Shown here piece after piece: positions 1 to 64,000 of a DNA stretch of 64,000 nt. Location: NCBI GenBank assembly GCA_964464115.1, contig CAYXEW010000002.1:488-64487 (forward strand), in the 5' to 3' direction. This DNA is from an uncultured Verrucomicrobiota bacterium. Its GTDB lineage: Bacteria; Verrucomicrobiota; Kiritimatiellia; CAYTQP01; CAYXEW01. Both the position numbers and the translations under genes were made by a program. The notes under the pieces were generated by a model. That model was not told the origin of the DNA. It did no database searches and was given only the letters and a program-made list of their open reading frames with translations. Each line of letters opens with the position of its first letter. Positions within the stretch are counted from its first letter, which is position 1.

Positions 1-149
1 AGTTATCTGGAACCACAGAAGACGACCTGAGGATGGTCGAGGCCATCTTGAAGTCGAAGACAGGAGATCTGCGAACATTACGCTGAACGGTACGGCGTAC
101 CGCCGCCCGTTAGTGGAAGCGTTCGGACTGAGAGAATGAGAGAGACATC

Positions 150-296
150 ATGGGACTAATAGCAGAATCGATGGTCACCTACGCGCAGCCGCTCCTCGAC
201 GAGACGGACGGCTCTCAAGAGCAGATGCAGAATGCACTGTCGATCGCCCAGATGTGCTGGAATCTCGCGTTGCTCAGCGGCACAAAGCAGGAATAG
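150..296 (+). CDS. Possible N-terminal segment of the SEC-C motif protein, separated from 297..536 by an in-frame TAG
   Basis: ATG at 150, 49 codons, same frame as 297..536 (147 nt = 49 codons). Confidence 0.25.
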   Translation: MGLIAESMVTYAQPLLDETDGSQEQMQNALSIAQMCWNLALLSGTKQE

Positions 297-536
297 ATGC
301 TGGCCTCAATGCGGCCAGCACTCAAGATGGATGACGCCGAGTTTGCAGGTTTTCATCAGTCCGTCATCATGCCCATGATTGAGCGGCACCATCAGATGTT
401 CCCCAACATATCCCGGCTGAATTCAAAGCCTGTCCCGCAGCCCTCGTCACACGAGGAGAAGTACCCCGGCACCGGACGCAACTCTCCGTGCCCATGCAAT
501 AGCGGCAAGAAATACAAACGGTGCTGTGGCAGATGA
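297..536 (+). CDS. SEC-C motif (SecA C-terminal-like zinc-binding) domain protein, C-terminal part
   Basis: C-terminal CPCNSGKKYKRCCG motif typical of SEC-C/YecA-like proteins. In frame with upstream ORF 150..296 across a single TAG. Confidence 0.5.
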   Translation: MLASMRPALKMDDAEFAGFHQSVIMPMIERHHQMFPNISRLNSKPVPQPSSHEEKYPGTGRNSPCPCNSGKKYKRCCGR

Positions 537-904
537 CAAAACATCTGGCCGATTAACGTGCCTAATCGGAACTCCGCTCATCGTGCTTGGCGCGATCAAG
601 GCATTCGCCTGCTTACGTGTTGTGGCTGTCTATACCCCCATCGTATTCGAGCATGGTTTACCGGGCATGTGGGTTCCTCCCGCATTTCTTAATCTTGTCA
701 TGGCGGTAATCGGACTGCTCTAGCTCAAGTCATGGGCAAAATAGGCTACGGTAGTTGCCGCCAGTCTCCATGTCCTGGTCCTTGCGTATTTCGGAATCCC
801 GATTTGGATCAAGATGGTGCAAGGTACATTCGAGAATCCCACAGAGATTCCGATGTGGAAAGAAAAACGTTTACAGCATAAGTAATAAGTCATAACATTG
901 CACC

Positions 905-1123
905 ATGAGAATGACACTATCTATACCTGATGTTGTGGCGCACCGATTTCAGGCGGCTGTTCCCGCCCGCCAGAGGTCGCGTCTTGTCACCCGTTTGCTC
1001 CAACAAGAGCTGTCCGAGCGAGACAACTCCTTGGCGTCAGCATGTCGCGCTGCGAATCGCGACAAAGAGCTGGTTCGAGAAGTTAACGAATGGCAATCGT
1101 TCGATGACGGGTTTCAGGAATGA
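905..1123 (+). CDS. mazE: MazE-like antitoxin
   Basis: 72-aa protein immediately upstream of a PemK/MazF toxin and overlapping it by 4 nt (ATGA). Confidence 0.6.
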   Translation: MRMTLSIPDVVAHRFQAAVPARQRSRLVTRLLQQELSERDNSLASACRAANRDKELVREVNEWQSFDDGFQE

Positions 1124-1458
1124 CAGACAGATCTATCAATCGTGGTGATATCTGGTGGGTCAGTCTCGATCCCACACAGGGGTCTGAGATCAAGAAGACA
1201 AGACCGTGTGTCGTGCTCACACACGACACACTAAACCAGCTTCGTCGGACTGTAGTCATTATTCCCCTCTCCACCGCCGCCAAGCCGCACCCACCGATCA
1301 CGGTTCCTGTTACGTGTGAAGGATCTGCAGTCGTTGCCGTGGTCGACCAGATCCGGGCCGTTGCAAAGCACAGACTCAAGTCCAAGGTTGAGAGTCTTTC
1401 AATCGACGAACTTGACGAGATCTCTCAGGCGCTCTCTTCAATACTTGAACTAAGATAA
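1120..1458 (+). CDS. mazF: MazF/PemK family endoribonuclease toxin
   Basis: N-terminal RGDIWWVSLDPTQGSEIKKTRPCVVL is the hallmark PemK/MazF motif. 112 aa. Confidence 0.85.
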   Translation: MTDRSINRGDIWWVSLDPTQGSEIKKTRPCVVLTHDTLNQLRRTVVIIPLSTAAKPHPPITVPVTCEGSAVVAVVDQIRAVAKHRLKSKVESLSIDELDEISQALSSILELR

Positions 1459-1501
1459 TTCGGGCACAACCAAGGTAAAGAGGTCACCCCTTTTTCCATT
1501 T

Positions 1502-1573
1502 GCCCCGTCGCTCCGCTCCCCCCAAAGCGGCAATTCAGATTGCCGCACTTCAAACAAATATGGAGTGCAGTGA
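1502..1573 (+). repeat. 72-bp direct repeat copy 1 with internal hairpin GCGGCAAT-tcaga-ATTGCCGC
   Basis: Identical to 1642..1713 except for 2 mismatches. Contains an 8-bp inverted repeat. Confidence 0.8.
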
Positions 1574-1641
1574 CGAGCCTCTTCCCTCATCCGTGGGACG
1601 GCCCTGCCATCCGTGGGTCATTTATCACATTGAAATACTGA

Positions 1642-1713
1642 GCCCCGTCGCTCCGCTCCTCCCAAAGCGGCAATTCAGATTGCCGCACTTCAAACCAATA
1701 TGGAGTGCAGTGA
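1642..1713 (+). repeat. 72-bp direct repeat copy 2
   Basis: 70/72 identity to copy 1 at a 140-bp period. The spacer between them has its own CATCCGTGGG duplication. Confidence 0.8.
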
Positions 1714-2065
1714 TTAAAATCACCACTTTTCACCCAGCGCTTTGACACCACCAATTACCTGAAAAAGAGGTCATCCAAAGAATCTTGCACTCTTTCATTT
1801 ATGGGGATACCGGCCCCGGCGTCCGCACACAGAACCGGCCCAGAGGCCGCGGGCCCGTCCTGCCCGAGGTACTCAAACCCCCGTAATCAATCCAGGATAT
1901 AGTCTGTGCGTACAAACGATTTGCTCTGCATTCCGTGATCGCAACTGGATAAACAAGGGAAGAGAGGCTTAAGTAAGTGCCATTCAGACGTGACCCCTAT
2001 TATTCATAACGTTGGATGAAAATGAAGATTGATATAACAGGATAGTCTAATTCCGAGGCTAAAAT

Positions 2066-2269
2066 ATGCTGAAAGCAGTAGAAGCAAGGATGGAAAATGA
2101 CGGGCGAATCCATTTACTTGAACCGCTCCGTTTGGGGCATTCGCGCCGTGCCATCGTAACCATCATAGAGGAACCCGATGTATCTGAAACGGCTCTGTTG
2201 AGCCAGCAGTCTCTAGCAAATGACTGGGAACGCCCCGAAGAGGATGCGGCATGGTCTCACCTTCAGTAG
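2066..2269 (+). CDS. Small hypothetical protein, possibly an orphan swapped-hairpin (AbrB/MazE-like) antitoxin
   Basis: 67 aa. The GRIHLLEPLRLGHSRRAIVTI pattern resembles AbrB/MazE DNA-binding hairpins. Acidic C-terminus. Confidence 0.3.
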   Translation: MLKAVEARMENDGRIHLLEPLRLGHSRRAIVTIIEEPDVSETALLSQQSLANDWERPEEDAAWSHLQ

Positions 2270-2284
2270 GATCAGTTGTCCTTG

Positions 2285-3244
2285 TCAGGTTTCCATTCTC
2301 TGATTTGCCAGCATTTGCTTTGCATAAGCCAGCTTGCGCTCAAGGTGAACCTTACTTCCACCGTCGTGCTCACCAAAAGGATAAGCACACATTTCTTTCG
2401 CGGCAGTGATCCGGTTGTAGGCCGCATAGACATTCTCCGGCGGACAAACCGGATCGCGCACCCCACAGGAAATAAGTACCGGACATTCTATATTTTCGGC
2501 ATGGTTGATGTGATCAAAGTAACTCAAGGTTTCGCAGACCTGTTCTACGTGATCGGGATAAGCCCGTAGATATTCAGTCAGGTGCCCGTAACCGCCCGCG
2601 CCATCCATGATGCGCTTCTCCAGCCAACAATTACTGGGCACATCGGCCATACAAAACCAGATTCCCGGATCCAGGGCCGCCACGGCCAGGGCTAGGGCAC
2701 CGCCCTGACTGCCTCCGTGAACGACTATGTGAGAGGTGTCCAGACCTTCCGTCTGACGGGCCACCTCGACCGCACGCAGGGAGTCCGTCCAGACGTGATA
2801 ACCATAGTACGTTTTTTTATCCAGGATACCCATGGCCGTCCAGTTAAAATTGGTAAAGCCCGTATGAGAGCCGGTCATACCGCGCTGCATTCTGATATCG
2901 ATGCTGATGACGGCAAAGCCCATCATATTCCACACAGCTTGATCGCAGGGAATTCCCCTGCTACCGCCGGCACCGTGATAAAAAACCATCACTGGCACCG
3001 GGCGGTCGACCCCCTTCGGAATCGTCATCCATGTGTGGATGGGTGTTCCGTCCAGGCCCTTGTACGTCAGGTCGCGAACCTCTATGCCGTCAATCGGGTA
3101 ATCGATTACGTCGGCGACCGTATCCAGAGAGATCTCTTTACATTGTTTGCAAGCTTCCTGCCAGAAAGATTCAAAATCCGGGCGCTTGGTCTGCTCTGCG
3201 TGAGCAGCCTCTAAATCCGCTATCTTTTTGTCTAAAAGTTCCAT
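2285..3244 (-). CDS. Acetyl xylan esterase / cephalosporin-C deacetylase (CE7 family alpha/beta hydrolase)
   Basis: GGSQGG nucleophile elbow and AXE1-like length. Start placed at the internal ATG (MELLDKK) preceded by AGGAG; the ORF extends to 3295. Confidence 0.75.
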   Translation of the reverse strand: MELLDKKIADLEAAHAEQTKRPDFESFWQEACKQCKEISLDTVADVIDYPIDGIEVRDLTYKGLDGTPIHTWMTIPKGVDRPVPVMVFYHGAGGSRGIPCDQAVWNMMGFAVISIDIRMQRGMTGSHTGFTNFNWTAMGILDKKTYYGYHVWTDSLRAVEVARQTEGLDTSHIVVHGGSQGGALALAVAALDPGIWFCMADVPSNCWLEKRIMDGAGGYGHLTEYLRAYPDHVEQVCETLSYFDHINHAENIECPVLISCGVRDPVCPPENVYAAYNRITAAKEMCAYPFGEHDGGSKVHLERKLAYAKQMLANQRMET

Positions 3245-3360
3245 CGCTATACTCCTGTTTAAGAATGCACCTAAAATAGCAAAAACCTTCTCCATAACAC
3301 ATCGTTCTTTTTCATAAAATTGATTCGCACAATAATGTATTTAAATTACAATTTTGCAGT

Positions 3361-5070
3361 ATGAGTTTTCTTTTGAATACAGCCATTTGTCAGATCAATC
3401 CTTCTGTTGGTGATTTGTACAATAATATGGAAAAGATAGTGGACTATGCACGGCGAGCGGCCGAAATGCAATGTCACGTGGCTGTATTTCCAGAGCTGTG
3501 CCTGACCGGCTACCCTCCGGAAGACTTGATTTTGAAGCCTCACTTTATTGATGACTGCCAGAAAAAAATGGAGGAATTGGCCTCCCGGCTCCCCCCCGAA
3601 CTCATTGCGATAATCGGAACCCCGTGGCGCAATAACGGCCACATATACAATGCTGCCGCCGTTTACTGCGGGGGACAAAGGGCTGGAGTCTACTGCAAGA
3701 TGCTACTCCCCAACTACGGCGTATTCGACGAAAAACGCGTATTTGCCAGGGGCGAGCACCCATTTCTTTTAAAGATCGCGCCCGGTATCCATATAGGCCT
3801 CCACATTTGTGAGGATTCTTGGGACCTGGATGGTCCCGCCTGTTCGGCCCTTTCCGGCAAAGGCATGTCAGCCCTAATCAACATATCTGCGTCGCCCTTT
3901 CACAGACGTAAAATCAGTGAGAGGGAAGCTGTGATCAGGGCTGCGGCTGAAAATCTGAAGATTCCCCTGCTCTATTGTAACCTCGTCGGAGGACAGGATG
4001 AACTGGTATTTGACGGCGGAAGTATGGCCGTTGATCACCAGGGCCGTCTGCTGGCTAGAAGTCGGCATTTTGAAGAAGACATACTGTGCACTTCGCTCAT
4101 GCTGGAGGAATCGCATGGTCACAGCGTCGGACGAGATGTTGGCAGCACAGGGGTGGCACTTACGCAGACAGAGTGCAACCATGACTATCGCATAGAGCCC
4201 ATCCATGAAGAGTTTGAAGAGGTTCACTCCGCCCTTGTCCTGGGGCTGCGCGATTATGTACGCAAAAACGGTTTCAATAAAGTGCTGATAGCCGTCAGCG
4301 GGGGCATCGACTCGGCCCTGGTAGCGGCACTGGCCGTTGAAGCGCTCGGAAGCGACAGCGTCAAGGGTTTGACCATGCCGTCGCAGTACACCAGCAGTGA
4401 AACGCTGAATGATGCTGAGATCCTGGCCCGCAACCTTGGTATTCAACTTTTCACACTGCCCATCAAATCCATATTCGACCTGTACCTCGAAGAAGTCTCC
4501 CCGCTCTGGTCAGGCAGCGAACCCGACACAACAGAAGAAAACCTGCAGGCGCGCATACGGGGAAATCTGGCCATGGCACTGTCCAATAAATTCCGATGGC
4601 TCGTGTTGTCGACCGGTAATAAAAGTGAAATGGCGGTGGGTTACTGCACACTTTACGGAGATATGGTGGGCGGTTTTGCCGCGTTGAAAGATGTACCCAA
4701 AACCCTTGTATTTCAATTGGCAAACTGGATAAACAGCAGGGCTGGCAGAGCGGTGATTCCCAAAACAACCATTGAGCGCCCACCGTCAGCCGAATTAAGG
4801 CCCGACCAGAAAGATATCGACTCGCTGCCGCCTTACGGGATACTGGACCCGATCCTTGAGTGCTATGTAGAAAAAGACATGGGCCTGGATGAAATTATGG
4901 CGAAAGGCTATGAGAAAGAGTTGGTGCAGCGGGTCATACGGCTGGTGGACCTCAATGAATACAAACGACGCCAGGGCGCACCCGGCATTAAAATTACACC
5001 CAAGGCATTCGGAAGAGACAGACGGATGCCGATTACAAACCGCTACCTTCACCAACGTAGCGGGATGTAA
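3361..5070 (+). CDS. nadE: Glutamine-dependent NAD+ synthetase (N-terminal nitrilase/CN-hydrolase domain + NAD synthetase domain)
   Basis: 569 aa. Central SGGIDSALVAALA PP-loop motif and N-terminal CN-hydrolase fold. Confidence 0.85.
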   Translation: MSFLLNTAICQINPSVGDLYNNMEKIVDYARRAAEMQCHVAVFPELCLTGYPPEDLILKPHFIDDCQKKMEELASRLPPELIAIIGTPWRNNGHIYNAAAVYCGGQRAGVYCKMLLPNYGVFDEKRVFARGEHPFLLKIAPGIHIGLHICEDSWDLDGPACSALSGKGMSALINISASPFHRRKISEREAVIRAAAENLKIPLLYCNLVGGQDELVFDGGSMAVDHQGRLLARSRHFEEDILCTSLMLEESHGHSVGRDVGSTGVALTQTECNHDYRIEPIHEEFEEVHSALVLGLRDYVRKNGFNKVLIAVSGGIDSALVAALAVEALGSDSVKGLTMPSQYTSSETLNDAEILARNLGIQLFTLPIKSIFDLYLEEVSPLWSGSEPDTTEENLQARIRGNLAMALSNKFRWLVLSTGNKSEMAVGYCTLYGDMVGGFAALKDVPKTLVFQLANWINSRAGRAVIPKTTIERPPSAELRPDQKDIDSLPPYGILDPILECYVEKDMGLDEIMAKGYEKELVQRVIRLVDLNEYKRRQGAPGIKITPKAFGRDRRMPITNRYLHQRSGM

Positions 5071-5141
5071 GGGGGATAGCGACAGCGGGGGTTCAGTCGA
5101 CGACGCCGCTATTCCTATCTAAGCATGTGAGGAGAAAAAAC

Positions 5142-6689
5142 ATGGAGAAGAGTAAGAATGTGACAGATGAGCGGTCACTGAAAGAGCTGGAGCTGTTGTA
5201 CCATATCAGCAGGCTGCTGGATCAGAGTCTGGACATGAGAGATATCGTCAATCCGGTACTGGATGCGCTGTCGGAATACATGAATATGAAGTATGCGACG
5301 CTGACGCTTTTCAACAGGAAAACCAACGACATTCTGATTGAAGCAGCGCACGGCCTCTCCCGCCAGCAGACGCGTCGTGGCCGTTATGAACTGGGCGAAG
5401 GTGTTACCGGGCAGGTCGTTCTGACCGGCAAGCCCATGATTATACCGAAGACCAGTGAATCAGAGGAATTCTTAAACCGTACGCAGCGCGGAAAAAGTGA
5501 AGACACCTCTTTCATCTGCGTCCCTATCAAAGTGGAGCAAACGGTCGTAGGCGCTTTAAGTGTAGATCGCGAGATAGCCTCCGACGATGAACTGGAGGGC
5601 GACCTCCGGCTACTGACCGTACTCTCATCCATGATTGCGCAGGCCGTAAGACTGAGGCAGCAGGCGCAGGAGAGCAAGGAACGTCTGGAAATAGAAAATC
5701 AGCGCCTCCGCGAGGAATTACGGGATCGCTTTAAACCCTCCAACATCATCGGTAACTGCCACGAAATGCAGATTGTCTACGATCAAATTGCACAAGTCTC
5801 CAAGAGTCCAACCACCGTATTGATTGAAGGTGAAACGGGCACAGGAAAAGAACTCGTGGCTCATGCCGTTCACTACAACAGCGATCGTGCAGACAAACCC
5901 TTTATCAAGGCCCACTGTGCAGCACTGCCGGAAGGCGTGATCGAAAGCGAGCTCTTCGGCCACGAGAAAGGAGCCTTCACGGGGGCCTTTGCAACACGCA
6001 AAGGCCGTTTTGAGCTGGCAGACGGGGGCACACTCTTCCTCGATGAAATCGGCGATATAACGACTGCCATGCAGATTAAACTGTTGCGCGTATTGCAGGA
6101 AAAAGAATTTGAGAGGGTCGGAGGAACCGAGACGCGACGCGTCAACGTACGCGTACTGGCTGCAACAAATCGAAATTTGAGTAAAATGGTGCAGGATGGA
6201 ACGTTTCGTGAAGATTTATTTTACCGACTGCATGTATTCCCCATATACGTGCCCCCGCTGCGAAAACGAAAAGCCGATATCGTTCTCCTCGCGGACCACT
6301 TCCTGGCAAAATATTCCAAGGAGACGGGTAAAAGCGTGCGCAGGTTGTCCAGCGCCGTCATTGATATGCTGATGAGTTATCACTGGCCGGGCAACGTCAG
6401 AGAGCTTGAAAACTGCATTGAGAGGGCTGTGCTGATGGCTGATTCAGACGTCATACACCCGCATCAGCTCCCCGCCACACTCCAAACAGCAGAGGCCAGC
6501 GGAACATCTACTCGCGGCTGCCTGAAGGAAAAAGTGGAAGGCTATGAGGCTGACCTGATACGGGACGCCCTGAAATCAGCGCGCGGCAATATGGCCGCTA
6601 CGGCGAGACTGCTGAATACGACGCAGCGTATCATGGGCTATAAAATTCAAAAGTACGACATTGATCCCAAACAGTATTCAGCTCAATAA
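5142..6689 (+). CDS. Sigma-54-dependent transcriptional activator, NifA-type architecture (GAF - AAA+ sigma54 interaction - Fis-type HTH), no receiver domain
   Basis: GETGTGKE Walker A, GAFTGA sigma54-contact motif, C-terminal HTH (ATARLLNTTQRIMGYK). Start at ATG 5142 after GAGGAG; the ORF begins at GTG 5127. Confidence 0.85.
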   Translation: MEKSKNVTDERSLKELELLYHISRLLDQSLDMRDIVNPVLDALSEYMNMKYATLTLFNRKTNDILIEAAHGLSRQQTRRGRYELGEGVTGQVVLTGKPMIIPKTSESEEFLNRTQRGKSEDTSFICVPIKVEQTVVGALSVDREIASDDELEGDLRLLTVLSSMIAQAVRLRQQAQESKERLEIENQRLREELRDRFKPSNIIGNCHEMQIVYDQIAQVSKSPTTVLIEGETGTGKELVAHAVHYNSDRADKPFIKAHCAALPEGVIESELFGHEKGAFTGAFATRKGRFELADGGTLFLDEIGDITTAMQIKLLRVLQEKEFERVGGTETRRVNVRVLAATNRNLSKMVQDGTFREDLFYRLHVFPIYVPPLRKRKADIVLLADHFLAKYSKETGKSVRRLSSAVIDMLMSYHWPGNVRELENCIERAVLMADSDVIHPHQLPATLQTAEASGTSTRGCLKEKVEGYEADLIRDALKSARGNMAATARLLNTTQRIMGYKIQKYDIDPKQYSAQ

Positions 6690-6698
6690 AGGAACCGT

Positions 6699-7583
6699 AT
6701 GCGTGCAGTTCTAAAGAATCGGATAAATAACGTGCTGACATCGATCTTTTTAGGAGTGATCAGTGTCGCACCCTTACATGCTCTCGCCGATGATGACTAT
6801 ACCGTGCTGAGCAACGCCATCTATGTTGCACATGCATCCAATGACGGAGACAGCTTCAGAGTACGCGCCGGAGAAGAAACATTGCTCATTCGGCTGTACT
6901 ACGTCGATTGCCCCGAAACCGTCATCAGCACTGAAAGCGACATGAAAAGGCTAAGATCACAGTCCCGGCATTTCGGCATCACCAATGACGCTGAGACGGT
7001 ACAGTTCGGACATCAGGCAGCGCAGTATGTACAGGAAATATTATCGAAGCCTTTTACGGTGTATACCGCCTATGCCCAGGCTCTAGGACGATCTAAGAGT
7101 GGCCGGGTATATGCGTTTGTAAAAACGCACGACGCCAGGGATCTCGCCTCCTTGCTGGTAGCCGAAGGCTATGCCCGCTCTCACGGTGTCGGCAGAGCGA
7201 CACCAGACGGCTTCAGTCGTGATGAAGAACAGGCTAAGCTGGCGGACAGCGAACTGGCAGCCGCTGTAAAGAAAAAAGGTATCTGGAGCGCCTCTGTTCC
7301 AGACAGGATTGTCGGACTCAGGGCCCAACAAAGGGAAGAAGACGAAGCATTTAAAAATCTCAAAACAGAACTGCAGAAAGCTGTACAGCCAAAACTGCCC
7401 CTCAACATTAATACAGCGACAGACATCGAACTGCAGAAAATAAAGGGAATAGGCCCTGTACTCGCACAGAAAATCATTCAGAACAGACCCTACAAGACGC
7501 TGGATGAACTGCTTACTATATCCGGAATAGGCCCACAGACAATACAGCGAATAGCGCCATACCTTACCGCCGATGATTTATAA
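6699..7583 (+). CDS. Secreted thermonuclease (SNase-like) fused to a C-terminal ComEA-type helix-hairpin-helix DNA-binding domain
   Basis: Signal peptide. YYVDCPE (DxPE calcium site) SNase core. C-terminal LNINTATDIELQKIKGIGPVLAQKII...ISGIGPQTIQRI matches ComEA HhH. Starts 9 nt after the sigma54 activator stop. Confidence 0.7.
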   Translation: MRAVLKNRINNVLTSIFLGVISVAPLHALADDDYTVLSNAIYVAHASNDGDSFRVRAGEETLLIRLYYVDCPETVISTESDMKRLRSQSRHFGITNDAETVQFGHQAAQYVQEILSKPFTVYTAYAQALGRSKSGRVYAFVKTHDARDLASLLVAEGYARSHGVGRATPDGFSRDEEQAKLADSELAAAVKKKGIWSASVPDRIVGLRAQQREEDEAFKNLKTELQKAVQPKLPLNINTATDIELQKIKGIGPVLAQKIIQNRPYKTLDELLTISGIGPQTIQRIAPYLTADDL

Positions 7584-7715
7584 ATAACATTATTGTTGCT
7601 TTTAATACATATTTATACAATATTGTTTTCGTAAACAAAACTATAGACATATCAAGCAACGATTATTGCACAGAAAAGACGTATATAAGCATACTTCTTC
7701 AATTGGTAATAAAGT

Positions 7716-7732
7716 TGGCACGCCTACTGCTT
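7716..7732 (+). promoter_or_regulatory. Sigma-54 (-24/-12) promoter TGGCACgcctacTGCTT upstream of the outer-membrane protein gene
   Basis: GG-N10-GC spacing, near-perfect match to TGGCACG-N4-TTGCW. About 135 nt upstream of the ATG at 7865. Confidence 0.6.
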
Positions 7733-7864
7733 GATAAACGGTTCAGAAAGCACTGCTAAAAAAGATATTGCAAGTTTGATGTTTATATAGTAACATTTGT
7801 TTAAATTAATTTGCCGGGCGACGAAATAAAAGCGCGGCAGAGTAAAAGAAAGGAAGAATAAAGT

Positions 7865-8620
7865 ATGAGAATGAATATAGCAAAAACAGTAGCCGTTGCA
7901 ATGCTCGCCCCGCTGGCGGCGTTTGCAGCAGACGCATCAGTGGGTGTAGATTTTGCATCCGCCTATGTATTCCGTGGTGTTACGTTTAACGACGGACTCG
8001 TCGCTCAGCCGTATGCCGATGTTTCAGGACTGCCGATAGACTTTGGCGTCTGGGCCAACCTGGACCTCAGCGATCATGATGGCGCTTTGGAAGAGGGACA
8101 GTTCAGCGAAGTTGACCTGTACGCCTCTTACTCGCTGCCCATCGAAGGACCTGTAGGTCTCAGTATTGGTTACACCGAATATCTGTACCCAGGTGCTGGT
8201 GGCGATCCCGAACCGAACGATGAAGGCGACATTGTCGCAACACAGGGAGAAGCTGACCGTGAACTTAGTCTAAGTGCAGGACTCGATACCGTTCTCGCCC
8301 CGTCACTGACCGTGTACTACGGCCTCGACGGCGCAATTGAAAGCGGCATCTACGTTGAGCTCGCAGTTGAAGCCGGGATGGATCTCTCTGAAGCAGCATC
8401 CCTCTCTATCGGCGCAACGTTGGGCTACTACAGTCCCGATGAAGGCGAAGAAGGCCTCAACGATGGATCTGTGTCGGCAGGCATTTCCTACGCGCTTTCC
8501 GAAAGCGCTGAAATTGCAGCATCGGTAACCTATGTTGCACAGCTCGACGACGAAGTACTCAGCGATGAAGACTATGATACCGAAATATTCGGCGTGGTAG
8601 GTGTTTCATACGGATTTTAA
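7865..8620 (+). CDS. Acidic outer-membrane beta-barrel protein (putative porin), signal peptide, C-terminal YGF
   Basis: N-terminal signal peptide (AAFA-AD). Alternating amphipathic strands, Asp/Glu-rich, terminal Phe typical of OMPs. Confidence 0.5.
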   Translation: MRMNIAKTVAVAMLAPLAAFAADASVGVDFASAYVFRGVTFNDGLVAQPYADVSGLPIDFGVWANLDLSDHDGALEEGQFSEVDLYASYSLPIEGPVGLSIGYTEYLYPGAGGDPEPNDEGDIVATQGEADRELSLSAGLDTVLAPSLTVYYGLDGAIESGIYVELAVEAGMDLSEAASLSIGATLGYYSPDEGEEGLNDGSVSAGISYALSESAEIAASVTYVAQLDDEVLSDEDYDTEIFGVVGVSYGF

Positions 8621-8640
8621 CCTCACATCTCCTGTCTCCG

Positions 8641-8671
8641 CCCCGGCTTCCCCAGCCGGGGCATTTTTTTT
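8641..8671 (+). terminator. Rho-independent terminator (CCCCGGCT-tcccc-AGCCGGGG + T9)
   Basis: GC stem followed by a T-run directly after the OMP stop. Confidence 0.75.
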
Positions 8672-8854
8672 GCACTGATATAGCCTTTTAGTAAACATTT
8701 TTGTTATTTATTACTTATACAGATACATTATTGTATTTTTAGTAAACGTATAAAATCCGTTTAATTACATAAAACCGAGAAAGAAATATATTATATCTAT
8801 ATATCTACTTGTTATGCAATTATTTACACTAATATTAATATATTAAAAATAATA

Positions 8855-8870
8855 TGGCATGAAGAATGCT
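8855..8870 (+). promoter_or_regulatory. Sigma-54 promoter TGGCATgaagaaTGCTT upstream of amt-glnK pair 1
   Basis: GG-N10-GC spacing. 76 nt upstream of the amt ATG at 8931. Confidence 0.6.
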
Positions 8871-8930
8871 TAAACTAATAAATCTATTTTTTGTGAGCAT
8901 AGTGCCGCAAAAAGAAGTGAGGAGTGAAAT

Positions 8931-10265
8931 ATGATGAGAATAAAGAATAAATGGAAGACTCTTCTCCTATTAAGTCTGCCCCTCATCGCCGCGTCGGCGA
9001 CACTGGCAGCTGAAGGGGACGAGATCGGTGCTGTAGACGCTTTGAATCAAAGCTCGTACAGTATGGACAATCTGTTTCTGTTCCTGGGAGCAGTGTTGGT
9101 CATCTTTATGCAGCCCGGATTTGCTATGGTTGAATCCGGTTTCAATGCATCGAAGAATACCGTCAATATATTGTTCAAGAACTTGATGGACCTGTGTATC
9201 GGCGTCCTGTTGTACTTCATTGTAGGGTATGGCTTGATGTACGGCGAATCCTATCTCGGCGGATGGTTTGGCTGGGGCGGTTTTGGCGTCCCTATGGATG
9301 CACCCGCTGTCGAAGGCGGCGCGCTACATCCGCAGGTTGACTGGTTGTTCCAAGTTGCCTTCGCTGCGACTGCGGCAACGATTGTATCCGGTGCCGTTGC
9401 CGGGCGTATGAAATTCAAATCCTATCTTATTTACAGCGCTGTACTGACCGGCCTGATTTATCCGATCAGCGGTTTCTGGAAATGGGGCGGTGGATGGCTG
9501 GACGCCATGGGCTTTTACGATTTCGCGGGATCGCTGGTGGTGCACGCCGTCGGTGGATTTGCGGGCCTGGCCGGAGCTATTGTCCTCGGCCCGAGAATCG
9601 GTCGATTCTCTGTAGATGGAAAACCGAAGGCCATGCCGGGACATAATTTACCCTTGGCTACCCTAGGTGTTTTCATCCTCTGGGTAGGTTGGTATGGATT
9701 TAACCCGGGCAGCCAGCTGGCCATTGCCGGTGACGGCAACACCAATGCAGTCATGCTGATTGCCGCTAATACCACCCTGGCCGCAGCAGCGGGCGGATTT
9801 TTCGCCATGGTTACCACCTGGATTCTACACAAGAAACCGGACTTAACGATGGCATTAAACGGTGTACTGGCAGGCCTTGTCGGTATAACAGCCAACTGTG
9901 ACAGTGTTACAAATATCGAAGCTATTGTCATCGGTACGGTAGCCGGAATCCTGGTTGTACTGGGTATCAAGATGCTGGACGCGCTGAGAATAGACGATCC
10001 TGTTGGAGCTTTTCCCGTGCACGGCCTTTGCGGTGTCTGGGGAGGTATTGCCACATGGATCTTCGGTGGCCATCCAATGGTCGCCCAGATTGTCGGCTCC
10101 GTCGTCATCCCGTTATGGTCGTTTGTCACCATGTTCATTCTCTTCAGTATCCTGAAAGCTGCAGGTTTACTCCGCGTCTCAGAAGCTGAAGAACTCAGGG
10201 GTCTCGACATTGGCGAACACGGCGAAGAAGCATACAATGGCTTCCAAGTCTTCACCACCCAGTAA
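8931..10265 (+). CDS. amt: Ammonium transporter (Amt family), copy 1
   Basis: 444 aa with signal peptide and Amt/MEP signature regions (DFAGS..VH, GFNPGS). Confidence 0.9.
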   Translation: MMRIKNKWKTLLLLSLPLIAASATLAAEGDEIGAVDALNQSSYSMDNLFLFLGAVLVIFMQPGFAMVESGFNASKNTVNILFKNLMDLCIGVLLYFIVGYGLMYGESYLGGWFGWGGFGVPMDAPAVEGGALHPQVDWLFQVAFAATAATIVSGAVAGRMKFKSYLIYSAVLTGLIYPISGFWKWGGGWLDAMGFYDFAGSLVVHAVGGFAGLAGAIVLGPRIGRFSVDGKPKAMPGHNLPLATLGVFILWVGWYGFNPGSQLAIAGDGNTNAVMLIAANTTLAAAAGGFFAMVTTWILHKKPDLTMALNGVLAGLVGITANCDSVTNIEAIVIGTVAGILVVLGIKMLDALRIDDPVGAFPVHGLCGVWGGIATWIFGGHPMVAQIVGSVVIPLWSFVTMFILFSILKAAGLLRVSEAEELRGLDIGEHGEEAYNGFQVFTTQ

Positions 10266-10293
10266 CGATAGATGCTAAGAAGGAGATAAAGCC

Positions 10294-10635
10294 ATGAAAT
10301 TGATTGTTGCTTATATACAGCCGGAAATGCTGACAGCAGTAAAACAGGCGCTCTATGAAAAGGATATTTATAAAATGTCCGTCACGAACGCCCTGGGATG
10401 CGGCCAGCAAAAAGGCTACCATGAAACATATCGCGGTGTTGAAATCGAAGTCAACCTGTTGAAGAAAGTCCGCATGGAGATCGCCGTTAATGATGAATTT
10501 GTCGAAAAAACTGTCGAGGCCATTATTGGCGCCGCCAGATCCGGCAACATCGGTGACGGAAAACTCTTCATCATGGATCTCGCTGAGTGCATCCGAATCC
10601 GAACCGGCGAAAAAGGTAATGAGGCTATCGGATAA
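10294..10635 (+). CDS. glnK: P-II nitrogen regulatory protein (GlnK/NifI-like), copy 1; T-loop RGVEI lacks Tyr51
   Basis: 113 aa, P-II fold with GDGKLF and RIRTGE. Co-transcribed 28 nt after amt. Confidence 0.85.
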
Positions 10636-10663
10636 CGACGAACCGATAGTATGAAAACAAAGA

Positions 10664-10695
10664 AGAGAGCCTGCATAGTGCAGGCTCTCTTTTTT
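10664..10695 (+). terminator. Rho-independent terminator (AGAGAGCCTGCA-tag-TGCAGGCTCTCT + T6)
   Basis: 12-bp perfect stem plus T-run after glnK copy 1. Confidence 0.8.
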
Positions 10696-10871
10696 GTTAT
10701 ATTTATATAATATTAATACAATTATGTATTTTTATATAAAATATCTGTAACTTCCTCAAGCTACTTCCCCTCTACAACTAATCGTTAAATTATCTGTTAT
10801 ACCCTATACCATCGGGGAATTAAGCGAGAAATAACATGGCTCTGACATTTTTTTCACTTATTTTACTACCT

Positions 10872-10887
10872 TGGCACATTTATAGCT
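10872..10887 (+). promoter_or_regulatory. Sigma-54 promoter TGGCACatttatAGCTa upstream of amt-glnK pair 2
   Basis: GG-N10-GC spacing. 79 nt upstream of the amt2 ATG. Confidence 0.55.
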
Positions 10888-10950
10888 ATTTAAGGCTCTG
10901 GAGACACGGGAACGTTATCCCGGTTTAATGTCTGAATCTGAAAGAAAGGA

Positions 10951-12267
10951 ATGATTATGAATAGAAGGTACATATGGTTAGCTTTCCTGGGGCTTCTCTG
11001 CTTGGGAACAATGGGCGTGTATGCCCAAGATGCGGACGCGGGTGTTACGCCCGAAATGTTCACGGTAAACAACACCTGGATGATGGTGGCCACTTTTTTG
11101 GTCTTTATCATGCATCTCGGCTTTGCTACTGTTGAATCCGGTCTCACAAGAGCCAAAAACACAGTCAATATCCTGTTTAAAAACACTGCAATTGTCGCCA
11201 TTGGTCTGCTGACATATGCCCTTTGCGGATTCAACTTCATGTACCCCGGAGACTTCAACGGGTTTTTGGGATTTGCAGGGTTTGGTGTATCCAGCCCGGA
11301 GGGGGCTGCAGGCCTGATCGACTATGCCGGTGGTAATTACACGTACTGGACCGATTTTCTATTCCAGGGCATGTTTGCTGCTACTGCCGCAACTATTGTA
11401 TCGGGGGCGGTAGCCGAACGCATCAAGCTGCACAGCTTTCTCCTGTTTTCTGCCATCTACGTGGCGGTCATCTATCCCATTGTCGGATCCTGGAAATGGG
11501 GCGGTGGCTGGCTGGACGCTAAAGGTTTTTATGACTTTGCCGGATCAACGCTGGTACACTCTGTCGGTGGATGGGCCGCTCTCGCAGGGGTCATTCTGCT
11601 GGGACCGCGCTTCGGTAAATACGTGGCCGGCAAAGTTCGCCCCATTATGGGTCACAATCTGCCGCTCGTCACCATCGGCGTTTTCCTTCTCTGGCTGGGC
11701 TGGTTCGGGTTTAATGGCGGATCTGTACTGTCGGCAGATCCCGGCCCCGTATCTTTCACACTCGTGACGACATCCCTCGCGGCCGCAGCGGGCATCATCG
11801 GTGCCATGGCTACTTCATGGATCGTTCAGAAAAAGCCGGACTTGACGATGGTGCTGAATGGTTGTCTAGCAGGGTTAGTGGGTATTACCGCTGGAGCCGA
11901 TATCGTCTCCGTGGCGGCTGCTGTTGTGATCGGTTTATCGTCCGGAGTTTTGGTAGTGCTCTCTGTACTCTTCTTTGATAAGATCAGGATAGATGATCCA
12001 GTCGGCGCCATATCCGTTCACCTCGTATGCGGGATATGGGGAACACTGTGCGTCGGCATTTTCAGCCCGGATTACAGTGTCGGCGTACAATTGCTGGGCG
12101 TGGCTGCCTACGGTATTACCTGTTTTGGTTCAGCGTTTATACTGTTTTCGGCCATTAAAGCCACCATGGGCCTTCGGGTTGATGAACAGGAAGAACTCAA
12201 AGGGTTGGATCTCGGGGAACACGGTATGGAAGCCTATGGCGGATTCCAGATCTTCTCGAATCAATAA
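10951..12267 (+). CDS. amt: Ammonium transporter (Amt family), copy 2
   Basis: 438 aa paralog of 8931..10265 with signal peptide. Confidence 0.9.
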   Translation: MIMNRRYIWLAFLGLLCLGTMGVYAQDADAGVTPEMFTVNNTWMMVATFLVFIMHLGFATVESGLTRAKNTVNILFKNTAIVAIGLLTYALCGFNFMYPGDFNGFLGFAGFGVSSPEGAAGLIDYAGGNYTYWTDFLFQGMFAATAATIVSGAVAERIKLHSFLLFSAIYVAVIYPIVGSWKWGGGWLDAKGFYDFAGSTLVHSVGGWAALAGVILLGPRFGKYVAGKVRPIMGHNLPLVTIGVFLLWLGWFGFNGGSVLSADPGPVSFTLVTTSLAAAAGIIGAMATSWIVQKKPDLTMVLNGCLAGLVGITAGADIVSVAAAVVIGLSSGVLVVLSVLFFDKIRIDDPVGAISVHLVCGIWGTLCVGIFSPDYSVGVQLLGVAAYGITCFGSAFILFSAIKATMGLRVDEQEELKGLDLGEHGMEAYGGFQIFSNQ

Positions 12268-12293
12268 CAAGAATGAACGAAAGGATGCATTAA

Positions 12294-12635
12294 ATGAAAC
12301 TAATTATTGCCTATATACAGCCGGAAAAATTGAATGCCGTAAAGCAGGCTCTCTATGATGGCGGAATTTACAAACTTTCTGTGACCAATGCCCTTGGTTG
12401 CGGTCAGCAGAAAGGCTATCACGAGAGTTACCGCGGGGTCGATATTGAAGTCAACCTGTTAAAAAAGGTGCGGATTGAAATTGCCGTCAATGACGACTTC
12501 ACCGACAAAACTATCGACACCATTATCAGCGGCGCCCGCAGCGGGAACATTGGGGACGGAAAAATATTCGTTCTCGATTTACCGGAATGTATTCGCATAC
12601 GCACGGGTGAAAAAGGGAATCAAGCCATCGGCTGA
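12294..12635 (+). CDS. glnK: P-II nitrogen regulatory protein, copy 2 (T-loop RGVDI, no Tyr51)
   Basis: 113 aa, about 80% identical to copy 1. Confidence 0.85.
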
Positions 12636-12654
12636 GAATGAATGCGACCCACAG

Positions 12655-12688
12655 AAAACGCCCCTTTATCAAAAGGGGCGTTTTTTTT
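12655..12688. terminator. Bidirectional rho-independent terminator (AAAACGCCCCTTT-atc-AAAGGGGCGTTTT, A-run/T-run on either side) between convergent glnK2 and rplQ
   Basis: Perfect 13-bp stem flanked by an A-run upstream and T8 downstream. Confidence 0.8.
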
Positions 12689-12755
12689 GGTCTTGCAACC
12701 TATCTATCCGCGTTTAGTTTGCACACGAGGCTGTGTACTAAACACAAGAGTACTT

Positions 12756-13172
12756 CTACTTCACCTTTTCGTCAGACTTCTTCTCTGGCTCATCGGCCAC
12801 CGGTGCCTGATCCACAATCGTGTCTGTCCATTCGAGGATCGCCATTTCCGAACTGTCACTCAGTCTTTTACCGAGCTTTACAATGCGGGTGTATCCGCCG
12901 GCACGGTCCGCAAAAACGGGGGCCACTTTTTCAAACAACTCGACCACCGGTGGCTCGCGGTGCAGCTGAGCCAGCGCCGAGCGCCGGGCAGCCAGCGTAT
13001 TTTTTTTACCTAGAGTTACCATCTTTTCAGCCATTTGTCTGGCCGCCTTTGCGCGCGTCAGCGTCGTTTTAATGCGCTTCTCACTGATGAGACTGCAAAC
13101 CAATCCCGTCAGCAACGCATCGCGCTGGTGTGCCGGGCGGCTCAGGCGTGCATTATCTTTTCTATGCCTCAT
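12756..13172 (-). CDS. rplQ: 50S ribosomal protein L17
   Basis: 138 aa L17, last gene of the alpha operon. Confidence 0.9.
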   Translation of the reverse strand: MRHRKDNARLSRPAHQRDALLTGLVCSLISEKRIKTTLTRAKAARQMAEKMVTLGKKNTLAARRSALAQLHREPPVVELFEKVAPVFADRAGGYTRIVKLGKRLSDSSEMAILEWTDTIVDQAPVADEPEKKSDEKVK

Positions 13173-13189
13173 TGCTACTCACCCTTCTC

Positions 13190-14182
13190 TTAGTTATTTG
13201 CGACCAGATCCTTGTCAAGAAGCGAGCCGAGCGACAGACCCAGCTCCGAAAGCTTATGCTTGATTTCATTCAAAGATTTCTTACCAAAATTACGGTACTT
13301 CAGCATTTCGGCTTCTGTCTTCTGAGCCAGCTCGCCCACCGTCGTTATATTCGCATTGTTGAGACAGTTGGCAGCCCGAACCGAGAGCTCGATTTCATTG
13401 ACACTGATATTGAGTTTGCGCCGCATTTCTTCCCGCTCCGCATCGACCTGCTTTTCACTCTCTTCAAATTCGACGAGATCTTTATCGCAGCTCACAAATA
13501 CATCGAGATGATGGCGCAGAATCGCGGCGGAAACCGTCAACGCTTCATCTGGACTCACTCGCCCGTCCGTCCATATTTCGAGTAACAGGCGGTCGTAGTC
13601 TGTGCGCTGCCCGACGCGGGTGTTCTCCACTTCGTATTTCACACGGGTGACCGGGCTGAAAAGAGAATCAATCGAGATAACACCAATTTCCTGTTCATCT
13701 TTTTTATTCCAGTCCGCCGGGCAGTAACCGCGACCTATACGCACTTCCATTTCAGCCTGAAAACGACCGTCTTTGTCGAGCGTACAAATATGGTGGTCAG
13801 GATTGAGAATCTCAACCGTTCCGTCTGTTTCTATATCGCCGGCAGTCACCTCGCCGGGACCCTTGCGGTTAATCGTGATTTTCCGGGGCTGGCGCGTGTA
13901 CATCCTGCACAGCACTTTTTTCAAATTCAGAACAATGTCGGTAACGTCTTCAACCACTCCGGGAAGCGCACAGAACTCGTGCATGGCGCCTTCAATCTTG
14001 ACAGATGAGATAGCCGAGCCTTCCAGCGAAGACAGCAGAACCCTTCTCAGTGAGTTTCCGATTGTTCTGCCGTAACCGTCTTCAAAAGGTTCGGCGATAA
14101 ACTTACCATAGTTTTTAATGCTCTCGGCATTCGTCTTCTCAACCCTTTTGGGCATTTCGAATCGGCTTAATCGTATAGCCAT
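13190..14182 (-). CDS. rpoA: DNA-directed RNA polymerase alpha subunit
   Basis: 330 aa with N-terminal dimerisation domain and C-terminal CTD (HhH). Confidence 0.95.
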   Translation of the reverse strand: MAIRLSRFEMPKRVEKTNAESIKNYGKFIAEPFEDGYGRTIGNSLRRVLLSSLEGSAISSVKIEGAMHEFCALPGVVEDVTDIVLNLKKVLCRMYTRQPRKITINRKGPGEVTAGDIETDGTVEILNPDHHICTLDKDGRFQAEMEVRIGRGYCPADWNKKDEQEIGVISIDSLFSPVTRVKYEVENTRVGQRTDYDRLLLEIWTDGRVSPDEALTVSAAILRHHLDVFVSCDKDLVEFEESEKQVDAEREEMRRKLNISVNEIELSVRAANCLNNANITTVGELAQKTEAEMLKYRNFGKKSLNEIKHKLSELGLSLGSLLDKDLVANN

Positions 14183-14236
14183 TGGTTTCTCTCCTCCCAG
14201 TCCCGGGCACTAACCGGGGCGTATGGTGGTTATGGT

Positions 14237-14863
14237 TTATTTGGAGTACAACTCCACAATCAACTGTTCATTTACGGCCGGAGCCATTTCATCGCGTGTA
14301 GGTACGTGAAGCAATTCACCTTTCAGGTTTTCCCGATCAAGCTTCAGCCAGGGAACGATGCCCTTGTTCTCTGCAAAATCGATGAAAGCCTGCGTGTAGT
14401 TCTGGCTTTTATCTTTACCTGCCACCGCAATAATATCCCCCGGGCTTACACTGGCGGAGGGAATATTGGTTTTCACCCCATTCAACAGGATATGTCCGTG
14501 ACGAATGAACTGGCGGGCGGCGCGAATAGATGGAGCAAAACCCAGTCGTTGCACTACTGAATCCAGCCGTAGCTCAAGCAACTGGAGCAGGGTTTCACCG
14601 GTCAGACCCGTCTTTCTTGAAGCGCGGGCAAAGAATGTGCGGAATTGACCTTCCTGCATTCCGTACATACGGCGAAGGCGCTGTTTTTCACGCAACTGCA
14701 CACCGTAATCAGACAGTTTTCTACGGCGTGAGCCATGCTGTCCCGGCGCGCCCCTGCCCGTTTGTACAGGACATTTTGCCATGTAGCAACGCTCACCTTT
14801 CAAGTAAAGCTTCATACCCTCTCTTCTGCACTGTTTACAAGCTGGACCTGTATATCTACCCAT
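14237..14863 (-). CDS. rpsD: 30S ribosomal protein S4
   Basis: Start at MGRYTGPACKQCRREG after AGGAG; the ORF extends to 14914. Confidence 0.9.
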   Translation of the reverse strand: MGRYTGPACKQCRREGMKLYLKGERCYMAKCPVQTGRGAPGQHGSRRRKLSDYGVQLREKQRLRRMYGMQEGQFRTFFARASRKTGLTGETLLQLLELRLDSVVQRLGFAPSIRAARQFIRHGHILLNGVKTNIPSASVSPGDIIAVAGKDKSQNYTQAFIDFAENKGIVPWLKLDRENLKGELLHVPTRDEMAPAVNEQLIVELYSK

Positions 14864-14883
14864 TATATCTCTCCTAAAAATTG

Positions 14884-15423
14884 TTATACACGCCGCTTTT
14901 TTGATGGGCGGCAACCGTTATGCGGAATCGGCGTCACATCTTTAATCGAAGTGATCGTCAGTCCGGCCGACTGCACGGCGCGGATAGCCGATTCGCGACC
15001 GGCGCCGGGTCCCTGAACCCGCACTTCCACTTCTCTCATGCCTTGAGAAGCAGCCTGTTTGGCCGCATCCTGAGCCAACATCGTCGCGGCATAAGCCGTA
15101 CTCTTGCGCGAACCCTTGAAACCGCCCCGCCCCGCAGAGCTCCAGGAAATGACATTTCCTTTCATATCTGTGATAGAAACTTTTGTATTATTAAAGGTTG
15201 AAAGGATATGTACGATTCCGACCGGCACTACCTTGGCTCCTTTACGCAACTTTACTTTGGGTGCTGTTTCGGTACTTTTTTCAGCCTGGCTGTCAGCGAC
15301 ACTCTTTTCAGCCTTGCTGTCAGCGGCTTGCTGTTCTGCTGCGCCTTCCGACGGCGCACTTACCGGTTTTTTTTCCTGTTCTACAGCCGGCTCCGTTGTC
15401 TCATTCTTTACTTCATCAGCCAT
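14884..15423 (-). CDS. rpsK: 30S ribosomal protein S11 with a roughly 50-aa low-complexity Glu/Lys/Ala-rich N-terminal extension
   Basis: C-terminal 130 aa is canonical S11. The only in-frame ATG is at the far N-terminus. Confidence 0.85.
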
Positions 15424-15448
15424 TGTACTATGACCCTCTCTTCATTTC

Positions 15449-15847
15449 TTAACCTTTTTTCATGGCGGCCCTGGCAGCCTTGTCGCGCACAGCACCCACC
15501 GTGCGCTTCGGCCCTTTGCATGTTCGCGCATTGGTCTTCGTGCGCTGTCCATGGGCCGGCAGAGAACGACGATGCCGCAGTCCCCGATACGAATTAATAC
15601 TGATTAGACGGCGGATATTGGCATTGACTTCCCGACGGAGATCGCCTTCTACATTGTACTCAGTCTGCAGGATATCTGCCAGAATCTTTATTTCATCATC
15701 TGTGAGGTCATTGGCTTTCTTGGCCGGATCAATCTTAGTTTTTTCCACTATATCGCCAGCCCTTTTGGGACCAATTCCATAAATGTACTGCAGCGCATAC
15801 TCAATGCGCTTCTTTCCCGGTATATCTATTCCAAGTACTCTCGGCAT
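15449..15847 (-). CDS. rpsM: 30S ribosomal protein S13
   Basis: 132 aa S13. Confidence 0.9.
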   Translation of the reverse strand: MPRVLGIDIPGKKRIEYALQYIYGIGPKRAGDIVEKTKIDPAKKANDLTDDEIKILADILQTEYNVEGDLRREVNANIRRLISINSYRGLRHRRSLPAHGQRTKTNARTCKGPKRTVGAVRDKAARAAMKKG

Positions 15848-15859
15848 CTCTTTACTCCC

Positions 15860-15973
15860 TTAACCCTGACGCTGCTTGTGTCGCGGATTCGTACAGATTA
15901 CGCGCACAATATTCTTGCGGCGTATAACTCTGCAACGCTCACACATTCTTCTGACTGAACTGCGTACTTTCAT
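15860..15973 (-). CDS. rpmJ: 50S ribosomal protein L36
   Basis: Manually translated 37 aa [37 protein letters not shown] (C-x2-C...C-x4-H zinc ribbon). Below the ORF-track length cutoff. Confidence 0.8.
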
Positions 15974-15974
15974 T

Positions 15975-16220
15975 TCAACTCAAAGCCTCATCCTGTTTGA
16001 TCTTCCGCAGGATGCGTCCCACGGACATATTGTAAGGTGACATAGCCACCGACACACCATCACCGGGTTCCAAATCCCCGATCTCATCTTTTTCGCTTTT
16101 TTTTAGAAAAGCCACGATCTGGTGACCATTCCGCAATTCGGCACGAAAGGCCGTATTGTCTACCATATTCAACAACTGCGCGTCCAGCAAAATTCTATTA
16201 TTATTCTGCATTTTCTGCAA
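15975..16220 (-). CDS. infA: Translation initiation factor IF-1
   Basis: S1-like OB fold ([15 protein letters not shown]). TTG start. Overlaps map by 20 nt. Confidence 0.75.
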
Positions 16221-16959
16221 TGGTCAATATTTCAGCATTTGCTGACTGCACGAGTACGGTGTGCTCAAAATGCGCTGATGCCTTACGATCAGCCGTTTTC
16301 ACAGTCCACCCGTCTTCCATCACTTCAACTCCCGCCCCGCCCAAATTCACCATCGGCTCTATCGCCAGCGTCATACCATCGCTGAGTTTGGGGCCCCGCC
16401 CCGGCGAACCAAAATTTGGAATCTGCGGTTCTTCGTGCATATCGCGACCAATACCATGACCCACAAATTCGCGGACAACGGTGAAACCGGCTTTTTTCGC
16501 GGTCGACTCCACCGCGTGTGAAATATCGCCCACCCTGCTGCCGGCAACAGCTTTTTCTATTCCGTTTACCAATGCCTGTTTCGTGACATCCAGCAGTCGG
16601 AAAACTTCTTCATCCTGTGTGCCCACCGGAACCGTCAGGGCGGTGTCGCCCACAAAACCATCAAAGATCACTCCCACATCGACACTGACAACATCTCCCA
16701 GACCGATGCGCCGTTTTCCCGGGATGCCATGTACCACTTCTTCATTGACGGATACACAAATGTGGCCGGGATATCCGTGGTATCCCTTAAACGCACTCCT
16801 AGCACCGAAGTCGTGCATTTTTTTCAGCGCAAATTCATCGAGATCAGCCGTTGTCATTCCTGGCGCTATGCAGGCTGCCAATGCATCACGTATACTGGCG
16901 GCCATGCCGTTCGCCACCCGCATCTTCTGTATATCAGCATCCGACTTTATTTTAATCAT
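16201..16959 (-). CDS. map: Methionine aminopeptidase type I
   Basis: 252 aa with pita-bread metal ligands (D..D..H..E..E). Confidence 0.9.
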   Translation of the reverse strand: MIKIKSDADIQKMRVANGMAASIRDALAACIAPGMTTADLDEFALKKMHDFGARSAFKGYHGYPGHICVSVNEEVVHGIPGKRRIGLGDVVSVDVGVIFDGFVGDTALTVPVGTQDEEVFRLLDVTKQALVNGIEKAVAGSRVGDISHAVESTAKKAGFTVVREFVGHGIGRDMHEEPQIPNFGSPGRGPKLSDGMTLAIEPMVNLGGAGVEVMEDGWTVKTADRKASAHFEHTVLVQSANAEILTIAENAE

Positions 16960-16962
16960 CCA

Positions 16963-17613
16963 CTATGCCCCACGAAGGTGGCCGAGCATTGTTGTCACGG
17001 TCGACTCTTTATCTTTTGATGCATCAATGCGAACGAGTACGCCTTTCTGCTCGTAGTAATCGATTAAACTCTCTGTCTGCTTTTTGAAAACATCCAGTCG
17101 GTTGAGGACTGTTTCTTCATTATCATCAGCCCGCTGATAAGTTTCACCACCACAACGATCGCAGATGCCCTCTACGCGGGTGGGAATGTTGCGCACATGA
17201 TAGACTGCCCCGCAAGAGCGGCACACGCGCCTACCGGATAGGCGCTCCACCAGGGCTGTTTCCGGCACTTCCATCAAAAATACAGCATCGACAGCAGCCC
17301 CGGCTGCGGCCAGCGTCTCATCCAGCAGGGAGGCCTGCTCCAGCGTGCGGGGAAATCCGTCAAACATGTAGTCCGTCTGTCCCCCGTCGGCATGGATGCG
17401 ATCGCGAACAATACCGATGATAACTTCATCGGGAACGAGTTCACCACGCTCCATATAGCCCTTCGCCTCCATACCCACATTGCTGCCTTCTTTAACGGCA
17501 GAACGCAGCATATCGCCTGTCGAAATATGTGTATAGGAGGTGACTTCTTTAAGCTCCTCTGCAACCGTTCCTTTTCCAGCGCCCGGAGCGCCCAGCAGTA
17601 TAATTGATTTCAT
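16963..17613 (-). CDS. adk: Adenylate kinase (with zinc-binding LID: C-x2-C...C-x2-C)
   Basis: GAPGAGKGT P-loop. Lies in the spc operon after secY. Confidence 0.9.
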   Translation of the reverse strand: MKSIILLGAPGAGKGTVAEELKEVTSYTHISTGDMLRSAVKEGSNVGMEAKGYMERGELVPDEVIIGIVRDRIHADGGQTDYMFDGFPRTLEQASLLDETLAAAGAAVDAVFLMEVPETALVERLSGRRVCRSCGAVYHVRNIPTRVEGICDRCGGETYQRADDNEETVLNRLDVFKKQTESLIDYYEQKGVLVRIDASKDKESTVTTMLGHLRGA

Positions 17614-17619
17614 AATGGT

Positions 17620-18966
17620 TTACCTCCGGCTCCTCAATCGGCCCTTTTTCAAAAATCCGTCATAATGCCGCTGCAGCAGGTGCGTCTCAATCTGGCGCAT
17701 CGTGTCCAGCATAACACCTACCATAATCAGCATACTGGTCCCACCACAGAAGCTGGCTACCGTCCACGGTATACCGAACTGTTGAGCCAGCAATGAGGGC
17801 AGCACTGCAATGACCGTCAAAAACAGGGCTCCTGCCAATGTGATACGGGTCATCGAACGGTCCAGAAACTCTGCGGTCGGTTTACCGGGTCGGATGCCGG
17901 GTACATAGCCGCCGTGCTTCTTTAAATCATCTGCTATCTGCACCGGATTAAACTGCGTGGCCACCCAAAAATAAGAGAAGAAAAGAATCATCAATGCGAA
18001 AATTAAATTATACAGCGACGTGCCGTAATTCAAGGCTGCCGCCATCCGCTGGAATACATCGAGATCGACCATGCCCAGAAGTTTCGACGGGAACATCAGA
18101 ATCGCATTGGCAAAGATGATAGGCATAACACCTGCGTAGTTCACTCTGAGTGGCATGTAGGTGCTTTGCCCCCCATACACCTTCCTGCCCACCACACGCT
18201 TAGCATACTGTACCGGAATTTTGCGCTGAGCCTGCGTTATGGCAATCACACCGGCAATGACCAGAAATATCATAACCAGCAGGCCTATCAAATGGAATAT
18301 CGAGAAAGGCGAAACACCATCAACGGGTTTGAACATGTTGATGCCGGCATTCACGGCATCTGGCAGCCGACTGACAATATTAACGGTGATAATCATGGAA
18401 ATGCCGTTTCCAATACCTCGCTCGGTAATCTGTTCACCCAGCCACATCAGGAGCATAGTTCCGGTAGTCAAAGCCATGATAGAAATGAGGCGGAATGCTA
18501 TAGGTGATATAATGACAACCTGCCCCTGCAAACCGATCGCTTCAGGATGCAGCATCATTTCCGAGATGCCGTACCCTTGCACAACACAAAGCACCACTGT
18601 CAGATAGCGTGTGTACTGAGTGATCTTCTGCCGGCCCGTGTCACCTTCACGCGCCAAGCGTTCCAGAGCCGGAACCACGGCTGTCAACAGTTGCAGAATA
18701 ATCGATGCACTAATGTACGGCATGATCCCCAGCGTACCGACAGCGAATCGTTGCAACGCACCGCCGCTGAATAAATTATACAGCCCAGCAAAGGTTCCGC
18801 CAGCATTGCCCTGCATATTGGATATAAAGTTCTGAATGACGCTCGCATCGACACCCGGTGTCGGCACATTGGCAATAATACGGCAGATAAAAATCAGCCC
18901 CAGGCTGAACAGGATGCGCTGCCGCAGTTCGGGAATCTTAAAGCTATTGACAAACGCTGATAACAT
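17620..18966 (-). CDS. secY: Preprotein translocase subunit SecY
   Basis: 448 aa, 10 TM protein. Confidence 0.95.
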   Translation of the reverse strand: MLSAFVNSFKIPELRQRILFSLGLIFICRIIANVPTPGVDASVIQNFISNMQGNAGGTFAGLYNLFSGGALQRFAVGTLGIMPYISASIILQLLTAVVPALERLAREGDTGRQKITQYTRYLTVVLCVVQGYGISEMMLHPEAIGLQGQVVIISPIAFRLISIMALTTGTMLLMWLGEQITERGIGNGISMIITVNIVSRLPDAVNAGINMFKPVDGVSPFSIFHLIGLLVMIFLVIAGVIAITQAQRKIPVQYAKRVVGRKVYGGQSTYMPLRVNYAGVMPIIFANAILMFPSKLLGMVDLDVFQRMAAALNYGTSLYNLIFALMILFFSYFWVATQFNPVQIADDLKKHGGYVPGIRPGKPTAEFLDRSMTRITLAGALFLTVIAVLPSLLAQQFGIPWTVASFCGGTSMLIMVGVMLDTMRQIETHLLQRHYDGFLKKGRLRSRR

Positions 18967-18982
18967 AGTGGTCTAACCGCCT

Positions 18983-19429
18983 TTATGAAAGCTCCTGAAC
19001 CGTACCGCCCGCTTGTTCAATTTTTACCCGGGCCGTTTCACTGAATCCATGCGCCGATACGGCCAACTTTTTCTCGAGGGTGCCCATCCCCAAAATCTTG
19101 ACCCGACTAATACGACCATTGACCAGACCCCGTTTACGCAGTACTTCAGGCGTCACTTCCGTGCCTTCGTCAAAGCAGTTTAGATCGGCCACGTTTACCG
19201 GCACATACTCTTTCCGTGTAAAATTGGTAAAACCGAATTTGGGAAGTCGGCGGATGAGGGGCATCTGTCCCCCTTCAAAGGTAGGTCTATAACCGCTTCC
19301 CGATCGGGCGCCCTGCCCCTTGTGGCCCCGCCCCGACGTTTTCCCCGTACCGGATGCCTCGCCGCGACCGACGCGTTTCCTTCGATGTTTAGCGCCTTCT
19401 ACTTTTCTAATTGAATGTAAATCCATCAT
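18983..19429 (-). CDS. rplO: 50S ribosomal protein L15
   Basis: 148 aa with Gly/Arg-rich N-terminus. Confidence 0.9.
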   Translation of the reverse strand: MMDLHSIRKVEGAKHRRKRVGRGEASGTGKTSGRGHKGQGARSGSGYRPTFEGGQMPLIRRLPKFGFTNFTRKEYVPVNVADLNCFDEGTEVTPEVLRKRGLVNGRISRVKILGMGTLEKKLAVSAHGFSETARVKIEQAGGTVQELS

Positions 19430-19441
19430 AAACCTCTGCTA

Positions 19442-19915
19442 TCACATGGCTCGGAGCGCTTCAACCTGTTCTCTGGTACGAAGTTGACCCAGTGCTTTCA
19501 TTGTTGCTTTTGTCACATTAATCGAACTGTTGCTGCCCATTGATTTAGCCAGAATGTCACGCACGCCTCCGAGTTCGAGTAAAACGCGGCAGGCCCCGCC
19601 CGCAATAACACCGGTACCGGGAGCCGCAGGCTTCAGCAAAACGGCCCCACCCGCATACTTTCCTGTAACTTCATGCGGGATCGTTCGCTCCGTCATGACA
19701 ATGGGCACCATGTTGCGACGGGCCAGCTCATTACCTTTGCGGATGGCATCAGCCACCTCATTGGCTTTACCCATCCCAAAGCCGACATGCCCATTGCGGT
19801 CACCCGCCACGACCAACGCGCTGAAACTAAAGCGCCGCCCCCCTTTAACTACTTTTGAGCAGCGATTAATATGTACAACGCGTTCTTCTATTTCAACCTG
19901 GTTTTTGTTTTCCAT
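19442..19915 (-). CDS. rpsE: 30S ribosomal protein S5 (directly adjacent to L15; no L30 gene between)
   Basis: 157 aa S5. Confidence 0.9.
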
Positions 19916-19940
19916 AACCTAATAATCCCTGCACCTGTTG

Positions 19941-20297
19941 TTACATCTTGAGGCCGGCTTCCCTGGCTCCCTCTGCAATCGCTTTGACGCGCCCTCCATA
20001 GCGATAGCCGCTACGATCAAATACCGCTTTTTCAACACCTTTTTCTTTGGCCACAGCGGCCACCATGGCACCCATCTTCGCAGCTTTTTCCACGTTATTG
20101 GATCCATCCACCAAATCAGCATCCTGCGTTGTCACCGATCCCAGTGTGCATGCGGAGACATCATCGATCAACTGCACATACATATGCTTGAGTGAAACGA
20201 AGACACTTAAGCGAGGACACTCTGCAGTACCGCTGATTTTTTTTCGCTGCCTCAGCTGCCGACGCTTCCTATAATCTCTTTTGGTTACGACCTTCAT
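19941..20297 (-). CDS. rplR: 50S ribosomal protein L18
   Basis: L18 core begins at MKVVTKRDYRKRRQ; the ORF extends upstream to 20432 into rplF. Confidence 0.8.
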   Translation of the reverse strand: MKVVTKRDYRKRRQLRQRKKISGTAECPRLSVFVSLKHMYVQLIDDVSACTLGSVTTQDADLVDGSNNVEKAAKMGAMVAAVAKEKGVEKAVFDRSGYRYGGRVKAIAEGAREAGLKM

Positions 20298-20298
20298 C

Positions 20299-20835
20299 TT
20301 ATGCCACCGTCTTTCCAACTTTTCTGCGTATTTTCTCGCCTTTATACTTAATGCCTTTACCTTTGTAGGGTTCAGCCTTGCAGAAGTTTCTAATGCGCGC
20401 GCTGGCGAGGCCAACGAGCTGTTTATCGACACCAGACACCTTTACATTCACACCATCTTTGCATTCAAAAGACACACCGTCCGGTGCTTCGTACTCAATA
20501 GCGTTGGCAAACCCGACATTCAGTGTAATGGTAGTACCCTGAACTTGAGCCTTATAACCCACGCCGCTAATTTCCAGTTCTTTTTGAAAACCGTTATGCA
20601 CACCCTCAATCATATTGGCGATGAGACTGCGCGCCGTACCATGCATCGCCCGCAACTGCTTCGTATCCTCTGCGCGACTGACTGTGATTTCGGATCCTTC
20701 GACCTTGACTGATATGCCGGCCGGAAGCCTCCAGGAATTTTCGCCCTTGCCACCCTTCACGTTGACCGTAGCGTCGCTCACCTCAACAGTCACGTCAGCG
20801 GGCACTTTTATTACTTGAAAACCTATTCTCGACAT
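20299..20835 (-). CDS. rplF: 50S ribosomal protein L6
   Basis: Start at MSRIGFQVIKVPADV; the ORF reaches 20874 and would overlap rpsH. Confidence 0.85.
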   Translation of the reverse strand: MSRIGFQVIKVPADVTVEVSDATVNVKGGKGENSWRLPAGISVKVEGSEITVSRAEDTKQLRAMHGTARSLIANMIEGVHNGFQKELEISGVGYKAQVQGTTITLNVGFANAIEYEAPDGVSFECKDGVNVKVSGVDKQLVGLASARIRNFCKAEPYKGKGIKYKGEKIRRKVGKTVA

Positions 20836-20858
20836 TTCAAAACTCCTGTACTGCCTGC

Positions 20859-21257
20859 TTACCAGACGTAACACATTACTTCACCACCGATATGGGCCTT
20901 GCGGGCCTCTTTATCGGTTACCATTCCCTGCGAAGTGCTCAGCACGGCCATTCCAAGGCCGCCGAGTACACGGGGCAGCTCCTCTGCATTTACAAATGTG
21001 CGGCGGCCCGGCGTACTGACTCTTTTCAAGCCCTGAATCACCGGGTCCTGATCTATGGTATACTTCATGAAAATATTCAACAGGCGTTTGCCATCGCCGC
21101 CTTCTACGGACATATCACGGATATATCCTTGCTTTTTCAGAATCCGAACAATCTCTTCCTTCATGTTCGAATGCGGAACCTGGACGACCTCTTTTCGGGC
21201 CATATTGCCATTCCGAATGCTTGTCAACATATCAGCTATAGGATCAGATACACTCAT
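20859..21257 (-). CDS. rpsH: 30S ribosomal protein S8
   Basis: 132 aa S8. Confidence 0.9.
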   Translation of the reverse strand: MSVSDPIADMLTSIRNGNMARKEVVQVPHSNMKEEIVRILKKQGYIRDMSVEGGDGKRLLNIFMKYTIDQDPVIQGLKRVSTPGRRTFVNAEELPRVLGGLGMAVLSTSQGMVTDKEARKAHIGGEVMCYVW

Positions 21258-21274
21258 TTATACACACCGTCTTT

Positions 21275-21460
21275 CTACCAGCTCGCTTTTGTTACGCCGG
21301 GTAATTTACCTTCAGAGGCCAGTTCGCGGAAACAGATTCTGCACAGTTGAAATTTCCTCATATACGCACGGGGACGGCCACAACGTTGGCAGCGGTAATA
21401 TTTTCTCGAGCTGAATCTCGGTGCCCGTTTAGCTTTTGCTATCATCGACTTCTTTGCCAT
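21275..21460 (-). CDS. rpsZ: 30S ribosomal protein S14 type Z (zinc-binding, 61 aa)
   Basis: C24/C27/C40/C43 zinc ribbon. Confidence 0.9.
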
Positions 21461-21479
21461 ATCTCTTTCCTCAATCGTC

Positions 21480-22019
21480 TTATGCCGTAAAAGGCATTCC
21501 CAGTAATTTTAAAAGTTCAAGCGCTTCATCGTCACTCCCGGCAGAGGTCACAATGCTAATGTCCATACCATGAGTCTTTTTTACTTTGTCTGGATTAATT
21601 TCCGGAAAAATGGTCTGCTCCTGCAGTCCCAGATTATAATTTCCGGCGCCATCAAAACCCTTCGGGGATATACCCCTGAAGTCACGTATACGCGGCAGGG
21701 TGACATGAATAAGACGCTCCAGAAAGTCGTACATTCTGAGTCCGCGCAGGGTAACCTTGCAACCCACTGCCATACCTTCACGAAGTTTGAAATTCGAAAC
21801 GCTTTTCTTGGCCCGCGTAATCACTGCCTTCTGTCCTGTAATCTGACCCAGATCCTCAGCTAACTGTTTTAATTCGTCTTTATCCACCTGCGCGTTGACA
21901 CCCATATTGATCACAATTTTTTTAACGCGGGGCACCTCCATCACATTGCTGTAACCCCTCGACTTGACCAGGGATGGTGCCACTTCACTTTTATAATATT
22001 CTTTAATTCTGGAACTCAT
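21480..22019 (-). CDS. rplE: 50S ribosomal protein L5
   Basis: 179 aa L5. Confidence 0.9.
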
Positions 22020-22035
22020 AATCGACTCATAACCT

Positions 22036-22296
22036 CTATTTGCCGGATTTCTTCTCAGCTTGACTTGCCAATTTCAGGTTTGATATGTGTACAGGTGCCT
22101 CTTTTTCGACAATGCCACCCTGTGGGTTGTCCTGTGTCTTGCGCATATGCTTCTTCACCATATTGAAACCTTCCACCAAAGCCCGGCTTCGTTCAGGAAG
22201 CAATTCAATCACTTTACCCGTCTTGCGGCTTACGGCGTCATCCCCCGCAATCGCTACCACTAGATCACCTTTTTTAATGTGCGATTTCACAACCAA
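22036..22296 (-). CDS. rplX: 50S ribosomal protein L24 (KOW)
   Basis: 86 aa; shorter than typical, start may be a non-ATG codon upstream. Confidence 0.8.
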
Positions 22297-22304
22297 CCAC
22301 CTCT

Positions 22305-22670
22305 CTAAAGCACTTCCGGTGCCAGGGATACAATCTTCATCAGGTTTTTCTCACGTAATTCGCGCGCTACAGGTCCAAAAATGCGTGTACCGCGCGGGTT
22401 ATTCTGGTCGTCCAGAATCACAACAGCATTGTGGTCAAAACGAAGAAGCGAACCATCTGCGCGGCGAATCGGGTGTCTGGTACGCACGACTACGGCGCGC
22501 AACACTTGTCCTTTTTTCACCATGCTGTGAGGCTGTGCATCCTTTACCGATACCCGTATAAAATCGCCGACATGAGCCACTTTTTTGCGCTGGCCCAGAA
22601 CGTGAATGCACATGACCTCACGAGCCCCCGTATTATCGGCCACATCTAAACATGTCTGCATTGCGATCAT
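22305..22670 (-). CDS. rplN: 50S ribosomal protein L14
   Basis: 121 aa L14. Confidence 0.9.
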
Positions 22671-22696
22671 GAATCAACCTCTTCCTAACAAGCCTG

Positions 22697-22963
22697 TTAA
22701 TGCTTAATAATATCCACCAGCCGCCAACGCTTGGTACGACTGAGTGGACGCGTCTCCATGACGCGAACGCGATCCCCTTTCTGGGCTTCGTTCTTTTCAT
22801 CATGGGCATGAATTTTCACTGATTTTTTTATAAACTTTCCGTACAGGGGGTGGCGTATACGGCGCTCAATCATCACCGCAATCGTTTTGTCGGCACCATT
22901 GCTGACAACGACACCCTCCCGTGTTTTCCTGGATGACCTTTTATCTGCGACTAGCTCGTTCAT
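22697..22963 (-). CDS. rpsQ: 30S ribosomal protein S17
   Basis: 88 aa S17. Confidence 0.9.
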
Positions 22964-23157
22964 TCGACACCCTTCTTTCGCTCATTATGAACGGTCTTCA
23001 TGCGCGCCACATCGCGACGGATTTCACGAATACGCGAAGGCTTCTCCAGCTGCCCCGCAACCGTCTGCATGCGCAAGTTGAACAGTTCTGTATTGGCGTC
23101 TGCGAGACGCTCCTGAATTTCTTCTTCTGTTAAATCTCTGATCTGGCTGGCTTTCAT
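22960..23157 (-). CDS. rpmC: 50S ribosomal protein L29
   Basis: Start at [13 protein letters not shown]; the ORF extends to 23172. Confidence 0.8.
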
Positions 23158-23171
23158 TTTATTACACTCCA

Positions 23172-23594
23172 CTAATGGGCATGTCGCTCCACAAATTTGG
23201 TCTTCACCGGCAGCTTGGCCGCAGCCAGTCGCATGGCAACACGGGCGGCCTGATCTCCAACGCCGTCTACTTCAAAAAGCATGCTTCCGGGCTTCACGAC
23301 GGCTACCCAGCTGTCTATATTACCTTTTCCCTTACCCATTCGCACTTCCAGAGGCTTTTTAGAAATGGGTTTGTCGGGAAATATGCGAATCCATACTTTT
23401 CCCTTTCTCTTTAGTGAACGGTTGATAGCCACACGACAGGCTTCGATCTGAACACCGGTCAACCAACCCTTACCCAGCGACTGCAAGCCATACTCACCAA
23501 ATGCAATCGTATTGCCGGAGGTCGCATCGCCCTTCATTTTACCGCGCTGCTGTTTGCGGTATTTTACTCTTTTAGGCATAAGAGGCATGGGCAC
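23172..23594 (-). CDS. rplP: 50S ribosomal protein L16
   Basis: 140 aa L16. Confidence 0.9.
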
Positions 23595-24237
23595 GCTCCT
23601 TCTTCACCGCGGCTTCATCCGCATCTCGACAAATCCATACTTTTACACCGATTTTTCCCGCCAGTGTATTAGCTTCAATAAAACCGTATTCGACATTGGC
23701 TCGCAAGGTATGCAAGGGCACCTTGCCCTCTTTATAGCTTTCAGTCCTAGCCAGTTCAGACCCACCGAGACGACCGGAGAGCTGTATGCGAATACCTTGG
23801 GCGCCGTTTTCCATCGCCAGCGATACCTGTCGTTTCATGGCGCGTCGGAACGATACGCGCCGCTCCAGCTGCAGTGCGATATTCTCAGCAACGAGCTGCG
23901 CATTTGTATCCGCATTCTTAACCTCACGGATTTCTATATAGATTTCCTTGCCCGTCATTCTGGATATTTCTTCACGAAGCTTTTCTATATCGGAACCCTT
24001 GCGGCCGATGACGACCCCGGGACGCGCTGTATGGACCGTAATTCTGGCACGATTAGCATACCGCTCAATCGTAATATCCGGAACGGCAGCATCTTTAAGC
24101 CGCTCTTTTACGATATCGCGAATTTTCAAGTCTTCGTGAAGCAGAGTGCCGTAATGCTTTTTTTCAGCAAACCAGCGCGAACGCCAGTTCTTATTGACGG
24201 TCACCCTCAGCCCAATTGGATTAATTTTCTGACCCAA
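23572..24237 (-). CDS. rpsC: 30S ribosomal protein S3
   Basis: 221 aa with KH domain. Confidence 0.9.
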
Positions 24238-24258
24238 AACAGTCTCCTTTCAACGCTA

Positions 24259-24609
24259 CTACTCGGCAGCTGAAATCTGCTGATCGCTCAATGTTATTTT
24301 AATATGACTCATTTTTCTCTGAATAGGGCTCACCATACCGCGAGCTCTGGGCCAGTACCTTTTCATGATGGGGCCCCGATTGACGACGGCCTCCTTCACC
24401 ATCAGCGTCTCCGCTGACAATCCGGCATTATTCTCTGCATTGGCCACCGCTGACTTCAGTGTTTTACCTATCAGGACTCCGGCCTTCCTTTTATTAAAGG
24501 CCGTTATATTGAGAGCTTCCTGAACCCGCTTTCCCTGAATAGCGCGAGCCAGATCCCGTATCTTTGTCGGTGACACTCTCACAAATTTTGTTGTTGCAGA
24601 CACATCCAT
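24259..24609 (-). CDS. rplV: 50S ribosomal protein L22
   Basis: 116 aa L22. Confidence 0.9.
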   Translation of the reverse strand: MDVSATTKFVRVSPTKIRDLARAIQGKRVQEALNITAFNKRKAGVLIGKTLKSAVANAENNAGLSAETLMVKEAVVNRGPIMKRYWPRARGMVSPIQRKMSHIKITLSDQQISAAE

Positions 24610-24613
24610 TTTT

Positions 24614-25234
24614 TCAATGCCCTTCCTTCAACCCTAATACGGCCCGATCTTCTTTATCGGGCCACTGATCACTATATAAACTCTCAATAACAGCACCGGA
24701 TATTCGTTCCCGGACATCGACGACCCGCGCCGTTCCCAGCACCCTGCTGTCATGCAACAAGGTATACGTCAATCCGGGCTTTACACCCCGGTCCCGGCCA
24801 GCCCGCAATACAATCAGCGAAAGAGGCTTATTCACCGCTATAATGCTAACCCTGTCGGGCACCACAGAATCGTCATAAAAGTGCTTAACTTTTTCCAATT
24901 CAAGCACTTCCATTTTTTCAGCGAGCTGATTTCGCTCCCATTCCACTTTAACCAGAGAAACGTGTACTTTACGCAGTTGATTATTTAATTCCAGTATTTC
25001 TTTCGTTTTTTTTTCACGCTCTTCAGATAAGACCGCAATCAGCCTCTCAGATTCCCTCCATTCAGCAACGGAAGGCCTTTCATCTGCTCTATGATCAGCT
25101 ACTGTATTCGTACTGCCGCTGTTATTACCATTCAAAGAACGCTGCTCACAGCCCACAAAAAAGGCTGACAGCAGCACTATTAAAAAGAAGCCGGTCCCCG
25201 TATACAACCACAGCGGGTAATAGCGACCCTTCAA
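24614..25234 (-). CDS. Hypothetical lipoprotein (signal peptide with lipobox-like FVGC, coiled-coil, C-terminal beta-rich domain) embedded in the S10 operon between rpsS and rplV
   Basis: 206-aa ORF on the same strand. 14 nt after the rpsS stop and 4 nt before the rplV start. No ribosomal-protein features. Confidence 0.6.
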   Translation of the reverse strand: MKGRYYPLWLYTGTGFFLIVLLSAFFVGCEQRSLNGNNSGSTNTVADHRADERPSVAEWRESERLIAVLSEEREKKTKEILELNNQLRKVHVSLVKVEWERNQLAEKMEVLELEKVKHFYDDSVVPDRVSIIAVNKPLSLIVLRAGRDRGVKPGLTYTLLHDSRVLGTARVVDVRERISGAVIESLYSDQWPDKEDRAVLGLKEGH

Positions 25235-25247
25235 TGTATACCACCCG

Positions 25248-25532
25248 TTATTTCAGTGCGATGGTTTTATCCGTTACAGCTCCATGCCTTCTAAAGGCAC
25301 GGGTCGGAGAAAACTCTCCAAGGCGGTGACCCACCATATTTTCCGTAACAAACACATTTACAAAAACCTTCCCGTTATGCACGGCAAAGGTGTGCCCGAC
25401 AAAGTCAGGCGTTATCATAGAACGACGAGACCATGTTTTAATCGTCTGCCGCTTGATTTCTGCATTCATTTTGTCAACTTTCTTCTGCAGTTTTTCGTCG
25501 ACAAAAGGGCCTTTTTTAATGGATCGTGCCAT
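25248..25532 (-). CDS. rpsS: 30S ribosomal protein S19
   Basis: 94 aa S19. Confidence 0.9.
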
Positions 25533-25535
25533 CGG

Positions 25536-26360
25536 TTACTTCCTCCGCTGAACAATAAATTTAGTAGAACTTTTTCGCTTACTGCGCGTTTTCTTACCTT
25601 TGGCCAGCTGGCCCCAGGGTGACTGGGGATGCCCCCCGCCCGATGAGCGCCCTTCACCACCACCCATTGGGTGATCGACCGGATTCATTGCCACTCCGCG
25701 CACCGTCGGACGCACACCCTTCCAACGTTTGCGGCCTGCTTTTCCGCTCACGACATTCTCGTGCTCAATATTTCCCACCTGACCGATCGTCGCATAGCAC
25801 TTCACATTGACCATGCGAATTTCGCCGGAAGGCAATTTAATGTTAGCATAGCCGGCGTCGCGTGACATCAGACGCGCGGACTGGCCTGCTGAGCGAACCA
25901 TCTTGGCGCCACGGCCTGGCTGAAGCTCGAGATTGTGAATCTGCATCCCGAGCGGAATGTTATCGAGTAGCAATGCATTACCCACTGTGGGCTCAACATT
26001 TTCTCCAGACTTTACAACCTGACCCTTTTTCAAACCGACCGGTGCAATGATATAACGTTTTTCACCATCCTTGTAGTGAAGCAATGCGATATTGGCGGAT
26101 CGGTTCGGATCATACTCTATGCCCGCCACGGTAGCTTCAATCTCGTATTTATCGCGCTTGAAATCTATTTGACGGTAGTGACGTTTATGCCCGCCTCCGC
26201 GGTGACGGACGGTTATACGTCCAGCTGAATTGCGCCCGGACCCCGTTTTTTTAGATTTCGTCAGTGATTTTTCAGGTTTATCTTTTGTTATTTCATCAAA
26301 GGACGGCAACTCCATGAAGCGCCGGCTGGCCGTTGTTGGTCTGTGTTTCTTTAAAGCCAT
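25536..26360 (-). CDS. rplB: 50S ribosomal protein L2
   Basis: 274 aa L2. Confidence 0.95.
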
Positions 26361-26372
26361 AATTCTAACCCC

Positions 26373-26657
26373 TTACGCCAGATCAATGCTCTGACCTTCC
26401 TGCACTGTTACAACCGCTTTTTTCCAGGCTGCCGTTCGACCATACTGCATGCTTCGACTGCGTTTTTTCTTACCCGGATGATTCATGGTTCGAACACTTT
26501 CAACATTCACGCCGAAAAGTGCTTCAACAGCTGTTTTTATTTCAACCTTGTTCGCGGACGGATCTACTTTGAAAAAATACTGATTATCCGTTTCTGTTAA
26601 TCGAGTACCTTTTTCCGTCAATAAAATATTTTTTACTACCTGGTGTGCTTGTTTCAT
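26373..26657 (-). CDS. rplW: 50S ribosomal protein L23
   Basis: 94 aa L23. Confidence 0.9.
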   Translation of the reverse strand: MKQAHQVVKNILLTEKGTRLTETDNQYFFKVDPSANKVEIKTAVEALFGVNVESVRTMNHPGKKKRSRSMQYGRTAAWKKAVVTVQEGQSIDLA

Positions 26658-27301
26658 CGCTCACTCCTTCCAGCCGGAGGAACCAGCCGGGTTTTCAGCT
26701 TTTCCATACCCTCTTGTGTTACGTAAATAGAGGCATAACGCATCAGGTCATACGTGCACACGTTTTCCGCTGTACAAACGGATGTTTTGGGCAGATTCCG
26801 AACAGCCAGGAGAAGATTTTCATCAGCTCCCGCCACAATAAAGAGCGTTGATTTTTCAGCCCCCAGACTATTCATTACCGCTTTCATGAGACGAGTCTTG
26901 GGTTCCTGAAAAGACAGCTCTTCGAGCATCTCTACCGCGCCTGCAGCCACCTTTTCGCTGAAAGCCCTGCGGAACGCCAGCCGCGCTACTTTTTTCTGCA
27001 TGCGACCACCAAAATCTCTGGGATGCGGGCCAAAAGCCACACCTCCACCACGCCAAATCGGAGACGCTTTAGTACCCGATCTAGCCCGGCCCAATCCTTT
27101 CTGGCGCCAAGGTTTTGAACCCGTACACCGAACTTCCGATCTTGTTTTTGTCGAGGCGGTACCGGTCCTTTGATTATTGCGATACTGAATGACCGCCTCG
27201 TGCACGGCCGCCATGCCCTTGTCATATACTAACAGCCCGTCGGCGACCTCATATTCACCGACCTGTTTACCCTGCATATTTTTAATTGGTATCTTACTCA
27301 T
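26654..27301 (-). CDS. rplD: 50S ribosomal protein L4
   Basis: 215 aa L4. Confidence 0.9.
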   Translation of the reverse strand: MSKIPIKNMQGKQVGEYEVADGLLVYDKGMAAVHEAVIQYRNNQRTGTASTKTRSEVRCTGSKPWRQKGLGRARSGTKASPIWRGGGVAFGPHPRDFGGRMQKKVARLAFRRAFSEKVAAGAVEMLEELSFQEPKTRLMKAVMNSLGAEKSTLFIVAGADENLLLAVRNLPKTSVCTAENVCTYDLMRYASIYVTQEGMEKLKTRLVPPAGRSER

Positions 27302-27305
27302 GATG

Positions 27306-27941
27306 TTAGCCGTTCTTCTTTAATGCTTTTCTCACCATAACGATGCCACCCTGGGGACCCGGTACAGCGCCTTCAACCAGGATCACATTATCCTCTTTGC
27401 GCACTTGTACCACGGGCAGGTTCTGGGTTGTAACCTTGCGGTTACCCATTTGTCCCGGCATCTTTTTGTTTTTAAATACTCTTGCTGGAAACTCACACTG
27501 GCCGATAGAACCGACTTTACGCAAATTCTTTGATCCATGCGTGGCGCGGCCACCGGCCATCTTCCAGCGTTTGACAACGCCCTGAAAACCACGGCCCTTC
27601 GTCAAACCCTGCACATCTACATAAGCCGCACCTTCGAAAATGTCAGCGCCTATCGTAGCACCCGCCTCGGGAATTTCTTCACCTTGATCCGCTCGCACCT
27701 CCCTCAAGATACGTTTTGCGGGTGCTTTGGCCTTCGCAAAATGACCCCGGCGGGCTTTGTTGAGACGGCGCTCCTTCTGGTCTTCAAAGCCAAGCTGTAC
27801 CGCATTATACCCATCTCTGCCTTCTGTTTTACACTGTACAACGACACAAGGGCCGGTCTGTATAGCCGTCACAGCTATTTGGCGTCCCTCTTCATTAAAC
27901 ACCTGTGTCATTCCAATTTTTTTTCCGATCAATGCCTTCAT
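27306..27941 (-). CDS. rplC: 50S ribosomal protein L3
   Basis: 211 aa L3. Confidence 0.9.
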   Translation of the reverse strand: MKALIGKKIGMTQVFNEEGRQIAVTAIQTGPCVVVQCKTEGRDGYNAVQLGFEDQKERRLNKARRGHFAKAKAPAKRILREVRADQGEEIPEAGATIGADIFEGAAYVDVQGLTKGRGFQGVVKRWKMAGGRATHGSKNLRKVGSIGQCEFPARVFKNKKMPGQMGNRKVTTQNLPVVQVRKEDNVILVEGAVPGPQGGIVMVRKALKKNG

Positions 27942-27952
27942 TTCTCTGTCCT

Positions 27953-28261
27953 CTAGATTTTAATCGTGATATCCACTCCGGCCGGAAGATTCAGCTTCTT
28001 CAGCTCATCTACTGTTTTGGCCGTCGGATTAATAATATCCAGCATCCTCTTGTGTGTACGGATTTCAAACTGCTCCATACTCTTCTTGTTGACAAACGGG
28101 CTGCGATTCACGCTGTAACGCTCAATACGCGTTGGCAAAGGCGTGGGGCCTGCCACGCGAGCCCCAGTCCGCTTAGCGGTTTCTACAATGTCAGATGTCG
28201 ACTGGTCAAGCACCCTGTGATCATATGCTTTCAAACGTATACGGATCTTCTGCCCATTCAT
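27953..28261 (-). CDS. rpsJ: 30S ribosomal protein S10
   Basis: 102 aa S10, directly downstream of fusA with no tuf between. Confidence 0.9.
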
Positions 28262-28273
28262 ATCTTCATATCC

Positions 28274-30346
28274 TCATCGATTCATAATAGCCGTCTGTAT
28301 AGCTTCCGGCACTTGTTCAAACAATATTGGTTCCATCGAATAGCTGGCGCGGCCTTTAGTTAATGAACGCAACGCCGTCGCATATCCAAACATTTCAGAG
28401 AGTGGTACGTCGGCGCGCACGACTTTGGCCGACTCCATAGCTTCCATATGCTTCACGCGGCCACGACGACTGTTGATGTCGCCCATAATATCGCCCATGT
28501 GCTCTTCTGGTGTGATAATTTCAAGGGCCATAATTGGCTCTAGAATAGCGGGCTTCGCCTGTTTGCAGGCTTCACGAACGGCCATGACGGCCGCGCTCCT
28601 GAAAGCGACATCGGTGGAATCAACCGGGTGATACCGCCCACCGGTAATACGCACGTCCACATCAGAAAGCATGTAATTGGCCAACACGCCCGTCATCAGG
28701 GCGTCGCGTGCGCCCTCTTCTACAGATGAAACAAACTCGTGTGGAATCTGGTCAGGGCGGGCTTTCACGCAAATGACGTTGCCCGTCCCCCTCTCGCGAG
28801 GCACGACGCTCACCTCAACTTCAGCAAACTGACCCCGACCGGCAATTTCCCGATCAAACGTGTGCGTAGCACTAGCCGCGCCCGTTACCGTCTCACGATA
28901 AGCCACCATCGGTTTGCCGGCATTGGCCTGCACTTTAAATTCCCGGAACATGCGGTCTTTAATGATTTCGAGATGCAACTCACCCATCCCGCTGACAATC
29001 GTCTGACCGGTATCTTCATCGTGATGCACTTTAAATGTTGGATCTTCTTCAGAGAGGGACTGTAGCGAAGTGGCCAGCGCTTCGCGGTCTGCGGAACTCT
29101 TGGGCTCAATGGCCATGGATATAACTGGATCGGGAAATTCGATGTTTTCCAAAACGATTGGCTTATTCTCAAAACAGAGTGTGTCACCAGTTGTGACATT
29201 CTTAAACCCGGGTATTCCCCCAATTTCACCCGCGAACAGCCTGTCAACCTCTTCGCGGTGATTCGCATGCAACAGTACAATTTTACTAACGCGCTCCCGT
29301 TTCCCGGTACGGGGATTATAGACGTTCTTCCCTTTTTCCAGACACCCCGAATAAACGCGGACAAACGTCAGTTTACCCATATACGTGTCGGAAGCCACCT
29401 TGAAAGCCAGCGAGCTCAGCGGCTCATCATCACTGGTTATGCGCGTCTCCACTTCATCTGTTTTAGGGTGTTTACCTTGGACGGCAGCCACTTCAACCGG
29501 CGCAGGAAGATAATCGACCACGGCGTCAATCAACGGCTGGATTCCTTTATTCTTGAGCGCGGAACCGCAAAGTACCGGCACGATAGCGCTCTGAATGACA
29601 AGCCTGCGTATGCCGGCCTTGAGTAGCGCGATATCCACTTCCGGTGAATCCAGGTAAGCCTCCATGACGGCATCATCTTTTTCAGCGATGGCTTCTACCA
29701 TCTCCGCACGCGCTTTTTCGGCAGCCGCCGCCAGCTCTCGGGGAATCTCGACGGGCTCTACTCTGGCCCCGAGGGATGTCTCATCAAATTGGAGAGCCTG
29801 CATCGTTATGAGATCAATGACACCGTTGAAATCGTCCTCACTGCCCCATGGAATCTGAATAGCAACGGCCGGCGCCGCCAGTTTTGAGCGCATCTGCTCG
29901 ATCACGCGATCAAAGGAAGCACCTAGGCGATCCATTTTATTGACAAAAGCGATACATGGAACATGGTATTTGCGGGCCTGACGCCACACGGTTTCGGACT
30001 GAGGCTGAACGCCGCCGACTCCGCAAAAAACGCCGACCGTCCCATCCAGTACGCGTAGGGATCGTTCAACTTCAACGGTAAAATCGACATGGCCCGGTGT
30101 ATCGATGAGGTTGATCTGATGGTGCTTCCATGTACATGTGGTGGCGGCACTCGTGATGGTTATACCGCGCTCCTGCTCCTGCGCCATCCAGTCCATCGTA
30201 GCACTGCCATCATGAACTTCGCCCATTTTATGGACTTTACCGCTGTAAAACAAAATCCGTTCACTGACGGTGGTCTTACCGGCGTCAATGTGTGCCATGA
30301 TACCCATATTACGAGTCTGAAGCAGAGAGCAACGGCGACCCGGCAT
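28274..30346 (-). CDS. fusA: Elongation factor G
   Basis: [13 protein letters not shown]1 motif. Start placed at [16 protein letters not shown] by alignment to EF-G N-termini; the ORF extends to 30406. Confidence 0.9.
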
Positions 30347-30417
30347 CTCACACCGGGACTCTTCTTTGCTATTCTTTTTATCAGACTGTTTCACGGCTAC
30401 GGTCATAACGGCTATTT

Positions 30418-30891
30418 TTACCAGCGGTAATGGGCGAAAGCTTTATTGGCTGCCGCCATTTTGTGAGTGTCATCGCGTTTCTTAACGGAGGGGCCTTGGT
30501 TGTTGTAGGCATCCATTAATTCATACGCCAGCGCATCCTTCATCGGCACCCCTTTGCGCCCACGAGCATACTGCTTAATCCAGCGTAGCGCCAAGGCCGT
30601 CGAGCGGTCGGCACTTACTTCAATCGGCACCTGATAGGTGGCGCCGCCAACACGGCGGGATTTAACTTCCAGACGGGGCTTCACGTTGTCAACGGCTTTA
30701 TGGAAAATATCGAGTGCCTGATCTTCTCCCATTTTTTCACCAATGACTTCAATGCAGCCATATACAATTTTTTCAGCAACCGACTTTTTTCCGCGACTCA
30801 TGATTACTCTCACGAATCGGGATATCGTGTCGCTGTTGAAACGAATATCCGGTTCCAGTTCTCTTTTTTCAGCTCTACGTCTTCTTGCCAT
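30418..30891 (-). CDS. rpsG: 30S ribosomal protein S7
   Basis: 157 aa S7. Confidence 0.9.
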
Positions 30892-30902
30892 ACCTGTAAA
30901 CC

Positions 30903-31277
30903 TTACGCTTTGGGCTTCTTAGCGCCATACTTTGAACGCCCACGTTTTCTTCCTTCTACTCCGAGACAGTCCAGACTGCCCCTCACAATATGATAACGCA
31001 CACCCGGCAAGTCTGATACGCGTCCCCCGCGCACCAGCACCATACTGTGCTCTTGTAAATTGTGCCCTTCGCCCGGAATATAGGCCGTGATTTCCTGCCC
31101 GTTCGTCAGGCGTACGCGGGCCACTTTTCTCAAAGCCGAGTTCGGCTTCTTCGGTGTCATCGTTTTGACCTGTAAACAGACGCCGCGGCGTTGTGGACAG
31201 TCTCCCAGCGCGGGCGATTTACTTTTCCGCTTAATGGTCTTTCTACCTTTGCGAACTAACTGATTTACCGTTGGCAT
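30903..31277 (-). CDS. rpsL: 30S ribosomal protein S12
   Basis: Start at [13 protein letters not shown]; the ORF extends to 31334. Confidence 0.9.
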
Positions 31278-31362
31278 AATGCTATTCCTTCTACTCAAAC
31301 GCGAAAGGTTGCAGACCTTATCAAAGTGATTCAACCCTTTGCAACTAAAACGTAATTATTTC

Positions 31363-34300
31363 TTATTCTTCCTCTAAGAGTTCATTACCGAACAATTCAT
31401 CAACTGACAGGGGCGCACCCATCTGCACTAGTTTAATGTTTTTAAACATATTAAAACCGGAACCCGCCGGAATCAAATGCCCCAGGATCACGTTTTCTTT
31501 GAACCCTTTCAGGTAATCGACGCGACCGATAGTCGATGCATCTGTAAGAATGCGGGTCGTATCCTGGAAGGAAGCTGCTGACACAAAGCTCTCCGTCTCC
31601 AGTGCAGCCTTTGTAATACCCAGCAATACCGGCGCTGCCGTGGCCGGACGCCGACCCTCTTCTATCGCCTTCGTATTGATATTCTGGAAAGCGGACTTCT
31701 CAACCTGTTCACCCCATAGGAGTTCCGTATCTCCCGGATCGGTAATACGCACTTTTCGCAGCATCTGGCGGACGATGATCTCAATATGCTTATCGTTAAT
31801 TTCAACCCCCTGCAGCCGGTACACTTCCTGCACCTGATTGACGAGGTACTCCTGCAATTCCTTGGGTCCACAGACTTCCAGCACTTCCTGAGGAACGACG
31901 GGACCTTCAGTCAACTGCTGACCCTTCTTTACATGGTCTCCCTGGTATACGACGATATGCTTGCCCATCGGTATCAGATGCTCTTCTTCATCTCCAGTAA
32001 CGGCATCTTTTACCAACACGCAACGCTTGCCGCGTGCCATTCCGCCAAATTCCACGATACCGTCAATTTTAGCTATTTCAGCAGCATCTTTCGGACGGCG
32101 GGCTTCAAATAGCTCCGATACACGGGGCAAACCCCCGGTAATATCTTTGGTCTTGGATACCTTGCGCGGCGTACGCGCCATCGTATCACCGGCAGCGACG
32201 GGATCGCGCTTTTTAACCATCACGTGGGCGCCGGCCGGAATCGGATAATAAGCGAGCACTTCTTTTGTCTTTTTATCTCTGATAATAATCTGCGGGTGGA
32301 GATCTTCCTTGTGCTCCATCACCACGGTACCCTCCATACCGGTGGCCTCATCCATTTCTTTGCGGACCGTCACACCTTGTATAAAGTCAGTAAAATCGAT
32401 GACCCCTTGGACTTCGGAAAGAATCGGAATGTTGTAGGGATCCCATTTCACAAAGCTCTCACCCTTTTTGACCCGCCCCCCATCCGGTACGGAAACAACG
32501 GACCCGATCACTGCAGAGTAACGTTCCAACTCCCGGCCTTCATCATCGTAGATACCGAGAAAACCATTTTTATTCAGGACAATGTATTTATCTTCGCCCA
32601 TTGATACAGAGCGGATATCCTGATAGCGGACAATACCGTCATTCTTGGCATTAATCTGGGGCTGCCTGAATACAGAGCTGGCTGTACCACCAATATGGAA
32701 TGTCCTCATGGTAAGCTGCGTACCCGGCTCCCCAATGGATTGGGCGGCTATAATACCCACTGCTTCACCTAGACCAATCGTCTTATTCGTAGCCAAATTG
32801 CGACCATAACATTTGCAGCATACGCCGCCTTTCGATTCACAGGTCAGGACGCTGCGAATGCGCAGGCTTTCAATACCCGCTTTGCTGATCAGTTCAGCGG
32901 CCTTTTCATCAATTTCCTGATCGGCCGCAACAATTACCTCATTGCGCGCGGGATCGATCACATCATCTACCGGCGTACGTCCCAACACCCGCTGCGATAG
33001 CGATACAAGTTCTTCATCGCCTTCCTGAATAGCTTTGATCTCGATACCGTTCAGCGTATTGCAGTTATCCTCCACGACAATGATATCGTGAGAGACATCG
33101 ACCAGTTTACGGGTCAGATACCCGGAGTCGGCTGTTTTGAGCGCTGTATCCGCCAGCCCTTTGCGCGCGCCGTGTGTCGAAATGAAGTATTCCAGCACGC
33201 TAAGGCCCTCGCGAAAGTTTGAAATAATGGGTCGTTCAATAATCTCACCGGATGGCTTGGCCATCAGTCCGCGCATACCCGAAAGCTGGCGAATCTGCTG
33301 ACGGCTGCCACGGGCACCGGAATCGACCATGATGAAGACGGGGTTGATATAGTCCCGCTTATCATTGTATTCCATGGCGCGAAACATGATGCTGGCTATT
33401 TCTTCCGTCGCGTGCGTCCATATGTCAATAATCTTGTTGTAGCGCTCACCGTCCGTGATAATACCTTTGCGGTATTGTGCTTCCACATCAGCGATCTGCT
33501 TGCGGTGATCATCGATAACTTTTGCCTTCTCCTCCGGTACAATCAGATCCGACATGCCGATGGAAATACCGGCCAAGGTAGCATACTCAAAGCCGAGGGT
33601 CTTCATGCTGTCCAAAACGCGCACCGTTTCTTCGTGACCGGAGCCCTGATAGCATTCAAAAATCAGCTTGCTCAAATCTTTTTTAGTCATCACTTTATTG
33701 ATATAACCGAGCGTTTGAGGCCAGATTTCATTAAAGAATACGCGCCCGACCGTCGTTTCGATTACGCTCTTTTCTGCATCACCATAGAGGGTTTCGCGTT
33801 GAAAATCGGGATTGCGGAACAGAATCCGGTCATGAATGCCCAGCACTTTTTCATCATAGGCTGTATGTACTTCGTGTTCATCGGACAGCAATGGCAAGTG
33901 CTCTCTTTTCGTTTCTTCAGCAACCACTCGCTTCTTTAATCGGTCGCGCTGGCTTTCCGTCGTCAGATAATAGCATCCCAACGCAATATCCTGCGAGGGC
34001 GTTGTAACCGGCTTTCCGCTGGATGGCGAAAAAATATTATTCGGCGCCAGCATCATCAATCGCGATTCCAGCTGGGCCTCAATGGAGAGTGGCACGTGAA
34101 CCGCCATCTGGTCGCCGTCAAAGTCAGCGTTATACGCAGTGCACACCAGCGGATGTAACCGAATCGCTTCACCTTCGATCAGCTTCGGTTCAAAGGACTG
34201 TACAGAAAGACGGTGCAACGTCGGTGCCCTGTTCAGCATGATCGTATGCCCCTTTGTCACCTCTTCCAGAATATCCCACACTTCATCATCCTTGCGCTCA

Positions 34301-35505
34301 ATCATTTTCTTGGCGCTGCGGACCGTGTGCACGACACCCATTTCTTTCAGGCGGCGGATAATAAAAGGTTCAAACAGGGTCAGGGCCATCTTCTTCGGAA
34401 GCCCGCACTGATTGAGATTCAGATCCGGACCGATCACAATCACAGAGCGGCCCGAGTAATCCACACGTTTACCGAGAAGATTCTGGCGGAAGCGGCCCTG
34501 TTTGCCTTTCAGCATATCGCTGAGTGACTTCAGTGGACGGTTGCCGGCACCCGTCACGGCACGGCCGTGGCGTCCATTATCCATCAGGGCATCCACCGCT
34601 TCCTGGAGCATGCGTTTTTCATTGCGAATAATCACATCCGGCGTTTTGAGCTGGAGCAGGTTTTTCAATCGGTTGTTACGATTAATCACGCGGCGGTACA
34701 GATCATTCAAATCGGAGGTGGCAAAGCGGCCGCCTTCTAGCGGAACGAGGGGGCGCAAGTCGGGGGGAATCACCGGCAGCACCTCTAATATCATCCACTC
34801 GGGACGAGCATTGCTGGTGCGCAACCCGTCAATAATTTTCATGCGCTTCATGAGTTTTTTGCGCACCTGTTTACTGCGAGTGGCTTCCATGGCTGCCTCT
34901 ATAGCTTCAACTTCGGCATCCATATCCATATTCGCCATCAGTTCGCGTACACCTTCAGCCCCCATCAGCGCCTCAAACGATTCACCGTAGTTATCAACGG
35001 CTTCCCGATATTCCAGTTCACTGAGCAACTGTTTTTCCTTTAAAGGCGTATCGCCGGGATCAATAACCACGTAGTCCTCGTAATAGAGCACGCGTTCCAG
35101 TTCTCGCATGGTAATATCCAGCACTAAGCCCATGCGGCTCGGCGTACTTTTATAGAACCATATATGGGATACCGGAACGGCCAGTTCAATGTGCCCCATT
35201 CGTTCACGGCGAACACGCGAAAGCGTCACTTCTACGCCACAGCGGTCACAAATAACACCCTTATGCTTAATGCGTTTGTACTTACCGCAACTGCATTCCC
35301 AATCTTTTGTCGGCCCGAAAATACGCTCGCAAAAGAGGCCGCCCTTTTCCGGCTTGAATGTGCGGTAATTGATCGTCTCCGGATTTTTAACTTCGCCATG
35401 ACTCCAGGAGCGCATCACTTCCGGAGAGGCCAGTGTAATACTGACCGTATCAAAACTTGTATCTCTAACACCTAATATTTCAGCTGTTCTGGTATTTTCA
35501 GACAT
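31363..35505 (-). CDS. rpoC: DNA-directed RNA polymerase beta' subunit
   Basis: 1380 aa with NADFDGD active site and zinc-binding motifs. Confidence 0.97.
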
Positions 35506-35529
35506 ATCGACAGGCCTCTTTTTTTAAAA

Positions 35530-38500
35530 TTAATGCTGTTCCCGGTTTACCTTGATATCCAGCCCCAAACTCTGCATCTCTTTCATAAGCACATTAAAGG
35601 ATTCTGGGGTGCCGGATTCGAGGATGTTATCCCCTTTCACAATCGACTCGTATATACGTGTTCGACCGGCAATATCATCACTCTTAACGGTAAGAATTTC
35701 CTGCAGGGCATAAGCTGCACCATAGGCCTCCAACGCCCAGACTTCCATTTCACCGAAACGCTGTCCTCCATACTGCGCTTTACCACCCAGCGGCTGCTGA
35801 GTGACCAGCGAATAGGGACCGACAGCGCGGGCGTGAATTTTATCTGTAACCAGGTGGTGAAGTTTCAACATATAAATCATGCCGACGACGACATGCTGGT
35901 CAAACTGGTCACCTGTGCGTCCGTCATAGAGCAGTGTCTTGCCATGCGGGAAGCCCTCTTTGTTTAATTCAGCTTTATCCACCAGCTCGTTAATCTGATT
36001 TTCTGAAATACCGTCAAATACGGGTGTTGCTATATGAATACCCAGCTTATGACAGGCCCAGCCCAAATGCGTTTCGAGCACCTGACCCAGATTCATTCGC
36101 GATGGCACACCCAGTGGGTTGAGAATAATTTCCACCGGCGTTCCATCCGGAAGAAACGGCATATCCGCTTCCGGCACAATACGGGCCACGACACCTTTGT
36201 TTCCGTGCCGACCGGCTATCTTATCGCCAACTGACATCTTTTTCTTTGTGGCGACGTACACCTTTACCTGCTTAAGAATGCCGGCATCCACATCGTCGCC
36301 GCTGTCGAGTCGATCGATTGCGGACTGTTCATCAACATCAATATCGGCAAACTTACTGTTAAAATCACCGATAATGCCCTGAATCTTTATCTGTATGGGA
36401 CTCGGATCAATCTCGATATGCTCGCGATTCGCCGTCAATTTTCGCAGCAGTGTTTTTGTGATTTTACGGTTCGCAGGAATAATGACTTCATCGGTTTCGA
36501 TATTCATCACATCCAGCGGGATTTTTTCACCGAGTAAAATATTACTCAACGCTTCAGTTAGATTATCGCTCAGTTGCTGCCGCTTTTCCTTGAATTCATC
36601 TTCAACCTGCTTTTTCTGCTTTTTTCGTTCCCGGGCGGTCATTTTTTCCTGTTTGATTTCCGAGCGAGTGGTCTCTTTGATATCCATTACAATACCATAA
36701 GTACCACTGGGGACGCGCAACGATGTATCGCGCACATCGGCCGCTTTTTCACCAAAAATGGCTCTAAGCAGACGTTCTTCCGGGGCCAGTTCCGTCTCAC
36801 TTTTAGGTGTGATTTTACCCACTAAGATGTCGCCGGGTTTAACCTCGGCGCCGATGCGCACCACCCCGCGATGGGTGAGGTTCTTCAGGGCTTCTTCACC
36901 GACATTCGGTATGTCCCGCGTAATCTCTTCGGGACCCAACTTTGTATCCCGCGCGCCGCATTCAAATTCATCCACATGAATAGAGGTGTATACATCCTCT
37001 CGAACGAGTTTCTCACTAATGATAATGGCATCCTCAAAGTTATACCCGCACCAGGACATGAAGGCGACCAGCACGTTTCGACCAAGCGATAGCTCACCCT
37101 GGTCAGTAGAGGGTCCGTCGGCCAGCACACTGCCTGTTGCAACCTTGTCCCCCACTCTGACAATCGGCTTCTGATTGAAACACGTACCCGCATTCGAGCG
37201 CATGAATTTTCTTAAATCATAGATCGTGTAATCGCTCTCCAGTGTTTTCTTTGACGGAATCTCTCCGTCTTTGGAAACAATGATTTTCTGAGCCGATACG
37301 TATGCCACTTTACCCGCTGCTTCGGCGACCACCATGACGCGCGAATCTTTTGCCACGCGTCCTTCCAGACCTGTGCCGACGTAGGGTCGCTCGGCACAAA
37401 GCAGAGGGACGGACTGACGCTGCATGTTGGATCCCATGAGGGCTCTGTTGGCATCATCGTGTTCCAGGAAGGGAATTAAACCCGCGGCTATACTGACCAG
37501 CTGTTTCGGAGAAACATCCATGTAGTCAACGCGATCCGACGGAACCTCGAGAAAGTCGCCCTTGTAACGTACGGAAACCAAATCGCGAATAAACTGTCCC
37601 TTTTCATCAATCGGCGCGTTGGCCTGGGCAATGACATATTTCTCTTCACGGTCACCGGACAAATAATGTACTTCATCCGTAACCCGCCCCTTGATGACTT
37701 TGCGGTACGGGCTTTCAATGAAGCCGAAATCATTGATGCGGGCATAGACACTCAAGGAGGAAATGAGGCCGATATTCGGCCCTTCGGGAGTTTCGATAGG
37801 ACATATGCGACCGTAATGACTGCTGTGGACATCGCGCACTTCAAATCCCGCGCGTTCACGACTGAGACCGCCCGGACCGAGTGCACTGAGACGTCTCTTA
37901 TGTGTGAGCTCAGACAGCGGGTTCGTCTGGTCCATAAATTGGCTCAACTGACTGCGCCCGAAAAAGTCGCGAATAACCGAAGAGAGTGCTTTCGGGTTAA
38001 TCAGCTTTTGTGGTGTCAGTTTTTCAACCGTCGTATCAAAAATGGTCATGCGTTCGCGAACCAACCGCTCTGTTCGCGCCAGACCGACACGACATTGCCC
38101 TTCGAGCAGTTCTCCGACCGTGCGCACGCGCCGGCTGCCGAGATGGTCAATATCGTCCAGTGTTCCTTCGCCATTACGGAGATTAATTAAATAGCGGATG
38201 CCCTCAATCACATCCTCTTTCTCTAGCGTACGGCTTTCGCTGGTGGACTCCATATTCAGCTTCTGCTGAATTTTGTAGCGTCCCACACGGCTTAAGTCAT
38301 AACGGCGCTCATCAAAGAAGACGCGCTTGAGCATTTGACGGGCATTTGAGACGGTCGGCGGATCGCCCGGACGCAGCTTTTGGTAAAGATCTTTCAGCGC
38401 TTCCTCTTCCGTACGCGTCGGGTCTTTAATAATGCTTTTCAGAAAAAGTCCATCATCCCAGCTCACATCTACCACATTAATCTTGGAATAACCTGCCGCT

Positions 38501-39288
38501 TTAATTTGCTTCACGAGTTCTTCCGTCAGCGGCTCGTAGGCGCGTGCCAAAACACTCTGCGAATCGGCGTCAACCGCATCTTCCCGCAAGACGCGGTTAG
38601 CAATCTTATCCTCTGACACTTTACCTTTCAGCGACAGGGTGTCAAACGTGTAATAGAGTTCCAAAAGCGCATCATTAGTACTGTACCCCAGTGCACGCAA
38701 AAAGGTGGGGGCCAGGAATTTGCGGCGCCGGCGCTTACGATCCAGATAAACGTAGAGTAGTTCCGATGTGTCAAACTGAATTTCGAGCCATGAACCGCGA
38801 TCGGGTATAATGCGAAAGGAATAGAGCAGCGAGCCATTAGTATGCAAGGACGTCTCAAAACAGATCCCTGGGGAGCGGTGCAACTGGCTGACCACTACGC
38901 GTTCAGCACCGTTCACAATAAAGGTTCCGCGGTCGGTCATCAGAGGGATGTCCCCCATGAACACCTCTTCCTCACGGACCTGATTGCCCTCTTTCAAGCG
39001 AAAGGTCACATAGAGGGGTGCGTTAAAGGATTCACCTTCACGCAGGCATTCGAGAGCTCCGAACTTAGGTTCTTTGATTTCATACTTAACGAAATCCAGC
39101 ATACACTGACCGTCGTAACTCTCGATCGGGAACACTTCTTTCAAAACCGCTTGCAAGCCCACCGCTTTACGGCGGGAAGGCGCAATACCGAGTTGCAGAA
39201 AGTCTTTATAGGATAATGTCTGCGATTCAATTAAATCCGGGGGTTCTATTACATCTACTAACTGTCCATAACTAATACGTTCACTCAT
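35530..39288 (-). CDS. rpoB: DNA-directed RNA polymerase beta subunit
   Basis: About 1250 aa. Start placed at MSERISYGQ after GAGGG; the ORF extends to 39330. Confidence 0.97.
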
Positions 39289-39355
39289 AAGAATCCCTCT
39301 GGATGTGGTACCCTTCACTAAACCCAACAAATCTACCCACTACAGAAAAGAGCGC

Positions 39356-39389
39356 ACAGGACTTTCCCCCAAGACGGGGAAAGCCCTGC
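39356..39389 (-). promoter_or_regulatory. rplL-rpoB intergenic hairpin (putative attenuator/partial terminator)
   Basis: AGGGCTTTCCCC-gtcttg-GGGGAAAGTCCT stem (one G-U pair) between rplL stop and rpoB start, followed by a weak U-rich tract. Classical position of the L10 operon attenuator. Confidence 0.4.
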
Positions 39390-39407
39390 AAATCACCCTT
39401 CACCAAG

Positions 39408-39851
39408 CTATTTAATTTCTACAGATGCGCCTGCAGCTTCAAGCTTGGCCTTGACCTCTTCGGCTTCTTCCTTGCTGACGCCTTCCTTGACGGCTTTCGG
39501 CGCATTATCAACAAGTTCTTTAGCCTCTTTCAGGCCCAAAGACGTAAGAGCGCGGATCTCTTTAATCACCTGAATTTTCTGGCCGCCGGCGGCCGTCAGT
39601 TCTACGGTGAATTCAGTCTGCTCCACAGCACCGCCTTCATCCCCACCAGCTGCAGCAGGAGCTGCTGCCATAGCCATGGGAGCCGCTGCGGATACGCCGA
39701 GACGATCTTCGAGGCCTTTGACCAGACGCGTCAGTTCGAGCACGCTAATGCTTTCCACCCAGTCCACGAATTCGGCCATTTTACCTTCCAATTCGGGGCT
39801 TTTGCTCTCGGCAGTTTCTACTGCTTCTTCCACTTTTGCTTCTTCAGCCAT
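39408..39851 (-). CDS. rplL: 50S ribosomal protein L7/L12 with a 24-aa acidic N-terminal extension (or an internal start at MAEFVDW, 39779)
   Basis: Canonical L12 begins at [16 protein letters not shown]. The upstream ATG at 39851 has the stronger SD (GGAAGGAG). Confidence 0.85.
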
Positions 39852-39882
39852 TTTCTTTCTCCTTCCTCACACACAGATGAGA

Positions 39883-40425
39883 TTAACTGTCTTCTTCTTT
39901 TTTCTCTATGATTGCATTCAAAACGTATAGCAGGCTGGCAGCTTTCTGATTGAGCACGCCGGCAAGCTGCGTCATGGGAGCTATCAATACGCCCAGCAAC
40001 ATCGCCTGCAACACCGGTTTCGGCGGCATATCCGCCAGCGCAATGACATCTGCAGCAGAAAGCAGCTCGCCTTCAAAGCTGCCGGCTTTGACGGCCAGCA
40101 TTGCGTTTTCTTTGTGAAATTTTTTCAGAACCTTGGCCACTGCGCTCACGTCGCCTTCACCGGTCACAACACCCGTAGCTCCCTTCAGAGCGGCATCCAT
40201 TTTCAGGGACTGCTCTTCATCAACCGCTTTTTTAAAGAGACGGTTGCGTACCACATGAAACTCGGACTGCAGCTCTCGAAGCTGCGTCTTCAATTCAGTG
40301 GTCTTCTCCATATTCAGGCCGCTTGAATCGGTGATGAAGATAAATTCGGACCGGGCCACTTTGTCTTTAATTTCTCGGACAATGGCCTGCTTTTCAGGTC
40401 TTATTTTTTTTGATTCAGCATTCAT
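39883..40425 (-). CDS. rplJ: 50S ribosomal protein L10
   Basis: Start at ATG (MNAESKK) after GAGAGG; the ORF begins at TTG 40443. Confidence 0.85.
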   Translation of the reverse strand: MNAESKKIRPEKQAIVREIKDKVARSEFIFITDSSGLNMEKTTELKTQLRELQSEFHVVRNRLFKKAVDEEQSLKMDAALKGATGVVTGEGDVSAVAKVLKKFHKENAMLAVKAGSFEGELLSAADVIALADMPPKPVLQAMLLGVLIAPMTQLAGVLNQKAASLLYVLNAIIEKKEEDS

Positions 40426-40435
40426 GGGTGCCTCT

Positions 40436-41128
40436 CTATGCAATTGCTTCTTTAGCCGTTACAGAAATCCCGGGTCCCATTGTGGAACTCACAGTAAATC
40501 GCTTTATATAAGTACCTTTAGCCGCGGCGGGGCGAGCAGCATTTAGTGCTGCAATGACGGAGCGGCAGTTTTCCGTCAACGCCTCTTTTTCGAAAGAACG
40601 CTTTCCAAACGGCACGATGACATTACCGTGCCGATCCATACGAAATTCGACGCGGCCCGCCATGCACTGCTTCACCGCGGAGGCAGTGTCATCCGTCACC
40701 GTTCCGGTTTTGGGATTTGGCATCAATCCTCTGGGCCCAAGCACTTTGCCCAGTTTGCGCACTTCTTTCATGGCATCCGGCGTCGCCACAGCAATGTCAA
40801 AATCAAGCCAGCCGCCCTTTACTTCTTCCAGCAAATCCTCATAACCCACTTTGGTGGCACCCGCCTCTCGTGCAGCATCTGCTGCCGGACCGGAGGCAAA
40901 CACGATCACGCGGACATCTTTGCCCGTACCGTGAGGAAGTGTAACCGTTCCACGGATAGCCTGATCAGATTTGGTCGGATCACAGCCCATGCGGAAAGCT
41001 GCTTCGAATGTTTCATCAAATGAAGCGGCCGGATGGTCTTTCAGAAACTGGACAGCATCTTCGAGCAATTGATCACCTTGCTCCATCTTTTCTGCTATCT
41101 GCCGATATTTTTTACCTTGCTTTGCCAT
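40436..41128 (-). CDS. rplA: 50S ribosomal protein L1
   Basis: 230 aa L1. Confidence 0.9.
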   Translation of the reverse strand: MAKQGKKYRQIAEKMEQGDQLLEDAVQFLKDHPAASFDETFEAAFRMGCDPTKSDQAIRGTVTLPHGTGKDVRVIVFASGPAADAAREAGATKVGYEDLLEEVKGGWLDFDIAVATPDAMKEVRKLGKVLGPRGLMPNPKTGTVTDDTASAVKQCMAGRVEFRMDRHGNVIVPFGKRSFEKEALTENCRSVIAALNAARPAAAKGTYIKRFTVSSTMGPGISVTAKEAIA

Positions 41129-41129
41129 G

Positions 41130-41552
41130 TTACTCTACCTCAATACCCATACTGCGGGCGGTTCCCTCAATAATGCGCGCTGCCTGCTCGGGATCCGCAG
41201 CATTCAGGTCTTTTTCTTTGGTCTTTACAATTTCATCAATCTGCGCCCGGGTCACCTTACCGACTTTATCCCGATTCGGAATACCGGATCCCTTGGCGAT
41301 GCCGGCCGCCTTCTTGAGAAGCGATGCCGCCGGAGGGCTCTTCATTTCAAAGGTGAAAGAACGGTCCTGGTAAACAGAGATCACAACGGGGACAATCATG
41401 CCGACATCCTGCTGTGTAGCTGCGTTAAACGCCTTGCAGAACTCCATGATGTTAACACCGTGCTGACCCAGCGCCGGGCCGACAGGCGGGGCCGGATTCG
41501 CCTGACCTGCCGGAACTTGTAACTTAATATATCCTGTAATTTTTTTAGCCAT
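41130..41552 (-). CDS. rplK: 50S ribosomal protein L11
   Basis: 140 aa L11. Confidence 0.9.
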
Positions 41553-41572
41553 TGTTCACAACCTTCGGGGGC

Positions 41573-42121
41573 TTACCCCCTCTCCACTTGCCAATATTCC
41601 AATTCCACCGGAGCAGAACGTCCAAAAATTGATACCGACACCTTCAATTTACCACGGTCGGGATCCACTTCATCGACCACACCCGTAAAGTTCAAAAACG
41701 GACCATCTGTAATTTTGACGTTTTCACCAGGTTCAAAGGCAATTTTAGGTTTGATTTTATCCTTCTTCTCCTGAATCTGGTTCATGATAGAGTCTACTTC
41801 AGCCGGGCGCAACGGGACCGGCTTTTCTCCGCCGACAAATCCTATAATGCCACTGGTCTCCTGGATGAAATACCAGCTCTTTTCAACCAGCTTCTGGTCG
41901 TCATCGTATAGCAAAACGTTAATGAGAATATAACCGGGGAAAAACTTGCGGGCCGAGGTCATTTTACGCCCCTGCTTGACCTCCGAGATTTTCTCTGTTG
42001 GCACGAGAACCTCACCTATCAGGTCATCGACTTCTTCCAACTGTTTTCTCTTTTCAATACTCTCCCGGACCTTAAATTCCTGGCCCGAAAGGGTATGCAA
42101 CACAAACCACTGCTTTTCCAT
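41573..42121 (-). CDS. nusG: Transcription termination/antitermination factor NusG
   Basis: 182 aa with NGN and KOW domains. Confidence 0.9.
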   Translation of the reverse strand: MEKQWFVLHTLSGQEFKVRESIEKRKQLEEVDDLIGEVLVPTEKISEVKQGRKMTSARKFFPGYILINVLLYDDDQKLVEKSWYFIQETSGIIGFVGGEKPVPLRPAEVDSIMNQIQEKKDKIKPKIAFEPGENVKITDGPFLNFTGVVDEVDPDRGKLKVSVSIFGRSAPVELEYWQVERG

Positions 42122-42148
42122 ATTCTCAGCCTGTCCCGCTACCCCAAG

Positions 42149-42358
42149 CTACCGGACCACTGTCCGCAGGAAACCCATCACGAGCGTATCACTTAAGCTC
42201 ACGTACATTCCCACGATAATGACCGATACCAATACGATAATTGTCGATTGAATCAGTTCCTGCCGGCTCGGCCAGGAACACTTTTTCAACTCTACCTTCA
42301 CTTCTGTCAGAAAGGTCGAGATGCCTTTTGTTATATCCGTTACTTTACTCATTTGCAT
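42149..42358 (-). CDS. secE: Preprotein translocase subunit SecE
   Basis: Single-TM SecE. Start trimmed to MQMSKVTD because the longer ORF (to 42397) runs into tRNA-Trp. Confidence 0.75.
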   Translation of the reverse strand: MQMSKVTDITKGISTFLTEVKVELKKCSWPSRQELIQSTIIVLVSVIIVGMYVSLSDTLVMGFLRTVVR

Positions 42359-42367
42359 TCTTTCAAC

Positions 42368-42444
42368 TGGCAGGTCAGGAGGGACTCGAACCCCCAACCC
42401 TCGGTTTTGGAGACCGATGCTCTGCCAGGTTGAGCTACTGACCT
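42368..42444 (-). tRNA. tRNA-Trp (anticodon CCA)
   Basis: Manual fold: acceptor AGGTCAG/CTGACCT, anticodon loop CTCCAAA, T-loop GGTTCGAGTCC, encoded 3' CCA. Canonical position between tuf and secE. Confidence 0.85.
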
Positions 42445-42705
42445 ATGCGAAATTTATTTCGTCTCCCGGTGCAGCGTGTGCTCCCTGTCAAAGGGACAGA
42501 ATTTTTTCAGCTCCAATCGACCGGGCGTGTTTTTTTTGTTTTTGGTCGATGTATAATTCCTACGCTTACACTTCGTACAAGCTAACGTTATAATATCTCT
42601 CGGCACAATTCACTCCTACCTGTCGGCTTCTGATCGGTCACCGCCATTAAAGACAGTCAAAGACCCATTCCCCAGAATGGGCCTTTGCTGCAGCCATCAC
42701 CTGTA

Positions 42706-43914
42706 CTATTCGACGATCTCGGTTACGCGACCGGCTCCAACCGTGCGACCGCCTTCACGAATAGCAAAACGCATGAATTGCTCCATGGCGATCGGTGTGA
42801 TCAGTTGTACATCCACGGCTATATTGTCACCCGGCATGACCATTTCCACACCTTCGGGCAATGTAATATCACCCGTCACATCCGTCGTTCGGAAGTAGAA
42901 CTGAGGGCGATACCCTTTGAAGAATGGCGTGTGGCGGCCGCCTTCTTCTTTGCTCAACACGTATACTTCAGCTTTAAACTTGGTGTGCGGTGTGATCGAA
43001 CCCGGCTTGGCCAGCACCTGCCCGCGCTCGACATCTTCTTTCTTGATACCGCGCAGTAGGCAGCCAATATTATCGCCAGCTTGACCCTGATCCAGTAGCT
43101 TGCGGAACATTTCCACGCCTGTCACTGTAGTCTTGACCGTATCTTTCAAACCGACAATTTCGATTTCCTCGCCAACTTTCACAATACCGCGCTCAACTCG
43201 ACCAGTCACCACCGTGCCACGACCCTCAATGGAAAAGACGTCTTCAATCGGCATCAGGAAAGGCTTGTCTGTTTCACGTTCCGGCTCCGGAATGTAGGAG
43301 TCCAGCGCGTCCATTAATTCCTGTATGCACTTGGCATCTTCATGATCCGGTGCGGGCGCTTGAATCGCCTTGAGGGCAGAACCGCGAATGACCGGCGTAT
43401 CGTCTCCGGGATACTCATATTTGCTAAGCAGCTCACGCACTTCAAGTTCTACGAGATCCAGCAACTCCGGATCATCGACCGTGTCACATTTATTCAGAAA
43501 CACGACAACACGCGGAACGCCCACCTGGCGGGCGAGCAGAATATGCTCACGCGTCTGCGGCATCGGACCGTCCGATGCACTCACGACGAGAATAGCGCCG
43601 TCCATCTGAGCTGCACCCGTAATCATGTTCTTCACATAGTCCGCGTGACCGGGACAGTCGACGTGAGCATAATGGCGAGCGTCAGACTCGTACTCGACGT
43701 GCGATGTCGCAATCGTCAAAATCTTTGTAGCATCACGGCGACCCTGGGATTCAGAGGCCTTGGCAACTTCATCGTATGCGACATAATGGGCCATACCCTT
43801 GTCGCCCTGCACCTTTGTAATCGATGCCGTCAGCGTTGTTTTGCCGTGATCAACGTGACCAATCGTACCTACGTTTACATGTGGTTTTGTTCTTTCGAAT
43901 TTATCCTTCGCCAT
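42706..43914 (-). CDS. tuf: Elongation factor Tu
   Basis: 402 aa with GHVDHGKTT. Confidence 0.97.
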
Positions 43915-44009
43915 CGGATTCCTCCTGGACTTGTGTCTGTTTAATTTACTTTATTCACTCTATACGTTTACTAAAATTAGCATTCTTAACTGACCGGCAG
44001 TATAAAGAC

Positions 44010-44085
44010 TGGAGCCCACGAGCGGGATTGAACCGCTGACCTCATCCTTACCAAGGATGTGCTCTACCAACTGAGCTACATGGGC
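44010..44085 (-). tRNA. tRNA-Thr (anticodon GGT)
   Basis: Manual fold: acceptor GCCCATG/CGTGGGC, anticodon loop CTTGGTAAG, T-loop GGTTCAATCC, encoded 3' CCA. The thrT-tuf arrangement is conserved. Confidence 0.85.
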
Positions 44086-44418
44086 TATTGTTCACCCGCC
44101 ACCATGTCAAATCTACTGCTGACAGCTCAACACATCCGCCAGGGCCATTTTTCGCCCGATTCATCACCGAGACCTTATCTATAGAAAAAACAACCCCACA
44201 ACTGCACTTCTGAAGTAATCAGATCAGCAAGTCCTGGAGATGATGCGTATTGTTCTATAAATGCTCTGTTAACAACCCTATCACTACCGGCGGACGAATC
44301 TACATTTTCTATATTTTATGTCAACGGTTTTTTCGAAAATATTTTACTTTTTATAAATTTCCAATCCGTTAATAGTACATCGGTATCAACACAAGGCAAC
44401 AACCGAACGGAGCACCGC

Positions 44419-44883
44419 ATGACATTATCGAAGAAGAGATACACTTTTAAACCGATCAGCGAGTACCAGTTCGCAACCGATCTGGCTGTTCACATATCTC
44501 ACATCAACTACGGACAGCATGTCGGCAACGACAGTATACTGGCGCTCGCTCACGAGGCTCGATGCCGCTGGCTTCACAGCCTGGGCCTGAGCGAAGTGGA
44601 TATTGGCAACGGGTGCGGCACCATCATGACAGAAGCACATATTCAATATGTCCGGCAGAGCCGCTGGCAGGATATACTGCGATGCTATCTGCTGGTGCCG
44701 GAAGTGAAAGGCATCCGCTACGATGTGCACTGCCGCATGGTCAACAGTAAAACGGGCGAGGATATAGCTCACGTCATAGCCGGCATCGCCTGCTTTGACT
44801 ACAAGGAGAACCGTTTAATCAAAGTGCCGGCCAGTTTTGCCGACACGTTGCACAATTTGCCAAAATCGACACTCTCTACTTGA
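44419..44883 (+). CDS. Hotdog-fold acyl-CoA thioesterase (4HBT/YbgC-like)
   Basis: 154 aa, 4HBT-like pattern. Confidence 0.6.
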   Translation: MTLSKKRYTFKPISEYQFATDLAVHISHINYGQHVGNDSILALAHEARCRWLHSLGLSEVDIGNGCGTIMTEAHIQYVRQSRWQDILRCYLLVPEVKGIRYDVHCRMVNSKTGEDIAHVIAGIACFDYKENRLIKVPASFADTLHNLPKSTLST

Positions 44884-45412
44884 TGCATTTCAGAATAGAG
44901 CGGAAGTCATCGCCTTCCGCCCTGCGCAACCATTCAAAGACGCAGGTCTCGAGACTGGTAATCACCGCTCCGGCCTGGCGCATTTTTTCAATGGCTATGT
45001 CTCGGTTAAAGGGCTTTCGGGATGTGACGGCATCGGCCGCAACCTGTACTTCATAGCCTCTATCGAGCAGCTCCAATACTGTTTGCTGAACGCAGACATG
45101 TGCCTCTATACCGCATACCACCACCTGGTTTCGCCCGGATGCTGTCAGCGCCCTGTTGAATTCGTCCGCCCCGCAACAGCTGAAGGAACTCTTGATAACC
45201 GGTTGTCCGTTCCCGACCTCTGCCTTCAACGAGGCTACCGTAGGTCCCAGTTTGTCCGGCAGCTGTTCTGTCACCACGATGGGGATGTGCAAGACGGCGG
45301 CCGATGTCAGCAAAGTGCAGAGCACATCCAGCAGCTGTTCGGACTCATGCATAACCCCGATCAGTTTTTCCTGCACATCCACCAATACCAGTATGCTGTC
45401 GTCACTGTTTAA
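44876..45412 (-). CDS. Isochorismatase-family cysteine hydrolase
   Basis: Core starts MLNSDDSILVLVDVQ with catalytic Cys in VVVCGIEAHVCV. The ORF extends upstream to 45493. Confidence 0.7.
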   Translation of the reverse strand, partial: LNSDDSILVLVDVQEKLIGVMHESEQLLDVLCTLLTSAAVLHIPIVVTEQLPDKLGPTVASLKAEVGNGQPVIKSSFSCCGADEFNRALTASGRNQVVVCGIEAHVCVQQTVLELLDRGYEVQVAADAVTSRKPFNRDIAIEKMRQAGAVITSLETCVFEWLRRAEGDDFRSILKCIK

Positions 45413-45473
45413 CATAATCTGACTCCTGTCACTCTGTCTATCCTGTTGTAAGTTCCGCTTCAACAAGTGTCCT

Positions 45474-46103
45474 TCAATCCAGCTTGTTGGCAATCTGAAT
45501 CTCGCACTTCAACTCCTGAAGGCTCGTGCTCAAGCGGGCGTGAACAACGGGAATATCGGGCGGCGTCACCAGGTGAGCACATGCTAGGTTGAGTAGCCCC
45601 TGAACGCCTGCTTTTATCAGCTTGTCGGCTACTTCCTGCGCGGCCTGGGCCGGCACGGCAATAATGCCGATCTCAATACACTGCCGTTTGACAAACGGAC
45701 GCAATTCGTGCATTCCCTGGACGCACATGGTGCCCACAGTCGTACCTTGAAGGCCGTCATCTGCATCAAAAATACCCCGTATTTCAAACCCTCGTGCGGA
45801 AAATTCTTTATTCATGGCAATTGCACATCCCAGATTTCCCGCCCCTATAATAATGACATGGGTCGCTTCGTCACCGCCGAGGACGTCGGTCAGGGCCGCT
45901 TCCAGCTTAGCGGCCTCATAACCTCTTTTTGAAATTCCTGAAAAAGAGAGGTAGGAAAGATCCTGCCGTACAGTTGAGCTGGTAAATCCCAGTGCTTCCG
46001 CCATATCGTGCGAGGAAATCCACTCAACACCCTCCTGAATCATTTCCTGAACGCGTATCAAATATACGGGTAATCTTCGAATGACGGGCTTTGGTATCTG
46101 CAT
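45474..46103 (-). CDS. rex: Redox-sensing transcriptional repressor Rex
   Basis: N-terminal winged helix plus Rossmann GAGNLG NADH-binding domain, 209 aa. Confidence 0.85.
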   Translation of the reverse strand: MQIPKPVIRRLPVYLIRVQEMIQEGVEWISSHDMAEALGFTSSTVRQDLSYLSFSGISKRGYEAAKLEAALTDVLGGDEATHVIIIGAGNLGCAIAMNKEFSARGFEIRGIFDADDGLQGTTVGTMCVQGMHELRPFVKRQCIEIGIIAVPAQAAQEVADKLIKAGVQGLLNLACAHLVTPPDIPVVHARLSTSLQELKCEIQIANKLD

Positions 46104-46149
46104 GGCAACGCGACCATACTATGCTCCGCCTCTAATAAAAAACTATTTA

Positions 46150-46167
46150 TTGTGAATTATTTAACAA
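46150..46167. promoter_or_regulatory. Rex operator TTGTGAA-ttat-TTAACAA in the rex/ackA divergent intergenic region
   Basis: Matches the Rex box consensus TTGTGAAnnnnTTCACAA with one substitution. 47 bp upstream of the rex start and about 200 bp upstream of ackA. Confidence 0.6.
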
Positions 46168-46370
46168 ATACAGCGGAGCTATTGTTCGCACTATTGTAAA
46201 TGAGCTGCCATTGCAGCCTTACAGACCGCGATAAAATCAATTTTATGGAATAGACATTTCGTTCTGTTTAATACAAGATGCCGACTCGATAGCGTCGAGA
46301 GAGCATACAGATAAGAACCGATTCGCTGGGGCATACAATTACGTACAGGAAGAACAGGTAACGCATTCGC

Positions 46371-47555
46371 ATGAAAATATTGATCATTAACGCGGGCAGT
46401 TCATCAGCAAAGTTCACCTTGTACGAAGAGGAATCTCTTTTAGCCAAAGGTCTCATTGAAAGGCTGGGAACGCCTGAAGCGCGGCTCAAGTACTCCAACA
46501 ACCGGAACCAGAAAATCGAAAAGAGCGTAACAGCCAACTCTTTTGAGGCCGCTATACGCCATGCCTGTCTCGCCTTGGACGATAAGGAAACAGGCGTCAT
46601 TGAAAAACTGACCGATATCGATGCCATTGGCCACCGCGTTGTGCACGGGGGTGACGCCATATCTTCCTCAGCCCGTATCACCCCGGGAATCAAACAGATC
46701 ATCCGTGACAACTTTTCTCTGGCACCGCTCCATAACCCGCCCAACATGGAAGGCATCGAAGCCTGTGAGGCTCTCTTTCCCAATACGCCCATGGTAGCCG
46801 TCTTTGACACAGCCTTCCACCAGTCGATGCCCGCGGCCGCCTATACGTATGCCCTGCCCGCAGAACTTGCCGAGAAACACAAGATCAGACGATATGGTTT
46901 TCACGGGACATCGCATCACTACGTTACCATCCAGGCGGCGAACTTACTGGGCCGACGAGTTGATGAAGTAAAACTGATCACCACCCATCTGGGCAACGGG
47001 TGCAGCATTACCGCTGTTAATAAAGGTAATGTGGAGGACACCAGTATGGGGCTGACACCGCTGGAAGGACTGGTTATGGGAACGCGAAGCGGCGATATCG
47101 ATCCGGGTGTCGTACTGTTTCTCCTGCGCTTGGGATACAGCACAGATGACGTGGATAAGCTGCTGAATAAATCCAGCGGCATTAAAGGTGTAGCCCGCAA
47201 TGGCAGCTCCGATATGCGCGATCTGATCGATTCCGTGGAACAGGGAGATAAACAGGCCCAGCTCGCTTTTGATATACTGCTCCATCGACTGGTTAAGTAT
47301 ATTGGGGCTTACGCCGCCGTCTTGAACGGTTTTGATGCGCTGGTTTTCACGGCCGGAATCGGTGAGAATTGTTCAAAACTGAGAGCATCAGTCTGTAATC
47401 GGCTAGGCTGCTTGGGTATCACTCTGGACCCCGCGAAGAATAAAGCGAATGAACACATCATTTCGAAGGAATCCTCCAGCCCTATTGTAATGGCTGTTCC
47501 CACTAATGAGGAACTGATGATTGCCAGAGAAACGATGAGAGTCCTTGAGGCTTAA
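46371..47555 (+). CDS. ackA: Acetate kinase
   Basis: 394 aa with ASKHA fold motifs. Confidence 0.95.
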   Translation: MKILIINAGSSSAKFTLYEEESLLAKGLIERLGTPEARLKYSNNRNQKIEKSVTANSFEAAIRHACLALDDKETGVIEKLTDIDAIGHRVVHGGDAISSSARITPGIKQIIRDNFSLAPLHNPPNMEGIEACEALFPNTPMVAVFDTAFHQSMPAAAYTYALPAELAEKHKIRRYGFHGTSHHYVTIQAANLLGRRVDEVKLITTHLGNGCSITAVNKGNVEDTSMGLTPLEGLVMGTRSGDIDPGVVLFLLRLGYSTDDVDKLLNKSSGIKGVARNGSSDMRDLIDSVEQGDKQAQLAFDILLHRLVKYIGAYAAVLNGFDALVFTAGIGENCSKLRASVCNRLGCLGITLDPAKNKANEHIISKESSSPIVMAVPTNEELMIARETMRVLEA

Positions 47556-47579
47556 CGTAATATAGAAAGGTAGTGCCGT

Positions 47580-48584
47580 ATGAGTTTATTGGATGACATG
47601 ATCCCCAAAGCACAGCAGGCAGGAAAAACGATCGTACTCCCTGAAGGCCATGATCCCCGCATTATCGATGCTGCGAAACAAATCGCTGAAAAAATGATCG
47701 CAAAAGTCATCGTGTTAGCCGATGCCGATGAGCTGAACGACATAGATAGTTCGATACAGTCGGATCACCTATGCATTTGGAATTATAAAACATCAGAACA
47801 CCGGGAACAGCTCGGGGAAGCTTTTCAGGTTGTGCGCGTGCATAAAGGTATTACCCGCGAGCAGGCTATGGAAGCGATGGATGATCGCCTTTATTTTGCC
47901 AATATGATGATACGAAATGGACTGGCTGATGGTTTAGTTGCGGGCAGTATTGCATCCACTGCTGATATGCTCAGAGCTTCTTTTCAGTGCATTGGTACTG
48001 CTGATGGCATCAACATTGCCAGCAGTTCATTTCTGATGGAACTGGCCTCCCCCTCGCCTGCAGGCGATCGGGTTCTCGCCTTCGCAGACTGTGCCGTCAA
48101 CCCGAATCCTTCCGCAGATGAATTAGTTGATATCGCTCTGTCAACGGCACAGACACACACGGCATTGGTCGGAACGCAGCCCAGAGTCGCCTTTCTTTCT
48201 TTCTCCAGCCGCGGCAGTGCCAAACATGAGCTGGTAGAGAAAGTCCAAACGGCTACCGCTAAAGCAAAGGAAACTGTCGCTGCAAAGGGCCTGGATATGC
48301 TGATTGACGGTGAGCTTCAACTCGATGCTGCCATTGTCCCTAAGGTGGCGGCCAAGAAATGTGCTGACAGTCCGCTCAAAGGCGCCGCCAATATTCTCAT
48401 CTTTCCGGATCTTCAGGCCGGCAATATTGGTTATAAACTGACAGAGCGACTGGCCGGCGCCAAAGCTCTCGGGCCGGTACTCCAAGGGTTGGCGAAGCCG
48501 GTAAATGATTTATCGCGTGGTTGCAGCGTTGACGACATCATAGGTGTTGCCGTCATCACCGCCTGCCAAGCCGCAGTGGAATAA
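47580..48584 (+). CDS. pta: Phosphate acetyltransferase (short form, PTA_PTB domain only)
   Basis: 334 aa, 24 nt after ackA. Confidence 0.9.
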   Translation: MSLLDDMIPKAQQAGKTIVLPEGHDPRIIDAAKQIAEKMIAKVIVLADADELNDIDSSIQSDHLCIWNYKTSEHREQLGEAFQVVRVHKGITREQAMEAMDDRLYFANMMIRNGLADGLVAGSIASTADMLRASFQCIGTADGINIASSSFLMELASPSPAGDRVLAFADCAVNPNPSADELVDIALSTAQTHTALVGTQPRVAFLSFSSRGSAKHELVEKVQTATAKAKETVAAKGLDMLIDGELQLDAAIVPKVAAKKCADSPLKGAANILIFPDLQAGNIGYKLTERLAGAKALGPVLQGLAKPVNDLSRGCSVDDIIGVAVITACQAAVE

Positions 48585-48624
48585 GCAAACTGGATATCAG
48601 CTTGTACAATCGTTCAGCAAAGCA

Positions 48625-49650
48625 TTACCCAAGCAGTGCTTTGACACGGGCTACTTCGGCTTCAGCATCCCCCAGCAGTTCTTCAAAGATTTCCTGCATG
48701 GGCTTGATTTCTTCACAGAGACCGACGCTTTGGCCAGCCATCAGGGAGCCGCTTTCCGTATCGCCATCCTGAACCGCTTTTCGCAAGCTTCCCATCCAAA
48801 ATTCTTCTACTTTAAGCTGAGCCTCATCGCGTTTAACTTTTTCCTGATCCAGCTGCTTCATAAGGTCGAGCTGCAGAGCTCGAAACTCTTCCATGCCCTT
48901 GTTATTCAGAGCCCGCACCGCAACAACGGGCAGGCGGCGGCGGTCATAGGCCGGGGTTTCCATCGCCTCGCGGGCACGGGCTTTGCGGAATGCTTCTTTA
49001 AACTTCGGATGGGCGCTGCACTCTTCGCTCATAACAAAACGGGTACCCATTTGAACACCCGACGCCCCCATCAGAAACAGATGGGCCGCCATCTTGCCCG
49101 TCGCTATACCGCCGGCCGTAAAAACAGGCACGCCGGGATTTTGGAAGAGCACCTGCTGCAGCAGAATCGTAAGCGAAACATGACCGATATGCCCACCGGC
49201 CTCGAAACCTTCCAAGATTAAGGCATCCACACCAAACCGTATTTGCTGCTGGGCAATGGACATCGTTGAAGCAAATGAAATTGTACGTTTTCCGACCTCC
49301 TTCATCTCCTGGACATCGCGCTTGTGGGGAAAATTTCCAGCAAATATTACCGTGGGGACCTTTTTCTTTTTTACCACCTCCAAGTGGTCTTTAAAAGCCG
49401 GAGCGATGGTGATCAGATTTACCGCATATGGGTGCTCGAGCATCTCGTCGCATTTGTCGAGTTCCTGTTCCAGTAATTCCGGCGGCATATTGCCTGCAGC
49501 CAGCACCCCGAAACCGCCGCAGTCATGAATGGCTTTTACCAGTGTCGAATCACTGATCCACGTCATTCCACCACTGATGATCGGGTAGCGAACACCCAGA
49601 AATTCTTTTCCACGTGCCCAAATTTTCTCAAGCATATCTGTCTTTATCAT
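48625..49650 (-). CDS. Nitronate monooxygenase family FMN enzyme (FabK-like enoyl-ACP reductase II / NMO)
   Basis: TIM-barrel NMO pattern. Lies downstream of serA on the same strand. Confidence 0.65.
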   Translation of the reverse strand: MIKTDMLEKIWARGKEFLGVRYPIISGGMTWISDSTLVKAIHDCGGFGVLAAGNMPPELLEQELDKCDEMLEHPYAVNLITIAPAFKDHLEVVKKKKVPTVIFAGNFPHKRDVQEMKEVGKRTISFASTMSIAQQQIRFGVDALILEGFEAGGHIGHVSLTILLQQVLFQNPGVPVFTAGGIATGKMAAHLFLMGASGVQMGTRFVMSEECSAHPKFKEAFRKARAREAMETPAYDRRRLPVVAVRALNNKGMEEFRALQLDLMKQLDQEKVKRDEAQLKVEEFWMGSLRKAVQDGDTESGSLMAGQSVGLCEEIKPMQEIFEELLGDAEAEVARVKALLG

Positions 49651-49751
49651 TCGTGTACCCTCAGTAGCATCTTCCCGTTTATACCTCTACATAGTTTGGA
49701 ACGGACTGCACCGCGTCAACAGCGTAACATCAATTTCCAACACTTCAAACG

Positions 49752-51329
49752 TTAAAGCGTAACACAGAATGCAGCTTCTGCATCGATTTGCGCTGTGATT
49801 TTTTTAATGGTCTCGTCATCTACTACTTTGTTGACCTTCAGAATGGCGATCGACTTTGACCCTTTGGAATCGTGCGGGTTACGCACATCGTCAATATTGA
49901 TGTCGGCCGCGGCGAGGCCGGTGGCCACCTGACTCAAGACGCCGGGCCGATCCCGATAGATGAATACACAGGTAATACCTTTGGGATCAAAATACAGTTT
50001 ATCAAAGTCATCGATGCGGGAAACCATCATGGTACCTTCCGCCACTGTTCCACGGACACTGCATCGCCGCAGATTGCCAGCATCCCTGCTGGCGGTGAGG
50101 TCGATGGTGATGGAATTGTCAAAACCTTTGGTGTCATCCACTCGGCGATCCTCGTAATCAATACCCATATCCTGCAAGAAAGTCAGTGCGGCATCGCGAT
50201 CCATGGAGCGGTCAAATTCTTCGCTCAAAGCGGCCACGGTAGGAATAATCAACCATTCGGAAAAAGGTTTCAAATAGCCGTAAAAACTGGTTTCAATGAG
50301 TTTTAATTGCGCATCCTTTCCCACCATGGAGCGAGCCAGGCGGGCCAGCGTATAAGCCAGATCAGCAAATGATTCATCCAAACCTTCCGGTATATCGCGG
50401 TTGACAATATAGGAAGTGACACCCTTTTCATCAAACTCAATGAGCTGTTCGGCGGCGCGGCGGGCAGCGTTCAGGTTTGCCTCAGCAGTGCTGGCACCCA
50501 GGTGGGGCAGCATTAAATCGGCCACGGCCGCGACGGATTTTTCACCCTCTTCATCTTTCGGATAAACATCATTTAAATAATGAACATGCTTTTCCTCTTT
50601 GACTTTTTGAAGATCCGCTTCGTTAATAATCCCCGCACGGGCGCAATTCACAAGCGTCGCATTTTCTTTCATAAGAGAGAGTAAATCATAGTTGATCATT
50701 CCGCGAGTCTCATCATTTTCCGGAATATGCAGCGATATGTAATCGCATTGCTCAAAAAGAGTGCTCATGTCGGCCAATTCGATACCCAGCTCCCGAGCGC
50801 GGTCTTCTGCAATAAACGGGTCATACCCCATCAGGCGCATTTCGAAACCAGCCAGTCGTTTGGCCACCAACCGTCCAATAAAACCGAGACCGACGATGCC
50901 CATTGTTTTTCCGGTCACCTCTTTACCCATAAAGTTTTTCTTTTCCCATTTGCCGGACCGCACCGATGGGTCTGCCTTTACAATATGGCGCGCATCAGCA
51001 AGCATCATCGCAATGACTTCTTCCGCCACCGCATTAGAATTGGCACCCGGCGTATTCATCACATCAATGCTGTGGGAACGGGCATACGTAGTATCGATGG
51101 TATTATAGCCGGCACCGGCGCGAATCACGACCTTGAGCTGGGGCAACAAATCCATCACTTCCGGTGTTACCTTTTCACTGCGCACGATCAAGGCATAAGC
51201 ATCCGTATGCTCTTTAGCCAACGAAACAATATCGGCACCCTCATCCTGAATAACCAGATAGAGACCGCTCTTTTCTAAAAGCTGCTTAGCAATGCCGTTA
51301 AGTTTAGTGGGTATCAATACTTTCTTCAT
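49752..51329 (-). CDS. serA: D-3-phosphoglycerate dehydrogenase (with C-terminal ASB/ACT regulatory domains)
   Basis: 525 aa with GxGxxG NAD site and catalytic R/H/E. Confidence 0.85.
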   Translation of the reverse strand: MKKVLIPTKLNGIAKQLLEKSGLYLVIQDEGADIVSLAKEHTDAYALIVRSEKVTPEVMDLLPQLKVVIRAGAGYNTIDTTYARSHSIDVMNTPGANSNAVAEEVIAMMLADARHIVKADPSVRSGKWEKKNFMGKEVTGKTMGIVGLGFIGRLVAKRLAGFEMRLMGYDPFIAEDRARELGIELADMSTLFEQCDYISLHIPENDETRGMINYDLLSLMKENATLVNCARAGIINEADLQKVKEEKHVHYLNDVYPKDEEGEKSVAAVADLMLPHLGASTAEANLNAARRAAEQLIEFDEKGVTSYIVNRDIPEGLDESFADLAYTLARLARSMVGKDAQLKLIETSFYGYLKPFSEWLIIPTVAALSEEFDRSMDRDAALTFLQDMGIDYEDRRVDDTKGFDNSITIDLTASRDAGNLRRCSVRGTVAEGTMMVSRIDDFDKLYFDPKGITCVFIYRDRPGVLSQVATGLAAADINIDDVRNPHDSKGSKSIAILKVNKVVDDETIKKITAQIDAEAAFCVTL

Positions 51330-52055
51330 TCAATTCTCCGATTTTTCGCTCACATTAACCTGAAACGGGTGGACATTAGCAAACCTGATTCAGAAAGGCA
51401 AGTTTCCCTTGAACATCACACCATTGGATTTTCAGCAACGTACCACTGGAAATCGACCGAAGCCTCTATCAGCAGTCCAAAGCTCTAAATACGGTGATGT
51501 TTGCAGAGTGCAGCAATCCTGGCGTCATAAATCCTGGCGCCGAGCACCTAACCTTGATTAACGGTATTCATGAAACAATCCCAATAGCCGGTTCCTTGTA
51601 GAATTTCGTGGAAGATGAAAAATAGAGACGGTTAATGGAAAGGTCCATTGATGCGGCAACTAAATGAATCATGAGTAATCTGGGCATACTCAGCTATTCG
51701 TGGCCCCCGCAGGGATTTTCTTGCCGAAATCTGGTTTTCGGCAAGTGTCTGCACAGCAGCGAATGGTGTCTGTTCCCGTCCGCGGGAACCGGTCAATCGG
51801 ATCGCTCCGAAGTCTCGAGAGCGCTCCGTGGGGTCGGAGCGCGATATTGCGTCGAATGTTTTGCTTTCAGGGGGCGAGCGTTTTCTAGGTGCAACATTCA
51901 TTGCTCATTGCTGTTCATCATATACCATTCGTTATGGCGTTTTTTATGAATAATGCAGACTACGTATTACTTGCAGTAAAGCCATCGCTGCGGGATGGCT
52001 TAGTTGGCTTAATTATCCACCTCGGAGCGGTGGATATACGTATCTGAACGCGTCA

Positions 52056-53015
52056 TTACGGGAGTGTGACAGCAACCAATTTTGCTCTGACAAATCCAAG
52101 CATCAGGTCATAATCTGCCTGTAGGGGCAGAAGGTGCCACGGGTGCTTCCAGGGCAGGATATCAACTCTCTTTTCCGCCTCAATATACCGCTCAACATTG
52201 ATCACCGCCGCGACCAGGTGCTCCAGTTTTGACTTCTCCGGCAGCGTCGCCTTCGGCATCGCTCTGCACTGTACGGCCTTCCATTCACGGCCCATTGCGT
52301 GCAGCTCAACAGGTTTAACGGTCAGCGTAAACGGATACAATACTCCGCCGATGTTCAGCTCAAGGCGGGGTGATTTTTCAGCGGTCCCTTCAGGCGGGGA
52401 AGCTGCGACACGGGCATCCAGGTAATCTAGCACAGGCTCTACATCCTGTCCGCGACTCAGGAAGTCCTTTGCCTCGGGCGGCTCGTCTTGTAACTCCTGT
52501 TTAACAGCGTCATACGCAAAGAATTCAGGGATTGAGTCATGGAGCAGAGCATAACTGCATGTTTTCCTCATACGCGTTTTTGTAAAAAACACCCTCACAT
52601 ATTCGTCTATTTTTTTGGCATAGAAGACAGTGCGCATATCGCTTTTATCGACGGCCGTTATAAGCCGGTCATCCATATGAACAAAATTCTCGTCTTCGAA
52701 ATCATCATGCCCTGATGTAAGCCTAACATCGACGAGATAGACAGGTGTATACTCCTGCTTCGGGTCATACTGCCAGAGTCCCTCCGCAATCTCGACTGTT
52801 GCCTGCCCCACGTGAAAGAGGCGCAGAAACAGAAATCGATAGTCAAATTTGTACTGGAGCGTCAATAGGGGTGTCTTTTCAGCTACGCGCGTCTCAAGAC
52901 TTCGGGTCACTCGGTTCGACCAATCTGTAAACGGGTCTGACGCGGCATGGAGATGCTGAAGACAGCAGCCACACAATACCGACAAGAAAGGTAATATATA
53001 CCGCATTTTCATCAA
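52056..53015 (-). CDS. Secreted hypothetical protein (DUF3108-like?), last gene of the envelope operon
   Basis: Signal peptide. Start overlaps the upstream gene's stop by 4 nt. Confidence 0.5.
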   Translation of the reverse strand: MMKMRYILPFLSVLCGCCLQHLHAASDPFTDWSNRVTRSLETRVAEKTPLLTLQYKFDYRFLFLRLFHVGQATVEIAEGLWQYDPKQEYTPVYLVDVRLTSGHDDFEDENFVHMDDRLITAVDKSDMRTVFYAKKIDEYVRVFFTKTRMRKTCSYALLHDSIPEFFAYDAVKQELQDEPPEAKDFLSRGQDVEPVLDYLDARVAASPPEGTAEKSPRLELNIGGVLYPFTLTVKPVELHAMGREWKAVQCRAMPKATLPEKSKLEHLVAAVINVERYIEAEKRVDILPWKHPWHLLPLQADYDLMLGFVRAKLVAVTLP

Positions 53016-53950
53016 AATCGATACTGCAGGTAAAGTCGCGTCTGGTGCCTTGGATCAGGCTTTAAAGACAGGTCGGCATCTACTGCCTGCAAGCTGAGTG
53101 ACAGCCTGTCTCGATTGTAACGATGGGCGGCATCTATGCCACCATATATACTGCCGGAGTACCAGGTAAGCTCAAAAAAGGTAATAACAGAGAAGGCACC
53201 CCACTGCTCCTCTTCGGCCGTACTGATCATCCCGTAGATAAAGATACCGTTTAGAATCATAGAGCGAATGCCATTGGCATATTCTCCGGAATAGAAATAG
53301 CCAAGACCGGGGATGAGCCCCAAAAGTCCCCCTACAGCCGGTTTCTTATCGCGTCCCTCACGGTATTGAATAATGGCATCACGGGCACGACGGCCGGCAG
53401 CTGATTCGGGCAAGGACTTCAAAGCCTTCTCCGTCTTTCCACTGCGCATGAAGGATCCTGCAGTCCTGAGAGCTATATATTGAGATAGCTCATCGGAGTC
53501 CGGCTCAACGCTTTCATAATAGAACCGGGCAGACTCATAATCGTTCAGCTCTAACGCTATATCCCCACGAAGCAGCATGGCGGCGTTTTCAATACTCACC
53601 GATGCATCTTCTGCACCATCGAGCATGGATTGAGCCCTACCATAATCTTTATCCATGTAATAGTTATAACCCGCCATCCACAAATACGAACTCTTACCTT
53701 CTTCATCAGTGGCATCGACGGCCATCCGGCGGAATTCCAGTGCAGATAAATTAAAATCACCTTCTTCCGACAGCGACCAGGCTAGCTCATTTTGACTGTC
53801 TGCCACGACCGAAATACTGCAACATATCCAAAACAAGGAGAGCAAAATATAACCCATAGCATGGTGAGAAGGCAGGGTTGTCGGGCACAGACAGCCACGA
53901 CGTTTTGAACCAATGCAAACTACCCGATTTCGCAAAAACTTATTCATCAT
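53012..53950 (-). CDS. Hypothetical envelope protein with TPR-like periplasmic region, hydrophobic Gly/Tyr-rich segment (GLLGLIPGLGYFYSG) and C-terminal ...LYLQYRF
   Basis: ATGA overlaps with both neighbours. Terminal aromatic residue is OMP-like. Confidence 0.5.
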   Translation of the reverse strand: MMNKFLRNRVVCIGSKRRGCLCPTTLPSHHAMGYILLSLFWICCSISVVADSQNELAWSLSEEGDFNLSALEFRRMAVDATDEEGKSSYLWMAGYNYYMDKDYGRAQSMLDGAEDASVSIENAAMLLRGDIALELNDYESARFYYESVEPDSDELSQYIALRTAGSFMRSGKTEKALKSLPESAAGRRARDAIIQYREGRDKKPAVGGLLGLIPGLGYFYSGEYANGIRSMILNGIFIYGMISTAEEEQWGAFSVITFFELTWYSGSIYGGIDAAHRYNRDRLSLSLQAVDADLSLKPDPRHQTRLYLQYRF

Positions 53951-54777
53951 CGTTTCCTCATCCAGAAATCATGATCTTCAACGAGGTCGAGAACACGCTC
54001 TCTCCCGCCCACTATGACAACTTTCTTCTTTTGCTGCACGACGGAGGGTTCCCGGTAGAAGCGATCAGCCTGCATAGCAAAACCGAGCAATCCATGTTTT
54101 TTGCAGGCTTGCATGAAATACTCTGAACAACTGGGCTCGCAGGAGCAGCGCATGGCAATGGCCGAGGAAATCTGTGATCGATAAAAGGTCACAATCCACT
54201 TTGCCACAGGACGCCCAACCGAAAGCCCCTTGCGCTGATGAATGCGTGACTCCGCAAACAGCTCGCCATACCAGAAGTCGCGAGTTGAATTCACCTGCAT
54301 AAAGGTGTCAGCATGGTCTTGCTTGAGTGCCGGATATTCTTCCGTCAAAAGGAATAGACTGCATGCACTATGTAAAAAAAGATCCTGGTTTTGAGCATGT
54401 TTGAATGCCCGCTCGAAGGCCCCGAATGCATCAGCTATCCGACCCCTCCTCCACATTTCACGACCGTAGAGGTAAGCGGCCATCGACATCTCCTCTGGTC
54501 GGTCCGTTTGTGATGCAAGATTGATTAGTGTTGCAAGGGCATGATCCATTGAACGGCCGAGCATCAACCTAGCTTCAGCCCTGATCAGCAGGGCCTTTGG
54601 GCTGTTTACACCCGCTTGAATCATGCGGGAGCTCTCCAGCAGACAGGCTTCCCAGTCTCCCTCTTCATACAGTTCAAGTAACAGCTCTTCAGCAACCGCA
54701 TAAGGCGACAAAAAAAGGATTCCGGCCATTACAGCCGGAATCCTTTTTCTAATCAACTTAGCAACAGTGGAAATCAA
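53947..54777 (-). CDS. Fusion protein: signal peptide + TPR-like domain + C-terminal YidD-like domain (membrane protein insertion efficiency factor fold)
   Basis: C-terminal YRSQISSAIAMRCSCEPSCSEYFMQACKKHGLLGFAMQADRFYR aligns to the YidD core (Y..IS....CRF.P[ST]CS.Y...A....G...G). Confidence 0.6.
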   Translation of the reverse strand: MISTVAKLIRKRIPAVMAGILFLSPYAVAEELLLELYEEGDWEACLLESSRMIQAGVNSPKALLIRAEARLMLGRSMDHALATLINLASQTDRPEEMSMAAYLYGREMWRRGRIADAFGAFERAFKHAQNQDLFLHSACSLFLLTEEYPALKQDHADTFMQVNSTRDFWYGELFAESRIHQRKGLSVGRPVAKWIVTFYRSQISSAIAMRCSCEPSCSEYFMQACKKHGLLGFAMQADRFYREPSVVQQKKKVVIVGGRERVLDLVEDHDFWMRKR

Positions 54778-55067
54778 TAGTATGATGCACCGTATTTTTC
54801 TGCGTAGTCGGCAGACGTCATGCCGTCGTATCCTTCAACACCTGTAATAATGGCAAACACAATATTTACGTAGGGAACCAGCATAACCCATTCACGCCAG
54901 TGGATTTCTTTGCCCTCATTATAATCGCCGGCAGCGCGAACGCCAAAACAGCAACCAGAAATAAGACCCATAATTCCGCCACGACCTGAACCCTTGGCTT
55001 CAGCAACCGGAGCAACAACCAGTGTCAACATTACGGCCACCATCAACAGTGCTACAATTTTCTTCAT
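54774..55067 (-). CDS. Small secreted/membrane protein (signal peptide + 2 hydrophobic segments, CC pair)
   Basis: 97 aa, coupled by ATGA overlap to the YidD-fusion gene. Confidence 0.45.
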   Translation of the reverse strand: MKKIVALLMVAVMLTLVVAPVAEAKGSGRGGIMGLISGCCFGVRAAGDYNEGKEIHWREWVMLVPYVNIVFAIITGVEGYDGMTSADYAEKYGASYY

Positions 55068-55163
55068 ACTCTACCCTCCATATTTAGGTTTGCACTACTT
55101 CGTAATCCTAGTAAACAGATCATTTAATATCAAATAAAGATATGCATTATTTTTACCAACAGC

Positions 55164-55937
55164 TCACTCATATATTTCCTTAAAGGTCTTCACATAGTCC
55201 ACCCCTTTGAGGAAATGATCAGCGATGAACAAGCCTTCCGCAATCGGCTCATTTACGGTCAGATCACTAACCCTCAGCGTTTCACTGCCATCTTCTTTAC
55301 CTATCAGAATCTGTGCATCATGCTTTAAAGGCATCCACAAACCGGACATGATCTCTTTGTACTCTGAATAATCATACCTTGCCTGCATGCGACCCTGCGC
55401 ATCTCCTTCATAGTAGAGAATAGAGGATAGCCTGTTACGCTCATCTGTATTGACTTCTGCGAAAAAACCGTCCCCTTTATAACCGAATGACAGGCCGCCG
55501 GCATCTTTTGGTTTGAGCAACTCTTCTTCCAAACCCTTCAACTTGAGCAGATGATCCATCGGGGTACCCGGCACGCGGCGCAATTCCGCGATCTGCTCCC
55601 CGCTCAACTGCTCAATAGGCCTGGAAAAACCTTTGGGTTCGCCTGTAATATAATAGTAAAAATGTTTGCCATCGGCAATGATCCGCCTCTTTAGAGGTGC
55701 AATATTGTCCACATGTATAAAGTCTCCCCGCTTCCAGTAGATGCGACTCAGGCGGCGCACCTTTTGGTCCCCCACTTCCGAAACCCGACGTATTTTACAG
55801 GACAATGATTCGATGCGGTTATAATTTACGAGCAATCGGTCAATGGCCGTCTCTGCATGAACAGAAATGCAACATAACAAGAGGAGTAAAACGAAACTCC
55901 GAACGGCCTTATTCATTTTCAACAAGTTGTTGCTCAT
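55164..55937 (-). CDS. LolA/LolB-fold outer-membrane lipoprotein carrier-like protein
   Basis: Signal peptide plus RIIADGKHFYYYI-type LolA-like beta-barrel pattern. Start trimmed to MSNNLL; the ORF begins at GTG 55967. Confidence 0.5.
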   Translation of the reverse strand: MSNNLLKMNKAVRSFVLLLLLCCISVHAETAIDRLLVNYNRIESLSCKIRRVSEVGDQKVRRLSRIYWKRGDFIHVDNIAPLKRRIIADGKHFYYYITGEPKGFSRPIEQLSGEQIAELRRVPGTPMDHLLKLKGLEEELLKPKDAGGLSFGYKGDGFFAEVNTDERNRLSSILYYEGDAQGRMQARYDYSEYKEIMSGLWMPLKHDAQILIGKEDGSETLRVSDLTVNEPIAEGLFIADHFLKGVDYVKTFKEIYE

Positions 55938-56129
55938 TTTGCACCCCCAATCTGCACACTCTTTCACCTGTTAACTCAATATATTGCTGTTTTATATCAT
56001 CACTGCAAAAGGCTGACCAGATTAATTCACAGAACCTGCCCATAGTTGACTGCATTCTTTGTGAAACATTAGCTGTTTGCCGGTCAGAAAACTTAAGACT
56101 TTGGCCCAAAGCGGAACTTGTCAACGAAC

Positions 56130-56152
56130 GGGTCGGACCTGTGCAGTTTGTT
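56130..56152. repeat. Copy of GGGTCGGACCTGTGCA(G/A)TTTGTT repeat (island boundary/regulatory motif)
   Basis: 22/23 identical to 58027..58049. Confidence 0.7.
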
Positions 56153-56206
56153 AATTGCTGGGTGTTCATCACGTAGCGTCACTTGACTGGTTAGCATTTT
56201 TTAGTT

Positions 56207-56539
56207 TTAATCGAATTCACTGGAGTTGAACGGGGCCGGTTCAATTTGATGATTAGTCAGAAATCTCATGGGTTGTAGTGAGTGATAATCATCTAGAAAT
56301 TTCTTTGCCATATTATTTAGAGGTTGAGGATTTGAGATTCTCCGAATTTTCCAAATGAACTCATCTCTTAAGTTTTCAATAAACTCGGAGTAGTCCTCTG
56401 ATCCAACATCTAAACTGTACGCTCCACCAATCTGCTTGCACCTCTCAACAAGGTTCATTCCTATTGAAGTTAAGACAAGATCCGAACCTTGGTTCAGTAC
56501 GATGTAATCACGTTCAGCTTTGGTGAATATTATTTTCAT
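56207..56539 (-). CDS. Hypothetical small protein in a low-GC (about 40%) segment
   Basis: Start at MKIIFTKAE. GC well below the neighbours. Confidence 0.45.
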   Translation of the reverse strand: MKIIFTKAERDYIVLNQGSDLVLTSIGMNLVERCKQIGGAYSLDVGSEDYSEFIENLRDEFIWKIRRISNPQPLNNMAKKFLDDYHSLQPMRFLTNHQIEPAPFNSSEFD

Positions 56540-56693
56540 TTTATCTACTGCTAATGCCGCGCTCACCAGTTTGACTGGACGATAGCAGACGCAGTCTGCG
56601 GGAGGCCAGACAAATCTGGTGAAGTGGTCTTGATCTGCGGCACGCAGAGCGAGATCACGAACGCAGTGAGCGCGGCAATGGAGCGCCAGCGGT

Positions 56694-56723
56694 GAAAGCG
56701 GGGTTGAAAGCGGGGGTCGGACC
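56694..56723. repeat. Tandem GAAAGCGGGG units ending in GGTCGGACC, abutting the stop codon of the beta-propeller gene
   Basis: Shares the AAGCGGGGGTCGGACC core with 57995..58036. Confidence 0.7.
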
Positions 56724-57914
56724 TCACGGCTTCGTCAACACAATTCTGTAGACGCGCTCGGTTTCACTCGAAGGCTCGGGGCGTCCCGGGCCGCCCAGGT
56801 CGGCCCATGTGCAAACCACGGAACCGGCGCGTACGGTATCGGCATGGGCCCAGGGTCCGAGAAGGTCGTCCGCCCATTCAATGTCATAGGTCGCGCCCAC
56901 AATGCCTGTCCAACTGATGGCCGTCGTCCGCGAAACCGACACCACAGCGAGCGGGCGATGGTTCCGGTAGATGTTTCCAAACGATCCGGCGGCCCAGACA
57001 TCACCCGGACCTGAACATACCAGACCGTACACCGTGTTGATGTTGGTCGAAAACGTCACATGCGCGCCATCGTAGAAGTACAGGCCTCGATCAACACCGT
57101 TATACCCAAGCCAGACGTTCTCCCCGTTCCAGGAATCCACGATGGCCACGTTTATTGTGTTGGTGCATCCATCAATCGGAATGGTGCTCCACGTCTCGCC
57201 GTTGAAATGGGCCAAGAACCCCTCATCGCCTGCAATCCACACGTCACACACGCTCCTGGCGTGCACGTCGCGCAGATATCGGGAAGGACTCATTTTAAAT
57301 ACCGCTTGCGTGCTCCAGGCGCTGCCGTCATAAAAGTACACAACATTGCTGCCGCTCGGAGGGCTCCCCACGGCCCAGATGTGTTGGGAATCAAGTCCGT
57401 CAATAGCGCTCATTATAGCGGAACCCACGTCGCATTCAATCGCCCAGTCCAGCCCGCCATTGGTCGATCGGATGATATTTCCTGACATGGCGCACAGCCA
57501 CACATTACTCGGGTCGGAAGCATACACATCGTAGACATACGTGCCCACCGCACTCGGCAAATCGCTGAGCTTGGACCAACTACCGGCATCCCGGAAAAAC
57601 ACCGAGTTGGTCGTCGACACAGAACTGCGTCCAACCGTCCAGACATGGTCGACGTCAAGTGCGTAAGCGCCCCGCAGCTCTCCCTGGTCTCCATCGTAAA
57701 AGGCCTGATACTCCTTTGCCCAGGAGGTTCCATCGAACCGATAAATCGCGCCACTCGAAGAATTCCCCCCCATGAACCACACATTGCTCGCGTCCGCAGC
57801 GGCCGATCCCTGCGGATTTAAGTTCGGAATCGTATCAAACAGCTCCCACTCCCCAGCAGAAACCATACACGCAAAAACCCCCGCAACAAACAACAGCATA
57901 AACAACTTTTTCAT
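56724..57914 (-). CDS. Secreted beta-propeller repeat protein (BNR/Ycf48-like repeats)
   Basis: Signal peptide plus about 7 repeats of the (N/D)VW(A/L)xGxxGxI...DGxxW pattern. GC about 58%. Confidence 0.55.
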   Translation of the reverse strand: MKKLFMLLFVAGVFACMVSAGEWELFDTIPNLNPQGSAAADASNVWFMGGNSSSGAIYRFDGTSWAKEYQAFYDGDQGELRGAYALDVDHVWTVGRSSVSTTNSVFFRDAGSWSKLSDLPSAVGTYVYDVYASDPSNVWLCAMSGNIIRSTNGGLDWAIECDVGSAIMSAIDGLDSQHIWAVGSPPSGSNVVYFYDGSAWSTQAVFKMSPSRYLRDVHARSVCDVWIAGDEGFLAHFNGETWSTIPIDGCTNTINVAIVDSWNGENVWLGYNGVDRGLYFYDGAHVTFSTNINTVYGLVCSGPGDVWAAGSFGNIYRNHRPLAVVSVSRTTAISWTGIVGATYDIEWADDLLGPWAHADTVRAGSVVCTWADLGGPGRPEPSSETERVYRIVLTKP

Positions 57915-57938
57915 GTGCGCTCCTTTTTTTGTTTCAGC

Positions 57939-57967
57939 ATTCTATGTGCACAACGGGCGGATGTCAA
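57939..57967 (-). promoter_or_regulatory. Sigma-70-type promoter (TTGACA-17-TAGAAT) for the beta-propeller gene
   Basis: Perfect -35, 17-nt spacer and 5/6 -10 on the minus strand, about 25-50 nt upstream of the ATG. Confidence 0.55.
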
Positions 57968-57994
57968 CGCGAAAACAAGTCCGGCAAATTTGAA

Positions 57995-58049
57995 AAGCGG
58001 GGGTAAGCGGGGGTCGTGAAAAGCGGGGGTCGGACCTGTGCAATTTGTT
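57995..58049. repeat. Three tandem AAGCGGGGGT units followed by CGGACCTGTGCAATTTGTT
   Basis: Units at 57995, 58005 and 58021. Shares its core with 56694..56723 and 56130..56152. Confidence 0.75.
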
Positions 58050-58241
58050 GATAGGTAATAGTTTAGACCAAAACTAGGGGTGTATAGCAACTTAGGGGTA
58101 TGTTTTTCAGCTAAAAAAAGTGTCTTTAAGGAATTTGTCAGGCCAACTACATAGGTCCAAACCCGTTTAACCCGTTGAACCGCGTTTAACACCGTTTACT
58201 TTTAACCACTGGTCAAAGCCGATATTTTTTTGTATCATCGT

Positions 58242-58261
58242 AAAATAATCTAGATTATTTT
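58242..58261. promoter_or_regulatory. Perfect 20-bp palindrome AAAATAATCTAGATTATTTT (putative operator) 59 nt upstream of the AAA+ ATPase gene
   Basis: Flanked by CATCGTAAAA(T/C)AAT direct repeats. Confidence 0.5.
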
Positions 58262-58319
58262 ATAAAACATCGTAAAACAATTCTTGATTTTTTGAGTTCT
58301 ACGGTGCATTTTCTGTGAC

Positions 58320-59537
58320 ATGAAACGGATCTATGAGGAGCTTCTGCGGGAGCATTTTTCTACCGAACGGCAGATGGCCTTCGTGGCCGGCCCGCGTCAG
58401 GTCGGGAAGTCCACCCTGATTGACAGCTTGTGCGGGGAGAACGATTTTTCATTGAACTGGGATTGTCCGAACGATCGGCGCGCAATTCTGAAGGGATCTG
58501 ATTTCATTATTGAGCAGTACGGATTCACCGACTTGGGGGCTTCCCGGTCACGGCGGCTGATCGCGTTTGATGAAATTCATAAATTCCGGCAATGGAAAAA
58601 TTTTCTGAAAGGCTTTTTTGATGCCTGCGAGGACACTGCGTCGGTTCTGGTGACCGGCCGTGCGCGGCTCAATATCTATAAACGGGGCGGGGACAGCCTG
58701 ATGGGGCGCTATTTTCTGTATCGCATGCATCCGCTTTCAGTTGGAGAACTGGTGAACCGTCCGTACGATCCCTGTATTGTCCGGGCTCCCGGAGCGATAT
58801 CAGACGCGGAGTTTGACGCACTTTATCGCTTCGGCGGCTTTCCGGAGCCGTTTCTCCGGGGGACGGATCGCTTCTACAACCGTTGGATCGGATTGCGCAG
58901 CGAGCAGATGTTCCGGGAGGACTTGCGCGATTTGACCCGCGTTCAGGAGATTGATCAGCTCATGACCCTTTCGCAGATTATGCTCTCACAGGCAGGAGCC
59001 ATGGTCAACTACAGCGCATTGGCCAATGAAGTCTGTGTTTCGGTCGATACCATTCGCCGCTGGATGACGCTGCTGGAATCCATCTACTTTTCATTTCGGA
59101 TACGACCCTGGTTCCGGAATGTTTCCAAATCGTTGCGCAAGCAGCCGAAGGTCTATCCGTGGGACTGGAGTCCGGTCAAAGACGAGGGAGCCCGAATTGA
59201 GAGCTTTACGGCATCCCATCTCTTCAAAGCGGTCCATTGGTGGAACGATCTGGGGCTGGGAAAGTTTGAGCTTCATTTCATTCGCGATACAGCGCAACAC
59301 GAGGTCGATTTTCTGATATCGAAAGACGCTGAACCCTGGATGATAGTTGAGGTCAAAAAATCCCCAAAAGAACCGATCAACCTGGCATTGAAACATTTTG
59401 CGCAGGTTCTGAATGTACCGCATGCCTTTCAGGCGGTGATGGAAATGGACGCCGTGGATGCCGACTGTTTTGAGGCATCCCGTCCCGGCACACCATTTCG
59501 GGTTCCGCTTCGGACCTTACTGTCTCAACTTGTTTAA
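58320..59537 (+). CDS. AAA+ ATPase of the COG1373 / AAA_14 + DUF4143 family
   Basis: N-terminal GPRQVGKST Walker A, about 400 aa, typical architecture of the uncharacterised solitary-ATPase family. Confidence 0.7.
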   Translation: MKRIYEELLREHFSTERQMAFVAGPRQVGKSTLIDSLCGENDFSLNWDCPNDRRAILKGSDFIIEQYGFTDLGASRSRRLIAFDEIHKFRQWKNFLKGFFDACEDTASVLVTGRARLNIYKRGGDSLMGRYFLYRMHPLSVGELVNRPYDPCIVRAPGAISDAEFDALYRFGGFPEPFLRGTDRFYNRWIGLRSEQMFREDLRDLTRVQEIDQLMTLSQIMLSQAGAMVNYSALANEVCVSVDTIRRWMTLLESIYFSFRIRPWFRNVSKSLRKQPKVYPWDWSPVKDEGARIESFTASHLFKAVHWWNDLGLGKFELHFIRDTAQHEVDFLISKDAEPWMIVEVKKSPKEPINLALKHFAQVLNVPHAFQAVMEMDAVDADCFEASRPGTPFRVPLRTLLSQLV

Positions 59538-59705
59538 AAGAAGAGAAAATAAGGGATTGATTAAGGGTTTATAGAACCCATCTAACAAAAAGTCTTTGTG
59601 GACGGTCTACATCAATCGTATTCTATTGTAGGCCATTACGTTACGCCTTAAGTTAACGGCATTGGACCCGACCACATATACTTTCTATTACTATAAACGT
59701 TTACC

Positions 59706-60911
59706 CTAAAGTTGGGCTAGAATCTCGGGAAATGGCTCTAGAGCCTGCTTGAGAATACCCAGTGATTTGGCAATGGCAACTCCGTAGTTCGTAATAGGAA
59801 CGCCGGCCGCCTGGCATCGCAAAATGCGTGACAATACCAGCTTTCGATTCAATGTGCAGGACCCGCAGTGAATGACGAGCTTGTATCGCTCCATGTTCTC
59901 TGGAAAATCCAATCCCTGCACATGGGTGAACTCCAATTTTCCACCGACGTACTGCGTCAACCAGCGTGGAATTTTAATACGGCCAATATCTTCACCGATC
60001 GGATGGTGAGTGCAGGCTTCTGCCACCAGTATGTGATCGCCAGGCTTTACTGAGTCAATAGTTTGAGCACCGTCAACAAAGGCCTTCAGGTCGCCTTTCA
60101 ACCGGGCAAAAAGAATAGAAAACGATGTCATTTTTGACTGCGGCGGCATGTCGCCTGCCACTTTAAGAAAGGCCTGTGAATCGGTTATGACGAGTGCGGG
60201 AGGCTCTTTTAATCGATCCAGCGCATCCCGCATTTCACGCTCTTTTACCACCAGCGTGTAACAGTCATGATCCAGTATGTCGCGGATAGTCTGCACCTGA
60301 GGCAAAATCAAACGACCGCGCGGCGCTTCCAAATCAATGGGAACGACCAGCATCAGCAGCGAGCCCGGCGATACTAAATCTCCCACAATGGGCTGTTGAA
60401 TTAGTTTTTCATCGGGGACAGACTTGATCAGTGCCTCCCGCAAATCCAGCAACCCCGTCCCCTGCTTTGCCGATGTGAGCACACAGGGCACTTCCGGTGA
60501 AACCATAGCCCCATCCGACGGTTCAGCGAGGTCTGATTTATTCCAGACCACGATCACCGGTGTATTTCTTGATGCAAGCTCGCTCAGCAGATCCTTTTCA
60601 AAATCACCCCATTGAAAGCCTTCCGTTACAATCAGAGCCACATCCGTTCGATCCAGAGCCCTGCGGGTTTTTTCAATGCGCATCTGACCGAGCGCTCCGA
60701 CATCATCAATACCGGCTGTATCAATAAAGAGAACAGGCCCCAGCGGAAGCAGCTCCATCGGCTTTTCCACAGGATCCGTTGTTGTCCCCGCCTGCTCGGA
60801 AACAATGGAGACGGATTGATTCGTCAGGGCGTTGAGCAGTGATGACTTGCCGACATTTCGTCTGCCGAAAATGCCGATATGCAATCTCATTCCTTTGGGT
60901 GTCTTTTGCAT
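59706..60911 (-). CDS. hydF: [FeFe]-hydrogenase H-cluster maturation GTPase HydF
   Basis: N-terminal GRRNVGKSS GTPase domain plus C-terminal CxH...HCGSC FeS-binding motif. About 400 aa. Confidence 0.8.
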   Translation of the reverse strand: MQKTPKGMRLHIGIFGRRNVGKSSLLNALTNQSVSIVSEQAGTTTDPVEKPMELLPLGPVLFIDTAGIDDVGALGQMRIEKTRRALDRTDVALIVTEGFQWGDFEKDLLSELASRNTPVIVVWNKSDLAEPSDGAMVSPEVPCVLTSAKQGTGLLDLREALIKSVPDEKLIQQPIVGDLVSPGSLLMLVVPIDLEAPRGRLILPQVQTIRDILDHDCYTLVVKEREMRDALDRLKEPPALVITDSQAFLKVAGDMPPQSKMTSFSILFARLKGDLKAFVDGAQTIDSVKPGDHILVAEACTHHPIGEDIGRIKIPRWLTQYVGGKLEFTHVQGLDFPENMERYKLVIHCGSCTLNRKLVLSRILRCQAAGVPITNYGVAIAKSLGILKQALEPFPEILAQL

Positions 60912-61014
60912 AAGATTATTTATCCGCTGATTGCGCAGATTTACACAGATTATGTTTTATATACATTCGTTATCTGTCTCACCATTCAGCACTGGATATT
61001 CCACATACCTATAG

Positions 61015-62403
61015 TCAATGTCCCAACTTGTTTACCGCTTCAGCAGAGGTGAGTTCATCGTACTCTTCAGCACTCATGAGGTTTTTTTCAACGACCAAGT
61101 CTCTTAAAGACGTCGTATGACGTGCCTGCAGCTCTATGGCCAGCTGTTCGCCCTCTTTATAACCAATGCTTGATACCAGTGCGGTTATTGCGGCTGTTGA
61201 AGAATTTACACCTGCACGGCAGTGCCCTTCATCAGCTTTCATACCGTCCACACATTTTTCTTTCAACAAACGGCAGGCTGAACGTAGCAGGCTTAAGCTT
61301 TCAAGCAGTTTGTCCGCCACCAGTGGAAGAAAGGCATTCAGTTCTAAATGCCCCGCAGAGCATGCCTGTGTCACCGCTACATCATTACTCATCATATTCA
61401 CAGCGGCCTGCATAACCGCCTCCGGTATAACGGGATTGATTTTGCCCGGCATGATGGACGAACCGGCCTGCACCGGCGGCAGCGTGATTTCACCAATGCC
61501 GGCCTGCGGGCCGGAGCTCATAAACCGGAGGTCATTTGACATTTTATAAAGGCTCACCGCACAGGCTTTGATAATCCCGCTTACCTCGACATACACATCG
61601 CTATTCTGTGTAGCCTCCACTAGGTTTTCAGCGCGGGCCAGACCAAGGCCGGTGATCTCTTTCAGCTCAGGGACGACCTGAAAGATATAATCTCTTGGAG
61701 CACCAATGCCGGTACCGATCGCGGTGCCACCCAAATTCACTACCCTTAACCGCTCTTCACATTTGTAGATCCGCCAGCGATCCCGTGACAGCGCTTCGGC
61801 ATAGGCCGACATCTCACGCCCAAGGGTGGTAAGCACCGCATCCTGAAACTGCGTTCGCCCCACTTTGACAATATCGGCCCAGTCTTTTTCCTTTTCCTGG
61901 AAGGCCTCCATCAAGGCGATCACTTCAGTCTCCAGTCTTCGCAGGTTTTTAATAAGAGCAATTTTCAGTGCTGTCGGATACGTGTCATTGGTCGACTGAT
62001 GCAGGTTCACGGTGCGGAGCGGGTCCACAATTTCATACTGTCCGAGTTCGTACCCCATGCGTTGCAGCGTGCGGTTTGCGAGCACTTCATTTACGTTCAT
62101 ATTCGTTGACGTCCCGGCGCCACCCTGCAACGCATCCACCACTATATGCGCATCCAGCGCGCCATCCATCATTTCCATGCATGCGTGCTGAAGCTCGATT
62201 CCGACCTGTTCTGTGATAAAGCCCAACCGCCTATTGATATTACAGGCGGCCAACTTAACGGCGCCGTATGCGTGGATCAGATCGGGACGGACGGGGCGAA
62301 GACTCAACGGAAAATTATCGAGGGCTCTGGCTGTATGCGGACCAAACAGCCGTCCCGCGGGGACTTCTACTGTGCCTACTATATCTCGTTCACTGCGCAT
62401 CAT
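61015..62403 (-). CDS. aspA: Aspartate ammonia-lyase homologue (fumarase/aspartase class II)
   Basis: GSSIMPGKINPVIPE signature. Start placed at MMRSERDIVGTVEVPAG after AGGTG; the ORF extends to 62454. Confidence 0.8.
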   Translation of the reverse strand: MMRSERDIVGTVEVPAGRLFGPHTARALDNFPLSLRPVRPDLIHAYGAVKLAACNINRRLGFITEQVGIELQHACMEMMDGALDAHIVVDALQGGAGTSTNMNVNEVLANRTLQRMGYELGQYEIVDPLRTVNLHQSTNDTYPTALKIALIKNLRRLETEVIALMEAFQEKEKDWADIVKVGRTQFQDAVLTTLGREMSAYAEALSRDRWRIYKCEERLRVVNLGGTAIGTGIGAPRDYIFQVVPELKEITGLGLARAENLVEATQNSDVYVEVSGIIKACAVSLYKMSNDLRFMSSGPQAGIGEITLPPVQAGSSIMPGKINPVIPEAVMQAAVNMMSNDVAVTQACSAGHLELNAFLPLVADKLLESLSLLRSACRLLKEKCVDGMKADEGHCRAGVNSSTAAITALVSSIGYKEGEQLAIELQARHTTSLRDLVVEKNLMSAEEYDELTSAEAVNKLGH

Positions 62404-62517
62404 CACACACCTTCGTTGCCATGTGCTCATTATACTCATCTTCAGCCGAACCACAAGTCAGGCAGACTGAAACTATCCAACCACGGCGAACCTGCATATG
62501 GCCATACCTCGCACCAT

Positions 62518-63636
62518 TTAGACCAGTTCACGAAATACCGTATCGCTTATAAAATGAGCCCGCTCACTCAACTTGAGGCGGCCCGCCTCTTCGATGAGCA
62601 ATCCGTCTTTTTGAAGGTCTCTGATTTGTGAGCCGGCAAGGCTGTCAAACGTATACCCCGCCTTTTCTATGAATGCTGTTTCGGGCACTCCATCTACTAG
62701 ACGAAGCCAGGTAATCAGCACTTCACGGGCTTTCTCTTTCGAACCCAGTTTTTCGCTGAAAGAGTGCGGTCGGCGCCCAGCGTTCACGTGTGTTTCATAC
62801 ACCTTTATGTCCGGGATATTTGCACTTCTGACACCCTGGACATGCTCGTGTGCTGACGGCCCGTAACCGGCAAACTCACCGCCACACCAATACTTCATAT
62901 TGTGCCGACATTCATGACCGGGCAGGGCAAAATTTGATATTTCATAATGATGATATCCGAGTTTTTTCAAGCTATTGCGCAGCGATTCAAACTGCTGAGC
63001 AGCGAAGACTTCATAATCCTGAGAGCTCACTTCATGTATCCATTTTTTATAGAGAGGAACCCCTTTTTCCAATGACAGGCAGTAACTCGAAACATGATGC
63101 GGTCTCAGTGAAGCCACTAAAGAGAGATCCCGCTCCAGCCATGAGGCCGGTGAGGTCGGCACACCGTACATCAAATCAATATTCAAATTGAAATATCCGC
63201 ACTCCATAATGTGGTGGCATTTATGCAGGGCGTCTTCGGCCTGCCCGCGACGGCCCAGCCGACCGAGAGCATCCTGTTGAAAGCTCTGGATTCCCATTGA
63301 TATGCGCGTCACCCCGCGCTGCCGACAGACAGTCTCTTTTGCATCGGTCCATGAAGAGGGGTTACTCTCGACCGTCCACTCACAGACAGATGGTATTCCG
63401 CACGCTTTGCCAACGCTGTACAGCAGACGGTCAAACAGGGCGTCTTCCAAGCATGTAGGACTGCCACCACCGATAAATACGGTGTCTACAGGCTGCGGTG
63501 GCTTTCTCAGCAGCAGTTCACGCTCTAAAGCGTCGACAAAAGCGATATGATCCTCCTGCATACCGCGCTTTGAATAGAAAGAGCAGTAAGGGCATTTACG
63601 CTCACAGAAAGGAAGATGCACATATACGCCGTACAT
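62518..63636 (-). CDS. hemW: Radical SAM HemW/HemN-like protein (heme chaperone / coproporphyrinogen oxidase-like)
   Basis: N-terminal VYVHLPFCERKCPYCSF (HemN-family CxxxCxxC context), 372 aa. Confidence 0.75.
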   Translation of the reverse strand: MYGVYVHLPFCERKCPYCSFYSKRGMQEDHIAFVDALERELLLRKPPQPVDTVFIGGGSPTCLEDALFDRLLYSVGKACGIPSVCEWTVESNPSSWTDAKETVCRQRGVTRISMGIQSFQQDALGRLGRRGQAEDALHKCHHIMECGYFNLNIDLMYGVPTSPASWLERDLSLVASLRPHHVSSYCLSLEKGVPLYKKWIHEVSSQDYEVFAAQQFESLRNSLKKLGYHHYEISNFALPGHECRHNMKYWCGGEFAGYGPSAHEHVQGVRSANIPDIKVYETHVNAGRRPHSFSEKLGSKEKAREVLITWLRLVDGVPETAFIEKAGYTFDSLAGSQIRDLQKDGLLIEEAGRLKLSERAHFISDTVFRELV

Positions 63637-64000
63637 AGTGTTTTACCCTAGAAAGAGCAGTTGGCCCGCAGCGAATAACACAGCTCATTCACAGCCAGCG
63701 GGTTGCGCAAAAGCCTCGACCCACCTTGCGGATGCGCCTGTGATTTTGCGTAACCCGTCGACATCAACGCAACTGCACGCTTCATCGGCATTCAACTACT
63801 CCTTCTAGATTTACTGTACTGTTAACATTATGAGAACACGGTTTACACTATCATGATGAGGAATGCTATGTCTCCCGAAATACGCAGTCTTTGCGATCTC
63901 TGAGTTCTTTTGCGGAGATTATAGGCTCTTCGTACTGTTTTGTGGAAAAGGTGTACTATCTGTATAACATCAGCGAATAGTGCGTCCAACCAAATCCCTA

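Follow-up and report, generated by a model that had tools for sequence, protein, structure and literature searches.

The S10 operon in the window, the 64,000-nt stretch of DNA analysed here, carries between rpsS and rplV a gene, designated X, whose product has the features of an exported, non-ribosomal protein. We propose that X is a genuine and vertically inherited resident of this operon and that its product is best read as a membrane-tethered periplasmic scaffold consisting of a stalk and a barrel, a reading to which we assign a probability of about 0.6. X is a member of a large family for which there is no Pfam or NCBIfam model.

X lies on the same strand as, and inside, the string S10-L3-L4-L23-L2-S19-L22-S3-L16-L29-S17 and is separated from its two neighbors by spacers of 13 and 4 nt (Table 1). 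According to the first-pass annotation, 14 nt separate the gene from rpsS and 4 nt from rplV. The second distance is correct, as the stop codon of X (TGA) is at 24616-24614 and the rplV ATG begins at 24609; the first is 13 nt (25247-25235) rather than 14, with the rpsS stop codon (TAA) at 25250-25248. Since an in-frame TGA occurs at 25255-25253, upstream of the TTG start codon, an earlier start for X is ruled out. Both spacers are too short to hold a separate promoter or terminator, and a motif scan of the region detected no excess of promoter-like or terminator-like motifs around X. There was no GC anomaly at X in the window region. Farther downstream, the ORFs at 17620-18966, 16963-17613 and 16201-16959 sit in the slots expected for secY, adk and map, which we take them to be by position only.

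Table 1. Coordinates of X, its neighbors and the features of its product in the window.
Feature	Positions	Strand	Description and evidence
Gene X	24614..25234	minus	206 aa, TTG start; predicted exported coiled-coil and beta-barrel protein without a family name
rpsS (S19, 94 aa), directly upstream of X	25248..25532	minus	ORF list; Pfam Ribosomal_S19 on the identical arrangement in assembly L092
rplV (L22, 116 aa), directly downstream of X	24259..24609	minus	ORF list; Pfam Ribosomal_L22 on the identical assembly L092
rpsS-X spacer, 13 nt	25235..25247	minus	Direct sequence reading; SD-like GGGTGG at 25246-25241, 6 nt 5' of TTG
SD-like GAAGGAAGGG for rplV, within the final codons of X	24620..24629	minus	Direct reading; about 10 nt 5' of the rplV ATG
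X residues 1-28, n-region MKGRYY and hydrophobic segment to F-V-G	25151..25234	minus	Putative signal peptide or membrane anchor; AF2 helix 9-34
X Cys29, candidate lipidation site (lipobox-like F-V-G-C)	25148..25150	minus	Sequence; equivalent to the SPase-I cleavage position of relatives
X residues 32-34, R-S-L	25133..25141	minus	Short motif recurring just past the signal in distant relatives (RSLT[DN])
X residues 56-119, single long helix, predicted coiled-coil stalk	24878..25069	minus	AF2 pLDDT 96-98; family-conserved heptad register
X residues 129-200, predicted six-stranded beta-barrel, G146..G150..G154 ... VVDVR175..GA ... P192..GD196R	24635..24850	minus	AF2 pLDDT 96-98

Since X lacks a promoter of its own and the SD-like motif for rplV is located inside its 3' end, X is probably co-transcribed with the ribosomal protein genes, and its translation is probably coupled to that of L22. 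The first-pass annotation had suggested stoichiometric co-expression with the ribosomal proteins; equal translation is disfavored by the TTG start and the weak SD. The codon adaptation index (CAI) of X is 0.70, at the low end when compared to the values of 0.71-0.78 for the ribosomal proteins, in a genome where codon adaptation is nearly uninformative. Together, the start codon, the SD and the CAI suggest that X is probably produced at a lower level than the ribosomal proteins. When the first start after a stop is taken, a rule that makes the ORF too long in some loci, non-ATG starts are found in 34 of 77 non-redundant copies of X.

We considered the possibility that X is a spurious ORF without function or, as the first-pass annotation had put it, a frameshifted or misassembled fragment. 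Its TTG start, its lack of a database family and its low-end codon adaptation would all fit such an artefact. However, the identical 206-aa protein was found between a 94-aa S19 and a 116-aa L22 in an independent Logan assembly of run SRR7048222 (L092). Since both the protein and its placement are the same in a second assembly, a frameshift or a misassembly is excluded. The 291 homologous clusters, in which certain Gly, Arg and Asp columns never vary, the synteny that is retained even where L2 identity is down to 55-65% and the confident AF2 fold likewise stand against an artefact, the probability of which we regard as negligible.

To delineate the family, phmmer was run exhaustively against 1.84 billion cluster representatives; 291 clusters, defined at 50% identity, matched with E<=1e-3, and 19 of them with E<=1e-10. 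A word-indexed search with X found 7 proteins and a word-indexed profile search at least 19. Where the source names these relatives, they are called "hypothetical protein". A Pfam search had been proposed in the first-pass annotation; scans of X against Pfam and NCBIfam produced no family match and only sub-threshold coiled-coil noise (PEARLI-4, DUF7934, Lsa20). No ribosomal-protein family in Pfam or NCBIfam matched X or its relatives either, in agreement with the original description of the gene as non-ribosomal. In an alignment of 111 members (A1), G146 and R175 are invariant and G150, G154, V174, G180 and D196 are nearly so; the C-terminal family motif reads G..xGV.pGm.F.V.R....vArvrVvDVRe.iaGAviE......P..GDR. 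The window protein matches the family barrel profile with an E-value of 3.7e-30. Family members range in size from 150 to 290 aa.

The position of X is conserved, too. The order L2-S19-X-L22-S3 was present in all single-barrel members with readable flanks (~95 loci), which answers the synteny check put forward in the first-pass annotation: X lies between rpsS and rplV throughout. The arrangement S19-X-L22 was also present in homologues that had been found from sequence alone (P0002, P0003, P0004, P0006, P0158, P0164 and P0008) and in the one locus (L093) that came from scanning metagenomes with the AGGLIE subfamily. GTDB species-representative genomes, among which the window genome is absent, were scanned by motif, and 162 relatives were confirmed. 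When the window's L2, S19, X, L22 and S3 were used in tblastn searches of the best 80 of these 162, L2-S19-X-L22-S3 was seen wherever the flank sufficed. Nearly all of these 80 carry a Verrucomicrobiota label (Chthoniobacterales, Terrimicrobiaceae, 'Spartobacteria' and Verrucomicrobiae); the scan was limited by its motif, and the family may extend beyond the taxa named. Across 85 loci, X starts at a median of 4 nt past the S19 stop and ends at a median of 30 nt before L22. The first-pass annotation had called X a non-standard insertion at this junction of the S10 operon; this holds for its history, but not for the clade, where each of the related loci that were examined has X at this very junction.

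Divergence of the X barrel was compared with that of L2. The two identities are correlated (Spearman 0.62, 2415 pairs), with barrel identity falling from 0.92 to 0.34 as L2 identity drops from >0.95 to 0.55-0.65. Since the divergence of X tracks that of L2, these sequence comparisons indicate that X has descended vertically while evolving faster than the ribosomal proteins. Between the ribosomal proteins of the window and those of the related loci compared, named and unnamed, identity is no more than 61-77%, and the window genome, as judged by this identity, is a deep relative of the family's compared carriers. Two-barrel relatives were rare (2 of 168 proteins) and both are located outside the S10 operon: P0058 in a locus with lgt, a pseudouridine synthase, a murA-like gene and mreB, and P0146 next to ruvB. 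Since these proteins are encoded elsewhere, the barrel superfamily is wider than the S10 residents, which are the single-barrel form.

The N-terminus of X has the characteristics of an export signal. A hydrophobic 15-mer starting at about residue 7 is present in 127 of 168 family proteins, and most of the other 41 are fragments. Lys and Arg average 2.5 in the N-terminal flank of this segment versus 1.7 in the C-terminal flank, and Asp and Glu average 0.28 versus 2.49. Since the N-terminal flank is rich in basic residues and the C-terminal flank is acidic, the pattern is the signature of export with the N-terminus in and the C-terminus out. Copies from Chthoniobacterales have textbook AxA signal peptides for SPase-I, such as ...LSLSGASA|RDDRSLTDF, and an RS[LF] motif past the signal occurs in 42 of 195 members in comparison with 3.3% of background windows. 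In the window copy, K2 and R4 are followed by a 20-residue h-region and F-V-G-C29, and then by EQ-RSLNG, such that Cys29 is at the position equivalent to the SPase-I cut site of the relatives.

The hydrophobic segment ending in FVGC that the first-pass annotation described is thus present. The annotation had further called the product a lipoprotein. Its Phe at -3 is non-canonical with regard to [LVI][ASTVI][GAS]-C, and a more permissive PROSITE-style lipoprotein pattern presumably accepts it; lipidation at Cys29 is plausible for the window copy. As a description of the family the term does not hold, since a lipobox-like Cys occurs in only 23 of the 127 members with a signal segment, a lipidated Cys is not conserved, and many members have plain AxA signals. 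Anchoring differs by lineage, with soluble, lipobox-like and TM-like forms, which suggests that tethering may be non-essential. The predicted location of X in the envelope is well supported. The suggestion of a lineage-specific, envelope-type factor is supported as well, and those S19-X-L22 loci that carry a name are almost all from Verrucomicrobiota.

The coiled coil and the C-terminal beta-rich domain that had been noted from the sequence were both recovered by AF2, as a helix at residues 56-119 and a beta domain at residues 129-200. The pLDDT was 84.8 for the whole protein and 96-98 for the helix and the barrel; a model of the barrel only had a pLDDT of 90.6 and a pTM of 0.80. Hydrophobic residues are conserved at heptad positions 69/76/83/90/97 and 73/87/94, and 54% of the members have Asn at position 73, which we assigned to heptad 'a'. 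Asn at heptad 'a' with such a pattern is typical of parallel coiled coils. The barrel forms the C-terminal end in 168 of 168 family proteins, and the length from the anchor to the barrel is 51-165 residues (5th-95th percentile). As modelled, the family architecture is an export signal, a heptad coiled coil and one six-stranded barrel of the FlgT_C, MreC or F1-crown type. The window protein conforms to it, with its export signal, its heptad coiled coil, its single C-terminal barrel carrying the G..G..G, DVR and GDR motifs and its position between rpsS and rplV.

Structural and sequence relatives of the barrel were sought in the PDB and in Pfam. Among the Foldseek matches listed, FlgT was on top (8z5n_0, TMq 0.73; 3w1e, 0.69), the N-terminal crown barrel of F1 alpha/beta had TMq values of ~0.62-0.67 and MreC 0.48-0.53, with E-values of only ~1e-3 to 1e-2; no ribosomal protein was among the best 50 matches listed in either search. 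The top PDB sequence match of the full-length family profile was MreC (9dvb_C, E=6.7e-4), spanning the coiled coil and a G-x-x-x-G-L-R-P-G-M loop, and that of the barrel-only profile was TsaP (E=0.008). FlgT_C (PF16538) matched 34 of 111 members weakly (best E=7.6e-4, none at Pfam cut-offs), with no match for the window protein in the Pfam scan. MreC (PF04085) matched 5 of 111 members weakly (best E=0.017, none at the cut-off) and the window protein not at all at E<=10. Since the likeness to FlgT_C, MreC and TsaP is sub-threshold in every case (best E ~1e-3), no function can be transferred to X by homology.

The nearest barrels to X by structure and weak sequence signal, FlgT_C (3w1e, 8z5n) and the FlgT_C-like repeats of TsaP (3jc8), are periplasmic. 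The crown of F1-ATPase alpha/beta has the same six-stranded topology as X (rmsd 2.2-3.0 A) and its barrels pack side by side into a ring; unlike X, it is cytoplasmic and part of a 500-aa ATPase, and at ~10-18% identity there is no sequence-level signal. More generally, barrels of this type dock onto or pack around larger assemblies, as exemplified by MreC with PBP2, the FlgT and TsaP rings and the F1 crown. This common behavior favors a role for X as a scaffold or adaptor on an envelope machine or a cell-wall synthase, which by analogy is the most likely one.

Several other roles could be envisioned for a protein of this design. One is that of an envelope tether or spacer similar to Braun's lipoprotein, which would be held in a membrane at one end and, through its barrel, attach to peptidoglycan or to the membrane on the other side, thereby setting or stabilizing periplasmic width. 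The lipobox-like Cys29 of the window copy, the parallel-type heptads, in which 54% of members have an Asn at 'a', and a barrel invariably at the extreme C-terminus are compatible with this role, and a structural protein needed in abundance would be well placed in an operon with high expression. On the other hand, many members would be free of an anchor once the signal peptide is cleaved, and the Pfam scans returned no LysM, OmpA or SPOR match, that is, no recognizable peptidoglycan-binding domain. In particular, the stalk varies about three-fold in length, and its range of 51-165 residues disfavors a strict spacer or ruler. We consider a tether of this kind rather unlikely. X could instead be the lineage's divergent MreC, or a replacement for it, that has moved into the S10 operon, a bitopic protein with a barrel that activates the elongasome PBP2/RodA. 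MreC (PDB 9dvb, 2j5u, 6zlv) shares with X the plan of an N-terminal anchor, a periplasmic coiled coil and a six-stranded barrel as well as a G-x-x-x-G-[VL]-x-x-G-M loop; it is the top match of the family profile over the coiled coil and a G-x-x-x-G-[LV]-x-P-G-M loop, MreC chains appear among the Foldseek matches, and the two-barrel P0058 is near murA-like and mreB genes. Yet MreC is a bitopic two-barrel protein of the mreBCD cluster, whereas X has one barrel, often a cleavable signal peptide that is at odds with a bitopic protein, and a place in the S10 operon; X adjoins mreB or mreD in none of the loci read. X also fails PF04085, to which only the five weak sub-cut-off matches were seen in the family, its TMq to MreC is below those to FlgT and the F1 crown, and the MreC E-value is inflated by coiled-coil composition. 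An identity with MreC is unlikely on these grounds.

Two further alternatives are less probable still. FlgT as the top structural match, TsaP as the top barrel-only sequence match and the weak FlgT_C signal in the family could be taken to mean that X is a component of a flagellar, pilus or secretin ring, with its S10 location being incidental. However, FlgT is a three-domain protein of the flagellar ring and TsaP has a LysM domain and several barrels around a secretin, whereas X consists of a coiled-coil stalk with one barrel, lacks the N and M domains of FlgT as well as the LysM of TsaP, and has no adjacent flagellar or pilus genes; every match is also sub-threshold. It is very improbable that X is a ring component of this sort. 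The seat of X between two ribosomal-protein genes, the probable translational coupling to L22 and the occurrence of the same barrel fold in the cytoplasmic F1 alpha/beta raise the possibility that it acts in the cytoplasm, for example by anchoring ribosomes or products of the S10 operon to the membrane with its C-terminal domain on the cytoplasmic side. But the positive-inside charge pattern predicts the C-terminus to be outside, the Sec signal peptides of relatives are cleavable, matches to families of ribosomal or RNA-binding proteins were absent and the nearest barrels by sequence (FlgT_C, TsaP and MreC) are periplasmic. A cytoplasmic X is thus highly unlikely. The ribosome-associated factor that the first-pass annotation had entertained is contradicted by the same charge distribution, the cleavable signal peptides and the periplasmic fold relatives, and a ribosome-associated role for X is unlikely.

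We therefore return to the periplasmic stalk-and-barrel scaffold as the preferred reading of X. The protein would be exported, with the window copy staying tethered to the membrane by a lipidated Cys29 or an uncleaved anchor. It may oligomerize through its coiled coil and thereby project the barrel ~9-10 nm into the periplasm, as estimated from the 64-residue helix. The barrel would then either pack beside other barrels or bind a partner in the envelope, for which a cell-wall synthase and a machine spanning the envelope are candidates. As operon position by itself would suggest, co-expression with ribosomal proteins could make the supply of X follow the growth rate, in the manner of secY in the spc operon.

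Non-ribosomal genes are known from other ribosomal-protein clusters, namely secY, adk, map and infA in spc and alpha. X resembles these in that a gene with an envelope or housekeeping function is embedded among those for ribosomal proteins. Whereas they are near-universal, X is restricted to a lineage and interrupts the near-invariant S10 string at S19-L22. Few gene strings in bacteria are as conserved as the S10 operon, and for this reason a clade-wide and vertically inherited non-ribosomal gene within it is unusual. Our literature search for a gene between rpsS and rplV, or S19 and L22, in Verrucomicrobia found no description. A lineage-restricted protein of the PVC phyla, including Chlamydiae and Planctomycetes, is the signature protein CT421.2 of 53-80 aa (Gupta et al. 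2012, PMC3444138). X shares with it the restriction to a PVC lineage; the two are nonetheless different proteins, since X proteins are 150-290 aa long with a signal peptide, a coiled coil and a barrel. X unites known domain types and the known principle of passenger genes in an undescribed and strongly conserved form.

The location of X may also be functional in itself and for that reason be retained at exactly this junction. Export of the nascent protein could hold the polycistronic S10 mRNA at the membrane, so that S19, L22 and S3 would be made there, or X could provide a direct dosage link between ribosome production and envelope growth. We consider either one unlikely; if true, X would be a lineage-wide device for coupling ribosome biogenesis to the envelope instead of a passenger gene.

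The likeliest role of X, that of an envelope scaffold, is not revolutionary. X is nevertheless a clean, synapomorphy-like marker of a large lineage of the Verrucomicrobia type, and it defines a sizeable family, without a model in Pfam or NCBIfam, whose fold is predicted with confidence. X is present in MAGs labelled Chthoniobacter flavus, and some carriers may accordingly be culturable; if so, the retention of X between rpsS and rplV would be directly testable. For the biology of these bacteria, X points to an envelope protein with its supply wired to the synthesis of ribosomes.

The motif Arg-Ser-Leu of gene X (the 206-aa product encoded between rpsS and rplV), which forms part of C29-EQ-RSLNG where C29 is the lipobox-like cysteine, recurs in distant members of the family as R-S-[LF]-(T/N) directly past the signal peptide or anchor. 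A Chthoniobacterales example reads ...ASA|RDDRSLTDF. The motif was found in 42 of the 195 proteins, as opposed to 3.3% of background windows, and it could mark a mature N-terminus that has been conserved, or else act in sorting or binding.

In a JGI metagenome contig (L007, 5190-5939), two ORFs of 98 aa and 146 aa were called between S19 and L22; they constitute one family gene split by a single in-frame stop. The context of this stop is ...GSND*LLDLVTSE, and for comparison the family protein P0159 reads ...GSHDELLELVTSE. Either an error was made in sequencing or the gene has a nonsense mutation here. Locus L023 (contig JANMKA010000044.1, 2.9 kb) shows the order S19-X-L22-S3 and resembles the Chthoniobacterales loci; the MAG to which this contig was assigned is labelled 'Blastocatellia bacterium' (Acidobacteriota). 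Since the contig is short, this assignment is most likely a binning error rather than evidence for the family in Acidobacteriota.

Other features of the window were annotated as well (see the table). In the longest ORF for EF-G, some 30 extra N-terminal residues precede the conserved 13-residue start of the G domain, and translation probably begins at a Met inside the ORF. The two tRNA genes were the only matches at the Rfam gathering level in the window, and the same scan detected no ribosomal-protein leader RNA families there.

Locations of features in the window and of the two-barrel relatives
Feature	Position	Strand	Length	Remarks
GAF / sigma-54 activator gene	5127-6689			upstream of amt - PII-like - amt
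amt - PII-like - amt	8931-12267	+		two tandem ammonium-transporter genes around a small ORF
PII-like (GlnB/GlnK-like) ORF	10294-10635		113 aa	putative, recognised by eye only
RSL of X	25133-25141			residues 32-34
EF-G, longest ORF	28274-30406	-	710 aa	
tRNA gene	42371-42444	-		
tuf ORF	42706-43914		402 aa	putative, between the two tRNA genes, at the position where tuf is expected
tRNA gene	44013-44085	-		
P0058	L095 1975-3120		381 aa	TM, coiled coil and two barrels
P0146	L096 31-1476		481 aa	two-barrel relative

The two relatives of the family that have two barrels, P0058 and P0146, are encoded outside the S10 operon (related loci L095 and L096). The gene for P0146 adjoins ruvB. The neighbours of the P0058 gene are lgt, a pseudouridine synthase gene, a murA-like gene of the EPSP_synthase family and mreB, and this cell-wall gene neighbourhood weakly hints at a role in the envelope.

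Follow-up and report, generated by a model that had tools for sequence, protein, structure and literature searches.

YidD, the membrane protein insertion efficiency factor of the rnpA-yidD-yidC locus, takes part in YidC/Sec-dependent insertion and acts at the cytoplasmic face. Canonical members are small stand-alone proteins (about 70-90 aa) without an export signal, which carry the motif Y[QR]..IS...C.F.P[ST]CS.Y...A....G..G....R..RC.P with three cysteines. LolA works together with LolCDE and LolB and carries triacylated lipoproteins, and YfgM/PpiD are periplasmic ancillary chaperones of the SecYEG translocon. In the C-terminal sorting systems (PEP-CTERM/exosortase, GlyGly-CTERM/rhombosortase, LPXTG/sortase and the T9SS CTD) diverse exported proteins carry a portable domain at their very C-terminus, with a few copies encoded beside a dedicated conserved machine and others scattered in the genome. 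Helical Gly-zipper hairpins have been reported in the outer membrane for the lipoproteins SlyB and YfgH (bioRxiv 10.64898/2026.06.08.730324, 10.64898/2025.12.22.696046). The locus analysed here is a real and apparently undescribed conserved cell-envelope operon, in which a YidD domain is predicted to be exported; no description of this module was found in the literature.

The window, i.e. the whole stretch of DNA that was analysed, comprises 64,000 nt from an uncultured Verrucomicrobiota bacterium (GCA_964464115.1 CAYXEW010000002.1:488-64487). Reading of its open reading frames confirmed the positions of the five predicted minus-strand genes, which run in the same direction (g1 to g5, Table 1) and are also gene calls on the source contig (267, 97, 260, 312 and 318 aa). 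Besides g1, g2, g4 and g5, the neighbours of g3 in the window are serA, NMO and an unrelated exported protein.

Table 1. Coordinates of the genes, alternative starts and junctions of the locus within the window
Feature	Position	Strand	Description
g1	55164-55967	-	exported LolA-superfamily protein, 267 aa from GTG; accessory component
g1 alternative start	ATG at 55937	-	gives 257 aa
g1-g2 intergenic spacer	55068-55163	-	96 nt; GGAGGG ribosome-binding site 6 nt before g2 ATG
g2	54774-55067	-	small exported protein, 97 aa
g3	53947-54777	-	276 aa from TTG at 54777; export signal, TPR-like region, YidD domain and tail
g3 alternative starts	TTG at 54756; annotated ATG at 54729	-	
YidD-family domain in g3 (aa 192-245)	54043-54204	-	Pfam/NCBIfam match coordinates
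g4	53012-53950	-	membrane TPR protein, 312 aa
g3 stop/g4 start ATGA overlap	53947-53950	-	read from sequence
g5	52056-53012	-	lineage-specific exported protein, 318 aa from annotated ATG 53012-53010
g5 ORF as first stated	52056-53015	-	TTGA at upper end

The original prediction chained the last four genes by three ATGA overlaps. That between g3 and g4 was present, but 54774-54777 and 53012-53015 both read TTGA. An overlap of g2 and g3 exists only if g3 starts at the first of these TTG codons; the start in the source annotation lies further downstream, and the N-termini of g3 homologues (MRTWR-IPGALPGILFF) better match the TTG at 54756, which leaves a 17-nt gap. The annotated ATG of g5 gives a 1-nt TGATG overlap with the g4 stop. 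From the junction sequences and the homologue starts, g3, g4 and g5 are tightly joined, and g2 and g3 are close but probably not overlapping. In related loci the g3/g4 junction is a 4-nt overlap in 25 of 54 cases and a 1-nt overlap in 8 (33/54 together), and the spacing from g1 to g2 is usually 31-120 nt. Signal peptides had been assigned to all five products. Hydropathy and charge rules, the only ones used, place an N-terminal hydrophobic segment in each of the five; that of g4 comes after about 30 basic residues and could be a signal anchor instead of a signal peptide.

The C-terminal domain of g3 was confirmed as YidD-like, scoring above both curated cut-offs (PF01809, 38.7 bits, cut-off 27; TIGR00278, 40.9 bits, cut-off 40). 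It shares with canonical YidD the motifs YR..IS, RC..P[ST]CS.Y and G..G within the sequence YR..IS..I..RCSxxPSCSEY...A..KHGLLG....ADRF.REP, and in the family alignment residues Y199, R200, R210, C211, P215, S216, C217, S218, E219, Y220, G229, G232, D238, R239, F240, R242, E243 and P244 are invariant. Unlike canonical YidD, g3 is 260-276 aa long, with a predicted N-terminal export signal or anchor and, in the PVC form, a fused TPR region of about 150 aa of the helix-turn-helix repeat type. There is an extra C-terminal tail with the invariant DP..DHDFW motif, and the third conserved Cys has been lost (RE.P; ADRF.REP in 17/17 PVC sequences), the first two being invariant. Neither here nor in related loci is the gene beside rnpA or yidC; it adjoins g2 and g4 instead. 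Profile matches, alignment and neighbours thus bear out the predicted fusion of YidD to TPR, behind a predicted export signal and outside rnpA-yidD-yidC. The N-terminal 37 columns of g3 are homologous to the N-terminus of g4 (hhalign 93.8%); therefore the PVC fusion joins YidD to a g4-type TPR, which argues for an interaction between YidD and g4.

Related genomes were scanned for the same arrangement. The set of g2, YidD and g4 was found in 62 species-level genomes of Kiritimatiellota and Lentisphaerota, and a Marinimicrobia variant carries a short, unfused, signal-bearing YidD. The latter proteins score 68-75 bits, are named YidD by NCBI and keep the third Cys (RCNP/RCHY); the full motif including RCNP is retained. 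An N-terminal hydrophobic segment was present in 56 of 67 PVC and 35 of 42 Marinimicrobia-type module YidDs. PVC loci were counted as complete if their flanks reached 3 kb or more to either side (n=33); among these, g4 was present in 33/33, g2 in 32/33 (1-3 copies) and g1, within 4 kb, in 23/33. A second scan was seeded only with g2-like fusion proteins, and in 10 of the 13 loci with full flanks a g2-like gene was directly followed by YidD and one or two g4-like genes. The genes flanking the module differ between loci. The expected conservation of the cluster therefore holds for the module core, which by homology is present in at least three bacterial phyla, a spread that may help towards understanding YidD proteins, a family about which little is understood. 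It does not hold for the five genes as a unit, since g1 is missing near 10/33 complete PVC loci and a g5 homologue was found in only one other genome. On these comparisons the TPR-YidD fusion is a lineage-specific form of a wider module, overlooked in the original prediction, which consists of a g2-like gene, a short exported YidD and one or two g4-like genes.

Also overlooked was g2, which by its alignment (61% mean identity in the family) is the most conserved module component. Its signal peptide ends in AEA and is followed by a domain of about 70 aa with, in this order, a Gly-zipper segment, an invariant Cys-Cys, an HWREW loop, a second hydrophobic segment and an aromatic C-terminus. The hydrophobic stretches are short, with many Gly and Pro residues, and G30, G31, G38, C39, C40, G42, R44, N50, G52, W57, R58 and W60 are invariant. 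No Pfam or NCBIfam model matched g2, and none of the Pfam Gly-zipper families matched any of 41 members at E up to 1; from these profile searches, the domain is judged to be a new family. As read from its sequence alone, g2 resembles SlyB/YfgH in being a small hairpin of helices whose Gly residues follow an i, i+4 spacing. In contrast to these lipoproteins, it has a type-I signal peptide and lacks the N-terminal lipid anchor, and the invariant Cys-Cys and the N[DE]G..I..[RE]EW loop are peculiar to it. By analogy, SlyB and YfgH may be taken as a precedent for outer-membrane Gly-zipper hairpins that need a periplasmic carrier.

A membrane-damaging or holin/haemolysin-like system, with g2 as a small pore-former and YidD as its membrane-active partner, was also considered. 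PF01809 was historically called a haemolytic domain, and Phage_holin_2 gave weak matches in 6/41 g2 members; however, the best of these (E 0.034) is far below threshold. Moreover, the module is single-copy with housekeeping genes around it (serA, ack-pta, hydF), the listed neighbourhoods showed no genes of phages, toxin-immunity systems or mobile elements, and its distribution across whole phyla is like that of a core gene set. This reading is disfavoured and we regard it as highly improbable.

It is likely that g2 is either a client or a subunit of the module. As a structural subunit it would belong to a fixed inner-membrane complex, in which Gly-zipper proteolipid-like g2 (1-3 paralogues), g4 and g3 would form a channel, a transporter accessory or an envelope-spanning scaffold, with g1 as a loosely linked periplasmic partner. 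The gene is almost always directly upstream of YidD, a Gly i/i+4 zipper is typical of helix-helix packing in oligomers, and the conserved translational coupling of g3 and g4 implies matched expression. The high identity and the fixed place in the operon are equally compatible with a stoichiometric subunit and with a client. The g2 domain was, however, found in 78 clusters among 1.84 billion representatives, including tandem copies and fusions to unrelated passengers, in which it invariably forms the C-terminus of an exported LpoB/CsgG-like, PEGA or low-complexity protein, and for some of the fusion genes the distance to the nearest module exceeds 8 kb (L070, L072). Passenger fusions and scattered genes are better explained by a portable domain for anchoring or sorting than by a dedicated subunit, and we consider the fixed complex unlikely. 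Such portability, with a few copies beside the conserved genes and others scattered, is shared with the C-terminal sorting systems. Unlike in those systems, no protease or transpeptidase homologue is present in the module, and the g2 domain is much larger, often tandem and also a highly conserved stand-alone protein.

For g4, the predicted TPR character and aromatic terminus were both found, but the OMP-like part of the prediction was not sustained. The AlphaFold model (pLDDT 89.7) has 13 helices and one two-strand hairpin. A signal or anchor at the N-terminus is followed by a TPR domain (aa about 55-198), which forms a solenoid of helix-turn-helix repeats. After it come a conserved and new helical membrane domain (aa about 199-291) and, at the C-terminus, a beta-hairpin whose last residue is Phe. 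This residue, F312, is invariant in 28 g4 sequences and conserved at >=90% in the 49-sequence alignment, and the tail LPLxxLxFxF shows the alternating hydrophobic pattern with a C-terminal aromatic residue of a beta-signal. The aromatic C-terminus alone does not make g4 a barrel, and an outer-membrane beta-barrel was rejected, the model being helical except for the short terminal hairpin. Marinimicrobia g4-like proteins lack the aromatic C-terminus. Matches to YfgM/PpiD stayed below threshold and did not exceed those to generic TPR proteins; YfgM lacks the extra conserved multi-helix membrane domain and the hairpin tail of g4, and a PpiD-like partner is absent here.

The LolA-like assignment of g1 held for the fold and failed by sequence thresholds. 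Structure comparison gave a LolA-superfamily fold, an unclosed beta-barrel with a helical lid (LolA/LolB fold), and g1 fits the LolA_like/LolA3/DUF1329 subgroup by its larger size (about 240 aa), extra strands and best structural neighbours. The prediction that the YidD fusion shares an operon with a LolA-type protein is upheld at the level of this superfamily. The protein of the window had no Pfam match and reached 16.6 bits against TIGR00547 (threshold 112). Sub-threshold LolA matches were obtained in 8/35 members of its family, and one distant homologue from the module, that of locus L116, does exceed the Pfam LolA cut-off (37.8 vs 23.6). LolA_like 3bk5 (PF17131) is known as an 'outer membrane lipoprotein-sorting protein'. 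Identity of g1 to LolA3 of Porphyromonas gingivalis (9tp6), LolA_like (3bk5) and DUF1329 (4z48) is only 10-13%, and, unlike g1, none of them has a reported YidD, g2 or g4 context. LolA3 is the closest solved relative of g1 with any reported characterisation. Most Marinimicrobia loci are without g1; because of this and of its absence near 10/33 PVC loci, a carrier step is not essential to the core.

Membership of DUF3108 (PF11306) was not supported by sequence or profile for g5, which had no Pfam, NCBIfam or PDB match (Pfam at E up to 1), no profile similarity to g1 and an hhalign probability of 0.5% against module-linked DUF3108 proteins. The gene occupies a variable fifth slot of the module, held by a DUF3108 protein in 8 Pontiella-type loci. 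Its only homologue among the other fetched loci (L004, 26% identity) has an LGSC lipobox, and g5 is possibly a lipoprotein.

These two genes are central to a further reading, that of a lipoprotein- or lipid-sorting pathway, which takes up the lipoprotein sorting of the original prediction. In it, g1 would bring acylated cargo to the outer membrane as a LolA-type carrier, g5 or DUF3108 would be the acceptor there, and g2 may be lipid-modified at an [IL]-A-[GS]-C-C motif. Apart from the LolA/LolB/LolA3-type fold of g1 and the L004 lipobox, it draws on this lipobox-like pattern, present in 80/81 PVC g2 domains, and on the description of DUF3108, often in the fifth slot, as an outer-membrane YmcC-fold barrel (PMC4364669). 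However, the g2 motif comes after a separate cleavable signal peptide, and in fusions it is preceded by over 190 residues, a position out of reach of known lipoprotein processing. Genes for LolCDE, LolB, Lgt or Lsp are absent from the locus, and the part of the window examined for neighbours (46-63 kb) showed no lol genes; conservation is lowest for g1 and the fifth gene, and LolA3 itself does not pair with LolB and is of unknown function (PMC13103446). We hold this pathway to be decidedly unlikely.

The joint reading that we favour, tentatively and as something short of probable, is a periplasmic-side machine that assembles or anchors g2-domain proteins, with a LolA-like accessory carrier. 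Its core would consist of 1-3 Sec-exported g2 copies with the Gly-zipper/Cys-Cys hairpin domain, a YidD domain predicted on the periplasmic side (TPR-fused in g3, stand-alone with a signal in Marinimicrobia) and one or two membrane proteins of the g4 type, with a periplasmic TPR and the helical membrane domain; the LolA-superfamily g1, presumably periplasmic, and the variable fifth exported protein (DUF3108 or g5) would be accessory. Module topology was read from hydropathy and charge rules only, and from it we infer that g3 and g4 would make up a complex, scaffolded by TPRs, on the periplasmic side of the inner membrane, in a position like that of YfgM/PpiD at the Sec translocon. This complex would use the membrane-active YidD to integrate, assemble or anchor its clients, namely the stand-alone g2 proteins and the larger exported proteins ending in g2 domains, and the LolA-like protein may shield the hydrophobic hairpin or an associated lipid, with possible transfer towards the outer membrane. 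Since we know of no precedent for a periplasmic YidD, carrying its function over is an assumption, and the loss of the third Cys from the PVC domain also speaks against this reading.

A more specific and unlikely version would make g2 a portable C-terminal anchor or sorting domain, exported YidD plus g4 its periplasmic-side insertase, and the PVC LolA-like protein (plus DUF3108/g5) the ferry of the hairpin to the outer membrane. If true, the Lol pathway would have a protein-only counterpart, and a YidD domain would for the first time be assigned a molecular role outside the cytoplasm.

Five co-directional ORFs lie on the minus strand between 52056 and 55967, as had been predicted, and all of them are annotated on the source contig (64,534 nt). 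They encode a LolA-superfamily protein (g1), a small Gly-zipper/Cys-Cys protein (g2), a TPR protein with a YidD-family domain (g3), a membrane TPR protein (g4) and a lineage-specific exported protein (g5). An N-terminal hydrophobic segment was found in all five products, in agreement with the signal peptides (predicted export) proposed for them. The original prediction also described three ATGA overlaps, of which the one at the g3/g4 junction is a true ATGA (53950-53947) when the minus-strand sequence is read. The g4/g5 junction is instead TTGA (53015-53012), with an overlap of 4 nt, or of 1 nt (TGATG) from the annotated g5 ATG at 53012-53010, and the g2/g3 junction is also TTGA (54777-54774), where the genes overlap only if g3 starts at that TTG; a short gap is more probable here. 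Homologues of g3 start with M-R-T-W-R-IPGALPGILFF and the best fit is the second TTG, at 54756 (M-I-R-K-R-IPAVMAGILF), so that 17 nt would separate g3 from g2, while the annotated ATG at 54729 would cut off the basic n-region conserved in the family. The g1-g2 spacer (96 nt) contains a GGAGGG ribosome-binding site. In homologous loci the g2-g3 gaps are mostly of 5-30 nt and the g1-g2 gaps of 31-120 nt. A 4-nt overlap is possible in 25 of 54 homologous g3-g4 junctions and a 1-nt overlap in 8 of the 54, and g3/g4 coupling is thus a conserved property.

Features in the window and in homologous loci (L-numbers)
Feature	Coordinates	Strand	Description
g1	55164-55967	minus	ORF, annotated gene call, 267 aa
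g2	54774-55067	minus	ORF, annotated gene call, 97 aa
g3	53947-54777	minus	ORF; annotated gene call of 260 aa, from the ATG at 54729
g4	53012-53950	minus	ORF, annotated gene call, 312 aa
g5	52056-53015	minus	ORF; annotated gene call of 318 aa, from the ATG at 53012-53010
rpoC/rpoB-size, EF-Tu-like, ack-pta and hydF genes	31363-39330, 42368-44085, 46371-48584, 59706-60911		listed jointly
197-aa family	L069:1317-1910, L075:1665-2258, L079:8955-9539, L127:3338-3976		also in 13 further Marinimicrobia-type loci

Promoter and terminator scans gave background levels, and in the window Rfam detected two tRNAs and nothing else. The ~720 nt between serA and g5 (51330-52055) contain no convincing ORF, no Rfam match at the gathering threshold and no terminator-like site for the operon. 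The gene immediately upstream of the operon, on the minus strand (56724-57914), encodes a 396-aa exported protein with a weak match to the Rax2 beta-propeller (29.0 bits, cut-off 28.8), and after it comes a 119-aa ORF without matches; neither of the two was a conserved neighbour in the clustering around related modules. An AAA_14 plus DUF4143 ATPase gene (58320-59537) lies upstream of the operon region on the plus strand. The window also contains two ORFs whose lengths, 1380 and 1266 aa, suggest rpoC and rpoB, a 402-aa ORF, likely EF-Tu, between tRNA-Trp and tRNA-Thr, and genes for acetate kinase, phosphotransacetylase and the [FeFe]-hydrogenase maturase HydF. The flanking hydF, ack-pta and serA genes suggest an anaerobic fermenter, and by its relatives the organism belongs with the Kiritimatiellota/Lentisphaerota.

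YidD occurs in nearly all bacteria; how it works is poorly understood, and knocking it out has mild effects. The YidD-like C-terminus proposed for g3 was borne out by profile searches, since residues 192-245 matched PF01809 with 38.7 bits (cut-off 27) and TIGR00278 with 40.9 bits (cut-off 40), above both curated cut-offs. The family alignment showed the invariant motifs YR, RC..PSCSEY, G.LG and ADRF.REP together with an additional invariant D..DHD.W tail, and the third cysteine of the canonical YidD motif is replaced. Between the signal and the YidD domain the TPR match is weak; over its first 37 alignment columns g3 shares homology with the beginning of the g4 TPR domain (hhalign 93.8%), a shared motif visible only by family profiles, as direct BLASTP of g3 against g4 gave no match. 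The predicted TPR-YidD fusion is the form that the module takes in PVC (Kiritimatiellota/Lentisphaerota-type) genomes, with a g4-type TPR N-terminus joined to YidD, and by the usual fusion argument this suggests an interaction between YidD and g4. Among the module YidDs, 56 of 67 from PVC loci and 35 of 42 of the Marinimicrobia type have an N-terminal hydrophobic segment, and g3 is predicted to be a paralogous YidD exported to the periplasmic side.

In the g4 model, built from a 49-sequence alignment (pLDDT 89.7), an N-terminal helix precedes the TPR helices (66-198); short helices follow (204-220), then one helix spanning 224-246 and a long one spanning 250-291, and the extreme C-terminus forms a two-strand hairpin. 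On this model an outer-membrane barrel was rejected; of the TPR/OMP-like description given to g4, the aromatic terminus is real but the helical model, with its single hairpin, is not barrel-like. Judged by its charge distribution, g4 may cross the membrane three times and have its tail in the cytoplasm. The most conserved segment is DKKP..GGLLGLIPGLGY.YSGEYANG.RS.ILNG.FI.GM..TA...QWGAF..I.FFE.TWYSGSIYGGIDAAHRYN..R, and the terminal Phe is invariant in a 28-sequence alignment. Known families were rejected for this membrane segment and for g2, because Pfam scans of 28 and 41 members, respectively, yielded only TPR or noise matches. The g4 fold search was dominated by generic TPR matches and was uninformative for the membrane domain.

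The g2 protein consists of a type-I signal peptide and ~70 residues, with a family mean identity of 61% and the consensus RGG.MGFIAGCCFGIRAG.AYNDGKEIHWREW..LIPYV.IVFAIWNGIDGANG.T..DYA..YGA..Y. Glycines are spaced at i/i+4, and Cys-Cys is present in 79-80 of 81 PVC domains. NCBIfam contained no relatives, and the profile search against the PDB gave one chance match only. An exhaustive phmmer search of 1.84 billion representatives returned 78 clusters, comprising stand-alone proteins, tandem duplications and longer proteins with one or two g2-like domains at the extreme C-terminus. In these long proteins, what comes after the signal peptide is an LpoB/CsgG-like domain, a PEGA domain or a stretch of low complexity; one fusion cluster came from Candidatus Marinimicrobia, and LpoB-type fusion genes on two long contigs (L070, L072) had no module within 8 kb.

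Residues ~35-46 of g2 (54930-54965) show a lipobox-like [IL]-A-[GS] and K/R-G-G before the Cys-Cys. When this pattern was scored on all g2-like domains in loci L007-L132, 80 of the 81 domains from PVC had R-G-G-x-M-G-F-I-A-G-C-C, and ~60 of the 107 of Marinimicrobia type had K-G-G-x-x-P-x-L-A-S-C-C. A separate cleavable signal peptide precedes this motif, which should therefore escape ordinary lipoprotein processing; that the module sorts lipoproteins or lipids in the strict sense, as the lipobox-like pattern and the LolA fold might evoke, is considered improbable. PVC g2 proteins end in a conserved aromatic, YGA..Y/F (54777-54791), and so do PVC g4 proteins, L.F.F (53015-53035), while Marinimicrobia g2-like proteins end in EGLRK and the g4-like tails are varied. 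The lineages with these PVC-specific terminal aromatics are also those in which g1 and DUF3108 are common.

A word-indexed search returned 17 relatives with g3 and 655 with g4, and when one genome per species was scanned, g3 relatives turned up at 62 loci, to all of which the window species has an identity of at most ~44%. All phylum-named g3 loci are PVC (Kiritimatiellota, Lentisphaerota/Victivallales or 'Verrucomicrobiota'), a few records being only 'uncultured bacterium', and they include cultured Pontiella sulfatireligans F21 and a Victivallis vadensis assembly. The ORFs called at every locus were searched with HMMs for families and for domains, those for g3 and g4 being domain-specific because iterated HMMs merged via the TPR regions. 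Among the 33 PVC loci with at least 3 kb on each side, this neighbourhood survey found g4 in 33, g2 in 32 (1-3 tandem copies), g1 in 23 and DUF3108 in 7. The order is mostly g1-g2(n)-g3-g4, with the variants g2-g1-g3-g4 and g2-g3-g4-g1. Since the flanking genes vary among loci, the module itself is the conserved unit. Some uncultured Lentisphaerae genomes carry the g3-g4 pair in 2-3 copies (L042, 1817-12127; L034, 1-4399), with multiple pairs on both strands of one 12-kb stretch plus extra g1 and g2 genes, which suggests that the module has been duplicated and diversified there.

A second form with a short YidD was found when metagenome contigs were scanned with the g2-fusion proteins only and the 64 returned loci were searched with the domain HMMs. 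Ten of the 13 loci with full flanks have a g2-like gene directly followed by a short YidD gene (~130-150 aa, YidD domain at ~aa 55-107) and one or two g4-like genes (~280-310 aa) with the g4 membrane domain. The short YidDs score 68-75 bits with PF01809 and keep the full RC.P motif; sampled members with source names are annotated as YidD and come from Marinimicrobia, Neomarinimicrobiota or Fidelibacterota genomes. A g1 homologue is carried by L115, L116 and L126, the L116 copy being above the Pfam LolA threshold (37.8 vs 23.6). An exported 197-aa family occurs in 17 Marinimicrobia-type loci, within the module or immediately upstream of it (in several loci, L069 and L075 among them, between the LpoB-g2 fusion and the tandem g2), with the motifs RxLGLTxH, NAPYFPxKL and YxDCAxQPA. 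It has no known relatives in Pfam or the PDB, and its assignment to DUF3108 was rejected (hhalign 0.5%, PDB search empty). The linkage of g2-domain proteins, a YidD-family domain predicted to be exported and g4-type TPR membrane proteins is conserved across several phyla, and this module has as accessories a protein of LolA fold and an exported protein that varies.

As to these accessories, the LolA-like character proposed for g1 holds for its fold (AlphaFold2 model from 16 sequences, pLDDT 90.4, pTM 0.81), but not for its sequence, which has no Pfam match and a sub-threshold LolA match; 8 of the 35 members of the family gave weak matches to LolA-clan families. LolA3, an orphan paralogue of larger size, lacks LolB binding (PMC13103446). 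The suggested DUF3108 check, run for g5, was negative: g5 had no match in Pfam or NCBIfam, its PDB profile search was empty, and hhalign with its weak, two-sequence profile gave 0.5% for the DUF3108 proteins of the module and 0.7% for the g1 family, so that neither assignment was retained. Among the fetched loci a g5 homologue was found in one genome only (L004, 26% identity). The gene abutting g4 is DUF3108 (76 bits) in eight Pontiella-type loci, and in L002 DUF3108 lies upstream of g1. DUF3108 has been described as an outer-membrane YmcC-fold barrel (PMC4364669), and Gly-zipper hairpins are present in the outer-membrane lipoproteins SlyB and YfgH (bioRxiv 10.64898/2026.06.08.730324; 10.64898/2025.12.22.696046).

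Taken as a mechanism, g3 and g4 would be located on the inner membrane's periplasmic face and act on g2-domain proteins, which may be clients, with g2 as a portable anchor or sorting domain at the C-terminus, or else co-subunits, and g1 may shield hydrophobic cargo, possibly towards the outer membrane. The link to the outer membrane is supported by DUF3108 in the fifth slot and by the SlyB/YfgH precedent. A fixed complex with g2 as a subunit seems less likely; the near-constant presence of g2 beside g3 and g4 would suit it, but g2 domains also end long fusion proteins, some of them encoded away from the module. Very little weight is given to a lytic or toxin role. We tentatively favour a dedicated periplasmic-side machine that would assemble or anchor g2-domain proteins.

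Literature searches on YidD with LolA, TPR or DUF3108 returned nothing relevant and no description of the module or of the g2 and g4 domains; no describing paper was found for what had been claimed as an undescribed module. YidD, the LolA fold and TPR are already known as named parts; new are the predicted export of YidD, its partners, the g2 domain with its C-terminal role in exported proteins, and the cross-phylum distribution. Two domains without a family model are defined here, the g2 Gly-zipper/Cys-Cys domain and the g4 membrane domain. With specific partners, a candidate client domain and cultured organisms that carry the module, the action of YidD on the membrane or on a membrane protein becomes testable with defined substrates, and if g1 carries a helical hairpin and not acyl chains, the known cargo range of the LolA fold would be widened. 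The domain set is common to Kiritimatiellota, Lentisphaerota and Marinimicrobia/Fidelibacterota, in which envelope biogenesis is largely unexplored.

Follow-up and report, generated by a model that had tools for sequence, protein, structure and literature searches.

Introduction

What would a YidD-family domain do in a protein that seems to leave the cytoplasm? The question is raised by gene C, an ORF within a 64,000-nucleotide stretch of DNA from an uncultured Verrucomicrobiota bacterium (the window, by which the whole of this stretch is meant). A preliminary description had proposed that this ORF carries a YidD-like domain behind a signal peptide and helical repeats, away from the rnpA/yidC context. 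Canonical YidD is nearly universal in bacteria and is reportedly a membrane-associated factor located near nascent membrane proteins at Sec/YidC. To our knowledge, the understanding of YidD rests on a single E. coli study, in which it plays a minor part in assisting YidC-dependent insertion. The E. coli K-12 protein (b4557) is 85 aa long and is encoded in the rpmH-rnpA-yidD-yidC operon. Literature searches turned up no report of a YidD that is exported or fused to TPRs, nor any on YidD from Kiritimatiellia/Lentisphaeria-type taxa. The features of the locus are collected in Table 1, where YidD* denotes the YidD-family core of gene C.

Table 1. Features of the locus, in positions of the window
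Feature	Position	Strand	Basis or remark
Gene A, predicted exported LolA-superfamily protein	55164..55967	(-)	AF2 and Foldseek
Gene B, 97-aa small membrane protein (predicted)	54774..55067	(-)	Alignment of 55 sequences
Gene C, 276-aa protein	53947..54777	(-)	Putative signal peptide, TPR-like domain, YidD-like domain, C-terminal extension
Gene C residues 1-29, signal-peptide-like N-terminus	54691..54777	(-)	Read from sequence; same layout in homologues
Gene C residues 30-180, TPR-like all-helical repeat domain	54238..54690	(-)	AF2, Foldseek
Gene C residues 189-245, divergent YidD-family core (YidD*)	54043..54213	(-)	PF01809, TIGR00278, hhalign
Gene C residues 246-276, family-specific C-terminal extension	53950..54042	(-)	AF2, phmmer coverage, conservation
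Gene D, 312-aa protein: putative signal peptide or anchor, TPR domain, small membrane domain	53012..53950	(-)	ATG overlaps the stop of C
Gene D residues 205-272, unclassified membrane domain (predicted)	53135..53338	(-)	Invariant columns, hydropathy
Gene E, 319-aa lipoprotein-like ORF	52056..53015	(-)	Start overlaps the end of D

Results

Translation start and export signal of gene C

The ORF of gene C starts with TTG, which shares a 4-nt overlap with the stop of the upstream gene B, and its translation contains the peptide YRSQISSAIAMRCSCEPSCSEYFMQACKKHGLLGFAMQADRFYR quoted in the preliminary description. Judged by hydropathy and charge rules, the N-terminus has the layout of a signal peptide: a basic n-region, KLIRKR, is followed by the h-region IPAVMAGILFLSPYAV and then by A-V-A ahead of EE. 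The same layout, including a small-x-small site, was seen in about 58 of the 60 complete homologues, and the signal-peptide-like segment that had been noticed on the YidD-like ORF is conserved beyond the window. The best relatives are only 43-47% identical, which places the window in a divergent PVC lineage. The AF2 model gives the segment a pLDDT below 50, as expected for a signal peptide.

In the database, gene C is modelled with Met17 as its start (P0001, 260 aa), which removes the basic n-region; by the sequence, a signal peptide would require translation from the TTG at 54777 or from the next TTG. Upstream of the database start codon, the homologues conserve a (K/R)-I-P-G...G-I-L-F-F motif at the protein level. 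Because (K/R)(K/R)-I-P upstream of Met17 is itself kept at the protein level, the longer start is favoured over the Met17 start. Since AGGA sits 11 nt 5' of the Met17 ATG, gene C may, on sequence alone, instead begin at Met17 as a short form without the n-region. Promoter and terminator scans of 51300-56800 gave counts not above those of shuffles.

A divergent YidD-family core with its own extension

The proposal that gene C holds a YidD-family domain was borne out by three profile comparisons. The check suggested for it, hmmscan against Pfam PF01809, gave a significant match over residues 192-242 (E = 8.8e-10; 38.7 bits, with gathering at 27) that spans only profile positions 4-55 of 67. TIGR00278 scored 40.9 bits, a margin of 0.9 over its equivalog cut-off of 40, and E. 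coli K-12 YidD, aligned by hhalign with the profile of the gene C family, gave a probability of 95.4% over 61 columns. By these comparisons the family match is real and chance is excluded. The core is laid out as a long N-terminal helix, R-C-x-x-x-P-S-C-S-E-Y, H-G-L-L-G and A-D-R-F-x-R-E-P. E. coli YidD and gene C have in common an N-terminal helix ending in Y-(R/Q)-x-x-I-S-P, the motif C-x-x-x-P-(S/T)-C-S-x-Y, and a further helix, G-x-x-G and a helix ending in R; in the hhalign alignment the Y, ISP, C-x5-C-S-x-Y, G..G and R, with both N-terminal Cys, stand in register. Action at the membrane interface is presumed for both proteins.

Among 149 representatives of the gene C family, C211, P215, C217, S218, D238, R239, R242 and E243 are 100% conserved. 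The third canonical Cys (K-C-H-P in E. coli YidD) is Glu243 in all 149, and Glu243-Pro244 replaces Cys-His (Glu 100%, Pro 96%). The expected alignment of the conserved Cys and Ser positions to YidD held for the two N-terminal Cys and the C-S pair; the third Cys is lost. Gene C has R-E-P where YidD has K-C-H-P with its third Cys and His, and it carries neither K/R-C-H-P nor the terminal G-G-x-D-P-V-P; a beta-hairpin and a D-H-D-F-W helix stand in for the latter or interrupt it. The motif had been placed in the last 45 residues of the protein behind roughly 220 aa. It occupies residues 199-242, with about 198 aa ahead of it and 34 aa after it. The window copy departs from its family at three strongly conserved sites, P205S, G208A and P265L; the first puts Ser for Pro in the I-S-P motif, where Pro is found in 95% of the family.

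The 34 aa beyond the motif consist of REPSVV, a beta-hairpin and D-P-x-x-D-H-D-F-W, and AF2 predicts strands at residues 253-256 and 259-263 and a short helix at 266-273. Conservation is at least 97% for D264, H269 and W272, and reaches 99% for D264 and H269 (149 representatives). An exhaustive phmmer search with gene C matched 238 representatives at E<=1e-10, the best 150 of which all span the extension. At E<=1e-3 it matched 612 of 1.84 billion representatives, and most canonical YidDs are therefore unmatched by gene C. A sequence search of the PDB gave no match except a spurious one to bS21 at E 0.34. The gene C family, with its own extension and with Glu for the third Cys, is by its sequences a distinct subfamily of YidD. 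The loss of the third Cys, the extension and the four-gene module with a LolA-fold protein described below had been overlooked in the preliminary description.

Other traits separate gene C from canonical YidD. Its 276 aa include the putative signal peptide and a TPR-like domain of about 150 aa, whereas canonical YidD is about 70-100 aa long and has neither. The traits of TIGR00278, a small single domain without an export signal and an association with rnpA/yidC, are not those of gene C, which never adjoins these genes and is instead neighboured by LolA-fold, glycine-zipper and TPR-membrane genes. The two proteins would probably act on opposite sides of the membrane. A homologue of gene C carries the NCBI name 'membrane protein insertion efficiency factor YidD'. 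As the equivalog cut-off of TIGR00278 is just passed, pipelines apply this name; for the gene C family the label is probably an over-annotation, being too specific.

TPR-like repeats in gene C

The part of gene C between the N-terminus and the YidD* core had been described as helical repeats behind a signal peptide. AF2 models it confidently as ten helices over residues 25-177 (pLDDT 90-98, above 90 for residues 30-170). The top Foldseek matches of this domain in the PDB are all TPR proteins, among them MamA, consensus TPRs, PcrH and YbgF, at a probability of about 1.0 and E 0.03-0.1. The best Pfam TPR family, TPR_14, stays below threshold (E 0.015; 16.4 bits against a gathering score of 23.5). 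The TPR assignment is structural, being drawn from the predicted model, and is sub-threshold by sequence. The first hairpin of the domain is homologous to the first hairpin of the gene D product (hhalign 92%), and the domain is shortened or missing in some relatives of gene C. Known proteins such as CpoB/YbgF, BamD/YfiO and LapB resemble C and D in having short TPR arrays at or beside a membrane element and in being encoded in envelope operons. Their sequence and structure matches to C and D are weak and reach no family threshold; unlike them, the TPR domains of C and D form a related pair of their own that is dispensable in some relatives.

The partner genes

Gene A is read as an ORF of 267 aa from GTG. 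Its start is likely Met18, which gives 250 aa with the predicted signal peptide MNKAVRSFVLLLLLCCISVHA. The AF2 model, built with 27 homologues, has a mean pLDDT of 93.1. Foldseek against the PDB placed P. aeruginosa LolA first (E 2.1e-9), followed by NE2245, P. gingivalis LolB and LolA3, and E. coli LolA, with RseB below LolA/LolB at E of about 1e-5. There were 62 matches at E<=1e-3, and the best 50 are nearly all LolA, LolB, LolA-like proteins or RseB. By sequence the relation is faint: hhalign against E. coli LolA gave 85%, Pfam LolA (PF03548) did not match the window gene A and matched 11 of 45 relatives weakly (best E 0.007), and the TIGR00547 lolA equivalog scored 16.6 bits against 112. 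Compared with LolA/LolB structures (PDB 2w7q, 1ua8, 1iwm and 3buu; P. gingivalis LolB 9tpm and LolA3 9tp6), the modelled product of gene A would share the unclosed beta-barrel-plus-helices fold, the signal peptide and the periplasmic character. It differs in its length (about 250 aa against about 180-200 aa), in its sub-threshold sequence similarity, in not being encoded with lolCDE and in the YidD-like domain that is fused to it in some genomes. We know of no described partnership of LolA or LolB with a YidD-like domain. The N-terminus is signal-peptide-like in 35 of 44 gene A homologues by a crude rule, and those of A, B and D are so in the window and in the loci inspected.

The protein encoded by gene B opens with a putative signal peptide. 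A glycine-zipper helix (G30-x3-G34-x3-G38-x3-G42) is followed by the loop N-E-G-K-x-I-H-W-R-E-W, another hydrophobic helix and a tail that is acidic and rich in Tyr. The gene B alignment of 55 sequences has 11 invariant residues, including G30, G31, G38, C39, G42, R44, N50 and G52, and C40 is kept in at least 90%. A Pfam search with gene B found no family, only weak noise.

The gene D product combines TPR repeats with a small membrane domain and ends in a conserved L-x-F-x-F. TPR_16, TPR_2 and TPR_21 stay below their gathering scores on the D protein of the window and are found repeatedly among 57 members, and each of the 655 homologous clusters is named hypothetical or TPR. The membrane domain comprises three hydrophobic segments rich in Gly, Ser and aromatic residues (GGLLGLIPGLGYFYSGEYANG, ILNGIFIYGM and WGAFSVITFFELTWYSGSIYGGIDAAHR) and holds most of the 23 invariant columns of the protein; the tail beyond it is about 40 aa long and has no recognisable output domain. 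Pfam contains no family for this domain. Faint matches were found to DUF6677 and, on the paralogue D2, to DUF5683; the likeness lies in P-G-x-G-x-x-Y of these families and G-L-I-P-G-L-G-Y-F-Y or L-P-G-A-G-Q-L-Y in the first segment of D/D2, covers about 25 residues only, and its E of 0.04-0.06 is far below thresholds. Mean hydropathy is only about 0.8-1.1 for segments 1 and 3 of D and helix 1 of B. The 10 residues ahead of the first D segment hold about three K+R, normally an 'inside' sign; charge around the D segments is not clean, and positive-inside analysis of D and B is ambiguous. The hydrophobic segments of B and D are predicted to span a membrane, be it the inner or the outer one. A paralogy of gene B with the D membrane domain, considered for the shared G-G-x-x-G-L-I-x-G, was rejected at the sensitivity of hhalign (1%).

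Gene E had no match in Pfam or NCBIfam. A jackhmmer search over all ORFs of 65 loci found it in the window and in locus L002 only, and its candidacy as a fifth subunit was dropped; the ORF in the corresponding place of L001 is unrelated. By this distribution gene E is a lineage-specific passenger outside the conserved module.

Spread, fusions and duplication of the module

Genes A, B, C and D follow each other in this order, in the window with overlaps between stop and start codons. Conservation of the module extends over 62 species, from Kiritimatiellia, Lentisphaeria and unclassified Verrucomicrobiota. In the searches made here it was found only in such Kiritimatiellia/Lentisphaeria-type bacteria. 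Gene C is adjoined by A in 44 and by D in about 58 of the 62 species loci, and by B in 56 loci. The flanks are unrelated among loci (for example L001 and L002). When all ORFs of 65 loci were clustered, the recurrent families were B and, joined by the fusions, A, C and D, besides antisense artefacts; no other recurrent neighbour was found, and lolCDE was not among the recurrent genes. At least two cultured species carry the module, Pontiella sulfatireligans F21 and Victivallis vadensis. The window also encodes HydF, a hydrogenase maturation protein.

The remark that the YidD-like gene lies away from rnpA and yidC applies to the homologous loci as well. A scan of flanking genes and a motif search found no yidC, rnpA or second YidD motif in the window, no rnpA or yidC was found near gene C homologues in the 62 loci, and 657 kb of module loci contained no canonical YidD motif, the YidD2 paralogue excepted.

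Several genomes encode parts of the module as single proteins. YidD* follows the signal-peptide-bearing LolA-fold domain of A in two fusions (L056 and P0147). The membrane domain of D lies directly behind the YidD-like domain in four others, namely one that joins a signal peptide, YidD* and the D membrane domain (L064), one that joins a signal peptide, YidD* and full D (P0161), and two of full C with full D (P0247 and P0273). The C+D fusions have no hydrophobic segment between the signal peptide, YidD* and the D TPR, which therefore share one compartment. Furthermore, in two Lentisphaerae duplication has produced a paralogous trio as one unit: YidD2, D2 and a second LolA-like protein were related to their counterparts at 97.8%, 99.0% and 97.6% (hhalign). 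YidD2 of L039 scores 51.1 bits with PF01809 and has Asn at the site of His269 and His at that of Arg242. The fusions and the duplicated module support a single extracytoplasmic complex.

Discussion

The conservation of the module suggests an undescribed envelope-assembly system. The best explanation of the locus, which we hold at about even confidence, is that YidD* is the periplasm-facing subunit of an undescribed four-protein envelope module that has a LolA-type carrier, rather than YidC, as its partner. The gene C product would be exported by Sec, its signal peptide being either cleaved or kept as an N-terminal anchor, and YidD* would lie on the periplasmic side of the membrane, not in the cytoplasm. 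A would be a carrier of hydrophobic ligands with the LolA fold, B and the membrane domain of D would form the membrane-embedded core, and the related TPR domains of C and D would be the scaffold of the periplasmic part. At the membrane interface, mirroring canonical YidD on the cytoplasmic face, YidD* would aid hydrophobic cargo in entering or leaving the bilayer. Such cargo would ride in the cavity of the LolA-like A, and would most plausibly be the acyl chains of lipoproteins or some other envelope component with a lipid anchor. Overall, this would be a trans-side counterpart of the 'insertion efficiency' of YidD, tied to a LolA-type carrier instead of YidC.

Of this explanation, the analysis shows the domain identities, the linkage of the genes, their fusions and the range of taxa. 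From signal-peptide-like N-termini, gene linkage and fusions we infer the periplasmic location and a physical complex, and the module may handle lipoproteins or lipids. Its cargo and direction are read purely from the LolA fold of A, and LolA-fold proteins also serve as sensors (RseB) or in other roles. That YidD* 'works like YidD' would likewise be a weak anchor for a mechanistic reading. A broader form of the idea, in which the YidD fold is a general 'insertion catalyst' of membrane interfaces usable on either face and A-B-C-D a periplasmic machine that receives lipid-anchored cargo from a LolA-type carrier and inserts it into a membrane or extracts it from one, is rather unlikely.

The most conservative reading takes gene C as an ordinary cytoplasmic YidD that aids YidC/Sec insertion and has gained a TPR adaptor, its N-terminal stretch being no export signal. 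The passing of PF01809, the bare passing of the TIGR00278 equivalog cut-off, the NCBI name of the homologue and the database gene call at Met17 would all fit. It is nevertheless very improbable, for the basic-plus-hydrophobic N-terminus is conserved upstream of Met17, rnpA and yidC are absent nearby in the window and the 62 loci, and the gene is constantly linked to three proteins with signal-peptide-like N-termini. Moreover, in some genomes the domain follows a LolA-fold domain, or precedes the D membrane domain, within one fused protein, and the lost third Cys, the gained subfamily-specific extension and the few phmmer matches, which leave out most canonical YidDs, set it further apart. A quite different role would be a catalytic or metal/redox one, in which Cys211 and Cys217, with Glu243 and Asp264, would bind a metal or act as a redox-active pair and YidD* would chemically modify a lipid or protein of the envelope that A hands over. 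The invariant set, together with the nearly invariant D264 and H269, is unusually polar for a mere membrane-binding element; the Cys, Cys and Cys-His of canonical E. coli YidD can be interpreted as a classic metal-ligand pattern; and HydF in the window would fit an anaerobic organism, in whose periplasm thiols could stay reduced. Against these points, YidD2 has Asn for His269 and His for Arg242, so that neither a fixed Cys-His-Asp triad nor a His ligand is general; the PDB sequence search with gene C offered no match, and we know of no enzymology for any YidD. Such an activity is considered unlikely.

Two further readings retain the envelope location and assign the module another task. As an envelope-stress or lipid sensor, A would sense mislocalised lipid, LPS or lipoprotein in the manner of RseB, with the rest transmitting or buffering the signal. 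RseB is indeed among the structural matches of A, and TPR-plus-membrane regulators exist, LapB being one that appears among the weak matches. Yet the LolA/LolB carriers match A 3-4 orders of magnitude better than RseB does, only A-D recur, with no sigma or anti-sigma factor, kinase, protease or transcription factor recurring beside them, and the short tail of D past its membrane domain offers no recognisable output domain, which leaves sensing an improbable function. The module might also be a structural tether or scaffold of the envelope without transport, comparable to Tol-Pal/CpoB or to SlyB-type glycine-zipper assemblies. Its two TPR domains, with YbgF/CpoB among the Foldseek matches of C and the weak TIGRFAM matches of D, the glycine-zipper helices of B and D, typical of oligomerising membrane proteins, and the L-x-F-x-F at the end of D would suit that purpose. 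In a pure scaffold, however, neither a dedicated carrier of the LolA fold nor a domain of the YidD family would be expected, the A+YidD* fusions join both 'handling' domains directly, and Pfam finds no peptidoglycan-binding domain (OmpA/LysM/SPOR) in the module proteins; a purely structural role is equally hard to credit.

The reading of YidD* as the periplasm-facing subunit of a module coupled to a LolA-type carrier bears on the YidD family as a whole. A putatively exported sister subfamily that has lost the third Cys and is tied, through its operon and recurrent fusions, to a LolA-fold carrier provides a new route to what the YidD fold does, and it suggests that the fold handles hydrophobic segments or lipid anchors at the membrane surface independently of YidC. 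The module also adds two protein families without a home in Pfam, gene B and the membrane domain of D, and its cultured carriers, P. sulfatireligans F21 and V. vadensis, make it experimentally accessible. If the YidD fold were an insertion catalyst on either face, the module would, in Kiritimatiellia and Lentisphaeria, be a functional stand-in for LolB-type insertion of lipoproteins into the outer membrane.

The YidD domain of gene C

The product of gene C, the YidD-like protein under study, is encoded by an ORF of 276 codons whose TTG start shares bases with the TGA stop of the gene upstream (T-TTG-A); its end lies 4 nt into the next gene. The peptide quoted in the preliminary description was found in this ORF, and the YidD assignment holds: Pfam PF01809 matches residues 192-242 (E 8.8e-10; 38.7 bits vs a gathering score of 27), and the C family profile aligns to E. 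coli K-12 YidD with 95.4% probability, placing Y-x-x-x-I-S-P, C-x5-C-S-x-Y, G-x-x-G and the subsequent Arg in register. As judged from sequence, the match is genuine. However, the motif had been described as the C-terminus of the product, whereas 34 further residues come after it, modelled by AlphaFold2 as a beta-hairpin and a short helix. The PF01809 match ends at profile position 55 of 67, and Glu243 takes the place of the third signature Cys, which canonical YidD carries in K-C-H-P.

When residues 186-276 were compared exhaustively by phmmer with 1.84 billion representative proteins, 612 matches reached E<=1e-3 (238 at E<=1e-10), and the C-terminal extension was covered by all of the 150 best. 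Canonical YidDs far outnumber these 612 matches; therefore, most of them evidently fall below significance with this query. Among 149 representatives, C211, P215, C217, S218, D238, R239, R242 and E243 are invariant (100%), while Y199, R210, D264, H269 and W272 are at least 97% conserved. This conservation yields the signature R-C-x-x-x-P-S-C-S-x-Y ... A-D-R-x-x-R-E-P ... D-P-x-x-D-H-x-x-W; gene C of the window is slightly atypical for the family (P205S, G208A, P265L). By these sequence criteria the divergent domain, here YidD*, is a distinct YidD subfamily. Although Pfam places it within the YidD family, gene C differs from characterised YidD in size, in its predicted export signal (YidD has none), in the third Cys-His and in rnpA-yidC linkage. 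The automatic name 'membrane protein insertion efficiency factor YidD', borne by one database homologue (P0016), is likely over-specific, because the TIGR00278 'equivalog' cut-off is passed by a mere 0.9 bit (40.9 vs 40). The literature library searched held no report of an exported or TPR-fused YidD, or of YidD in Kiritimatiellia/Lentisphaeria-type taxa.

The N-terminal half and the start codon

From the TTG the protein reads M-I-S-T-V-A-K-L-I-R-K-R / I-P-A-V-M-A-G-I-L-F-L-S-P-Y-A-V-A / E-E. This N-terminus combines a basic n-region with a hydrophobic core and an A-x-A site, in agreement with the signal peptide claimed previously. The same basic-hydrophobic-small-x-small layout stands about 200 residues ahead of the YidD core in ~58/60 complete homologues. 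P0001, the gene model in the database (260 aa), begins at Met17 and thereby lacks the basic n-region. This short form is possible, but the long form with an export signal or anchor is favoured, because the layout upstream of Met17 is conserved in homologues, where (K/R)-(K/R)-I-P-G...G-I-L-F-F is kept at the protein level. The conserved (K/R)-I-P indicates a true start at the TTG at 54777 or that at 54756. Several database homologues (P0005, P0010, P0013, P0015) probably have their export signal masked by similarly truncated gene calls.

The TPR-like domain was borne out by the predicted structure and not by sequence. Residues 25-177 are modelled as ten helices (pLDDT 90-98) and the top Foldseek PDB matches are all TPR proteins, with E only 0.03-0.1, while TPR sequence models stay sub-threshold. 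On this model, 'TPR-like' is the right term, and no more.

Genomic setting and partner genes

As previously described, gene C lies away from rnpA/yidC, with nothing related to either nearby in the window, and a motif scan of the 64 kb found no second YidD motif. Gene C comes third in the set A-B-C-D(-E), whose genes are closely packed and overlap at their stop and start codons. The A-B-C-D order recurs in two homologues on long contigs with wholly different flanks. One genome per species (GTDB) was scanned, which gave 62 loci, labelled Kiritimatiellia or Pontiella (22), Lentisphaerae or Victivallales (13), unclassified Verrucomicrobiota (21), PVC group (1) or unlabelled (5). By tblastn, B, C and D are present in nearly all and A in 44, and clustering of every ORF in the loci found no other recurrent family.

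Features of the window and of related loci
Feature	Position	Description
Gene A	window 55164..55967 (-)	partner gene
Gene B	window 54774..55067 (-)	partner gene
Gene C	window 53947..54777 (-)	YidD-like protein
Gene D	window 53012..53950 (-)	partner gene
Gene E	window 52056-53015 (-)	319 aa, lipoprotein-like N-terminus L-S-V-L-C-G-C, translationally coupled to D end
119-aa ORF	window 56207-56566	no family; between module and 396-aa protein
396-aa secreted protein	window 56724-57914 (-)	upstream of module; beta-propeller-like repeats, weak Pfam Rax2 match (29 bits)
Metabolic genes	window 59706-63636 and 46371-48584	HydF ([FeFe]-hydrogenase maturation GTPase), HemN-like radical-SAM protein, fumarase, pta-ackA
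Flanking genes	window	SerA-type 2-hydroxyacid dehydrogenase, nitronate monooxygenase-family protein, Pta, AckA, HydF, fumarase, radical-SAM protein
Second module	L031:1612-4399; L039:8444-12127	LolA-like gene, ~100-aa protein, YidD2, D2
249-aa ORF	L039:7611-8360 (-)	between the two modules; ends G-L-G-F-N-F
Tandem gene B	L001:7368-7974	two copies, 61% identical
B-like ORF	L039:3754-4179	G-C-C-F-G twice in one polypeptide
Additional D	L039:2647-3603	upstream of A

Gene E was ruled out as a conserved member, being present only in the window and in one of 65 loci (L002, 25% identity); it has no Pfam or NCBIfam match. In locus L001 the position after D holds an unrelated 219-aa lipoprotein, and this position may carry variable lipoproteins, possibly clients. 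Neither the 396-aa protein nor the 119-aa ORF recurs in other loci. The metabolic genes fit a fermentative anaerobe; cultured Kiritimatiellia are fermentative anaerobes.

The module around C is uncharacterised, and two of its families are without any Pfam model. Gene A has a predicted LolA-superfamily fold (AF2 pLDDT 93.1 with 27 homologues), Foldseek retrieving P. aeruginosa LolA (E 2e-9), then NE2245, P. gingivalis LolB and LolA3 and E. coli LolA, and RseB more weakly; sequence evidence is weak but consistent. Gene B (97 aa, no Pfam family) encodes a signal peptide and a perfect glycine zipper (C39 invariant, C40 near-invariant), as well as a loop with H-W-R-E-W and a further hydrophobic helix. 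Gene D comprises a signal peptide or anchor, a TPR domain, three hydrophobic segments rich in Gly/Ser/aromatics within a block of 70 extremely conserved residues, and a C-terminal L-x-F-x-F; its homologues form 655 clusters, all unnamed. C and D share a homologous first TPR hairpin (92%), and no B-D relationship is detectable.

Fusions and a duplicated module

Several partners occur fused, repeatedly and in nature, which is taken as evidence that they belong to one complex in one compartment. A signal-peptide-bearing LolA-fold A domain is joined to YidD* in L056 and P0147, the D membrane domain directly to SP-YidD* in L064, the whole of D to SP-YidD* in P0161, and complete C to complete D in P0247 and P0273 (563 aa). 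Short forms also exist: P0238 is SP and YidD* alone, and several relatives retain a single TPR-like hairpin. Together, the fused and short forms leave YidD*, the D membrane domain, A and B as the core, with the TPR parts accessory.

In two Lentisphaerae MAGs (L031, L039) a second, diverged trio adjoins the first. Its members match those of the first trio by hhalign (YidD2-C 97.8%, D2-D 99.0%, LolA-like-A 97.6%), and YidD2 scores 51 bits in Pfam and shares the C-terminal extension of C. Duplication of the trio as a unit lends independent support to co-function. The 249-aa ORF of L039 shows the alternation that small outer-membrane beta-barrels typically have, and a PF13505 OMP_b-brl gene lies ~4 kb upstream of the module in L001; this proximity may be coincidence.

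Possible function

Beside the domain identities, linkage, fusions and distribution observed for the A-D module, we infer its localisation, complex formation, cargo, direction and membrane as follows. A-D would form one complex in one compartment, in which YidD* would face the periplasm and work at the membrane interface, anchored by B/D. Together with the LolA-like carrier A, it would transfer hydrophobic cargo into or out of a membrane, the most plausible candidates being lipoprotein acyl chains or some other lipid anchor. YidD* would then be a trans-side analogue of canonical YidD, whose role has reportedly been proposed at the cytoplasmic face (Yu et al. 2011, as listed in PMC8082313). Weak points are the D hydrophobic segments, with ambiguous charge bias and modest hydropathy, and the possible short form of C.

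The invariant Cys pair of YidD* may be catalytic or metal-binding; a fixed Cys-His-Asp arrangement is disfavoured, because Asn stands in place of His269 in YidD2. YidD2 (SP+YidD2, 174-179 aa) reads H-C-P-x-H-P-S-C-S-N-Y ... A-D-R-L-L-H-E ... Y-A-D-P-V-E-R-N-D-F-W-W, the membrane domain of the TPR protein D2 reads L-P-G-A-G-Q-L-Y, and the ~100-aa protein has a DUF5683-like P-G-x-G-x-W-Y motif. The second module suggests that exported YidD/TPR-membrane pairs form an older and wider family.

Follow-up and report, generated by a model that had tools for sequence, protein, structure and literature searches.

The attC site has two complementary end boxes, R'' (RYYYAAC) and R' (GTTRRRY), and acts as a single-stranded hairpin with an unpaired spacer, extrahelical bases and a variable loop. 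The Xer/dif-type site is 28 bp long, with a 6-bp spacer between two inverted arms of 11 bp each. The operator of GntR/FadR-type regulators is a 15–17-bp palindrome, TGGTCnGACCA, with A/T-rich flanks. Elements that a tyrosine or serine recombinase has inserted, also those in tandem arrays at a single attB, are bordered by attL and attR, whose core is made of two inverted binding sites around a 6–8-bp overlap region. Two or more attC sites that are clustered with no intI nearby constitute a CALIN (Cury et al. 2016, PMC4889954). Finally, the E. coli LldR box AAnTGGTCnGACCAnTT is centred on the palindrome GGTC-N-GACC (PMC10272880), which is also present within the fadL FadR probe AGCTGGTCCGACCTATACT (PMC4259882).

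The locus considered here is an islet between the conserved envelope (LolA-like/YidD) operon and the DUF4143 ATPase gene, in a window of 64 kb, that is, the whole stretch of DNA that was analysed. The islet encodes only two proteins, one of 110 aa and a beta-propeller, and has three intergenic gaps, each containing one repeat block (B1, B2 and B3). The features are listed in Table 1.

Table 1. Features of the islet and of its two borders (window coordinates)
Feature	Position	Strand	Description
LolA-like gene	55164–55967	-	First gene of the conserved envelope operon; left islet border; weak NCBIfam lolA match
Octamer CGTTGACA	56119–56126	-	Just downstream of B1; the same octamer is the -35 region downstream of B3, at 57962–57969
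Block B1	56130–56155		GGGTCGGACCTGTGCAGTTTGTTAAT; core GGGTCGGACCT, then right arm GTGCAGTTTGTTAAT; without tandem units
Small-ORF cassette module	56152–56554	-	Leader TTAGCAGTAGATAAAATG, 110-aa ORF, 5' half of an integron-type attC
Small ORF	56207–56539	-	110 aa; GC 37.8%
GC-rich hairpin element	56555–56677		Perfect 12-bp closing stem TGCCGCGCTCAC / GTGAGCGCGGCA; two or three internal hairpins
Block B2	56693–56724		Tandem units TGAAAGCGGGGT and TGAAAGCGGGGGT that lead into the core GGTCGGACCT / GGTCGGACC; without right arm
Secreted beta-propeller gene	56724–57914	-	396 aa, full length; signal peptide; C-terminal domain ending ...RVYRIVLTKP
Promoter TTGACA-17-TAGAAT of the propeller gene	57939–57967	-	Sigma-70 type; 11 of 12 consensus positions
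Block B3	57991–58052		Three AAGCGGGGGT units, then core, then right arm TGTGCAATTTGTTGAT
AAA_14/DUF4143 ATPase gene	58320–59537	+	Pfam match; right islet border; transcribed away from the islet

The three related blocks claimed in the earlier note are real, with slightly changed coordinates, and so is the palindromic core GGTC-G-GACC in each of them: the same 11 bp are found in all three. Within the 64-kb window the 11-bp core has three copies, all inside 2 kb, and none elsewhere. All copies have the same orientation, which is that of the genes; thus they are direct repeats, with no inverted one among them. In every copy the palindrome is 9 bp long with a 1-nt centre, and the symmetry stops there. 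The sequence GGTCGGACC occurs three times in the window against 0.36 expected, and three occurrences were reached in none of 100 shuffles. The 23-mer formed by the core and the right arm occurs twice (0 expected), and the 18-mer AAAGCGGGGGTCGGACCT twice at up to three mismatches (0.07 expected). The 10-mer unit alone is unremarkable, with eight matches in the window at up to one mismatch against 4.2 expected; five of the eight fall within the blocks. The units are irregularly spaced, at 10, 16 and 12 bp.

The arms are mosaic. B3 is the sole copy with both arms. It has the right arm in common with B1 (22 of 23 bases over the 23-mer, 24 of 26 over an extended register) and the left arm in common with B2 (18 of 18 bases, plus tandem AAAGCGGGGGT units). 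The exact stretches in common are 16 and 18 bp. Each pairwise arm match is far beyond chance. The B1–B3 similarity outside the core, in which the octamer of Table 1 recurs, is marginal (p about 0.04). Neither the core nor the 18-mer or the 23-mer recurs in the other 62 kb of the window, even at three mismatches. No second locus with the blocks was found in 596 Gb of genomes, JGI metagenomes and IMG/VR, where the 18-mer gave scattered single matches at the chance level; the 23-mer had no match in IMG/VR.

By their folding, the blocks are not attC sites. Neither they nor their extended regions contain a single-strand hairpin, the folding being no better than that of shuffles (z from +0.2 to +2.0). 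On the minus strand the B3 region reads TATCAAC ... G|TTGACA, with 6 of 7 positions complementary and both boxes off consensus; in B1 just 24 nt separate AATTAAC from G|TTGACA, and B2 lacks an AAC box. The fold of B3 constrained to pair AAC with GTT has an energy of -5.8 kcal/mol, and 53% of the 2030 AAC...GTT candidates of the window fold at least as well. Nor are the blocks Xer/dif-type sites, as in IMEX or pdif modules, since there is no dyad of 11-bp inverted arms and 6-bp spacer and the symmetry covers only 9 bp. An intrinsic terminator has a stable GC-rich hairpin and then a T-run, downstream of a gene of the same strand, and the blocks are not of this kind either. The intrinsic terminator scan flagged B1 and B3 on the plus strand, but the stems have only 5–6 pairs including G-T, are no better than those of shuffles, and no plus-strand gene ends upstream of either block.

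The small ORF belongs to a module of the integron type, with a GC content of 37%. Copies of this module are present in three other metagenome contigs at 84–93% nucleotide identity; the matches run from 56554 down to 56250 in L031, 56179 in L032 and 56194 in L033, with nothing outside the module. The upstream boundary, G|TTAGCAG, is identical in all copies, whereas the flanks differ: one contig has a gene for a GDSL-type hydrolase, and the rest have other small ORFs. The small ORF has homologues of 72–92% identity. The L032 copy has a hairpin of attC geometry after the ORF, with an unpaired spacer, a bulged L stem and the complementary boxes R'' TGCTAAC and R' GTTAGCT; its folding z is -2.3 and -3.0, and it served as the control site. 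Since the same 5' boundary recurs in three unrelated contigs, and an attC-geometry hairpin in one of them, the small ORF is a real and conserved mobile unit, that is, a portable cassette.

In the window, the attC half-site retains R'' TGCTAAC at 56190–56196 (plus strand) and L'' AAGTGACGC, while the 3' half and the partner R' are missing. The sequence following the ORF is homologous to the attC family down to about position 56151 (p < 0.0005). The homology ends where B1 begins, and thus the attC is cut short at B1. The join lies inside the attC variable loop, near a shared ATTAA, and does not use the canonical G|TT crossover. None of the copies in L031, L032 and L033 has a B block.

The propeller gene has weak Pfam matches (Rax2, PSII_BNR). 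Its best homologue is only 36% identical; a homologue of 391 aa has the same architecture end to end. The stop codon (tca at 56724–56726 of the plus strand) directly adjoins GGTCGGACC of B2, the first base of the codon being the one after GGTCGGACC, in agreement with the earlier note. The near-consensus sigma-70 promoter proposed there beside B3 was also recovered, on the minus strand at 57967–57939. Judged by its homologues and composition, the propeller gene is an orphan rich in GC, served by a strong predicted promoter of its own.

The contrast in composition of the two genes was confirmed: relative to the 29 other genes of the window (mean GC 51.0 ± 1.7%), they are outliers in opposite directions, the small ORF with 37.8% (z = -7.9) and the propeller gene with 56.8% (z = +3.5). 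However, B2 is not the compositional boundary. The switch lies some 140 bp further left, at 56554/56555, and the GC-rich stretch passes B2 by approximately 140–170 bp; the module boundary and B2 do not coincide. The GC-rich hairpin element, 123 nt with 60% GC, occupies the space between B2 and the boundary of the small-ORF cassette. Its folding z is -3.0 as RNA and, as DNA, -3.9 for the minus strand and -5.6 for the plus strand. It has no Rfam match.

The ATPase at the right border also matches the PADLOC candidate defence family PDC-S01 (E = 3.5e-48), and its gene may itself be accessory. In the long contigs of two relatives, and in two short contigs matching them, folB is situated directly upstream of the LolA-like gene, in place of the islet; in one further relative an unannotated ORF takes this position. 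By gene order, synteny breaks at the islet position, the relatives compared having about 45% identity in the LolA-like protein and being too distant to give an empty site. The window has no tRNA or tmRNA target, and no integrase, transposase or other recombinase domain was found among the window ORFs scanned against Pfam.

Compared with a CALIN, the islet has a similar layout. The single-gene modules are co-oriented, each is followed by a repeat, one per intergenic gap, there is no nearby integrase, the cargo consists of orphan or unknown genes, and the small-ORF module is of the integron type, the window retaining the R'' and L'' boxes of attC. On the other hand, the blocks are not attC, with no hairpin and the AAC...GTT fold of B3 at the background level, the propeller module has its own strong predicted promoter, unusual for integron cassettes, and the join of attC to B1 is off the G|TT crossover. 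The islet is not a CALIN, as only one truncated attC-family site is recognisable and no intI was found among the window ORFs scanned against Pfam.

The likeness to attL/attR elements lies in the blocks themselves. They are direct repeats with a common core around DNA of foreign composition, their arms are exchanged as if the logic attB × attP → attL + attR had been applied twice, and the short tandem repeats beside the core recall arm-type binding sites. The differences are that no integrase or excisionase was found in the islet or among the window ORFs scanned against Pfam, so that no recombinase gene is seen inside or beside the element, that the elements would be only about 0.6 and 1.3 kb long, that there is no tRNA or tmRNA target, and that the block core is a 9-bp palindrome rather than a pair of inverted binding sites around an overlap region.

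We tentatively interpret the blocks as att-type junction repeats that remained after small circular gene cassettes had been inserted step by step into one chromosomal hotspot, and assign this reading a probability of about 45%. The hotspot would be located between the envelope operon and the gene of the DUF4143 ATPase. The arms were read on the minus strand, to which all three genes belong, and the blocks may then be written as R-core-L for B3, y-core-L for B2 and R-core-x for B1, where R stands for AACAAAYTGCACA, core for GGTCCGACC and L for a set of ACCCCCGCTT units. This arrangement would result if an original site R-core-x underwent two conservative recombinations in succession, both at the common 11-bp core. 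In the first, a circle with the promoter and the propeller gene and with the site y-core-L would integrate, producing B3 and the hybrid site y-core-x. In the second, another circle with the site R-core-L, carrying the GC-rich hairpin and the truncated integron-type cassette, would integrate into y-core-x, producing B2 and B1. The recombinase would have acted in trans or would have been lost since, and at present the sites are probably inert. The observations themselves are the repeats with their mosaic arms, their location at module boundaries, the foreign composition of the two genes and the portability of the small-ORF cassette; circular intermediates, the sequence of the two insertions and a dedicated recombinase are what we infer. 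The arms are mosaic around an identical core, the pattern expected from two circles recombining successively at a common core. They follow an order that is consistent with a circle integrating at the core and is the reverse of that produced by insertion into a full site with target duplication. The putative elements have no terminal inverted repeats.

Several observations are unfavourable for step-wise insertion. No recombinase is seen among the window ORFs scanned against Pfam, the patterns tried gave no second locus with the blocks in genome, metagenome and viral collections, and the other copies of the small-ORF cassette have no B block. The architecture of known recombinase sites is absent, as the blocks have a 9-bp palindrome with a 1-nt centre and no hairpin, and B2 is no clean compositional boundary. 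Moreover, the site of the second circle must resemble B3, which fits a family of like sites but is not independent evidence.

Some of these observations also favour another scenario. Here illegitimate or short-homology recombination, along with replication slippage in a G-rich tract, would have left the blocks as inert scars, with no dedicated recombinase and no present function, the core being a microhomology where foreign fragments chanced to join. This scenario accounts for the lack of a recombinase among the window ORFs scanned and of other copies in the collections searched, for the unit number and spacing that vary as after slippage, for the attC–B1 join in the attC variable loop near the shared ATTAA, off the G|TT crossover, and for the mismatch between the boundary 56554/56555 and B2. 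We nevertheless consider it unlikely. It would be much coincidence for unguided microhomology to make three joins of one orientation, with reciprocal arms, at exactly the same palindromic core of 11 bp, and the perfect retention of the core suggests recent events or constraint.

The earlier note had offered two explanations of the blocks, transcription-factor binding sites and recombination sites delimiting a cassette. In the former case the blocks, multiplied by duplication along with the sequence around them, would be operator or activator sites through which a dimeric winged-helix regulator (GntR/FadR type) co-regulates three minus-strand units, namely the propeller gene, the small ORF and the envelope operon. 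The GGTC-N-GACC core is indeed common to FadR/LldR-type operators, it is perfectly conserved over 11 bp while the arms vary, and 114–176 bp separate each core from the start codon of the minus-strand gene downstream of it. Relative to the predicted transcription start of TTGACA-17-TAGAAT, the B3 units span approximately -61 to -98, and the core is near -100; activator sites can occupy this zone. However, only eight core positions match the FadR/LldR boxes, and the flanking T...A and AA/TT do not; for GGTCGGACC and the LldR box, 9 of 14 specified positions agree, the core matching and the flanks not. The palindrome is limited to 9 bp in every copy, the spacing of the units is irregular (10, 16, 12 bp), and B2 abuts a stop codon, upstream of the 123-nt hairpin, without a recognisable promoter. 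No GntR-family gene was found among the window ORFs scanned against Pfam. Finally, factor sites do not need pairwise identities of long non-palindromic arms (18 and 23 bp), and a recombination history would still be required. Operator function is a serious rival explanation of the blocks, if an unlikely one.

The recombination reading is better supported than the transcription-factor one, because mosaic arms around an identical core are not expected for independent factor sites. The mosaic arms, the portability of one of the bracketed genes and the presence of folB at the islet position in relatives speak for recombination sites; that these delimit one cassette does not agree with at least three modules and with B2 not being the compositional boundary.

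It is very unlikely that the blocks belong to a REP/REPIN or MITE-like family of short repeats that is dispersed through the genome and clustered here by chance. REP/REPIN elements form hairpins and are present as numerous dispersed copies, frequently in inverted pairs. Like REP elements, they are short GC-rich repeats at gene ends, and a REP-like family, GGGTCGGACCTCGGTAAG, containing the same 11-mer was observed in an unrelated Gammaproteobacteria MAG (L007), with five copies in 3.5 kb, at gene ends, partly as inverted pairs. However, the flanks of that family are unrelated to those of the blocks, none of the blocks has hairpin potential, and all three copies are direct, with no inverted pairs. 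In the other 62 kb there is no core, 18-mer or 23-mer, even at three mismatches; a generic REP family, considered in the earlier note, is thus not what the 64-kb window contains, all three copies being in one 2-kb stretch.

Least credible is a metagenome mis-assembly that joined fragments of different genomes at short common k-mers: the source is a MAG contig, its segments differ sharply in GC, and independent Logan contigs of run SRR7048222, matching both islet flanks at 99.97–100% identity, have their ends at 55846 and 58947 and leave the islet itself uncovered, but the exact stretches in common, of only 16 and 18 bp, are shorter than the usual assembler k-mers, which makes a chimeric join at the repeats unlikely, the repeats coincide neither with the composition switch nor with the ends of the Logan contigs, and the propeller ORF, the promoter and the cassette leader are intact and sensibly arranged.

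If step-wise insertion is the correct reading, the locus is an insertion hotspot and mostly ordinary, as small cassettes are known to insert step by step. Among described recombination sites, none matches the repeat itself. It is a long shot that the blocks are the sites of an undescribed cassette system with a trans-acting recombinase. If so, each of these sites would have G-rich tandem arm repeats beside a palindromic core of 11 bp, GGGTCGGACCT, and, unlike attC, would act as double-stranded DNA without a hairpin. Such a system would capture genes with their own promoter, and even fragments of integron cassettes, at a fixed chromosomal hotspot, and its host would be a deep-branching, Verrucomicrobia-related lineage.

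The islet is punctuated by three GC-rich repeat blocks, B1, B2 and B3, one in each of its three intergenic gaps and all in the same orientation. They are indeed related, as the earlier note had claimed: the 11-mer GGGTCGGACCT is common to the three, and the palindromic core GGTC-G-GACC that the note ascribed to every block lies inside this 11-mer in each of them. In the 64-kb window GGTCGGACC has three copies (0.36 expected), none of them outside the blocks; the 23-mer formed by the core and the right arm occurs twice versus zero expected, and the 18-mer formed by the left arm and the core also occurs twice, even at up to three mismatches (0.07 expected). The arms form a mosaic. Arm R is common to B1 and B3 (22 of 23 bases identical), and arm L to B2 and B3 (an exact 18-mer plus the tandem units); the similarity of the left side of B1 and the right side of B2 to the third copy is not beyond chance. 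A derivation of B1 from B3 by internal deletion was considered and set aside, its support being only marginal (p about 0.04).

On the minus strand, with x and y denoting the unshared arms, the order is as follows. The ATPase gene, transcribed away from the islet, is followed by an AT-rich region, B3' (R-core-L), a promoter and the propeller gene. Then come B2' (y-core-L), 16 nucleotides and a GC-rich hairpin element, and finally the small-ORF module, B1' (R-core-x), CGTTGACA... and the LolA-like/YidD envelope operon. The y arm of B2' is formed by the 3'-terminal part of the propeller coding sequence, and the last base of B2 directly precedes the stop codon, so that the block abuts this codon as described before.

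Positions of the features in and around the islet
Feature	Position	Description
Envelope operon	53947-55967	LolA-like to YidD-domain genes
Block B1	56130-56155	GGGTCGGACCTGTGCAGTTTGTTAAT
Small-ORF module	56554 to about 56152	minus strand
Small ORF	56207-56539	110 aa
GC-rich hairpin element	56555-56677	123 nt; perfect 12-bp closing stem; two or three internal hairpins
Block B2	56693-56724	TGAAAGCGGGGT, then TGAAAGCGGGGGT, continuing into GGTCGGACCT
Propeller gene	56724-57914	
Propeller promoter	57967-57939	minus strand; TTGACA-17-TAGAAT
Block B3	57991-58052	three AAGCGGGGGT units, core, TGTGCAATTTGTTGAT
Tandem array	58160-58198	AACCCGTTT AACCCGTTG AACCGCGTTT AACACCGTTT
Promoter-like sequence	58210-58238	TGGTCA-17-TATCAT
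Palindrome	58241-58262	TAAAATAATCTAGATTATTTTA; perfect, 22 bp
DUF4143 ATPase gene (AAA_14)	58320-59537	

The propeller gene is full length: a 391-aa homologue aligns with its product over the whole length, the C-terminal ...YRxV domain included. By eye, the sequence of the protein shows a signal peptide at the N-terminus, and none of its homologues exceeds 36% identity. The near-consensus sigma70 promoter proposed earlier is present and is the propeller's own. The contrast in composition was found as well, the GC content being 37.8% for the small ORF (z = -7.9) and 56.8% for the propeller gene (z = +3.5) relative to the 29 other genes of the window (51.0 +/- 1.7%). However, B2 is not the boundary: the switch is actually at 56554/56555, the GC-rich tract extending beyond the propeller stop codon and across B2 and the hairpin element as far as 56555.

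The hairpin element lies in the 3' region of the propeller gene, and its end coincides exactly with the boundary of the small-ORF cassette. Its folding is strong for either strand as DNA (z = -3.9 and -5.6) and also as RNA (z = -3.0); it has no match in Rfam and no second copy in the window. Since the AAC/GTT boxes are absent, we do not call it the canonical attC site of a propeller cassette; moreover, the perfect 12-bp stem is situated directly at the junction.

The small ORF encodes a member of a conserved family of proteins of roughly 90-115 residues, with homologues of 72-92% identity, more distant ones, and invariant residues E9, D20, T24, G27 and K64. Its AlphaFold model is confident (pLDDT 87), with a predicted alpha/beta fold that has no match in PDB at E < 1; comparison of the protein with Pfam, NCBIfam, PHROGs and PADLOC yielded nothing. 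Members of the family occupy cassette arrays of the integron type. Close copies on three metagenome contigs, L031, L032 and L033, are 84%, 90% and 93% identical to the window at the nucleotide level, and the match is limited to the interval from 56554 down to 56250, 56179 and 56194, respectively, the flanks differing from the window and among themselves. On all three contigs the homology starts at one identical base, ...G/TTAGCAGTAGATAAAATG, with A/TTAGCAG in the window (the slash marks the junction). Downstream of the L032 ORF lies TGCTAAC-AAATC-AAGTGAGCC ... GGCTCCTT-TCAGAC-G/TTAGCTG, and after it the next small ORF; when folded, this site shows an R stem of 6 bp, a spacer that stays unpaired and an L stem in which one base is bulged (z = -2.3 and -3.0). 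L033 and L031 carry sites of this family upstream of the ORF. Such an arrangement is the one by which PMC4889954 defines integron gene cassettes and attC sites. No integrase is visible on these short contigs. Thus, the small ORF is a portable cassette.

In the window, the region 3' of the small ORF retains the R'' box (TGCTAAC), the spacer, the L'' box and the start of the loop of this attC family, to about 56151 (p < 0.0005). The homology ends where the R arm of B1 starts, and therefore the cassette is truncated within its attC site and directly abuts B1. None of the copies in L031-L033 is accompanied by a B block. The attC-family 18-mer has one chance match in viral contigs, within a coding region, and neither the islet DNA nor the small protein matches plasmids. 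One module of the islet derives from an integron-type cassette.

The operon that consists of the LolA-like gene, between one and three ORFs of some 95 aa, the YidD-domain fusion and an ORF of about 300 aa is conserved between the window and the loci L010, L012 and L014 of relatives. The folB gene is directly upstream of the LolA-like gene on long contigs of two relatives, with LolA-like proteins 40-46% identical (one of them labelled Verrucomicrobia), and on two short contigs matching them; a further relative has the same downstream operon and an unannotated ORF upstream of the LolA-like gene. In the genome considered here folB does not occupy this position: conservation extends through the operon as far as the LolA-like gene, where the islet starts. 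The break of synteny coincides with B1, although the relatives are too distant to serve as an empty site. The distant relatives have no ATPase, HydF or B-like motif near the LolA-like gene, and as they lack such an ATPase gene beside the envelope operon, the DUF4143 ATPase may itself be a part of the variable region. This ATPase has a match to PDC-S01, a candidate defence family of PADLOC (E = 3.5e-48). The organism belongs to a very isolated lineage: at 90% identity, EF-Tu (42706-43914) and all other proteins checked form singleton clusters, and apart from the contig the organism is traced only in the SRA run SRR7048222, whose same-strain Logan contigs end at 55846 and 58947, short of the islet.

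Two further features were observed upstream of the ATPase gene. The AT-rich region (35% GC) contains four AACCCGTTT-like units in tandem, recurring about every 10 bp, which look like iterons or an array of binding sites. About 60 bp upstream of the start codon, just downstream of the promoter-like sequence, there is a perfect palindrome within the direct repeat CATCGTAAAA(T/C)AAT; it is probably an operator.

The blocks themselves do not fold. The z-scores of single-strand folding are positive for both DNA and RNA, that is, the blocks are less structured than shuffled sequence, which rules out a REP hairpin, a folded site of the attC type and a real terminator. On the plus strand, B1 and B3 were flagged by the terminator scan, but the stems are weak and no plus-strand gene ends upstream. 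Likewise, an attC-like reading of B3 is geometrically possible (TATCAAC...G/TTGACA, with an inner stem of 9 bp), but its fold energy is unremarkable, 53% of the 2030 AAC...GTT candidates in the window folding at least as well. As the blocks fail the attC structure test and only one truncated attC-family site is present, the islet does not belong to the integron/CALIN class as this is defined, CALIN being a cluster of attC sites lacking an integrase. Nor is it a classical integrative element, because both an integrase and a tRNA target are absent: no integrase, transposase or recombinase was found among the 28 window ORFs scanned against Pfam, and there is no tRNA or tmRNA at the islet, the only tRNAs of the window, tRNA-Trp and tRNA-Thr, being distant. 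An Rfam search of 55800-58400 at E <= 5 gave one chance snoRNA match and nothing else. The surrounding genes are housekeeping ones (a ribosomal protein/RNA polymerase cluster, ack/pta, HydF and others). A transposon with target-site duplication was rejected as well, as terminal inverted repeats are absent and the order of the arms is the reverse of that expected for insertion into a full site.

This order, core-L ... insert ... R-core, suggests how the islet could have been assembled. Target-duplicating insertion into a full site would give R-core-insert-core-L. The observed order is what would result if a circle with the site R-core-L recombined, at the core, with a y-core-x site already in place, and the same logic applied twice to a single ancestral site R-core-x, the present form of B1, would generate the whole arrangement. 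At the first step, a circle with the promoter, the propeller gene and the site y-core-L would integrate, producing B3 and y-core-x; at the second, a circle with the site R-core-L, the hairpin element and the truncated cassette would integrate into y-core-x, producing B2 and B1. Such a course would correspond to conservative site-specific recombination with its attB x attP logic, or to a cassette array with all sites of one type. Recent insertions would agree with the 18/18 identity of B2 to B3 and with a GC content that is unameliorated in both genes; the recombinase is inferred, not observed. A 9-bp palindrome centred on 1 nt does not resemble the core sites known for tyrosine recombinases. 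We assign a probability of about 45% to such step-wise site-specific insertion of circles at the common core as the explanation of the islet, which would then be a direct-repeat-bounded insertion of genes, step by step, at a hotspot. In function, it resembles a cassette array in miniature or att sites arranged in tandem.

Alternatively, the blocks could be operators of the FadR or LldR type. The LldR box AAnTGGTCnGACCAnTT and a FadR site at fadL both have GGTCnGACC at their centre (PMC10272880, PMC4259882), and each core is situated 114-176 bp upstream of a minus-strand start codon. However, the match is limited to the core (9 of 14 positions), the symmetry ends at 9 bp, the spacing of the units is irregular, and there is no regulator at hand. 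Operators thus seem unlikely, and the long arms shared pairwise would in any case require a history of recombination. Neither are we inclined to consider the blocks inert scars of microhomology joining and slippage. Scars would agree with the absence of a recombinase and of other copies, and with the non-canonical join between attC and B1, but three joins at one exact core with reciprocally exchanged arms would take much coincidence. A cassette platform with a double-stranded palindromic-core site and a recombinase acting in trans is quite improbable.

Still less probable is a dispersed REP-like family, of which the remaining 62 kb of the window contain no copies. The exact 18-mer has seven scattered single matches in 596 Gb of species-representative genomes (the source genome is outside this set), 13 in JGI metagenomes and one, by chance, in IMG/VR; these numbers do not exceed the chance expectation, several matches are one sequence recovered repeatedly, and none in the three collections has flanks like those in the window. 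The 23-mer has no match in IMG/VR. A REP/REPIN-like family, GGGTCGGACCTCGGTAAG / GGGGTCGGACCTCGGTAAG, is present in a gammaproteobacterial MAG (JAHEAZ010000033.1, 1-3600), with five copies in 3.5 kb; they sit at gene ends, one overlapping the 3' end of a gene, and some form inverted pairs 19 nt apart. As this family contains the 11-mer, the latter can belong to a REP family elsewhere, but the flanks are unrelated, nothing else is shared, and the window copies behave differently. Finally, mis-assembly is scarcely credible, as the exact shared stretches of 16 and 18 bp are shorter than the k-mers that assemblers usually employ, and the ORFs and signals form a coherent whole.

The exact junction sequences GGGTCGGACCT, AAAGCGGGGGTCGGACCT and GGGTCGGACCTGTGCARTTTGTT can be searched for in the SRR7048222 reads and in the rest of the MAG. 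If the blocks are operators or inert scars, this is an ordinary small accessory islet, whereas if they are sites of a new recombinase, they would define a cassette platform of a new kind. Should the step-wise model be true, the locus is a compact natural record of single-gene addition beside an essential operon in a poorly sampled lineage, and an integron-type cassette can become fixed outside any integron, which bears on the question of the origin of integrase-less cassette clusters (PMC4889954).
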